Positions 1 to 32,000 are shown, numbered from the stretch's first letter. The stretch: 32,000 bases of DNA from Acaryochloris thomasi RCC1774 (GCF_003231495.1 NZ_PQWO01000004.1:270001-302000); one strand, 5' to 3'. Notes: generated from the sequence alone by a model not told the origin. Numbers and translations: made by a program.

Positions 1-995
1 TGGAAGACTTTTTGATCGTTAGTGTCATGGAGACTGGAGAGGCGATGGGCTAACCAAGCAATAGAATTAGATTTGCCAGACCCGGCGGAATGCTGAATCA
101 GGTAGTTATGCCCAGAGCCATGTTCCCAGGCGTGGTTCGTGAGCTTACGAACGACATCGAGCTGATGGTAGCGCGGAAAAATCAGGGCTTCTCTCTGGTG
201 GCGCTTGAGTCCTTTGGCGGTGGCAACCTTAGTTTCTTTAACTTCTAAATGGAGAAATCGCGCCAGGATACCCATGAGGCTGTCTTTGGTGAGCACCGCT
301 TGCCACAGGTAGCTCGTGCGGACATCGCCGTCGATGGGTGGGTTCCCGGCTCCGTGGTGGTGGCCGCGATTGAAGGGCAGAAAGAAGGTGTCTTTGCCTT
401 CGAGTTTGGTGGTCATGTAGACCCGATCGGGGTCTACGGCAAAGTGAACGAGGCAGCGCTGTTTGAAGGTAAACAGCAGTTCTTTGGGGTCGCGGTCTTT
501 GTACTGCTGCTGGGCGTGGTCTACGGTTTGGCCGCTGGTGGGGTTTTTTAGCTCTAGGGAGGCGATGGGTAAACCATTAACGGCAATGACGAGATCGGGA
601 ATAGCTCCGCTGGCAGTTTTGACTTGGCGAGTGAGGGTGAGGCGATTTTGGGTGTAGCGGGTGTAGGCGTCGGGGTCCATGCCGGTGTTGGGGGCAAAGT
701 AGGCAAGGCGGACGGTTTTGCCGAAGCATTTGAAGCCGTTGCGGAGAATAGTGAGCATCCCTTTGCTCTGTAGCTCTTTGGTGAGGCTATCGAGGAGGAT
801 GGTATCGGCGTTGTCTGGGTTGAGGGTGGTGAAGCGGGTCCAGAATTTGGGTTGGGTGGTCTGGATGAAGTGGATGATGTCGGCGGGGAAGAGGGCGCGC
901 TCTTTATCGTAGTCGTGGGGGTCGCCTTTGCTGTAGCCGCCTGCGGTGGTTAGGGATTGCTCAATGGCGTCTTCAAAGTTGATTTCTTTGAGCAT
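1..995 (-). CDS. hsdR: Type I restriction enzyme R subunit (HsdR), N-terminal part; continues beyond window start
   Basis: Not in the ORF track because it is open at the window edge. My minus-strand translation from ATG 995-993 gives MLKEINFEDAIEQSL...AIPDLVIAVNGLPIASLELKNPTSGQTV (PD-(D/E)xK-like nuclease motif), then ...IFPRYHQLDVVRKL...YLIQHSAGSGKSNSIAWLAH (helicase motif I). It lies 20 nt downstream of the preceding gene and in the same orientation as hsdM and hsdS. Confidence 0.85.
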   Translation of the reverse strand, partial: MLKEINFEDAIEQSLTTAGGYSKGDPHDYDKERALFPADIIHFIQTTQPKFWTRFTTLNPDNADTILLDSLTKELQSKGMLTILRNGFKCFGKTVRLAYFAPNTGMDPDAYTRYTQNRLTLTRQVKTASGAIPDLVIAVNGLPIASLELKNPTSGQTVDHAQQQYKDRDPKELLFTFKQRCLVHFAVDPDRVYMTTKLEGKDTFFLPFNRGHHHGAGNPPIDGDVRTSYLWQAVLTKDSLMGILARFLHLEVKETKVATAKGLKRHQREALIFPRYHQLDVVRKLTNHAWEHGSGHNYLIQHSAGSGKSNSIAWLAHRLSSLHDTNDQKVF

Positions 996-1015
996 GAGAA
1001 GTGACCGAAAAGGGT

Positions 1016-1378
1016 TTAACTACTTTGGGCTGGACGATTGACTCGAACGAGTTGTCCCGTTAAGTTACCTGCGCTGAGAATGGCGGCATGAATCCTCTCT
1101 GACATCCGTTGACGATTGAGATCTTCGGTACAAACGATAATACCTGCGTGGTCAGGAGAACTTTTGTGTAAACGAATGAAGTCAGCTCGATTAACAGTAA
1201 TGACTGCGCGATCAAGTGAGATCGCAAACGCTAAAACATCCTCGTCAGGAATGCGTTGATTGGCTTGTCCAGCTTCTTGAACGGTCAAGACATCATGGCC
1301 CAATTCCCGTAGATAGTCGCTGACTTTTTTGGAGAATCCTTCGTCAGCGTAGAGTCTTGCCTGATATGGTTCTGACAT
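1016..1378 (-). CDS. DUF5615-family PIN-like (Mut7-C-type) putative toxin
   Basis: 120-aa ORF. ADEGFSKKVSDYLRELGHDVLTVQEAG...DEDVLAFAISLDRAVITVNRADF matches the recalled DUF5615 pattern. It starts 3 nt after the DUF433 gene stop. Confidence 0.7.
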   Translation of the reverse strand: MSEPYQARLYADEGFSKKVSDYLRELGHDVLTVQEAGQANQRIPDEDVLAFAISLDRAVITVNRADFIRLHKSSPDHAGIIVCTEDLNRQRMSERIHAAILSAGNLTGQLVRVNRPAQSS

Positions 1379-1381
1379 TGT

Positions 1382-1708
1382 TTAGGCTGCTGCTTGCCGC
1401 TGAAGTGCGGCTTCAATTTCATCGGTATGAAGATCGGCATAGTGCCATGCATTGGTAAGGTCAGCAGCGGTCAGAGCAGGGTAATCTTCAAGTAGATCGG
1501 CTTCGGTTGCACCTTGATGGCGCAGGCTGATGAGTTGCCAAACTGTGATGCGGGTTTGACGGATACAAGCATCGCCCCCCATAACGCCTGAATTTTTTTC
1601 GATGCCAATCCAGATATCGCTAAGGCTACCTACAAGCAGTTGGATGGCCTGGGCTTTCTCTTCAGGGGTTAGGGCTAATAGTTTTTGGTGGAGCTGCTGA
1701 AGGGTCAT
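1382..1708 (-). CDS. DUF433-family putative antitoxin or DNA-binding protein
   Basis: 108-aa ORF. GGDACIRQTRITVWQLISLRHQGATEADLLEDYPALTAADLTNAWHYA matches the DUF433 core (GG.pcIrgTRI.V..il......g.s.eeIledYP.Lt.edi.aAl.Ya). It is the usual upstream partner of DUF5615. Confidence 0.75.
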   Translation of the reverse strand: MTLQQLHQKLLALTPEEKAQAIQLLVGSLSDIWIGIEKNSGVMGGDACIRQTRITVWQLISLRHQGATEADLLEDYPALTAADLTNAWHYADLHTDEIEAALQRQAAA

Positions 1709-1812
1709 CGTTTCTTGACTCTCTGCGATTGTGTGTCATAGAAGGTTTCTATCGATTTTCGGAGATTGATCAGGCTGGTGTAGATGTATATGTAGGTGCC
1801 AAGGGGAAAAGC

Positions 1813-1846
1813 TATATGTAATTTTAGGGACTCAACATTACATATA
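1813..1846. promoter_or_regulatory. 10-bp perfect inverted repeat (TATATGTAAT-N14-ATTACATATA) within a cluster of TATGTA motifs; candidate operator or promoter region of the DUF433/DUF5615(-hsdR) unit
   Basis: Read directly: 1813-1822 is the reverse complement of 1837-1846. Further TATGTA(A/G) copies lie near 1786-1795 and 1853-1862. The site is in the 191-bp gap upstream of the DUF433 start (1708). Confidence 0.3.
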
Positions 1847-1899
1847 AACAATCTTATGTAAGGCAAGAGGCTTATTCCATAATGCGTTGAGAGTTTGGT

Positions 1900-3306
1900 T
1901 CAGATGGAAATTTCATCTAGAGGCAGTAAACCTGCATCGACATCAGGGAATTCCTCTTCAATATCGGGGAGAGTGGCCAGCAGTTCCGTTGGAGTGGGTT
2001 GGGGGAGTTTTACGTTGCGGACGTCGATTTTGCCGGTGACGGCGTTGGTGATGAGGGCGGTGCGGTATTCTTTGAGCTTTTTTAAAGATATCTGTGTTGC
2101 AGATGCCAAGCTATGGTCTATTTCTAGTTTCGAATCCAAAAAATTGATAATACACACTTGTTCGTTTAGAGGTGGCAGCAAGATGTTTATCTTTTTCAGA
2201 AAATCGCAAGTTAGTGCAGCCCGTGTACTACCGGCACCATTACTTTCATTCCGAAGCCATTGATAAGCAGCTTGCAAGTATCTCCGAAGATAAATTGCAC
2301 CCATGACCTCAGAGATAGGTTGAATAGAGGCTAAATGCTGGCTAATGGTTGCTTCAAAGCTAAGTAATGCAGAACGCCCACGAGTTTGCCCCTCGCCTGT
2401 AATGGCAATTAATACACTTCCTGCGGGCACAACTGGTAGATGACACTCCTCTAGCGCTTGTTTGGAAATATGCTGCTCTGCCTCTACAATAATTTCCTCA
2501 TTGATTTTGCTACTGTTGAGCCAAGGAAAATCTTTTCTAGACCAGTATTCTGCTTTGTCACGCTTAGGGGTTGAGCCGTTACCGATGCTAGCAAAGTACC
2601 CCAGCTTTGCTATTCCCCAATGGGCTGGAATTTCGCCTAGCCATTTGATGCCGGAGTCTTTCATGGGGACGGTGGGGTCGAGTCCTTTGGTGACGGCTTG
2701 GCTGATGAGGGCGGTGCGTTTTTCGGCGAGCTTTTCTAGGAGGGCTTCTTTTTTGGCAATCAGAGCGTCGATTTGGGCCGTTTTGTGGTCGAGAAAAGTT
2801 GCGATCGTTTGTTGTTCTGGGAGGGATGGGACAAGTATCGCCAGATTTCCTATGAAGTCCCAGCTCGCGCGAGGCATCTTTGTACCGAAAGTTGAGGAGT
2901 CAACTATATGAATAAAATCTCTAGAAACTGAGTAATAGCGTAAGAAAGGAGGAAAAATACTATCTCTGCTACGCAAAACCAGTGCTTCTGTCGAAGCTAG
3001 TCCCTCATGTTTAGCCAAGTGTACTTTGGCTAGATATGGTCTCAGCTTTCCGAACAGAACATCATTAGGCAAGAAGTGGGAGCCAATTCCCTCACTAGAG
3101 GCATTAGAGTCCTTAATCCGTTCTCCAGTCCACGATTGAATATGCTCTAATCCCATATAGGGAAGAGTACTACTCTCAGCATCAATTTTTTGATTAACCA
3201 AATAAGCCGAGAATTTGAGACGTTTGAGTAACCAAAACTCTGGAACCTCTCCTATCCAATCAATTCCAGAATCTTTATATTTCGGATAAAGCTGATGTTT
3301 CCCCAT
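1900..3306 (-). CDS. hsdS: Type I restriction-modification specificity subunit (HsdS), two target-recognition domains
   Basis: 468-aa ORF with two conserved spacer regions typical of HsdS: LPEQQTIATFLDHKTAQIDALIAKKEALLEKLAEKRTALISQAVTKGLD (central) and LPPLNEQVCIINFLDSKLEIDHSL...LKEYRTALITNAVTGKIDVR (C-terminal). It sits between hsdM and hsdR. Confidence 0.9.
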   Translation of the reverse strand: MGKHQLYPKYKDSGIDWIGEVPEFWLLKRLKFSAYLVNQKIDAESSTLPYMGLEHIQSWTGERIKDSNASSEGIGSHFLPNDVLFGKLRPYLAKVHLAKHEGLASTEALVLRSRDSIFPPFLRYYSVSRDFIHIVDSSTFGTKMPRASWDFIGNLAILVPSLPEQQTIATFLDHKTAQIDALIAKKEALLEKLAEKRTALISQAVTKGLDPTVPMKDSGIKWLGEIPAHWGIAKLGYFASIGNGSTPKRDKAEYWSRKDFPWLNSSKINEEIIVEAEQHISKQALEECHLPVVPAGSVLIAITGEGQTRGRSALLSFEATISQHLASIQPISEVMGAIYLRRYLQAAYQWLRNESNGAGSTRAALTCDFLKKINILLPPLNEQVCIINFLDSKLEIDHSLASATQISLKKLKEYRTALITNAVTGKIDVRNVKLPQPTPTELLATLPDIEEEFPDVDAGLLPLDEISI

Positions 3307-3309
3307 TAA

Positions 3310-3579
3310 TTAAAATTCTCCAAGAATTTCAGCATTTGCCCGCTCAAGCAAAGCACTGGCTTGCTCAACTTCCTGCTGCAGTTCCTCAAGCTCCAGGGAA
3401 TCATCAAATAATGGGATTCCCAATTTCCCCATACGCTCAATCATCTCTAGTCGAGAAATCCCCAATACGTTAGCCGCTCTACCACTGCTGATTTCACCTG
3501 CTCTTAATAGAGCTATTACCTCAGCCTCTTTCGCTTTTTTGAGTGCCTCTGCCTGCACGGAGTTTAGATCGCTGTTCAT
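3310..3579 (-). CDS. UPF0175-family antitoxin-like small HTH protein, with no adjacent PIN partner
   Basis: ALLRAGEISSGRAANVLGISRLEMIERMGKLGIPLFDDSLELEEL fits the UPF0175 pattern. The track ORF starts at 3606, but its first 9 codons (MGDLGGECN) are read out of a repeat element. ATG at 3579-3577 (MNSDLNS...) is the more plausible start. The stop lies 3 nt before the hsdS ATG. Confidence 0.6.
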   Translation of the reverse strand: MNSDLNSVQAEALKKAKEAEVIALLRAGEISSGRAANVLGISRLEMIERMGKLGIPLFDDSLELEELQQEVEQASALLERANAEILGEF

Positions 3580-3588
3580 GTTGCACTC

Positions 3589-3785
3589 GCCCCCTAAATC
3601 CCCCATTCTGGGGGACTTGAAGATTTATCTGTCCTACAAGTTTTGCGTGATACAGACTGAATACAAAGCGGACTTGATTGCAGCAAAAAATCCGTTGACA
3701 GTGTAGGCAAAATTAGAGCATTCTTTTTCATAGTCTGGCAAGAGTAAGAGTTCAAAGTCCCCTACCCGTGGGGGATTTAGGGGGC
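3589..3785. mobile_element. MITE-like insert, or a pair of inverted REP-like hairpin repeats
   Basis: GCCCCCTAAATCCCCC (3589-3604) is the exact reverse complement of GGGGGATTTAGGGGGC (3770-3785). Similarity extends inward to about 35 bp (GGGGACTT(T)GAA). Each end is also a local hairpin (TCCCCC-ATTCT-GGGGGA at 3599-3615). There is no ORF inside and no clear target-site duplication. Confidence 0.5.
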
Positions 3786-3964
3786 TAACGCAGTACCTTT
3801 GGTACCTCTAACCCATTCCTTTGAAATTGAACTGCATCATCATAGGTGAGTCAATGTGCGATCGCGATTTTCAGCAATTCTCATGCTGCCTCCCTAATCA
3901 AGGCTGTATATCTCCTATTACCAGTATTACCAGAATTCCCGTTTGCAGCTATCCTCCTTTGCCA

Positions 3965-3988
3965 ATTGTTGCGACATGTCGCAACAAT
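3965..3988. repeat. 24-bp perfect palindrome ATTGTTGCGACATGTCGCAACAAT just downstream of the hsdM stop; possible RNA hairpin/terminator or protein-binding site
   Basis: Read directly. It lies 4 nt from the hsdM stop codon (3993-3995). No U-tract follows on the minus strand, so it is not a canonical intrinsic terminator. Confidence 0.35.
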
Positions 3989-3992
3989 CTCA

Positions 3993-6188
3993 TCACACGA
4001 TCTCCCCCAGCATCGCCACAATATCCTTCTCCAGCGCCTTAATATCTGCCTCAATCTCCGCCAACGGACGGGGTGGCTCATACACATAAAAATGCCGATT
4101 CAACGGAATCTCATACCCCACCTTGGTCTTGCGATAGTCAATCCAAGCATTCGGCACATGGGGCAACACCTCCGTCCGCAGATAGTTCTCACAGTGCCCC
4201 TTCACCAAACTCAAAAGCTGATCTAATCCCGTCTCACCGTCATAGCCCAACGGTAGCGGTAGCTTAATCTCTGCAGGCAACGGCACAATTTCCGTATCCC
4301 GAAGCTCACTATCCGGCTCAGGATTGCCCTTCTTATCTCGGCAAATTTCCGCCGTCGAGTCTCGCTCACTCAAAGCAGCCAACACCATCTTCTTCACCGC
4401 TGCAGCTAGCTTTAGATCTGCTGCTTTTAGGGCCTGGTTTAGGGTTTTGAGAAACTGGGTGCGATCGCAATACAACACCCCCGAATCCAACGTCTCTAGC
4501 ATCTCAATGATCGCCGCCTGCAGCCGCTCCCCTGCCTCAATCTCAGCCTGCTGAGCCGCCAAATCTTTGCGCTTCTTACTCGTCGCCAAATTACTAAACG
4601 CCGACTGCTCCCACAGCCGCTCTATTCGTTCAGGACTTGCCTGAAAATTGAGTCGTAACGGTCGCTCCACTGTCACCTTCAAGAACCCAAACGCCTGATT
4701 CGGCAAAATCTTAGAGCAGACCCGCGACTCTTCCCCGAACTCACTGGCAGCATTATGGTCATAGTTCCCGTACAGCCGCACCAGTTCCGCTATGTGGGCA
4801 TCCGAGAGTTCATTGCGCTTGTTGCCTAAACTCTTCTTCATCTTCTGGAAATGACGAGTGCCGTCAATCAACTGCACCTGTCCCTGTCGATGGGGCGGCT
4901 TCTTGTTCGTCACCAGCCAGATATAGGTGTAGATGCCCGTGTTGTAAAACATCTGATCCGGCAGCGCCACCACCGCATCTAGCCAGTCATTTTCAATAAT
5001 CCAGCGGCGGATATTGCTCTCGCCACTGTTGGCATCTCCTGTAAACAACGGCGACCCATTAAAGACGATCGCAATCTTAGAACCATCGCCCCCGTCCACC
5101 GGAGCCGGACGCATTTTGGAGATCATATGGAGCAAAAACAGCAGCGACCCATCATTGATACGCGGTAGCCCCGGACCAAACCGCCCGCTAAATCCCTTCT
5201 CCCTATGTTCTTCCTTAACCGCAGACTCCTCCGGCTTCCACTCCACCCCAAACGGCGGATTCGCCAGCATGTAGTGAAACTGCTGCTCCCCATGACCATC
5301 GTGGGGAATAAAGTTATTGGCCTTGTTCTTGGCCTCCTTGAGACCCAGCGTGTCGCCGAACACCAGATTGTCGATGGGGGCATCTTTAATCAGCAGATCA
5401 GAGCAGCAGATGGCGTAGGCTTCCGGGTTATATTCCTGCCCAAACAGCTCTAGGTTGGCATCCGGGTTCTGGGCCTTGATATATTCCTCCGAGACTGACA
5501 GCATCCCACCCGTTCCGGCTGTGGGGTCATAGATAGTTTTGTAGATGCCCTGCTTAAAGACATCTTCTTCATTGCTGAACAGCAGATTCACCATCAATCG
5601 GATCACTTCACGCGGGGTGAAATGGTCGCCCGCCTCTTCGTTGGCCTGCTCATTAAATTTACGGACCAGCTCTTCAAACAAGTACCCCATCTGTAAATTT
5701 GAGAGAGCCTGGGGCGAGAGGTCAATCTGAGAGCTGCAAAACTCTTTGATGATCAAGAACAGCCGGTTGTTCTCATCCAGTTTTTCAATTTCGTTTTCAA
5801 ACTCAAACTTCTCAAAAATGTCCCGCGCTCGGGGCGAGAACCCATTGATGTAGGCCACTAAGTTGCTGGCAATTCCTGGTGGATCGCCGAGGAGCTTCGT
5901 AAAGGTCCACTGGCTGGTGTTGTATAGGGGCTGCGATCGCTCTTTCCCCACGGCAACTTTAGACAGGGCTTTTTCCAGCGCCACATCCTTAAAACCCTTT
6001 GCATCCAGGTGGATCTTCTCCGCAATTACCTGCTCTTTAGTGGTTTCCAAGACCGCATCTAAACGCCGGAGCACCACCAACGGCAGCATTACCTTTCGAT
6101 ACTGAGGCGGACGGTAGGGGCCACGGAGCTTGTTGGCAATATTCCAGATGAAGCCGACGAGATCTTGATGGTGACCAGACATGGACAT
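3993..6188 (-). CDS. hsdM: Type I restriction-modification DNA methyltransferase subunit (HsdM), long form, N6-adenine
   Basis: 731-aa ORF. HsdM_N-like start FIWNIANKLRGPYRPPQYRKVMLPLVVLRRLD, SAM motif I YDPTAGTGGML, catalytic motif IV LANPPFG, and a long-form C-terminal tail (KVGYEIPLNRHFYVYEPPRPLAEIEADIKALE). Confidence 0.9.
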   Translation of the reverse strand: MSMSGHHQDLVGFIWNIANKLRGPYRPPQYRKVMLPLVVLRRLDAVLETTKEQVIAEKIHLDAKGFKDVALEKALSKVAVGKERSQPLYNTSQWTFTKLLGDPPGIASNLVAYINGFSPRARDIFEKFEFENEIEKLDENNRLFLIIKEFCSSQIDLSPQALSNLQMGYLFEELVRKFNEQANEEAGDHFTPREVIRLMVNLLFSNEEDVFKQGIYKTIYDPTAGTGGMLSVSEEYIKAQNPDANLELFGQEYNPEAYAICCSDLLIKDAPIDNLVFGDTLGLKEAKNKANNFIPHDGHGEQQFHYMLANPPFGVEWKPEESAVKEEHREKGFSGRFGPGLPRINDGSLLFLLHMISKMRPAPVDGGDGSKIAIVFNGSPLFTGDANSGESNIRRWIIENDWLDAVVALPDQMFYNTGIYTYIWLVTNKKPPHRQGQVQLIDGTRHFQKMKKSLGNKRNELSDAHIAELVRLYGNYDHNAASEFGEESRVCSKILPNQAFGFLKVTVERPLRLNFQASPERIERLWEQSAFSNLATSKKRKDLAAQQAEIEAGERLQAAIIEMLETLDSGVLYCDRTQFLKTLNQALKAADLKLAAAVKKMVLAALSERDSTAEICRDKKGNPEPDSELRDTEIVPLPAEIKLPLPLGYDGETGLDQLLSLVKGHCENYLRTEVLPHVPNAWIDYRKTKVGYEIPLNRHFYVYEPPRPLAEIEADIKALEKDIVAMLGEIV

Positions 6189-6292
6189 AACTGAACAGTA
6201 CGCCGATCAATTGTAGTTGCAGAACAAGCCTTGGAAGCTACCCGAAAAATATTGATAGCTTGGGAGAGTCGTAAACCCTAGTCAACTGACTG

Positions 6293-7063
6293 ATGCATTG
6301 GCTCACCTGTCCCGCTGAACAACTCTTCGAGACCTATTCTGAGTCGATACAGGCGCTTGCCGTACCCGAGAAACTTTCTAAAGCACAGCTACATACTCCC
6401 CATTTTCGGCTGTATGCTGAACGGCGGCTAGAGATTTACTATGCCCCTCTAGGATACGTGCGTAAAGCAGCCAAAGTCGCTCTGGTGGGCCTGACCCCCG
6501 GCTGGCAGCAGATGGAGTTGTCCTATCGTCTTGCTGCAGAGCTGATGAAGGTCCCTGATGTGGGCCAAAATAGGCAATGGGTTATGTCAGAAATCAAGCG
6601 ACGGATGTCTTTTGCCGGACCCATGCGGCGAAATCTGCTGAAGATGCTGGATGCATTAGACTTCGCTACAGTTCTAGGACTCACTTCGTCGGCTGCTATT
6701 TTTGAGAACCGTGCCGATCTTGTTCACACGACCTCTGCCCTTCGCTATCCGGTTTTTTATTGCCATCGCAACTACACTGGCCACAATCCTAAAATGCTGA
6801 GCCGCAGTATTCAGATGCAAATGGTTGATCACCTATTGGGGCAAGAACTGAGTCAGCTCCCGAAAGCGTTAATCATTCCGATGGGCGAGGGGGCAACGCG
6901 GGCCATCCGGCATTTGGTCAACACCCATGTGTTAGACGAAGCCAGGTGTCTTTTCGGGTTTCCGCATCCCTCAGGAGCGAATGGCCACCGGCATCAGCAG
7001 TTTGCAGCACATCGTCAGGCGCTTAAAGACCAGCTCAAAAGCTGGCTGAAGGACCGGTCTTGA
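6293..7063 (+). CDS. Uracil-DNA glycosylase superfamily (UDG-fold) protein of unassigned family
   Basis: 256-aa ORF. KVALVGLTPGWQQ resembles UDG motif 1 (beta-strand followed by G-x-x-P-G). FGFPHPSGANGHR resembles UDG motif 2 (HPS...N). The spacing of about 155 aa is compatible with the fold. Motif-level call only. Confidence 0.5.
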   Translation: MHWLTCPAEQLFETYSESIQALAVPEKLSKAQLHTPHFRLYAERRLEIYYAPLGYVRKAAKVALVGLTPGWQQMELSYRLAAELMKVPDVGQNRQWVMSEIKRRMSFAGPMRRNLLKMLDALDFATVLGLTSSAAIFENRADLVHTTSALRYPVFYCHRNYTGHNPKMLSRSIQMQMVDHLLGQELSQLPKALIIPMGEGATRAIRHLVNTHVLDEARCLFGFPHPSGANGHRHQQFAAHRQALKDQLKSWLKDRS

Positions 7064-7078
7064 GACGAGATTAAGAGA

Positions 7079-7696
7079 TTACGATCGCAGATCTTGCGGG
7101 ATATCTACGGTTGATAAACCTGCGATCGCAAGTAAATTCTGACTACGAATCAGTTCATTGAAGGTCAAGCTCGCCCGTTTTTCCAATTGGGCTGCGGCCT
7201 TAATCGCCTGCATGAGATGCTGGGCGGCCTCAGGTTCAGAATAGCCACGGCGTTGAGCCACCTTGAGGGCCAGATTATCAGCCTCTAGCTCTACCGGCAG
7301 ACCACGGGTGTTACGCCAGATTTGAGTGGTTGCGATCGCACCTAAGCCTGCAGCCACGACCACCCCCACCGCATCTCCCTGCACCAACTCCACCAGCGTT
7401 CCAACCAGACCAGCAACCGCTCCCCCCTGATAAAGATCTGGCTTCAGCCAGCGACTGCTTTTGAGCCAGCCCACTGTTCTCAGGAGGAGTAAATCGCACT
7501 GTGGCTGCGGGAGCTGACTCCACAGGTCAAAATTAATCGTGATCGGGCGCTTTTCTAAACGCAAAATAGAGCCGCCACAGTCAATCACCTGGGACTGCAA
7601 AGGAGCCTGAACAATTTTGGAATTCATGCGACCCGAGGCCGGCATCACATCCAAGAGACGACGAATTTCTGAGTTGGGATTCGTGGAGTCAGACAC
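7079..7696 (-). CDS. Conserved cyanobacterial protein, DUF3318-like
   Basis: 205-aa ORF. The N-terminal EIRRLLDVMPASGRM matches my recollection of the DUF3318 signature. It has a central Gly/Ala/Val hydrophobic segment. Confidence 0.5.
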   Translation of the reverse strand: MSDSTNPNSEIRRLLDVMPASGRMNSKIVQAPLQSQVIDCGGSILRLEKRPITINFDLWSQLPQPQCDLLLLRTVGWLKSSRWLKPDLYQGGAVAGLVGTLVELVQGDAVGVVVAAGLGAIATTQIWRNTRGLPVELEADNLALKVAQRRGYSEPEAAQHLMQAIKAAAQLEKRASLTFNELIRSQNLLAIAGLSTVDIPQDLRS

Positions 7697-7857
7697 GGTT
7701 TAAGCCATGCTCAAACATAGAAGGATAGTACTCTCCATATCGTCGCATCCCATTGCTCAATTTAGACTCAAAACCCCCAGCACTCAGACAAAATTGTTGC
7801 CAGCACTGAGGGTTTCTATCTATTTGATGGCTAGAGTTTTGAGCGAACCTGACAGCG

Positions 7858-8424
7858 TTAAACGCCACCTTGAACCACAAAGGCATCGCTAGAGAGGCGA
7901 ATTTTGTAGCCTGCATCAGCGGGAACCGTCAGCAGCTCGGCCTGGAAGGTGACAGTCTGCCCAGGGGCTAAAGTCGAAGGCTGAGGTGCTGCACTCCCGG
8001 TTTGCACGAGCTGACCGCTGGAGTCAATAATTTCAAAATTGACGCTAGCCACAGTCACAGCTTCTTTGTTGCCATTTGTCAGCGAACCCGCCGCGAGCGA
8101 GGAGCCATTAAGACGAATAATCGGATCAAGCCGCAGCTTGCTCACCCGCAAATTCTTTTCCAGCTTTTTCGCCAGTGCTTGAGGATCTTCACCCTGAGCA
8201 CCAGATGCGGCGGTTTGCGTCTCTGCGGGGGCTGATGGAGCGTTGAGATTCAGCAACTGAGTCCAATAGGATTGAAACTCAGACCACTCCAGTGGGGAGT
8301 CACCAATCACCACAATATCCCCAGGGGTCTGAGTCCTTGCAGCCTGTGGCGCTAAAGCCACCGTAGAGACCAGTACAGAACCCACCAGCAGTCGGCTCAG
8401 GATATTCGGGAATCCAGTTAACAT
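7858..8424 (-). CDS. Exported protein of unknown function (N-terminal signal peptide)
   Basis: 188-aa ORF. The hydrophobic N-terminus LLVGSVLVSTVALAPQAARTQ looks like a signal peptide. The C-terminal half looks beta-rich. No family recognised. Confidence 0.5.
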   Translation of the reverse strand: MLTGFPNILSRLLVGSVLVSTVALAPQAARTQTPGDIVVIGDSPLEWSEFQSYWTQLLNLNAPSAPAETQTAASGAQGEDPQALAKKLEKNLRVSKLRLDPIIRLNGSSLAAGSLTNGNKEAVTVASVNFEIIDSSGQLVQTGSAAPQPSTLAPGQTVTFQAELLTVPADAGYKIRLSSDAFVVQGGV

Positions 8425-8544
8425 AATGTCGTTACTCTCTTAACCAGCGTATTGAAGCCCAGAGGGCAATCATAAGAATTCGTTTAGCAGGCCAGCCGCT
8501 ATATTCTTTAGTATTCCCCAACGGTGGTCAAGACTGAACACTGA

Positions 8545-9063
8545 CTATCCGCCGTACTGCCAAGGTGTATCCTGCAGCAAGAGTGGCTCTCCCTCTCGGT
8601 AAAGCTCAGACGCGACAACTTCCCCTAGAAAGATGGAGTGATCTCCCTCCTCTAGACTGCCCCTCACTCGACATTCGATATAGCCCAAAGCAGACTGAAT
8701 AATCGGACAGCCAGTGGCTTCACCCAAGGTATAGTCCACATCGCCGAATTTGCTACCTTCACCTTTTTGGGGCTTGAAGAAAGTCTCTGCCATGTCTTTC
8801 TGGCTTTTATCTAAGAAGCTTACGGCAAAGACTTGACTCGCTTTAATCATGGCGTGGGAGCGTGAGTCTTGACGGACGCCGATCGCAATCATGGGTGGCT
8901 TAAAAGAAGCCTGGGTTGTCCAGCTTAGGGTAAAGCCATTGATCTCTTCACCCTCTTTGACGCCGCAGATATTGAGAGGGTGAGGAAGATGGCGCAGTAG
9001 GGTACGCTTGGCGTTATCGTCCAGCAATGATTTGATCTCCCTTACGGTACAGCTACTGTTCAC
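8545..9063 (-). CDS. Flavin reductase domain protein (FMN-binding split-barrel)
   Basis: 172-aa ORF. INGFTLSWTTQASFKPPMIAIGVRQDSRSHAMIKASQVFAVSFL and GDHSIFLGEVV are typical of the Flavin_Reduct family. Confidence 0.75.
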   Translation of the reverse strand: MNSSCTVREIKSLLDDNAKRTLLRHLPHPLNICGVKEGEEINGFTLSWTTQASFKPPMIAIGVRQDSRSHAMIKASQVFAVSFLDKSQKDMAETFFKPQKGEGSKFGDVDYTLGEATGCPIIQSALGYIECRVRGSLEEGDHSIFLGEVVASELYREGEPLLLQDTPWQYGG

Positions 9064-9265
9064 TGTAGCAACTATGGGTCAAGGGTTGAATCGCGCGGAT
9101 GGACCTCTGGGTCACAGTCATAATCATCTGTTTTACAGGAGTCATAACTTAACATAAAAACACCCGTAATTTAACGTACTTTCACTGAAACAAGCCCTAT
9201 AGTAATAGCTGGTCCAGTTCTGGTCAATCACAGAGTTGTTTAGCAAGTAAAGAACGGGGGACATT

Positions 9266-12166
9266 TTGGACAATCCAGGCATTCTTTCATTGGAATTAGG
9301 CGCAATTCGAGTCCGTGAAGGTGACGAAGAGGCCATCATTTCTGTTCTTCGCACAGAAGGCAGCGACGGCACAATATCAGTAGACTACTCCATCAACGAT
9401 GGAACAGCCAGAGATGGAAGTGACTATACAGGTAGTTCTGGAACCTTAACCTTTGGCCCCGGCGAAACAAAAATAGATGTCAGAGTTCCGATTCTGGCAG
9501 ACAATCAGCCAGAGGTTGATGAGACCTTTAATATTGCCATTGGTAGCCCCATCGGCGCTGTCCTGGGAGCTATCCGGTCTGCGGTTATTACGATTACAGA
9601 TGATGACACCACAGATGAAGATACTGTCGCCTTCGAGGATGCAGAATACAGTATTGGTGAAAACGCAGGGGAAGCAAGCATCGATATTGTCCGTACAGGC
9701 AATATCGATCGCACCGCTACGGTCAATTATGCATTGGGCGACGACTACGCGCGTGCTGGCCTAGACTTTGCCTCTGTTTCGGGCACTGTGACCTTCCAAC
9801 CAGGTGAAGCACGTCAAACATTTGCGGTCCCCATTCTAGAAGACGAGCTACAAGAGTTCGATGAGTCCCTTACTCTAACGCTGACTGATCCCGTTGGCAG
9901 CAATTTGGGCGTGCAGAGCAGTGCCCAATTGACGATTGTAGATAACGATGAGGCTCCCTTTACGTTCGAGCGCGAAGTCGTTGTTTCAGGTTTAGCCGAG
10001 GGAGAAAGAGTCGCGCGGTTTTCTGCACCACCCGGACCAACAGCCTTTGACTGGGCACCTGATGGGACGATGTTCATTGCCAATCTAGATGGCGTTGTCC
10101 AAATTTTCGACAATGGTGAACTCTTAGAGCAGCCTTTCATTGATATTTCTGAGCAGGTGAATACGGGTGGGCAACGGGGACTATTGGGGCTAGCTGTTCA
10201 TCCCGATTTTCCTGAAAGTCCCTACGTGTACCTAGCTTATTCCTACGATGCCCCTGGCGTGGAGCCGGACACGTCTAATACTCTACGCCCGACGCGGCTG
10301 GTTCGTGTGGAAGCGGACCCCGCCTCAGGTTATCGAGAGGTCTTGCCCGGTAGCGAAGTCATTCTGTTAGAAACGCCTCCCGTCAGTAACTTTCACGCAG
10401 CAGGGGCCATTAAGTTTGCAGAAGATGGCTCTCTCTTCTTTACCCATGGAGATGGAACCCAGGTTGGTAATACACCCACACCGGAGCAGGCAGAGCTACT
10501 GCAGAGCCTAGATAATCCCTTTGGTAAGCTCTTTCGCATTGACCCGCTGACGGGCGAGGGATATGCAGACAACCCGTTCTTCGATGGCGATACCACCAGT
10601 ACTCAGTCCAAGATTTATAACTACGGCCTGCGGAACCCTTGGCGCTATACGCTTCATCCAGAGACAGGTGTCCCCTTTATTGGTGATGTCGGCTGGACAA
10701 ACTGGGAAGAGATAAATACTGGGCGGGGGGAAAACTTTGGTTGGCCATTGTTTGAAGGCGGCAACGGCGTTAGCCGTAGGACCGAAGCCCTGGCTGATCT
10801 GCCTGAGTTCGAGACTCTCTTTCAAGGTGCATCAGATGTAACAGCCCCCCTCTTTGCACTCCGCCATCCCACCTCCCGCTCGATTACGCTCGGCGACTTT
10901 TACACAGGCGAAGCTTATCCTGATTTTTATGAGGGAGCACTTTTCTTTGCCGACAATACCGTGGGTGGGGTCAGTGCTCTACTTTTCGACGAGCAAGGGA
11001 ATATCGATTCAGCTATTCCTTTTGCGGATGAGGAGCTAGGAATCACTCAGATTTCGGTGGGACCAGACTCAAATTTATATTTTGCGAATGTTTTCTCTGG
11101 CGAGATTGGACGCTGGGTTCCCGCCTCAATAAACGAAAATGAAACGTTGATCGGGGGAAACAGTGGTGATGTCTTGAATGGTGGTGCTGGAGATGACGTT
11201 CTACGCGGTCAGGAAGGTAATGACACTTTAGCGGGTGAGGCTGGTGACGATACCCTCAAAGGAGGGGCCGGTGACGATAGCCTTACAGGTGGCGCAGGTG
11301 ACGATACCGTGATTGTTAATGACTTTAGTGGCGTTGACGTCTTTGACGGAGGATCGGGAAAAGATGTTATCCGGTTCTTACCCAGTGATGGCCGAAATAT
11401 AAATGTTCGTATTGCCGAAGGATTCGTCGGTGACAGGCGCGAGGGCGGTCAGTTCTTTGAAAACTTTGAGCGTGTCCTAACCGGCAGCGGCAACGACAGC
11501 TTGTTTGGCGATGCGAATAACAATGAGCTGTTTAGTGGTGCAGGCAATGATACCTTCGAAGGCGGTGCGGGAAATGACATCTTAAAAGGTGGGTCCGGTA
11601 ACGACGTCATTGACGGCGGGTCCGGTGACGATACCGTGATTGTTAATGACTTTAGTGGCGTTGACTTCTTTGATGGAGGAGAGGGGAACGATGCTATCCG
11701 GTTCTTACCCAGTGATGGCCGCAATATAAATGTTCGTATTGCCGAAGGATTCGTCGGTGACAGGCGCGAGGGCGTTCAGTTCTTTGAAAACTTTGAGAGT
11801 GTCTTGACTGGCAGTGGCGACGATAGCTTGTTCGGCAACGATGACGATAATCAACTCTACGGTGCGAATGGTCAAGACACGCTGCTGGGCGGCGGTGGTG
11901 ATGACTTGCTCGCGGGCGGACTAGGAGATGACTGGGTAACCGGGGGCAGCGGCTCAGATACCTTTATACTCGCGTCTGATGATGGCACTGATCAGATCAC
12001 TGATTTTGAACGTGGAGAGGATTTGATTGCCCTAGCAGGCGGCTTAAGTTTTGCAGAGCTAAGCTTCAGTGGCGATCAAATTTTATTGCAAGATCAAGCA
12101 CTTGCTGTTCTAGACGGTATTGCTACTACCAGTTTGGTGGAGACTGACTTCATCTCGGTTGCGTAG
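9266..12166 (+). CDS. Large secreted-type multidomain protein: 2x Calx-beta, a glucose/sorbosone-dehydrogenase-like beta-propeller, and C-terminal RTX calcium-binding repeats
   Basis: 966-aa ORF. Calx-beta signatures (DGTARDGSDYTGSSGTLTFGPGE; ARAGLDFASVSGTVTFQPGE). Propeller motifs (GLLGLAVHPDF, YNYGLRNPWRY, NFGWPLFEG). Many GGxGxD nonapeptides from about aa 630 onward. No signal peptide. There is no in-frame ATG in roughly the first 270 codons, so the start must be non-ATG (TTG 9266 per the track). Confidence 0.8.
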   Translation: MDNPGILSLELGAIRVREGDEEAIISVLRTEGSDGTISVDYSINDGTARDGSDYTGSSGTLTFGPGETKIDVRVPILADNQPEVDETFNIAIGSPIGAVLGAIRSAVITITDDDTTDEDTVAFEDAEYSIGENAGEASIDIVRTGNIDRTATVNYALGDDYARAGLDFASVSGTVTFQPGEARQTFAVPILEDELQEFDESLTLTLTDPVGSNLGVQSSAQLTIVDNDEAPFTFEREVVVSGLAEGERVARFSAPPGPTAFDWAPDGTMFIANLDGVVQIFDNGELLEQPFIDISEQVNTGGQRGLLGLAVHPDFPESPYVYLAYSYDAPGVEPDTSNTLRPTRLVRVEADPASGYREVLPGSEVILLETPPVSNFHAAGAIKFAEDGSLFFTHGDGTQVGNTPTPEQAELLQSLDNPFGKLFRIDPLTGEGYADNPFFDGDTTSTQSKIYNYGLRNPWRYTLHPETGVPFIGDVGWTNWEEINTGRGENFGWPLFEGGNGVSRRTEALADLPEFETLFQGASDVTAPLFALRHPTSRSITLGDFYTGEAYPDFYEGALFFADNTVGGVSALLFDEQGNIDSAIPFADEELGITQISVGPDSNLYFANVFSGEIGRWVPASINENETLIGGNSGDVLNGGAGDDVLRGQEGNDTLAGEAGDDTLKGGAGDDSLTGGAGDDTVIVNDFSGVDVFDGGSGKDVIRFLPSDGRNINVRIAEGFVGDRREGGQFFENFERVLTGSGNDSLFGDANNNELFSGAGNDTFEGGAGNDILKGGSGNDVIDGGSGDDTVIVNDFSGVDFFDGGEGNDAIRFLPSDGRNINVRIAEGFVGDRREGVQFFENFESVLTGSGDDSLFGNDDDNQLYGANGQDTLLGGGGDDLLAGGLGDDWVTGGSGSDTFILASDDGTDQITDFERGEDLIALAGGLSFAELSFSGDQILLQDQALAVLDGIATTSLVETDFISVA
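11297..11837 (+). repeat. Near-identical tandem duplication (period 327 bp = 109 aa) inside the RTX region
   Basis: GGTGACGATACCGTGATTGTTAATGACTTTAGTGGCGTTGAC occurs at 11297 and again at 11624. About 213 nt of each copy align with few mismatches, including an identical run AATATAAATGTTCGTATTGCCGAAGGATTCGTCGGTGACAGGCGCGAGGGCG. At protein level: DDTVIVNDFSGVD(V/F)FDGG...IRFLPSDGRNINVRIAEGFVGDRREG.QFFENFE. Confidence 0.85.
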
Positions 12167-12272
12167 CAGCTTGCCCCAATGTGAGGCGTAGAAAAGCTAA
12201 GGGACTTCATAAAACACTGGTTTGCCTTCTGATTCCGGTACGGCAAGTCTGGCAGAGCAAAACTGAGTGATT

Positions 12273-13064
12273 TTAAACTGTTTCTGTATAGACCTCTTGA
12301 TCTGGGGTGACGACTACGAGGCTGTTCTCAGCAACCGCAGTCCAGTGTTTGTTCTCAAAAGTTGGCTCAGACGCAATTAAGACACCGCTGGGTAGAGATA
12401 AGTCATCCTGAACCCAGTAAAGGGAAGGAGGGGGGTTGGGATAGGCATATCTTGAAGCGACTAGGGACTGACCATCACTCAAAACAATGTTCAAGCTGAC
12501 GCTAATGTTGGCAGCTGCGGCCCAGTTGGTAATGCGTTTCAGGGTCGCCGTCAGTGCAGACTGCAGCGGTAAGTCAGGGGTCTGCTCAAGTTCATGGCAG
12601 ACGAGGGCAAAGATATGCTCTGAATCGGTGGTGCCCTCGATGGTCTGATAGCAGCGATCGCTTAGATGACTCCGCAGCTTGCGATAGAGTGTTGAGCGAA
12701 ATTGATCAATAAACCCATTGTGAATGCCTAGCAGTTGCCCTTGCCGATAGGGCTGGCAGTTACTGAGCTGCACGCTTTGGCCTACGGTGGCGCTGCGGAC
12801 ATAGGCGAGCATACAGCCAGATTCTACATAGTGAGCAAGATTTGTAAGGTTTTGATCGCTCCAAATGGGCGTTGTATTACGATAGATACAGGGTGCAATG
12901 GGCTGTTCAGGATGGTACCAGCCAAGGCCAAAGCCATCTGCATTGAGCAACCCAGCGGTCATTTCTCGGGGTTGGTAGCTTTGCGCAATTAGTGAATGCT
13001 CGGGTTTCAGCAACAGTGTGTCTAAGCGAACAGAGGGACCGAGGTAGCCAAGCAAACGACACAT
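12273..13064 (-). CDS. Class II (Ntn, Cys2) glutamine amidotransferase, EgtC-like
   Basis: 263-aa ORF starting MCRLLGYLG (nucleophile Cys directly after Met), followed by NADGFGLGWY. This is typical of GATase_4/EgtC-like amidohydrolases. Confidence 0.7.
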   Translation of the reverse strand: MCRLLGYLGPSVRLDTLLLKPEHSLIAQSYQPREMTAGLLNADGFGLGWYHPEQPIAPCIYRNTTPIWSDQNLTNLAHYVESGCMLAYVRSATVGQSVQLSNCQPYRQGQLLGIHNGFIDQFRSTLYRKLRSHLSDRCYQTIEGTTDSEHIFALVCHELEQTPDLPLQSALTATLKRITNWAAAANISVSLNIVLSDGQSLVASRYAYPNPPPSLYWVQDDLSLPSGVLIASEPTFENKHWTAVAENSLVVVTPDQEVYTETV

Positions 13065-13358
13065 AGAGGGGTAAATAGTTTTTTGTGTTCCTCAAACTAT
13101 AGCTTTTGTTCCCAATTTGAGGGATGTCTCAGCAGATGTTCAGATTGAGCTGTAGTGATTCTCATCTCTGAGCTATTTAATTTAAATCGGGTGAGGAAGG
13201 CATTCGCATCAATCTGACTCCATCAGCAAGTCAATGTATCCGCTTGTCTTGTTTCTGCAAGCATTCAGCTTGCGATTGCGCTACACAGGACATCACGTTG
13301 CCTTATCTCTGATAGTCGCTGTGTCAATTTTCAGTTGTTAATCACTCCAGGAAGAATC

Positions 13359-13709
13359 ATGTTCTCACTCACAAAGATGATTTTCGGAGGCTTGGGCACA
13401 GCCGTAGCCTGTAGCTTGCCGCTTGCGATCGCAACATTCCAGCCCCCAGCATCAGCCCAGTCTACCCCCCAGCCGCCGCCGCAACAAAGTGCCGACGCCT
13501 TAGGGGGTGCCCTGACGCAGTCCAATGAGAACTTGTTTCAAGCCCCGCAGACTCAAAGACCAGAAAGGAAAACGTCTGAAACTCTCAAGTTGGATGGCAC
13601 GACTCCAGTCAATGAGAACGCTCAGACGCCCATGGATTGGCAATCCGAACACCTCGACAATCAGCGGCAGAGCAGCAGCGGTTTCTCTCTCGTCAACGTT
13701 GATCTCTAG
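13359..13709 (+). CDS. Small exported low-complexity (Gln/Pro-rich) protein
   Basis: ATG 13359 is preceded by AGGAAG 6 nt upstream. Signal-peptide-like MFSLTKMIFGGLGTAVACSLPLAIATFQPPASA|QS. The track start at 13335 is a TTG. No family recognised. Confidence 0.4.
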   Translation: MFSLTKMIFGGLGTAVACSLPLAIATFQPPASAQSTPQPPPQQSADALGGALTQSNENLFQAPQTQRPERKTSETLKLDGTTPVNENAQTPMDWQSEHLDNQRQSSSGFSLVNVDL

Positions 13710-13743
13710 CCGCCACAGCGCGTTGTGGCGAGCCTGAACTCGC

Positions 13744-16700
13744 TCACGTAGTCGGCTGGGGAATGGTGAAGTAAAACGTACTGCCCTGCCCCAGCTGACT
13801 ATCGACCCAGATTTGTCCGCCATGCTGCTGAACAATACTGCGGCAAATCGATAGACCTAGGCCCGTGCCCTCATGATTGCGGGTATCAGAAGAATCAGCC
13901 TGCTGAAATCGCTCAAAGATCAGGTCAATCTTGTCCGCAGCAATCCCGCGCCCCCGATCCTGCACGCTAAAGCAGAGGACCTGCGGCTGTGTCGTTTCAG
14001 CGCTGAGCCATACGGTACTGCCACGAGTTGAGAATTTAATGGCGTTGCTCAGGAGATTGGTGAAGGTTTGCAAAATCCGATCTGGGTCGGCCCGAATCTG
14101 CGCGGAGATCGGTTGCACTATCAAGGTGACGCCCTCCTGTTCGGCCATCCCCTGCATCGTATTGGCGGCCTGCGTCATCAGAGCTTCAGCCCAGCAGGGC
14201 CGCAGCTTCATTTCCACGTTGCCCGATTCGATGCGCTCAACGTCTAATACATCGTTAATTAAGCGCACCAGCCGGTCGGTACTGTCTGCGGCGATCTTGA
14301 GCAGCCGCTGGTTTTTGTCTGCTTGGGTGCTGAGCATGCCGCTGGCAAGCATCCGTAGAGACCCGTGAATAGAAGTGAGGGGCGTCCGTAGTTCATGACT
14401 GACAATGGAGATGAATTCATCCTTCATCCGCTCCATGACTTTGCGATCGCTAATGTCTTTAAAAGTGATCACAGCGCCAATAATCTTGCCCTGCTCAAGA
14501 ATGGGAGTACTGAGATATTCCACCGGGAAGCAGAAACGGTCTCGGCGGCAGAAGATTGCCTCTGATAGCGGCTGCGGTGTCCCGGCCTGCAGTGAAGCAT
14601 AGATAGAGGCCAAAGCCTCTGGAACAAGCTCACGATGGTCGGGTTCGAGAACACTGGGGAAGAGAATTTCAAGGGTTTGATTCATTAAGTCATCGGCGGT
14701 GTACCCAAGATATTGTTCGGCAGCAGCATTGACGAAGGTGAATTGCCCCTGCAGATTGAGCCCGCAGAGTCCTTCGCCAATGGCGTTAAGAATTAGCTCG
14801 TTTTGATGACTCATGCGCTCCAGCGTTTCCTGGGCCTGTTTACGCTGTGAAATATCACGCAGAATGACGGTGTAAAGGGTTTCAGTTTCTAATTCCAGCT
14901 TTGAAATCGAAGCCTCAGCTGGAAATTCGGTGCCATCTTTACGGCGACCAAAGAGTTCTTGGCGCTCTGCAATCCGCGTCGACGGTCCCCCACTGGCAAC
15001 ACGCTGACGATGAATCATCTCCGCCTGATTGGGCAGAAGCAGATCTAAGGATTGCCCAATCACCTCTGAGGATTCGTAACCAAAAATTTGCTCAGCGCCC
15101 TGATTAAAAAGGGTAATGGCCTCAGAAGCATTGACGGAAATAATAGCGTCGTTGGCAATTTCTAAAATGCCTGAAAAGCGCTCTTGAGAAACCTTCAGGG
15201 CGCTCTCGGTGGCCTTGCGTTCAAACAGTTCTTGGTTGAGCTGTTGGTTGACGCTGATCAGTTCTGCCGTACGCTCGGTCACCTTGCTCTCCAAGTTTTT
15301 GCGCGCTTCTTGCAGCACAATTTCCACCTGTTCACGTTCAGCTAGTTCAATTTGTAATTTCTGATAAAGCTCCGATTGCTGCAGCGCGATGGCCAGCTGG
15401 GTTGCCAGTCGGGTGAGCAAATTGATTTCACTTTGCTGCCACTGTCGAGGGGCAGAGCAGTGGTGAGCAATCAACAACCCCCAAAGCCGATCGCCCTGCA
15501 GAATCGGTACGATCAGGCTAGCCTGCACCTGAAACTGCTCTAGGAATTCGATATAGCAAGGTGTCAACCCAGCACAGTGAACATCTTCAAAGGCCGTAAC
15601 GTGCCCCTGGCGAAAGGGTTCAATGTAGGCTTCAGCAAAGCAGGGATCATAAATCTTCATCTCAAGCACTGAGGTCCAGGTCGTCGCCCCTAAAGACTCA
15701 ACGAGTGCCTTGCCGCTCCAGTCTGGGTTGAACTTAAAAATCAGGACACGGTCGGTTGCCAGTACTCGCTGTACTTCCGTCACAGCCGTGCTCAAAATAT
15801 CCTTTAAGTCTAGAGACTGGCGAATGTGAGCGGCGATCTCTCCCACGAGTTGCTCCTGGGCCACCTGCTGCTGCAGCGCGGCTTCATTGTGCTGTTGTTC
15901 AGCATTATCCAGCAGTCGCTCTAACAGATGGGTGCGCTCATCATGTTTGAGTACCTCGGCGAGCGGCTCAATTTTAGAGAGCTGCCGCTGCAGTCTGGTG
16001 CGCTCTAAGCGATTGAGAATTCGCACGATCAGTTCAGGCCCCATAATCGGCTTACTGACGAAATCATCGGCTCCGACGCTATAGACCCGGTTGACGATTT
16101 CAGCTTCAGTGTGGGCCGTCAAGAAAATGATCGGTAGCTGCTCCCAGCGAGCGTCATCGCGAATTTTCTGGCAGAGATCAATGCCGTTCATCTTCGGCAT
16201 CTCAACATCTAGCACCAATAAATCAGGGGTGTGTTCGGCCAGCCTCTGCCAAACCTGACTCGGTTCGGTGAGGGTTGTCACCTGAAATCCCCAGGGTTGC
16301 AGGAGGGTCGTGACGGTCTCCGAAACAAGGGGATCGTCATCAACAACCATGATCTGAGCCTCTATAGAGCCTAGGGAAGAGGGCGGAACGGTAAGGCCTT
16401 CCCGCGGCCCGGCAGTGGACGGCTCCAAGATGGGGTAGGGGGGCTGAGGCGGGAAAGACCTGAGGGACGGCAAATCGGCACGGCTAATTTCAGACCGCAG
16501 CGCAATGACATTCTGCTGCAGCGCTAAGGCTTGATCCTCGGTCAGGATCGTCTCCTGGAGTAAATGCTCAATGCTGCGCGCGAACTGCGACCCTTGGGCA
16601 TAACCAAAAGTGCCGAGTCCTCCAGCTAAAGTATGGGCTTCTTGTCGCGCCTGTTGATGGAGTTCTGTCGCTAACGAACCTTGCGTGAGGGCGGTGGCAG

Positions 16701-17493
16701 CCTGCTCTAAGATACCGACCTGCTGGTTAATCCGAGGCTGGAATTTGACCCAAACATCGGTGAGGGCGGCCTGTGGCTGTGGTTCAGCTTCTGGCATCAC
16801 CTGTGGCTTGGCGGGTTCAGGAAGGGGCTTGAGGCGGTATCCAATCCCATAGACTGTTTCAATTAAGTCAGGGGGGGCACCCGCAGCCTTAAGCTTCTGC
16901 CGGAGCCCTTTAATGTGGGTGCGAACGGCTTCTTCTCCTGGCGTATCTTCGTAGGTCCACAGATGCTCTAAGACCATGCCACAGCTAAAGACGCGACGAT
17001 TATTGCGCATCAATAGCTCTAGGAGTGCATATTCTTTGGGGGTTAGCGATAGCAGAACATCAGCATAGGTGACTTCACAGGCTTTGGGATCGAGCCGAAT
17101 ATTTTCCCATTCAAGGATGGGGGCTTCAGTGCCTTGGCTCCGACGCAGTAGGGCTCGCACCCGCGCCGTTAACTCTTCTGGATCAAAGGGCTTAACAACA
17201 TAGTCGTCGGCTCCGGCATCTAGGCCCATGGCCTTGTCATGACCACTGTCTTTGCCTGTGAGCAATAAAATGGGAGTGGGGCAGCCTTGCGATCGCAACT
17301 GTCGACAGAGACTGACGCCATCTAGCCCTGGTAGCATCACGTCAGAAAGAATCAGATCGTACTCGAACGCCTCCACGAGATCTGCGACGGCTTGACCGTC
17401 TGCGACCTTCTCCACTGCATAATTCTGTTGGGTAAACAGGAGCTCAAGCGCTTTTGCATTCAGCTCATCATCTTCAACAATCAGAATCCTCAT
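13744..17493 (-). CDS. Soluble hybrid sensor kinase/response regulator: REC, OmpR-type winged helix, Hpt, REC, GAF, PAS, PAS, HisKA, HATPase_c
   Basis: 1249-aa ORF. REC1 (LILSDVMLPGLDG...VVKPF). wHTH (LTPKEYALLELLMRN...VYGIGYRLK). Hpt-like (EAHTLAGGLGTFGYAQGSQFARSIEHLL). REC2 (LLVLDVEMPKMNGIDL...FVSKPI). A GAF region, two PAS regions, H-box FISIVSHELRTPLTSI, and G-boxes (DRGRGI, GTGLGLSI). No hydrophobic TM segment seen. Confidence 0.9.
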   Translation of the reverse strand: MRILIVEDDELNAKALELLFTQQNYAVEKVADGQAVADLVEAFEYDLILSDVMLPGLDGVSLCRQLRSQGCPTPILLLTGKDSGHDKAMGLDAGADDYVVKPFDPEELTARVRALLRRSQGTEAPILEWENIRLDPKACEVTYADVLLSLTPKEYALLELLMRNNRRVFSCGMVLEHLWTYEDTPGEEAVRTHIKGLRQKLKAAGAPPDLIETVYGIGYRLKPLPEPAKPQVMPEAEPQPQAALTDVWVKFQPRINQQVGILEQAATALTQGSLATELHQQARQEAHTLAGGLGTFGYAQGSQFARSIEHLLQETILTEDQALALQQNVIALRSEISRADLPSLRSFPPQPPYPILEPSTAGPREGLTVPPSSLGSIEAQIMVVDDDPLVSETVTTLLQPWGFQVTTLTEPSQVWQRLAEHTPDLLVLDVEMPKMNGIDLCQKIRDDARWEQLPIIFLTAHTEAEIVNRVYSVGADDFVSKPIMGPELIVRILNRLERTRLQRQLSKIEPLAEVLKHDERTHLLERLLDNAEQQHNEAALQQQVAQEQLVGEIAAHIRQSLDLKDILSTAVTEVQRVLATDRVLIFKFNPDWSGKALVESLGATTWTSVLEMKIYDPCFAEAYIEPFRQGHVTAFEDVHCAGLTPCYIEFLEQFQVQASLIVPILQGDRLWGLLIAHHCSAPRQWQQSEINLLTRLATQLAIALQQSELYQKLQIELAEREQVEIVLQEARKNLESKVTERTAELISVNQQLNQELFERKATESALKVSQERFSGILEIANDAIISVNASEAITLFNQGAEQIFGYESSEVIGQSLDLLLPNQAEMIHRQRVASGGPSTRIAERQELFGRRKDGTEFPAEASISKLELETETLYTVILRDISQRKQAQETLERMSHQNELILNAIGEGLCGLNLQGQFTFVNAAAEQYLGYTADDLMNQTLEILFPSVLEPDHRELVPEALASIYASLQAGTPQPLSEAIFCRRDRFCFPVEYLSTPILEQGKIIGAVITFKDISDRKVMERMKDEFISIVSHELRTPLTSIHGSLRMLASGMLSTQADKNQRLLKIAADSTDRLVRLINDVLDVERIESGNVEMKLRPCWAEALMTQAANTMQGMAEQEGVTLIVQPISAQIRADPDRILQTFTNLLSNAIKFSTRGSTVWLSAETTQPQVLCFSVQDRGRGIAADKIDLIFERFQQADSSDTRNHEGTGLGLSICRSIVQQHGGQIWVDSQLGQGSTFYFTIPQPTT

Positions 17494-17790
17494 GCTCTCT
17501 CTCGTTAGGGTCTGGCGTGATGGGATCAGGTTCTAAACGACTCACGAAGTCATCTAGACATCTATTCATTCTTGCTAGGTCATTAAGACTTTTGTGAACA
17601 GTTCCGGCTCAAAAACAGACAGCAGAGACTCCATCATGCTGGCTCAAAGCTTTGGTAATCCTATGATAGCCTCAGGTCGCGATTCAGCTCTGATTAAGGC
17701 TTCCGGAATTGTGGATGCTTCACTGTCAAGCACTCGCAGTATTCCCCTGCTATGATCTGAAGTCATTTGTAATCACTCGACCAGGATGCA

Positions 17791-18315
17791 ATGGATAGTA
17801 GGGACCTAGCAGATGCCTCCATAAGCGTGAGGCCAAGCAAAAGACAGGATTACTCAGCCGTTGCGTCGATCTATAACCAGGCGATCGCAACCGGCGGTAT
17901 GACCTTCCATGAGCAGGAACTATCGGCAGGTTATATACAACGATGGGTGGAAGGATTTTGCGATCGCGAGTCTCTCTTAGTCCTTGTATACAACGATCAG
18001 ATTTTGGGCTGGGGTGTTGTCAAACGCTATAGCGATCGCACAGGCTATCGATTTTGCTGTGAAACCTCAATTTATCTCGATAGTGCAGAAACAGGGAAAG
18101 GCTACGGCAGTATTTTGCAAAAGGCTTTGCTGCAGAAGGCGGTAGAGCTGAATTATCACCACGTTGTTCTCAAAATTGTGGCCTCCAATCAAGGCAGCAT
18201 CCGCTTCCATGAACAATTTGGGTTTGAAACAGTTGGCATTCAAGAAGAGATCGGCTTCACACATGGTCGTTGGCATGACGTAGCAATCATGCAGCTCATT
18301 TTGCCTGCCCATTAG
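17791..18315 (+). CDS. GNAT N-acetyltransferase, phosphinothricin/MSO acetyltransferase (PAT/YncA)-like
   Basis: 174-aa ORF. ASIYNQAIATGGMTF..., acetyl-CoA motif ETGKGYGSILQKALLQKA, and the C-terminal FGFETVGIQEEIGFTHGRWHDVAIMQL typical of the PAT subgroup. Confidence 0.8.
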   Translation: MDSRDLADASISVRPSKRQDYSAVASIYNQAIATGGMTFHEQELSAGYIQRWVEGFCDRESLLVLVYNDQILGWGVVKRYSDRTGYRFCCETSIYLDSAETGKGYGSILQKALLQKAVELNYHHVVLKIVASNQGSIRFHEQFGFETVGIQEEIGFTHGRWHDVAIMQLILPAH

Positions 18316-18578
18316 CCGACTGTGCACACAGGTCTTAGAAAGTAACATCACTTACCTGCGAATAAATTTCAGGCTTATTTGCCCCACCAATTTCAATGGG
18401 TTAGGACGTGCTTTCATCATCCCAACGGAGGCTCTTTATTAGAATGAGCTGAGCGCGAGTTTTCCTACGGGCTTATCACGGTAGCATGTGAGGATATAGC
18501 CGTTAGCCTCTAAAAACGACACTATCTATAAAGAGGTGAGGGCTATCCCGAGAGACACTTGGTATCAGACTGCTTGGA

Positions 18579-19556
18579 TTATTGGGTTGCGTTGGCAAAG
18601 AACTTACCCTTTTTCATAAAGACAAAGCCAAATAAAGGCAAATCTCGAACAATTTGCCGCCAAACGAAGCGCTTTGGAGCAAAAGGAGAGTTCACAAAGA
18701 AAAGCGTTAACCAAAGACAATTACTCCAAAATGAGATTGACATCGTCAGTTGAGATGCAATATGAAAGCAGATCAACCCCAATCCCCACAATCGATGTAA
18801 CGATGGCCGAAAGGATGCCCAGAGAGAGAAAAATTGCAGATAAATTGTACCGATCATCAACGGCCAAGCAATAAAATAGTGCTCGATTAGCCAAGTACCG
18901 AGATAGCTAGTCGCATCAGTCTGCACCAAACGGTTGGCAATCTGAAGCGGAAGAGCCTCAGGCATTAAAGTATGCACTTGGTTCCGTATTGCCTGGATCG
19001 GTATCTGAATAATTTTAAAGAAGCCGGACATAGTATAAGTCAACATAATCATTGACTGACAACCTGAAAAGACGATCAAAGTGGCTGCTCGTATCGCCTT
19101 CTCTGGCTTTTCCAAAAACCAGCCAGGAGGAAGGAATATCAGGATAAAACTGAGTAGAAGCTGTAAATGGCCTCCGTGATTAATTTTCCCAAATGAATTA
19201 TCAAATGCCATGAACTCTAGCAATGCTAGAAAGATAAGAATCCGAGCCGTTCGCCAACGAGTAGCGGTCAATGCCAAAAAGCCACCTATGATGTAAAACC
19301 AAAAGATAAGTGTGATTCCAGAAGAAATATCAACGTAGTTCAGCCAGTAAACAGGCCAGAGAGGAACCAGATCTATTTTGTTTAAGTAGTCTGGCCAAAA
19401 ACTAAGAGACTGAAGAGAGTAAAAAGCAACTAATGCATAAAAACAGCGAACAATGAATTGAACTGACAAAAACTTATGAGTCAAAGTAAAAGAAAGACTT
19501 TGATTTGAACGTCCCCCACTGAAGAACTTCACCAAGAGCTTTGCAGAACAATTCAT
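18579..19556 (-). CDS. Polytopic membrane protein, possibly HTTM/SdpB-like
   Basis: 325-aa ORF with at least 7 hydrophobic segments. NHGGHLQLLLSFILIFLPPGW resembles the (D/N)GG(D/E)Q...LLLLP segment I recall for HTTM/SdpB proteins. Low-GC codon usage. The start lies 2 nt after the stop of the upstream gene. Confidence 0.55.
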   Translation of the reverse strand: MNCSAKLLVKFFSGGRSNQSLSFTLTHKFLSVQFIVRCFYALVAFYSLQSLSFWPDYLNKIDLVPLWPVYWLNYVDISSGITLIFWFYIIGGFLALTATRWRTARILIFLALLEFMAFDNSFGKINHGGHLQLLLSFILIFLPPGWFLEKPEKAIRAATLIVFSGCQSMIMLTYTMSGFFKIIQIPIQAIRNQVHTLMPEALPLQIANRLVQTDATSYLGTWLIEHYFIAWPLMIGTIYLQFFSLWASFRPSLHRLWGLGLICFHIASQLTMSISFWSNCLWLTLFFVNSPFAPKRFVWRQIVRDLPLFGFVFMKKGKFFANATQ

Positions 19557-19558
19557 TT

Positions 19559-20038
19559 CTATAAGCCACTCACAAAATAATCTAGATGCCTAACTTTTGA
19601 TTCGCCAGACTTATATTTATCTACTGGGTTATAGGTTTCAGATATAAGCTCGTACTTAACTTCACCCTTCAAGTAATTCTTCTCAAAGAGATTTTGAAAT
19701 CGTTCAAAGCCAGCACTGTCGTCTTTTAGATAAGATTTCCCCATTTTCTGAATTACGACTACTGCATTGATATCTCTGCTGGGGGCAATAGAGTCGGGAG
19801 CTTTGTTGAAAGTAACAGGAGGATGAATTCCTTTGCCATTATGTTCATAGACAATCACATCAAACTTCCTTTGGCTAGGCTGAGGAATTGTTGAAAAAAG
19901 AGACCAGCTAAAAATCGGGAATATCTCAGTAGCCCCTCTTTCCCGACCTGACTTCCAGGCGACTAAGCCCACCAAAAAATAAAAAGCAATACAAAAAGTT
20001 ATTCCGGTTTGCAAATGTCTTATGTGATTTTTCGCCAT
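19559..20038 (-). CDS. Membrane-anchored protein (one N-terminal TM segment plus a soluble domain), possibly SdpA-like partner
   Basis: 159-aa ORF. TM segment ITFCIAFYFLVGLVAWK followed by a roughly 120-aa hydrophilic domain. It is tightly coupled to the 325-aa gene. The functional call rests on size, topology and gene order only. Confidence 0.5.
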   Translation of the reverse strand: MAKNHIRHLQTGITFCIAFYFLVGLVAWKSGRERGATEIFPIFSWSLFSTIPQPSQRKFDVIVYEHNGKGIHPPVTFNKAPDSIAPSRDINAVVVIQKMGKSYLKDDSAGFERFQNLFEKNYLKGEVKYELISETYNPVDKYKSGESKVRHLDYFVSGL

Positions 20039-20762
20039 TTTTTATGCATTTTACATTTATTTTTACAGATGCATTGGACCTCTCGTGAGTATCTCCTAAT
20101 TTTGCAGCATGAATTCAAGCTCATACAGATAGTTGTCAGAACTATCTTGAATTTATAGTGGATGATTTGTCTTTTTCGTTGCCTCCACAATGGCTATTGA
20201 GATACGGATTGTTTTAGTGCAAACTCCCTATGATTTTAAAGCTCTCTCAAAGAAAATCTACAAAGAGGTTGGAAATTAAAAAATAAATAATCAAGCCTTT
20301 CCTTCCCCTCTTCAGAAAGAGGAAATCTATTGTGGATTATTTGAGAAGCTGAGTTGAGTTCTGTCGGATAGGCAACTGATAGCACCTATAAATCTCCTCT
20401 GACACCTGTGCCTTACTCATAAAACCGTAAATCAATTTCCAGCCTATATTTTCAATGCATGGGATTAAAAAAATACCCTACATATCTCACTAATAATAGC
20501 TTCTGGGAGTAGGTTCCTCTTTTCCATAAACCATAGACCGTTGTGAGTGTTACATCATTTAGAACATGTTTGGGAAATAGATGATGTGCGCTAACCCTCT
20601 TTTTCGGTTGCACCAGCTCTCAACGAAGAACTATCTTTTAAGAGACAAAAATCCTTAAAGCCTTTTGTACAGAGAGTTTTAAAAGCTTGTGCATAATGTA
20701 TCGCCCAGTGTGGAGCTAGGGGATGAAAGGTGAGTCTGTAATATTGGGATTGAGGCTCTAAA

Positions 20763-21671
20763 GTGAACTTGGCATACCTACTTACTACCAACCTTTTAAT
20801 CAGGACAGTATTCGATTTGAATATAGCCCTATTACAACAGCACCTCTCCCAGCACCTCCAGCAACTTGTGCGGGAGCGAGACCCGTTCTTAGGGCAGGCA
20901 GGTCACTATTTTGTGCGAGAGTACATCCGTCAAGAGCTCGCAAACTTTGGCGAGGTAGAGACACATTCATCTAAATGGCAAGGCAAAACTTATGAAAATC
21001 TGATTCTGAATATAGGGCGACGCGCAGGAGGCAAGAAAGCAGCACCGATTTTGATCGGCGCCCATTACGATACCGTTCCCGGATCTCCAGGGGCTGACGA
21101 TAACGCTACAGGAATCGCCGTATTGCTGGAGCTAGCCCGCTACTTTAGTCAGACAGCAGCAAAGTATCCAATTCGTCTAGTTGCATTTGATCTCGAAGAG
21201 TATGGCTGGGGCGGCAGCCTACCCTATGCAACATTGCTTCGAGAGAGAGGCGAAAAGCTGCGGCTAATGCTGTCACTAGAGTCGCTGGGATACTGCAGCG
21301 ACACCCCTGGGTCACAAACTTACCCCGCAAAATTTCTAGAGTTTATCTATCCTTCTCAGGGCAACTTTATTGCTTTAATCGGCAATCTAGAGGCAGCCGG
21401 CGACATGCTGAGTATCAGCCGCAAGATGAAAGAGAAAGTTCCTTGCCAATGGCTACCAGTCCCTCTAAAAGGGAAAATTCTGCCGGACATGCGACGCAGC
21501 GATCACGCACCGTTTTGGGATCTGGGCTATCGCGCGATGATGGTCACCGACACCGCAGATGCAAGGAACCCAAATTATCACACCGCGAAGGATACTATTA
21601 AGACCCTCGACCTAGATTTTCTCGCGAATGTCTATCAAGGCTTGGTGCGGGTAATTGAAACGCTGTCATAA
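20763..21671 (+). CDS. M28-family zinc metallopeptidase (aminopeptidase-like)
   Basis: 302-aa ORF. Metal ligand motifs IGAHYDTV, DDNATGIAVLLELAR, AFDLEEYG, SDHAPFW. The start is uncertain: GTG 20763 per the track, with an alternative TTG at 20817. Confidence 0.8.
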   Translation: MNLAYLLTTNLLIRTVFDLNIALLQQHLSQHLQQLVRERDPFLGQAGHYFVREYIRQELANFGEVETHSSKWQGKTYENLILNIGRRAGGKKAAPILIGAHYDTVPGSPGADDNATGIAVLLELARYFSQTAAKYPIRLVAFDLEEYGWGGSLPYATLLRERGEKLRLMLSLESLGYCSDTPGSQTYPAKFLEFIYPSQGNFIALIGNLEAAGDMLSISRKMKEKVPCQWLPVPLKGKILPDMRRSDHAPFWDLGYRAMMVTDTADARNPNYHTAKDTIKTLDLDFLANVYQGLVRVIETLS

Positions 21672-21747
21672 ACCGTGCCGAAGCATTCATCACAGGGAAA
21701 TTCTTCTGACGATAAATGGACTGATCCGCAACCTTCACTCGTGAAAT

Positions 21748-22848
21748 CTACTCAGATCTCGGCAGCGTTCGGCACTGAGCTTCATTGCGCAGGAGATGAT
21801 CGCAGAGCACTAACGCCACCATTGCCTCCACCATCGGCACTGCTCTGGGCAAGACACAGGGATCATGGCGTCCCTTTGCGGCCAGCGTTGTCTCTTCACC
21901 TGCCTGATTAACCGTTTTCTGGGATTTGCCAATGGTTGCCGTGGGCTTAAACGCAGCCCGCAGCACGATATTCTCTCCGTTGGAGATTCCGCCTTGAATG
22001 CCGCCAGAGCGATTAGTCACCGTCCGGATGCGGCCTGTCTCGTCGGTGTAGAACTCATCATTATGCTCAATTCCCGTTAGCCGTGTTCCCGCAAATCCTG
22101 ACCCAATCTCGAACCCTTTACTAGCCGGTAGCGACATAACACCTTTGGCAAGATCGGCTTCTAGCTTATCGAACACCGGGCTTCCCAGACCGATGGGAAC
22201 CTGACGAGCTACGCATTCAACAACGCCCCCCAAAGAGTTTGCATCTTTGCGAGCCTGATCGATAATTTCGATCATTTGCTCAGCGGCCTCTGCGTTAGGA
22301 CAGCGAAGGATATTGCTTTCTACAGCTTCGAGGGTGACCTGCTCGGGATCAATCTCAGCTTCAAGGTCTTTGATGCGTTTGACGTAGCCGATGATTTCGA
22401 CGCCTGCAATTTGGGCAAGAATTTTTTTCGCGATCGCACCTGCTGCCACCCGACCAATGGTCTCCCGAGCCGAGGAGCGCCCACCGCCTTGCCAGTTGCG
22501 CACCCCATATTTCGCGTCATAGGTGGCATCTGCATGAGATGGGCGATAAACCTGGGCCATCTCACTGTAGTCTTGGGGGCGCGTATTCTTGTTGCGGACC
22601 AAAATTGTGATCGGCGTACCGAGCGTCTGCCCCTGAAATACACCCGAGACAATCTCGCAGGTGTCGGCCTCTTTGCGAGGCGTGGTGATTCGGCTCTGCC
22701 CCGGACGTCGCCGGTCGAGTTCAACTTGAATTTCGGCTTCAGAAATCGCGAGCATGGGCGGACATCCGTCAATCACCACACCGACGCCGCCGCCGTGGGA
22801 TTCACCAAACGTCGTAATCCGAAACAGATGTCCAAATGTATTGCCCAT
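21748..22848 (-). CDS. aroC: Chorismate synthase
   Basis: 366-aa [44 protein letters not shown] and GRHDPCV are canonical AroC signatures. Confidence 0.95.
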
Positions 22849-22929
22849 AGTCTTCGGCTAATCTTTCAAAAATGAGGGGTGATCTAGTTGCGTCACGATT
22901 GTCCCACATCTTCTTCGATAGCTTGTGGT

Positions 22930-23085
22930 CTAGGACCGAGTATCTTGGTAGCGCTCAGCAACAACCCTGTCTATCTGCTGCGGCGTAAAGTCTGTCAGCT
23001 CTGATATCCAATGCTTAACAGCCTCTTTTGATAAATGGGTTTCTGCAAGATTAGTCGTGTCTAAAGTAGGTGTATAAGGTGGCAT
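22930..23085 (-). CDS. Possible small ORF (51 aa) upstream of aroC
   Basis: My translation: MPPYTPTLDTTNLAETHLSKEAVKHWISELTDFTPQQIDRVVAERYQDTRS*. It is below the 60-aa track cutoff and on the same strand as aroC, 81 nt upstream. No obvious RBS and no family recognised. Confidence 0.25.
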   Translation of the reverse strand: MPPYTPTLDTTNLAETHLSKEAVKHWISELTDFTPQQIDRVVAERYQDTRS

Positions 23086-23679
23086 GATTAATATCAATCC
23101 AAATCACATCAAACGACGGCATAAATTAGAAATTTGTATAGCGACCTAATATCAGGTGCCTCAGGCTGTACCTGAGTATCTGAGCAGCTACTATGCAAAG
23201 CTAGCGGCCAAACAAAATGTACAAGACGGAGCTGACAACCTGGTGTTCCCGTACCCCCCCGGAACAGAACAAGTTAGTAAAGCTGATGTCTGATTCCTGC
23301 AAGCCAGGAATCTAAAGGACCTATGCAAGGATCCCTTATCGGTTATCTTTCGAGAAATTTTAACTTCTCTTATGAAGCAGAAAGTTCTCTACCCCTAACG
23401 AAGTCGAAGTTCTTTAGAAGCTTCAATGCTTATCCCCCACGACAAACAGATGATCGCTTCAATCAACCTCTTAGGCATTCATCTTACTCGAGATATTGGT
23501 GAGTGGCTAGGGCCAATAACTAAACATCATATGAATTTGAACATTCCATTAGGATGTCCCATTCATTCCCACCCTCCATAGATAGTGCTTATTGATCTGA
23601 TTAATGAACTTATCAGTCTCTGCACGGCAATTTATGCAACGTGGCCTCCTGCGCTATTGATTAGTCCCTTAGCTTCAGA

Positions 23680-24783
23680 TTAGGCTGGCTGACTCAGACA
23701 GTGAGAGAGATAGTTGGCAGTTGCCTCCACCAGTGTCATGACTTTGTCATAGGCCATGCGTGTCGGCCCTAAAATGCCCACGCTCCCGACGGGCGTCTTG
23801 CCTTTTTGGTAGGTTTTTGAAACCAGCGTGCAGCTTTGGATGGAGGTCAAGGGATTTTCTGAGCCAATCCGAACGCTAATTTTGTCATGGGCAAAGTCTG
23901 CGTGAGCGGCATCTGCAGCACCAGAGCGGTGTTGAGACCATTCACAGATCAGGGGCCATAGCTGATCCTGCTTTTCTTCAAGTAGATGAATCAAAGGATG
24001 GGCCTGCTGCAGCTCTGAAAATTCGGGCTGGCGCAAGACTTCAGCAAACCCACCCACCAGAATGGGATTAGGAGAGGCAGCATGGGCGCGCTGAATTAAG
24101 TCAGAGAGCAGTGTCTGCAGGACGTGGGTATAGCTTTGAAACTCACGACCCAGTTCTTGCCAATCCAAAGCCGCCAGCTCATGAAGCGATCGCCCTGGCA
24201 GTTGGTGGTTGAGAAAGTTAGCCAGAAGCTGCAAATCTTGGCTGACCAGGTCTGGATCGCTGTTGTCTTCTGGGGCCTGAGGCAACTCCATCAGAACAGA
24301 TTCTGTTTCGTAGGTATCCATCACCATGATCAGCATGACGCGCTGGTTTTCAACGGGCACTAGCTGCAGATGACGAACGGTGGTTGTTTGGGTCTGAGGT
24401 CGGGTAATGAGGGCCACACAGCCGCTTAGGTGCGATAGAACTTGAGCGGCGTGGCGAAGAATCGTTTCAAAGTTGCGTCGAGCGGGCTGCAGCCGATCTT
24501 CTAAGAGCTGCTCGACTTCCTGCCGCAGGGTCTCGGATGGGGTAATGAGCTTATCGACGTAGATTCGGTAGCCTGAATCTGAGGGGACGCGCCCTGCTGA
24601 GATATGAGGTTGATAGAGCAGCCCCACTTTTTCTAACATGCCCATGACGTTGCGAATGGTGGCGGGGCTGAGTGAGTGCCGCTGGGCCAATGCTTTGGAT
24701 CCGACGGGTTCAGCTGTCACAATGTAGTGATTGACGGTGGCTCGCAAAATTTGCTGCTGTCGTTTAGTGAGCTGAACAGTCAT
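23680..24783 (-). CDS. hrcA: Heat-inducible transcription repressor HrcA
   Basis: MTVQLTKRQQQILRATVNHYIVTAEPVGSKALAQRH...LSPATIRNVMGMLEKVGLLYQPHISAGRVPSDSGYRIYVD is the canonical HrcA N-terminus. The track ORF extends to 25023, but that extension overlaps the rhodanese gene. ATG 24783 gives 367 aa. Confidence 0.9.
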   Translation of the reverse strand: MTVQLTKRQQQILRATVNHYIVTAEPVGSKALAQRHSLSPATIRNVMGMLEKVGLLYQPHISAGRVPSDSGYRIYVDKLITPSETLRQEVEQLLEDRLQPARRNFETILRHAAQVLSHLSGCVALITRPQTQTTTVRHLQLVPVENQRVMLIMVMDTYETESVLMELPQAPEDNSDPDLVSQDLQLLANFLNHQLPGRSLHELAALDWQELGREFQSYTHVLQTLLSDLIQRAHAASPNPILVGGFAEVLRQPEFSELQQAHPLIHLLEEKQDQLWPLICEWSQHRSGAADAAHADFAHDKISVRIGSENPLTSIQSCTLVSKTYQKGKTPVGSVGILGPTRMAYDKVMTLVEATANYLSHCLSQPA

Positions 24784-24829
24784 GTAAACCGGTCCTAATC
24801 GCGAAATTAAAAAGTTGAATCGGCAAAAT

Positions 24830-25186
24830 TTAATACCGGGGCAGGGTGGGGTCCACTTTACGGGTATAGGCATCAATCCCGCCCGCCACGTTTTTGACGT
24901 CGGTGAACCCTTGGCGCATAAGCCACTGACACATTTGGGCTGAACGCAGACCATGATGGCAGAGCACCATTGTTTCTTGGTGCGGATCAAATCGGAGAGG
25001 AATCTGATCGGACCACTCAGCAAACTCGCTCAGCGGTAGGTTCTCAAAGCCAGGAAGAGATGCGATCGCAACCTCCTGCGCCTCACGAACATCAATGAAC
25101 TGTAGCCCCTGAAGTCCTGACTTCAGTTGAGCCTCTAGAGTTTCAACGGCAATTTCAGGAACCTCAGAAAAGTATGAATGAGACAT
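24830..25186 (-). CDS. Single-domain rhodanese (sulfurtransferase)
   Basis: 118-aa ORF. Active-site loop VLCHHGLRS (CxxGxR[ST]) and the C-terminal NVAGGIDAY are typical of rhodanese domains. Confidence 0.85.
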   Translation of the reverse strand: MSHSYFSEVPEIAVETLEAQLKSGLQGLQFIDVREAQEVAIASLPGFENLPLSEFAEWSDQIPLRFDPHQETMVLCHHGLRSAQMCQWLMRQGFTDVKNVAGGIDAYTRKVDPTLPRY

Positions 25187-25291
25187 TTTTCACAGGGATG
25201 ATTAAAATAGCGCGAAAATGATATTAATCTTAAGATCTCAGGAAGTTATGACTTATTCTGTCATAGGTGCTGCGGAACGTCAGGCTAATTC

Positions 25292-25534
25292 ATGTTGACA
25301 GACTATATTCAGGCCGCCATGCAGCGAGCGACCTATCGACTCTCCCAAGATGAGCACTTGATTTACGGTGAAATTCCGGGTTTTGAGCGGGTGACGGCAC
25401 ACGCAGAAACCATGGAAGCCTGCCGCAGTGAGCTAGTTGAAGCCTTAGAAGAGTGGATTTTCTTCCATATTTCTCGTCAACTTCCGGTGCCGGTGGTTGA
25501 TGGTATCGAGCTACCCGTAAAGGAAATCCTTTAG
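25292..25534 (+). CDS. HicB-family (UPF0150-like) antitoxin-like protein, with no HicA partner
   Basis: 80-aa ORF. YIQAAMQRATYRLSQDEHLIYGEIPGFERVTAHAETMEACRSELVEALEEWIFF...LPVPVVDGIEL matches the short cyanobacterial HicB-like pattern (Y.GEIPG..GV.A.a.tleeCr.EL.e.LE.WI...g.piP.idGi.L). Confidence 0.65.
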   Translation: MLTDYIQAAMQRATYRLSQDEHLIYGEIPGFERVTAHAETMEACRSELVEALEEWIFFHISRQLPVPVVDGIELPVKEIL

Positions 25535-25631
25535 GGCAACCATTGACCGAACAAGCTCTTAGGGAGACGGTTATCGGTCCTATAGAGGGATATCCCTACT
25601 GCCGTATTCAAGCAATTTCCCGACTCTGGAA

Positions 25632-25637
25632 TATAAT
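25632..25637 (+). promoter_or_regulatory. Candidate -10 box (TATAAT) for ssrA
   Basis: TATAAT lies 14 nt upstream of the mature tmRNA 5' end (25651). No convincing -35 at 17-bp spacing. Confidence 0.3.
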
Positions 25638-25650
25638 AGTGAGAGAACAC

Positions 25651-26042
25651 GGGGCTGTAACGGTTTCGACGTCTTAGTGAACGTAGCTTCATGATTCAGG
25701 CCGAGAGTGAGTTATCTCTCGTAAATCAATGGCTCAAACATCGTACATGCGAACAACATCGTACCTTTCGCTCGCCAGCGTACAGCAGTAGCTGCCGCCT
25801 AGAAAAAACCAACTCTTTGGTTCGAGCATTCATAGATTGACTCCGTTAATTTCTATGGATAACCCCCAACGGATGCGCGATCTGAGGGTCTCTGGTCCCG
25901 ACGTAAGCAAAGAACTTTACTAGAGCATCCCTCGCCTGGGATAAGAGGCGATTCCCGCTTCGAGGGTTAGAGAAGCTAAGCCTGTGAATGAATGGAGAGC
26001 TAATAATTAGGGCGGACACGGGTTCGACTCCCGTCAGCTCCA
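25651..26042 (+). ncRNA. ssrA: tmRNA (SsrA), standard one-piece form
   Basis: The 5' GGGGCTGTAACGGTTTCGACG pairs with the 3' acceptor ...CAGCTCCA. T-arm GGACACGGGTTCGACTCCCGTC lies at the 3' end. The tag ORF resumes at GCG 25749 and encodes ANNIVPFARQRTAVAAA, with stop TAG at 25800-25802. CCA is not encoded (GCTCCA is followed by TTTTT). Confidence 0.92.
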
Positions 26043-26060
26043 TTTTTAACTCATCTGACA

Positions 26061-26684
26061 CTATTCCGTTTCTTCTCTGCTACCGGGAAGAAGCGGTTGT
26101 GGCTTTTCCTTTGAATTTAGCGTACCAACGGCTCCTGCGACGCTGCCAGCCCCGACAATGCCTTGCGTAACGGCTTGCCCTGCAGCCATGCCACCGCCAC
26201 CCGTAGCGAGACTTCCTCCGCCTAACGCCGCAAGACCACTTGATGTTGCTGCAGCGCCAGCAGTTCCAGAAGCTGCGGAAAGCGCAACGGCTGCTTCGGC
26301 AACCCCAATTTCAGCAACGGCTCCCACGGCAGCGGATCCGACGACCGTTCCTACTTTCTTTGCTGTAGCAATAGTCGCTTGATCTGCTCCTATCGCTGTA
26401 GCACCTAAAGCGGTCAATTCGCCTCCAGCTTTACCAGCATATTCGGTTGCCCTATCAGCAACGAAACCAGCTCCTTTGCCAGTTTCTGTCAAAGCGATCT
26501 TTGCGACCTCACCAGTTGTTCTAAGTACACTACCGATAGCTTCTACATTACGGTTCCCTGAAGACTCCGCAATCGCTCCGAGACCATGAAGACCTAGCTT
26601 TGCTGCAGTACCGGCTGCGCTCCCGGTATGTCTGATAATGCCACCTAAGCTGAGATTCTTCGCAATCCATTTACCTGCTGCCAT
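26061..26684 (-). CDS. Gly/Ala-rich low-complexity protein of unknown function (glycine-zipper-like C-terminal half)
   Basis: 207-aa ORF and the longest frame in this region. GxxxG/AxxxG-type runs (VGSAAVGAVAEIGVAEAAVALSAASGTAGAAA...GGGSLATGGGGMAAGQAVTQGIVGAGSVAGAVG). No family recognised. The biased composition inflates chance ORFs on both strands. Confidence 0.45.
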   Translation of the reverse strand: MAAGKWIAKNLSLGGIIRHTGSAAGTAAKLGLHGLGAIAESSGNRNVEAIGSVLRTTGEVAKIALTETGKGAGFVADRATEYAGKAGGELTALGATAIGADQATIATAKKVGTVVGSAAVGAVAEIGVAEAAVALSAASGTAGAAATSSGLAALGGGSLATGGGGMAAGQAVTQGIVGAGSVAGAVGTLNSKEKPQPLLPGSREETE

Positions 26685-26830
26685 GCGTTTTGCCAGTCCA
26701 ATCCAAGAGTTCTCTTCTAAATGTGTGCTTCACTCAACAACTAGATGACCAAAATTCAGTTGAGAATAACAGGACACAACTATAAGAGTGCCCAAGTATA
26801 GGGAAGTGTTTCCCAAGCTTGCTCTCAGGA

Positions 26831-27622
26831 TCAAAACTCTCGGAATGAGAAGAGCCAGGTTGCGATCGCAAGCAGCAAAACCACATACACCGCCCCATAC
26901 CCAGCATTAGCCGCGAGCACCCCCGGTTCCGGCAGCAGCCCATAAACCGCCTGACTTTTCAGATCGAGCCGCGATAGGTCCGGGAAAATATAGTAGATGC
27001 CCTTGGCAATATTTTTGACGCTATCTGCCTCAATCTTGTCGCTAAGCGTCAGCAAATTATGGCTGAGGTGGCCCATAAAATACGCCGTGAACGTCAGCAC
27101 CGTTGCCATCAAAGAACTGGTCAACACCCCAAATAGAACGGCGGCAGCTGACATCAGCGAAAGTTCAAGGCCAATGTAGAAAGAAGCCGTGACCATACTG
27201 CCAAAACCATAGTCAATCTGCCGCCAATTCATGATCGTGAGAAAGATCACCGTCATCAGAGCGATGAGCACCATCAACACCGCAGAGAGTCCCAGATGCT
27301 TACCGACAATAAACTCGGCCCGACTCATCGGCTTTGCCAACAGCACCAGCGCTGTCTTCTTCTCAATTTCTTTGCGGACTAAATTGCCCCCTTCAAAGGC
27401 CGCAACCGCCAGCCCCAAGAGCGCCATGCCTGCGAGTCCCACATCCAGGCTGATTTTGCCTTCTGTTCCCACAGAGACTTCGTTGAGAAAGAGAACGGCC
27501 AGCACAAAAACAATAGTGTATAGACCCACAATGTAGATCACGCGCTCTCGCAAAACGCCTCGGAAGACGTTCGCCGCAATGGCCCAAATTCTTCGAATGT
27601 TCATGTCAAGTACAATACCCAT
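26831..27622 (-). CDS. ABC-2-type transporter permease (NosY-like), with no adjacent ATPase
   Basis: 263-aa ORF with about 6 hydrophobic segments. The N-terminal IRRIWAIAANVFRGVLRERVIYIV is typical of this permease family. An alternative start is ATG 27604 (MNIRRIW). Confidence 0.7.
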   Translation of the reverse strand: MGIVLDMNIRRIWAIAANVFRGVLRERVIYIVGLYTIVFVLAVLFLNEVSVGTEGKISLDVGLAGMALLGLAVAAFEGGNLVRKEIEKKTALVLLAKPMSRAEFIVGKHLGLSAVLMVLIALMTVIFLTIMNWRQIDYGFGSMVTASFYIGLELSLMSAAAVLFGVLTSSLMATVLTFTAYFMGHLSHNLLTLSDKIEADSVKNIAKGIYYIFPDLSRLDLKSQAVYGLLPEPGVLAANAGYGAVYVVLLLAIATWLFSFREF

Positions 27623-27771
27623 TTTCTGTAAGTGACAGTTAGAGAGATTAATCTTTACAGAGTTTCTTCATCTATAATGCCCAGGTTGTCTCCCAAAAGA
27701 TTATTGTGCTTCCAGAGTCAACGTACAAGGCGAACCCAGTACAGTATGAGAAAGCATAGCCATCCAACACA

Positions 27772-28902
27772 ATGACCAGAACCGGAATTGGGATCAAGAC
27801 CGCTCAAGGACGTAACGAACGGGTCGTCGGTCAAATCCACGTTTATAACGGCGCAGGGAAAGGTAAGTCTCAAGCCGCCCTGGGTGTAGTCCTACGCTCC
27901 ATTGGGCTGGGGATTGGATCCTCTTGGCCCACGCGGGTTCTGCTGCTGCGTTTTTTGAAAGGACCGGGACGTATTTACGCAGAAGATGCCGCTATTGAAG
28001 CACTCCAGCGAGCCTTCCCTCACCTAGTCGATCAGGTTCGCACGGGTCGGGCTGAGTTCTTTGGCGCCGATGAGATTACCAAGTTTGACCGCCAAGAAGC
28101 ACAGCGAGGGTGGGATATTGCCAAAGGTGCGATCGCATCTGGTCTCTACTCCGTAATTGTTCTCGACGAACTCAACCCCGTCTTAGACCTAGGCTTGTTG
28201 CCGATGGACGACGTGGTCCAATCCTTGAAGGGGAAGCCCGAGCACCTTGAAATCATTGCCACCGGGCGCGGCACCCCACAGCAGCTGCTCGAGATCACAG
28301 ATCTGCACTCCGAAATGAAGCCCTATTCCCATCGGGCAGAAGAACTCGGCATCGAAGGCATTGAAATCTACACCGGAGACGGCAAAGGTAAATCCACTAG
28401 TGCCCTAGGTAAAGCCCTCCAGGCTATCGGACGTGGCATTAGCGAAGATCAGTCCCACCGCGTCTTGATCATGCAGTGGCTCAAGGGTGGGCGCGGCTAC
28501 ACCGAAGATGCCGCTATCTCTGCCATGCAGCAAAGTTACCCTAGCCTCGTGGATCACCAGCGCTGTGGACGTGATGCAATTGTCTGGCGCGGTCAGCAGC
28601 AGGAGCTAGACTACGTGGAAGCCGAGCGGGGCTGGGAAGTAGCGCGGGCCGCCATTGCCTCTGGCCTGTACAAAACCATCATTTTGGATGAATTAAACCC
28701 GACTGTTGACCTAGAGCTGTTGCCAGAGGAGCCGATTATGCAGGCTTTTCTTCGCAAGCCAAGGGATACTGAAATTATTGTTACAGGCCGCTGCAAGAAT
28801 CCACCCGCCTACTTTGATCTGGCGAGTATTCACTCAGAAATGGTTTGTCACAAACATTACGCCGAAAAAGGGATTGACCTCAAGCGAGGCGTTGACTTTT
28901 AG
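27772..28902 (+). CDS. Tandem-duplicated CobA/CobO/BtuR-type cob(I)yrinic acid a,c-diamide adenosyltransferase-like protein
   Basis: 376-aa ORF with two homologous halves. Each has a P-loop (VYNGAGKGKSQAALG; IYTGDGKGKSTSALG), LDELN, and a C-terminal H-S-E-M segment (DLHSEMKP; SIHSEMVCHKHY). Confidence 0.8.
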   Translation: MTRTGIGIKTAQGRNERVVGQIHVYNGAGKGKSQAALGVVLRSIGLGIGSSWPTRVLLLRFLKGPGRIYAEDAAIEALQRAFPHLVDQVRTGRAEFFGADEITKFDRQEAQRGWDIAKGAIASGLYSVIVLDELNPVLDLGLLPMDDVVQSLKGKPEHLEIIATGRGTPQQLLEITDLHSEMKPYSHRAEELGIEGIEIYTGDGKGKSTSALGKALQAIGRGISEDQSHRVLIMQWLKGGRGYTEDAAISAMQQSYPSLVDHQRCGRDAIVWRGQQQELDYVEAERGWEVARAAIASGLYKTIILDELNPTVDLELLPEEPIMQAFLRKPRDTEIIVTGRCKNPPAYFDLASIHSEMVCHKHYAEKGIDLKRGVDF

Positions 28903-29000
28903 ATCATTCCATAAACGAAATTTGATGCATCTAGCCCGCCTTGCCTACCTAATCGAGAGTTGAGCGGAGCCGAGACCTGCCCGCCAAATGCATTTGCCTA

Positions 29001-29042
29001 CTCAAAAAGATAGGTCTGAGCCATAGAGGCTCAGACCTATCT
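29001..29042 (-). terminator. Rho-independent terminator for the apcB-like gene
   Basis: A 15-bp perfect stem, AGATAGGTCTGAGCC (29008-29022) with GGCTCAGACCTATCT (29028-29042), and a 5-nt loop. On the minus strand it is followed by TTTTGAG. It lies 51 nt downstream of the stop at 29093. Confidence 0.65.
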
Positions 29043-29092
29043 AGAAACAGAATTTCTGGACTTACCTGTCTATATCAGAAAAGATGAAGGTT

Positions 29093-29578
29093 CTAGGTGA
29101 GGCTGTCACAAATGTAGTCAAGGTAGCAGCCCAGTTCACAACCTGCCTCTTCGCCCAACAGCTCCGTGGTCACAAACTTCATCGATTGAATAGCTCCCAC
29201 CGTCGAAGTAATTGATACACCCAGTGAATGGTAGGTCTCCTTGAGGCCGTTCAAAACGCGCTCATCTAAAATCGAGGTGTCGCCAGCAACCATGGCATAG
29301 GTTGCATAGCGCAGATAAAAATCAAGGTCACGTACGCAGGCCGCATACTGGCGAGTTGTGTGCATTGCCGTACCAGGCTTCGCCGCATTAGCACCTGCTA
29401 AGGAATGGGCTACGGCATCTTTGACGATATCGGGGGCATGGTCGCTAATCACAGCCGCTGTTTTAAGCCTGAGTTCACCGGTCTGAAAATACTGCTCAAG
29501 CTGGGCTAGGCTCTCAGAGTTGAGGTACTGCCCTTGCAGATCTGATGAGGTGATTGCAGCAGTAATCGCGTCTTGCAT
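29093..29578 (-). CDS. Allophycocyanin beta-subunit paralog (ApcB-like), divergent and not next to an alpha-type gene
   Basis: 161-aa ORF colinear with canonical ApcB: [18 protein letters not shown]..., [53 protein letters not shown]. The chromophore Cys81 is present. Residues 61-73 diverge. Confidence 0.85.
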
Positions 29579-30017
29579 GATGGTGTCGCTTCCTTAACAG
29601 GCTTGATTAAAACGGGAGCAATGCGTAACAGGGGTCTTAAGATGTGGAGTCTCTACTCAAAGGAAGTTGACGTTCCTAGGGCACTCAGCACCCCTCGATC
29701 TAGAGCGCTAATCTACGCTAATTCTCGTCCATAGAGAACATTCTCAGCTATTTTGGTGGGCAGCTTGTCAGGTACGCAACACTTTTTAATATTATCAATG
29801 AGTTTTCGTTATCTATCAAGTTCGGTTCACCCGCCAAGACGGTGGCAACTGCGACCTCGGCATTATCTTGAAGCTATAGATGCTGATGCGCTACAACAGC
29901 CTGACAAGCACAAAGCTAAAGAATAGGCAGGTCTGGCGGCTAGCCTAGATTATTCGTTCCCCGTGAATGTAAGTACAATTTGTGAATCACGTCGGTAGAG
30001 CTTTTTGCTCTGCGCTG

Positions 30018-30701
30018 ATGGCCAACCCAGATTCTGCTTCTATGAATAAAACGCTGCGTAAGGTTATTAAATTTGTACTGATTGCGGGGGGCGTTGCTTT
30101 AGCCATTTGGGCTTTTCAACAGGTGGACCTAGATCCCCTGAAAGCTAAAATCGAGAGCCTTGGACCTTGGGCACCCGTTGGTATTTTTGCGCTACGCACC
30201 ATTAGCGTGGTGATTCCTATTGTTCCAAGCACGATATGGGCATTTTTTGCAGGGTCTTTCCTGGACTACCCGGTTGCTGTCGCCACTGTCGTCTTTGCCG
30301 ATATCGTCTCCTGTAGCTTGGGTTTTTATCTTGCAAAACGATATGGTCGTGGCCTTGTGGAGAAGCTGGTTGGCACTCGATTCATGGGAAAAGTTGACAA
30401 GCTAAGTCAAAAACATCTAGAAAGCAATTTCTTTTTGTTGGCTGGGGCATTAATGACAGGTGCCTTTGACTTTGTAAGCTACAGTGCAGGCTTAACCACA
30501 ACAAAATGGAAGATGTTCTTACCAGCCCTAGTACTCGGGGCTCTCGTCTCTGATGCACCGATGGTGGCTATCGGTGCAAACTTGTTTGAAAAAGGCAATG
30601 GTTATATGTTTGCCGGACTGGCTATCTTGAGCGCTTTTTGTTTATCGATCTTGGCGGGATGGTTACAAAAACGAGCCTCCCCCTCTGTGACGAACGAATA
30701 G
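30018..30701 (+). CDS. TVP38/TMEM64 (DedA/SNARE-associated-like) membrane protein
   Basis: VIPIVPSTIWAFFAGSFLDYPVAVATVVFADIVSCSLGFYLAKRYGRGLVEKL matches the TVP38/TMEM64 core. The start is uncertain: GTG 29982 per the track, or ATG 30018 or 30042. Confidence 0.75.
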   Translation: MANPDSASMNKTLRKVIKFVLIAGGVALAIWAFQQVDLDPLKAKIESLGPWAPVGIFALRTISVVIPIVPSTIWAFFAGSFLDYPVAVATVVFADIVSCSLGFYLAKRYGRGLVEKLVGTRFMGKVDKLSQKHLESNFFLLAGALMTGAFDFVSYSAGLTTTKWKMFLPALVLGALVSDAPMVAIGANLFEKGNGYMFAGLAILSAFCLSILAGWLQKRASPSVTNE

Positions 30702-31012
30702 AGCTAAAGAGAGCTAGTTGAAACCTCGCTAGCGATGACCATAAGCGGCTGGTCGGCGATGGCGACACCAATTCGGCCCGCTTCAGCCTACTAACACACC
30801 GATACATATTGATTAGAGCAGATATTTCTGTAGCATCAGCCGCACAAGGGTGCAGGCATTCGTGCGGAGCGAAGATCTCACCTGAGCCAACGACACAGAA
30901 GATAGGTTGCTTTCTTTCATCCCTTACTATGAGAGCCTTACTATGAAAATGCTCGTGATACCCTACTTGCACTGGAGTGGGTAGATTGAGTGCAACGCTA
31001 CCGGCTTAGAAT

Positions 31013-31933
31013 ATGAACGAGACCTCAGAACAAACGGCGACCCTGCATCCGGCCCTGCAGACTGCGCTAGCTAGCCTAGATCTAACCGTAGAATCTGAGC
31101 TGACCTATTACCGTCAGCAGCAGGCTCAGCTTTTAATCCCGCCCGAAGAAAGCGCCGCTTTGGTCTCTGAATCGCAGCCTGAGATCGAAGCAGAACCCCA
31201 AGCCTTAGCAAGCGCCATTGAAGCCCCTGAGCCGCCCCCTATTGACCCTGCAATGCATCCCGAACCCGTTGTTGCTAGTGCCAGCAGTGCAGAATCTGAA
31301 ACGCTGGCAGAGCCAGAAACACTGCCCGATGCCGCTCTCGTGCCCGAGCCTGAAATTCAGGAAGCTGCGCTCGTCACGACCCATAACGATCGGCCTGCCG
31401 AAACCGAGGACATGATTGCAATCGAGACACCGCCGGATGCAGCCCTCGACTCTGAGACAGCAGAGCCGCTGAGTACGCCACCTCCAGCGGACTTTCCAAA
31501 GTCTTACGAAAACTATTTAGATCCCTCCATTGAGGATTATCTGGAGTCATCTGAGGCTCTCCTCCGCCATTTAGAAGAATCGAAGGCAGAGCCAGAACAG
31601 AAACCTAAGCAGAACAAGAAGCTTCTACCGGGACTCCTCTTGGCATTATTTGTCTTGAGTTTAGGTGCGCTTATGCTTCGGGGACTCAGGCGTGGAAAAC
31701 GCCCTGCCGATCCGCCTCCCGCAGAGACGGTTTCCCCGTCTCCGTCTCCATCCTTAGCACCTTCGCCATCCCTGGGCTTGCCGCAGCTACCGATCACGCC
31801 TAGCCCCACACCTAGTCCAGCTCCTAGCGGAACAGCAACGCCTAGCCCCACGCCCAGTTCGATACCGCTCCAACCTCCCAGCCCGACGGTAACCGCGAGT
31901 CCATCACCGTCTCCTAGCCCAGCATCTCCCTGA
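31013..31933 (+). CDS. Acidic and Pro-rich single-pass membrane protein with a (S/T)P-repeat C-terminus
   Basis: 306-aa ORF. One TM segment (LLPGLLLALFVLSLGALML). C-terminal SPSPSPSLAPSPS...TPSPTPSPAPS low complexity. No family recognised. Confidence 0.55.
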   Translation: MNETSEQTATLHPALQTALASLDLTVESELTYYRQQQAQLLIPPEESAALVSESQPEIEAEPQALASAIEAPEPPPIDPAMHPEPVVASASSAESETLAEPETLPDAALVPEPEIQEAALVTTHNDRPAETEDMIAIETPPDAALDSETAEPLSTPPPADFPKSYENYLDPSIEDYLESSEALLRHLEESKAEPEQKPKQNKKLLPGLLLALFVLSLGALMLRGLRRGKRPADPPPAETVSPSPSPSLAPSPSLGLPQLPITPSPTPSPAPSGTATPSPTPSSIPLQPPSPTVTASPSPSPSPASP

Positions 31934-32000
31934 ACTAGCGATGACGAGAGACGCTGATGGCCGAACCTTGAGGTTCATTGGCTAGCAGAACGTCACGAAT

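What the first reader, a model, noticed from the sequence alone, without database searches (positions are those of the whole stretch)
18350..20762. Low-GC, HIP1-free island with an SdpA/SdpB-like (HTTM) two-gene operon and no visible cargo
Roughly 18.35-20.76 kb is clearly more AT-rich than its flanks (by eye about 35-42% GC versus over 50%; not computed). It contains no GCGATCGC, and none occurs between 18039 and 22430. This block holds two minus-strand genes separated by 2 nt. One is a 159-aa protein with one N-terminal TM helix. The other is a 325-aa polytopic protein whose NHGGHLQLLLSFILIFLPPGW segment resembles the (D/N)GG(D/E)Q...LLLP motif I recall for HTTM/SdpB proteins. As I recall, B. 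subtilis SdpA and SdpB are 158 and 323 aa and sit in the same order (sdpA-sdpB-sdpC), where they mature and export the SdpC peptide toxin. No SdpC-like ORF and no SdpI/SdpR-like immunity pair follows here. Either a short unannotated peptide is the cargo, or the pair has a different substrate. A candidate is the 22-codon ORF MMKARPNPLKLVGQISLKFIRR on the minus strand, about 18420-18352. A cyanobacterial SdpAB-like module with a missing or novel cargo would be worth characterising.
Basis: partly seen in the sequence, partly recalled or inferred. Interest (0 to 1): 0.7.

Follow-up and report, generated by a model that had tools for sequence, protein, structure and literature searches.

The report
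Divergent vitamin-K-carboxylase-like membrane enzyme pair
This low-GC block in Acaryochloris thomasi carries a horizontally acquired two-gene operon for a very divergent relative of the vitamin K-dependent carboxylase (HTTM) membrane enzymes plus an always-present small partner; it belongs to a large unstudied family, and I found no evidence that it is an SdpABC-type toxin system.

Summary
Block 18316-20762 has 39.8% GC against 50.9% elsewhere, and it carries two intact minus-strand genes (159 aa and 325 aa) 2 nt apart. The HIP1 gap is real but no more than chance would give.

No Pfam or NCBIfam model (HTTM, SdpA, SdpB, DUF5819) hits either protein or any of 90 relatives. The 325-aa protein is nevertheless a remote HTTM homolog:
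- Foldseek finds only GGCX and giant-virus HTTM proteins.
- hhalign against a verified HTTM profile gives 94% probability, E = 1e-7, about 9 SD above permuted controls.
- Invariant K181 and H265 and near-invariant H127 align with GGCX K218, H287 and H160.
- UniProt already names it "HTTM domain-containing".

The family has about 1,500 representative clusters. The 159-aa partner sits directly upstream in all 41 genome loci and is fused to the large protein in one case. Some large proteins carry DCC1-like fusions. This mirrors the published DUF5819–HTTM(–DCC1) module.

No cargo gene, immunity gene or small ORF is conserved, and the 22-codon candidate is noise. Cyanobacterial copies form one clade, with low-GC cyanobacteria as the likely donors.

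Most likely this is a two-subunit GGCX-like membrane enzyme whose substrate is not encoded nearby. It is a new variant of a known kind, of moderate interest.

The parts
18316..20762 (.). Low-GC block (39.8% GC) holding the two-gene operon and its flanking intergenic DNA; probable horizontally acquired segment
   Evidence: lowest-GC 2.4-kb stretch in the window, with GC3 0.36-0.43 against 0.50-0.58 in neighbours. No flanking direct repeats, tRNA or mobility gene, so the exact insertion boundaries are not defined.
19559..20038 (-). Gene for the 159-aa small subunit (RefSeq WP_110985717.1). It is a single-pass membrane protein with an extracytoplasmic alpha/beta domain and is the obligate partner of the HTTM-like protein
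   Evidence: ORF. A homolog lies directly upstream of the large gene in all 41 genome loci, usually with a 4-nt overlap. It is naturally fused to the large protein in P0148. AF2 model pLDDT 83. No Pfam or NCBIfam family.
19955..20014 (-). Small subunit residues 9-28, the N-terminal transmembrane helix (LQTGITFCIAFYFLVGLVAW)
   Evidence: The family consensus has Arg-Arg before the helix, which suggests N-in/C-out topology (inference).
19883..19927 (-). Small subunit residues 38-52, the family signature motif E-x-F-P-x-x-S-W-x-L-F-x-x-x-P (EIFPIFSWSLFSTIP). Proposed contact segment with the catalytic subunit
   Evidence: P41, W45, F48 and P52 are invariant in 36/36 sequences; E38 is present in 31/36 and L47 in 34/36. 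It is the only low-confidence stretch of the monomer model. It aligns marginally with the GGCX 'YSWDMM' segment.
19562..19876 (-). Small subunit residues 55-159, a globular beta-beta-alpha-alpha-beta-alpha-beta domain
   Evidence: pLDDT above 90. No structural match in the PDB.
18579..19556 (-). Gene for the 325-aa polytopic membrane protein (PZD73817.1 / WP_110985716.1; UniProt A0A2W1K0S4), a remote HTTM/VKGC-superfamily homolog and the proposed catalytic subunit
   Evidence: ORF. AF2 pLDDT 93.9. Foldseek top hits are GGCX only in the PDB and giant-virus HTTM proteins only in BFVD. hhalign probability 94% with clean controls. UniProt name 'HTTM domain-containing protein'.
18666..19451 (-). 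Residues 36-297 of the large protein, the core that aligns with GGCX residues 67-319 (HTTM domain)
   Evidence: hhalign over 240 columns, E = 1.1e-7; coordinates verified.
19014..19037 (-). Residues 174-181 (YTMSGFFK), matching the Y-x3-G-x2-K motif of GGCX Y211/G215/K218. K181 is the predicted catalytic base
   Evidence: K181 is present in 54/54, Y174 in 53/54 and G178 in 52/54 sequences. Alignment to K218.
19176..19181 (-). Residues N126-H127, aligned with GGCX N159-H160, which hydrogen-bond the substrate Glu carboxylate in GGCX
   Evidence: H127 is present in 51/54 and N126 in 24/54 sequences. GGCX residue roles from PMC12647623.
18762..18764 (-). Residue H265, invariant, aligned with GGCX H287
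   Evidence: 54/54.
20039..20762 (.). 724-bp AT-rich (36.9% GC) region between the operon and the divergent M28 peptidase gene. Presumed promoter/5' region; content otherwise unexplained
   Evidence: No Rfam hit, no minus-strand consensus promoter found inside this region, no conserved ORF or gene remnant.
18316..18578 (.). Downstream intergenic region, convergent with the GNAT gene.
   Evidence: tblastn of this and every other small ORF against 41 loci gave only E>0.2 noise. The closest Acaryochloris relative has only 62 bp downstream of the large gene.

Best explanation
The block is a horizontally acquired two-gene operon, probably from a low-GC cyanobacterium. [quoted passage not shown]

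The 325-aa protein is the catalytic subunit. It has the GGCX membrane-domain fold and keeps the equivalents of GGCX's catalytic base K218 (K181) and of H160 (H127), Y211, G215, R276 and H287 (H265).

The 159-aa protein is an obligate partner. It has one transmembrane helix, a highly conserved juxta-membrane motif (E-x-FP-x-x-SW-x-LF) and an extracytoplasmic alpha/beta domain. I infer that it packs against the catalytic subunit. It would then play the part that the post-HTTM helix and luminal domain play in GGCX, and that DUF5819 is predicted to play in canonical bacterial HTTM pairs.

By analogy with GGCX, the complex would use a membrane quinol (phylloquinol or plastoquinol in a cyanobacterium) and O2 to generate a strong base on the outer face of the membrane. 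It would use that base to modify a substrate by carboxylation or a related proton-abstraction chemistry. That substrate is not encoded next to the operon.

Shown: the composition anomaly, strict pairing of the two genes, remote homology and fold of the large protein, conservation of the GGCX-equivalent residues, and the fusions.
Inferred: the physical complex, the topology, quinol dependence, and the nature of the reaction and substrate.
For: - Fold: the AF2 model of the large protein (pLDDT 93.9) matches only GGCX in the PDB (9 entries, probability 0.98-1.00, TMq 0.44-0.50; all other targets TMq<=0.22). In BFVD it matches only the Yasminevirus carboxylase-like epoxidase-desaturase (probability 1.00, TMq 0.50) and a Harvfovirus HTTM protein (probability 0.92).
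- Profile-profile: A1 against a 6-sequence HTTM profile gives probability 94.2%, E = 1.1e-7, score 63.3 over 240 columns. The profile comprises validated human GGCX plus 5 plasmid proteins; the two of these I scanned hit PF05090 at 1e-73 and 2e-83. Controls: reversed 19.8; 40 block-permuted 23.7 +/- 4.3, maximum 31.9.
- Residues: K181=K218, H127=H160, Y174=Y211, G178=G215, R250=R276, H265=H287, S290-P291=S312-P313. K181 and H265 are in 54/54 sequences and the others in at least 49/54. N159/H160 bind the substrate carboxylate in GGCX (PMC12647623).
- UniProt auto-names the protein 'HTTM domain-containing protein'.
- Pairing: a small-family homolog lies immediately upstream in 41/41 genome loci across six or more phyla, mostly with a 4-nt overlap, and each tandem paralog has its own partner. 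The natural fusion P0148 has an extra TM linker.
- C-terminal DCC1-like fusions occur in at least 8 members, the same architecture as the published HTTM-DCC1 partner of DUF5819 (bioRxiv 10.64898/2026.08.19.745780).
- The small family's best alignment falls on GGCX 359-444 (helix + YSWDMM + beta-hairpin). The score of 21.0 exceeds all 60 permuted controls (18.0 +/- 0.7, maximum 19.7).
- HGT: GC and GC3; the pair is 8-11 GC points below its flanks only in mid-GC cyanobacteria; the closest relatives sit on 37%-GC, HIP1-rich contigs; the cyanobacterial copies form one clade.
Against: - No curated model (Pfam HTTM PF05090, VKGC_lumenal_dom PF22777, DUF5819, SdpA; NCBIfam SdpA/SdpB) hits either family at E<=1.
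- The family profile does not hit GGCX in PDB sequences, and Foldseek E-values are weak (0.02-0.3).
- GGCX D263 and N290 align to non-conserved positions (T237, S268), so the chemistry may differ.
- The small protein has no PDB structural match, including to GGCX luminal domains. Its hhalign probability against the post-HTTM region is only 3%.
- The family occurs, even in 2-3 tandem pairs, in Patescibacteria and Saccharibacteria. Those groups generally lack quinone biosynthesis (general knowledge), which argues against an obligate quinol cofactor.
- No substrate candidate was identified. No complex prediction could be run. No insertion scars define the island.
Confidence: 0.6

Rival explanations
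1. SdpAB-type maturation/export machine. The pair would process and release a secreted peptide toxin whose gene is unlinked, unrecognisably small, or novel.
For: Gene order and sizes (159 and 325 aa) match B. subtilis SdpA and SdpB as I recall them (158 and 323 aa). SdpB is an HTTM-family protein (general knowledge), and the large protein here is an HTTM remote homolog. yitPOM shows that SdpAB-like pairs can serve cargos with different sequences (PMC6818787).
Against: - No hit to NCBIfam SdpA/SdpB or Pfam SdpA in any of 90 family members at E<=1.
- Both characterised systems have a Sec-signal cargo gene of about 200 aa immediately downstream and an immunity gene nearby. Here the downstream neighbour is a convergent GNAT gene, and the upstream neighbours are M28 peptidase and chorismate synthase.
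- Across the 41 genome loci no third gene of at least 60 aa is conserved. The window's small ORFs match nothing in those loci, and the small genes called in four further metagenome loci of close relatives match nothing elsewhere.
- The 22-codon ORF is not conserved, and the closest Acaryochloris relative has no room for it.
Confidence: 0.12
2. An HTTM-fold membrane protein pair with a quinone-independent role, for example modifying or transferring a lipid or envelope component, or acting as a thiol-disulfide relay. The conserved Lys and His residues would serve a different chemistry from vitamin K epoxidation.
For: - The pair is present, with tandem amplification, in Patescibacteria and Saccharibacteria, which usually lack quinones (general knowledge).
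- Family members are fused to an MGDG-synthase/GT28-like glycosyltransferase (P0127) and to an alpha/beta-hydrolase (P0176).
- Glycosyltransferase genes flank the pair in L049.
- DCC1-like thiol-disulfide fusions occur.
- GGCX D263 and N290 are not conserved.
Against: The best-conserved residues are exactly those that align with GGCX's catalytic base and substrate-binding His. The fusion partners are single cases. No positive evidence points to any specific alternative chemistry.
Confidence: 0.22
3. Inert or decaying foreign DNA. The low-GC block would be a recent insertion whose genes no longer function in A. thomasi.
For: Non-native composition. There is a long AT-rich upstream region without a recognisable promoter. 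One relative (L043) has a split copy.
Against: Both ORFs are full length (96-100% coverage against relatives). They retain every invariant family residue and the tight 2-nt gene junction.
Confidence: 0.04

Closest known systems
[quoted passage not shown]
   Same: The membrane-domain fold is the same (Foldseek TMq 0.44-0.50, probability about 1). Profile-profile homology covers GGCX 67-319. The equivalents of K218, H160, Y211, G215, R276 and H287 are conserved.
   Different: Identity is only 14-16%, and the protein is invisible to Pfam HTTM. It has no fused luminal domain; a separate 159-aa single-pass protein is encoded upstream instead. D263 and N290 are not conserved. No propeptide or Gla-type substrate is known, and the activity is untested.
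Bacterial DUF5819 + HTTM(-DCC1-like) two-gene module (bioRxiv 10.64898/2026.08.19.745780), and the fused carboxylase MloH cited in that preprint (Law et al. 2018)
   Same: An adjacent small protein (N-terminal TM helix plus a domain of about 120-160 aa) is paired with an HTTM-type polytopic protein. C-terminal DCC1-like fusions occur in some members. A small+large fusion exists (P0148), as in MloH. The conserved Lys is present.
   Different: No member of the small family hits DUF5819 at E<=1, and the large family does not hit HTTM. Most members, including this one, lack DCC1.
B. subtilis SdpA-SdpB (and the paralogs YitP-YitO)
   Same: The small gene comes before the large gene, the sizes are nearly identical, and the large partner is of HTTM type.
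   Different: There is no match to the SdpA/SdpB family models. There is no downstream SdpC/YitM-like secreted cargo and no SdpI/YitQ-type immunity gene, either here or in 41 related loci.
Giant-virus gamma-carboxylase-like epoxidases (VKE/VKED; bioRxiv 10.64898/2026.03.26.714578)
   Same: They are HTTM-only proteins that keep the catalytic Lys but lack the GGCX carboxylation-specific region, and no linked substrate was found. Yasminevirus VKED is the top structural match in BFVD.
   Different: The viral proteins are fused or adjacent to a desaturase and to VKOR. Here the constant partner is the small single-pass protein, and no VKOR or desaturase lies nearby.

Membership tests
HTTM domain / VKGC superfamily | Match to the curated Pfam HTTM model (PF05090) above threshold | tested here: not met
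   No hit at E<=1 for the window protein or any of 54 relatives. The family profile does not hit GGCX in PDB sequences at E<=10. UniProt nevertheless names A0A2W1K0S4 'HTTM domain-containing protein', presumably from another signature.
HTTM domain / VKGC superfamily | Same fold as the GGCX membrane domain | tested here: met
   In the PDB the only credible Foldseek hits are 9 GGCX entries (probability 0.98-1.0, TMq 0.44-0.50). In BFVD only two giant-virus HTTM proteins are credible.
HTTM domain / VKGC superfamily | Statistically supported profile-profile homology to bona fide HTTM proteins | tested here: met
   hhalign probability 94.2%, E = 1.1e-7, score 63.3, against 19.8 for the reversed template and 23.7 +/- 4.3 for permuted templates. 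The HTTM profile has only 6 sequences.
HTTM domain / VKGC superfamily | Catalytic lysine (GGCX K218) and neighbouring active-site residues conserved | tested here: met
   K181 aligns with K218 and is invariant in 54/54. H127=H160 (51/54), Y174=Y211, G178=G215, H265=H287 (54/54). D263 and N290 are not conserved. This rests on sequence alignment, not on a structural superposition.
HTTM domain / VKGC superfamily | Quinol-dependent epoxidase/carboxylase activity | not testable with these tools
   Needs biochemistry.
SdpB family (NCBIfam/TIGRFAM SdpB model) | Match to the family model | tested here: not met
   No NCBIfam hit other than noise at E<=1 for the window protein and 54 relatives.
SdpABC-type toxin system | Secreted cargo gene (SdpC/YitM-like) downstream, with an immunity/regulator pair (SdpI/SdpR or YitQ) nearby | tested here: not met
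   The flanking genes are GNAT, M28 peptidase, chorismate synthase and a hybrid kinase. No third conserved gene or small ORF exists in 41 + 4 loci. System definition from PMC6818787.
SdpA family (NCBIfam SdpA model / Pfam SdpA) | Match to the family model | tested here: not met
   No hit at E<=1 for the 159-aa protein or 35 relatives in Pfam or NCBIfam.
SdpA family / DUF5819-type HTTM partners | Small protein of about 160 aa encoded directly upstream of, and co-inherited with, the HTTM-type protein | tested here: met
   41/41 loci, mostly with a 4-nt overlap. Natural fusion P0148.
DUF5819 (Pfam) | Match to the DUF5819 model; predicted complex with the HTTM partner in which the TM helix and domain mimic GGCX | tested here: not met
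   No Pfam hit at E<=1 in 36 members. The complex prediction half of this feature could not be tested because no multimer tool was available.
VKGC_lumenal_dom (PF22777) | Homology of the small protein to the post-HTTM helix and luminal domain of GGCX-type proteins | tested here: inconclusive
   No Pfam hit and no Foldseek hit to GGCX. The best hhalign alignment does fall on GGCX 359-444 and beats 60/60 permuted controls, but probability is only 3% and E = 0.015.
Genomic island (horizontally acquired segment) | Atypical composition and patchy phylogenetic distribution | tested here: met
   GC 0.398 against 0.509; GC3 0.36-0.43 against 0.50-0.58. The pair sits in different contexts in two Acaryochloris genomes. 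The family is scattered over six or more phyla.
Genomic island (horizontally acquired segment) | Insertion signatures (flanking direct repeats, adjacent tRNA/tmRNA, integrase or transposase) | tested here: not met
   No flanking repeats. The only tRNA-like gene is a tmRNA about 5 kb away. No mobility gene lies among the flanking ORFs.

The most novel reading that the evidence does not exclude
The pair would represent a large, unannotated family (about 1,500 clusters at 50% identity, in at least six phyla) of 'split' GGCX-like enzymes. The small subunit would be the detached homolog of the GGCX segment that holds the glutamate-binding region (GGCX 393-404) and the luminal domain. The complex would carry out a so-far unknown quinol/O2-driven modification, such as carboxylation of an envelope or secreted substrate. 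That would be a bacterial and cyanobacterial counterpart of vitamin K-dependent carboxylation, possibly using phylloquinone in a phototroph.
Probability: 0.2. Interest if true: 0.75.

Novelty: new variant of a known kind. Interest (0 to 1): 0.42.

Why it matters
Outside animals, only a few HTTM proteins have any known role: SdpB/YitO in toxin maturation, MloH in malonomycin carboxylation, and a Leptospira epoxidase.

This locus exposes a large, widely scattered sub-family that the Pfam and NCBIfam libraries searched here miss entirely. It still keeps the GGCX catalytic lysine and histidines, and it always travels with a dedicated single-pass partner. That gives a compact two-gene system of about 1.5 kb for asking what bacterial vitamin K-carboxylase-like enzymes do and how a detached partner substitutes for the GGCX luminal domain.

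For A. thomasi itself, this is an accessory gene pair passed between cyanobacteria. It is not evidence of a cannibalism-type toxin.

It also corrects a deposited gene model. GenBank PZD74015.1 is truncated to 99 aa and lacks the transmembrane helix and the family's signature motif.

Tried and rejected
- Direct Pfam and NCBIfam scans of both proteins and of 54 + 36 relatives found no HTTM, SdpA, SdpB, DUF5819 or VKGC_lumenal_dom hit.
- The family profile against PDB sequences gave no GGCX hit.
- hhalign of A1 against a single GGCX sequence was not significant (probability 0.2%), although it already paired K181 with K218. It became significant only with a 6-sequence HTTM profile.
- The search for related loci with the 54-sequence alignment failed for lack of a conserved stretch, so I repeated it with 15 close sequences.
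- The word-indexed homolog search for the small family returned only 2-6 proteins. I therefore rebuilt the family from ORFs in the fetched loci.
- Foldseek of the small-protein model against the PDB gave only noise.
- tblastn of the large protein against plasmids found no match. Only five HTTM proteins were obtainable from plasmids and no SdpB- or DUF5819-type sequence, so I could not measure relative closeness to SdpB versus GGCX.
- Small-ORF cargo: the 22-codon ORF, all other small ORFs around the pair, and the 48-aa and 56-aa genes called near close relatives have no conserved counterparts.
- Rfam, promoter and terminator scans of the block were uninformative.
- Flanking repeats and tRNA as insertion marks: none found.
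- The AT-rich upstream region as a decayed neighbour gene (DCC-fusion, glycosyltransferases and others): no trace.
- L052's 425-aa DCC1-fusion membrane domain against HTTM or A1: not significant.
- A DCC1-like gene near the pair: found in only 1 locus and not in the window.
- HIP1 absence as evidence of foreign origin: rejected as not significant.
Full report
**Observation**

The window comes from Acaryochloris thomasi RCC1774: all four proteins I looked up are exact matches to that genome. The block 18316-20762 has 39.8% GC against 50.9% for the rest of the window. It is the lowest-GC 2.4-kb stretch in the 32 kb (the next lowest is 45.0%). GC3 is 0.43 for the large gene and 0.36 for the small gene, against 0.50-0.58 in neighbouring genes.

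Two intact minus-strand ORFs, 19559-20038 (159 aa) and 18579-19556 (325 aa), are separated by 2 nt. HIP1 (GCGATCGC) is strongly over-represented in the window (17 sites against 0.65 expected), and none lies between 18039 and 22430. A longer HIP1-free gap exists at 7332-12654, however, and a gap of this size is expected about 80% of the time. No flanking repeats, tRNA or mobility genes mark an insertion.

**Curated family tests fail**

Neither protein hits any Pfam or NCBIfam model at E<=1. The same is true for 54 relatives of the large protein and 36 relatives of the small one, each scanned individually. None hits HTTM (PF05090), VKGC_lumenal_dom, DUF5819, or the SdpA and SdpB models. A profile of the large family also fails to hit GGCX among PDB sequences.

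**The large protein is nevertheless a remote HTTM homolog**

- **Structure.** An AlphaFold2 model built on 54 sequences is very confident (pLDDT 93.9, pTM 0.90). Foldseek against the PDB returns nine GGCX (vitamin K-dependent gamma-carboxylase) entries as the only credible matches, with probability 0.98-1.00, TMq 0.44-0.50 and 285-322 aligned columns. Every other target has TMq at or below 0.22. Against viral predicted structures the only credible matches are the Yasminevirus carboxylase-like epoxidase-desaturase (probability 1.00, TMq 0.50) and a Harvfovirus HTTM protein.
- **Profile comparison.** I validated a recalled human GGCX sequence against PDB chain 13ib_A (757/758 identical) and retrieved five bacterial HTTM proteins from plasmids. 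I scanned two of them, and both carry PF05090 plus PF22777. hhalign of the family against this six-sequence profile gave probability 94.2%, E = 1.1e-7 and score 63.3 over 240 columns (window residues 36-297 against GGCX 67-319). Controls were clean: 19.8 for the reversed template and 23.7 +/- 4.3 (maximum 31.9) for 40 block-permuted templates.
- **Residues.** The alignment puts the family's invariant and near-invariant residues on identical GGCX residues: K181=K218 (the catalytic base), H127=H160, Y174=Y211, G178=G215, R250=R276, H265=H287 and S290-P291=S312-P313. In GGCX, N159, H160 and Y395 hydrogen-bond the substrate glutamate carboxylate (PMC12647623). GGCX D263 and N290 are not conserved here.
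- **Public annotation.** UniProt already auto-names this protein (A0A2W1K0S4) 'HTTM domain-containing protein', while NCBI calls it hypothetical.

**Size and spread of the family**

The word-indexed search found 117 relatives, all unannotated. The exhaustive profile search found 1,510 representative clusters at E<=1e-3 and 540 at E<=1e-30. A scan of one genome per species recovered 41 loci in Cyanobacteria, Acidobacteriota (Thermoanaerobaculia), Verrucomicrobiota, Myxococcota, Chloroflexota, Patescibacteria/Saccharibacteria and an alphaproteobacterium.

**The small protein is an obligate partner**

In all 41 loci a homolog of the 159-aa protein lies immediately upstream of the large gene, most often overlapping it by 4 nt. 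In loci with two or three tandem copies, each large gene has its own small partner.

The small family shares an N-terminal transmembrane helix, an almost invariant juxta-membrane motif (E-x-F-P-x-x-S-W-x-L-F-x-x-x-P, with P41, W45, F48 and P52 invariant) and a domain of about 105 residues. Its AF2 model is confident for the domain (pLDDT above 90, beta-beta-alpha-alpha-beta-alpha-beta) but not for the motif, as would be expected for a segment that needs a partner. The model has no structural match in the PDB.

One family member, P0148, is a natural fusion: small domain, then an extra transmembrane helix, then the large domain. That topology fits a small domain outside the membrane and a large-subunit N-terminus inside.

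At least eight large-family members carry a C-terminal DCC1-like thiol-disulfide oxidoreductase domain, and the closest relative has a DCC1-fusion membrane protein next door. DCC1 is absent from the window and from the other loci.

This architecture is the one just described for canonical bacterial HTTM proteins. There, a DUF5819 protein (N-terminal helix plus domain) sits next to an HTTM-DCC1 protein, and the pair is predicted to form a complex mimicking whole GGCX. The fused carboxylase MloH is the single-chain version (bioRxiv 10.64898/2026.08.19.745780).

The small family's best hhalign alignment falls on GGCX 359-444. That stretch comprises the post-HTTM helix, the 'YSWDMM' segment within the 393-404 region (which I recall as implicated in glutamate binding) and the first beta-hairpin. 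The score of 21.0 exceeds all 60 permuted controls (18.0 +/- 0.7, maximum 19.7), but the probability is only 3%. I treat this as a lead, not a result.

**No cargo**

Both characterised SdpAB-type operons, sdpABC and yitPOM, have a Sec-signal cargo gene directly downstream and an immunity gene nearby (PMC6818787). Here the neighbours are a convergent GNAT acetyltransferase, a divergent M28 peptidase, chorismate synthase and a hybrid sensor kinase, all with native composition.

Clustering every ORF of at least 60 aa from the 41 loci shows that only the two families are shared. Everything else is shadow ORFs or within-clade synteny. The 22-codon candidate and every other small ORF around the pair give only noise-level tblastn matches (E>0.2) in the 41 loci. 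The closest Acaryochloris relative has just 62 bp downstream of the large gene. The 48-aa and 56-aa genes called near close relatives are unique to those contigs. No Rfam family is present.

**Origin**

The pair sits in different genomic contexts in A. thomasi and in Acaryochloris sp. IP29b_bin.148. In the three mid-GC cyanobacterial hosts the pair is 8-11 GC points below its flanks, whereas in other phyla it tracks the host (mean -1.7 points). The closest relatives (57-62% identity) lie on contigs of about 37% GC that are rich in HIP1, and one has a CP12/DUF3177 context, so they are cyanobacterial. A neighbour-joining tree places all cyanobacterial copies in one clade, sister to the Polyangiaceae and Acidobacteriota copies. 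The simplest reading is sporadic transfer among cyanobacteria, with a low-GC lineage as donor to A. thomasi.

**Mechanism**

Most likely the pair is a two-subunit GGCX-like membrane enzyme. The large subunit would supply the quinol site and the catalytic base. The small subunit would supply a helix, a conserved pocket-lining motif and an extracytoplasmic domain for substrate handling. The substrate is encoded elsewhere or is not a gene product.

I put high confidence (about 0.85) on the structural and evolutionary assignment and on the functional coupling of the two genes. I put much lower confidence (about 0.4) on quinol-dependent chemistry. D263 and N290 are not conserved, and the family is present and even amplified in Patescibacteria and Saccharibacteria, which usually lack quinones (general knowledge). 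Single fusions to a GT28-like glycosyltransferase and to an alpha/beta-hydrolase hint at lipid or envelope substrates.

The SdpAB toxin-maturation reading keeps a small probability (about 0.12).

**Verdict**

This is a new, very divergent variant of a known kind of module, the HTTM plus small-partner pair. It belongs to a large family that the Pfam and NCBIfam libraries searched here miss. Interest is moderate.

Noticed in passing
window 19559-20038 (-): The GenBank gene model for the small protein (PZD74015.1, C1752_01762) is only 99 aa and starts at an internal codon ('MIVYEHNG...'). It lacks the transmembrane helix and the invariant family motif. RefSeq WP_110985717.1 has the full 159 aa, which the 41-locus comparison supports.
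   Followed up: yes
window 25651-26042 (+): A tmRNA gene with tag peptide ANNIVPFARQRTAVAAA lies about 5 kb from the low-GC block. It is not adjacent, so it is not an obvious integration site.
   Followed up: no
window 20039-20762: A 724-bp, 36.9% GC intergenic region lies between the operon and the divergent M28 peptidase gene. It is unusually long. It has no minus-strand consensus promoter, no Rfam hit, no conserved ORF, and no trace of the genes that neighbour the pair in relatives.
   Followed up: partly
L021 (Patescibacteria) 2756-5351; L039 (Saccharibacteria) 1612-5882: There are two and three tandem copies of the small+large pair in candidate-phyla-radiation genomes. Those lineages generally lack quinone biosynthesis, which is awkward for a vitamin K-type mechanism.
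   Followed up: partly
L052 1799-3076 (+), just upstream of the pair in the closest relative (P0001): A 425-aa protein has a polytopic N-terminal domain, a DCC1-like domain (CGFC motif, Pfam E = 1.6e-7) and a C-terminal hydrophobic tail. Its membrane domain shows no significant similarity to HTTM or to the large family.
   Followed up: partly
P0127 (718 aa), P0176 (653 aa), P0208 (714 aa): Large-family members carry long C-terminal extensions: an MGDG-synthase/GT28-like glycosyltransferase (P0127), an alpha/beta-hydrolase (P0176), and a Cys-rich domain with no Pfam match (P0208).
   Followed up: partly
L043 5046-5875: In a Verrucomicrobiae MAG the large gene is split into two ORFs of 137 aa and 124 aa. 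This is a probable pseudogene or an assembly frameshift.
   Followed up: no
window 7332-12654: This is the longest HIP1-free stretch in the window (5.3 kb), longer than the one over the finding, yet its GC is normal (0.46-0.54).
   Followed up: no
window 17791-18315 (+): The GNAT acetyltransferase scores best against the arsinothricin and phosphinothricin N-acetyltransferase models (ArsN1 family A, E = 7e-33, below the curated cutoff). It is annotated as L-methionine sulfoximine acetyltransferase. Three HIP1 sites cluster inside its first 250 bp (17881, 17960, 18032).
   Followed up: no
window 13744-17493 (-): A 1,249-aa ORF whose sequence looks like a hybrid signalling protein (response-regulator receiver and winged-helix domains, a second receiver, then PAS- and histidine-kinase-like regions) ends about 300 bp from the GNAT gene. 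I judged the domains by eye from the translation and did not scan them.
   Followed up: no
L045 2473-2862 (-) and 2950-4341 (+) (Paracoccus albus plasmid p1): A canonical HTTM + VKGC_lumenal_dom protein is divergently adjacent to a stand-alone DUF393/DCC gene. This shows that the HTTM-DCC association also occurs as separate genes.
   Followed up: no
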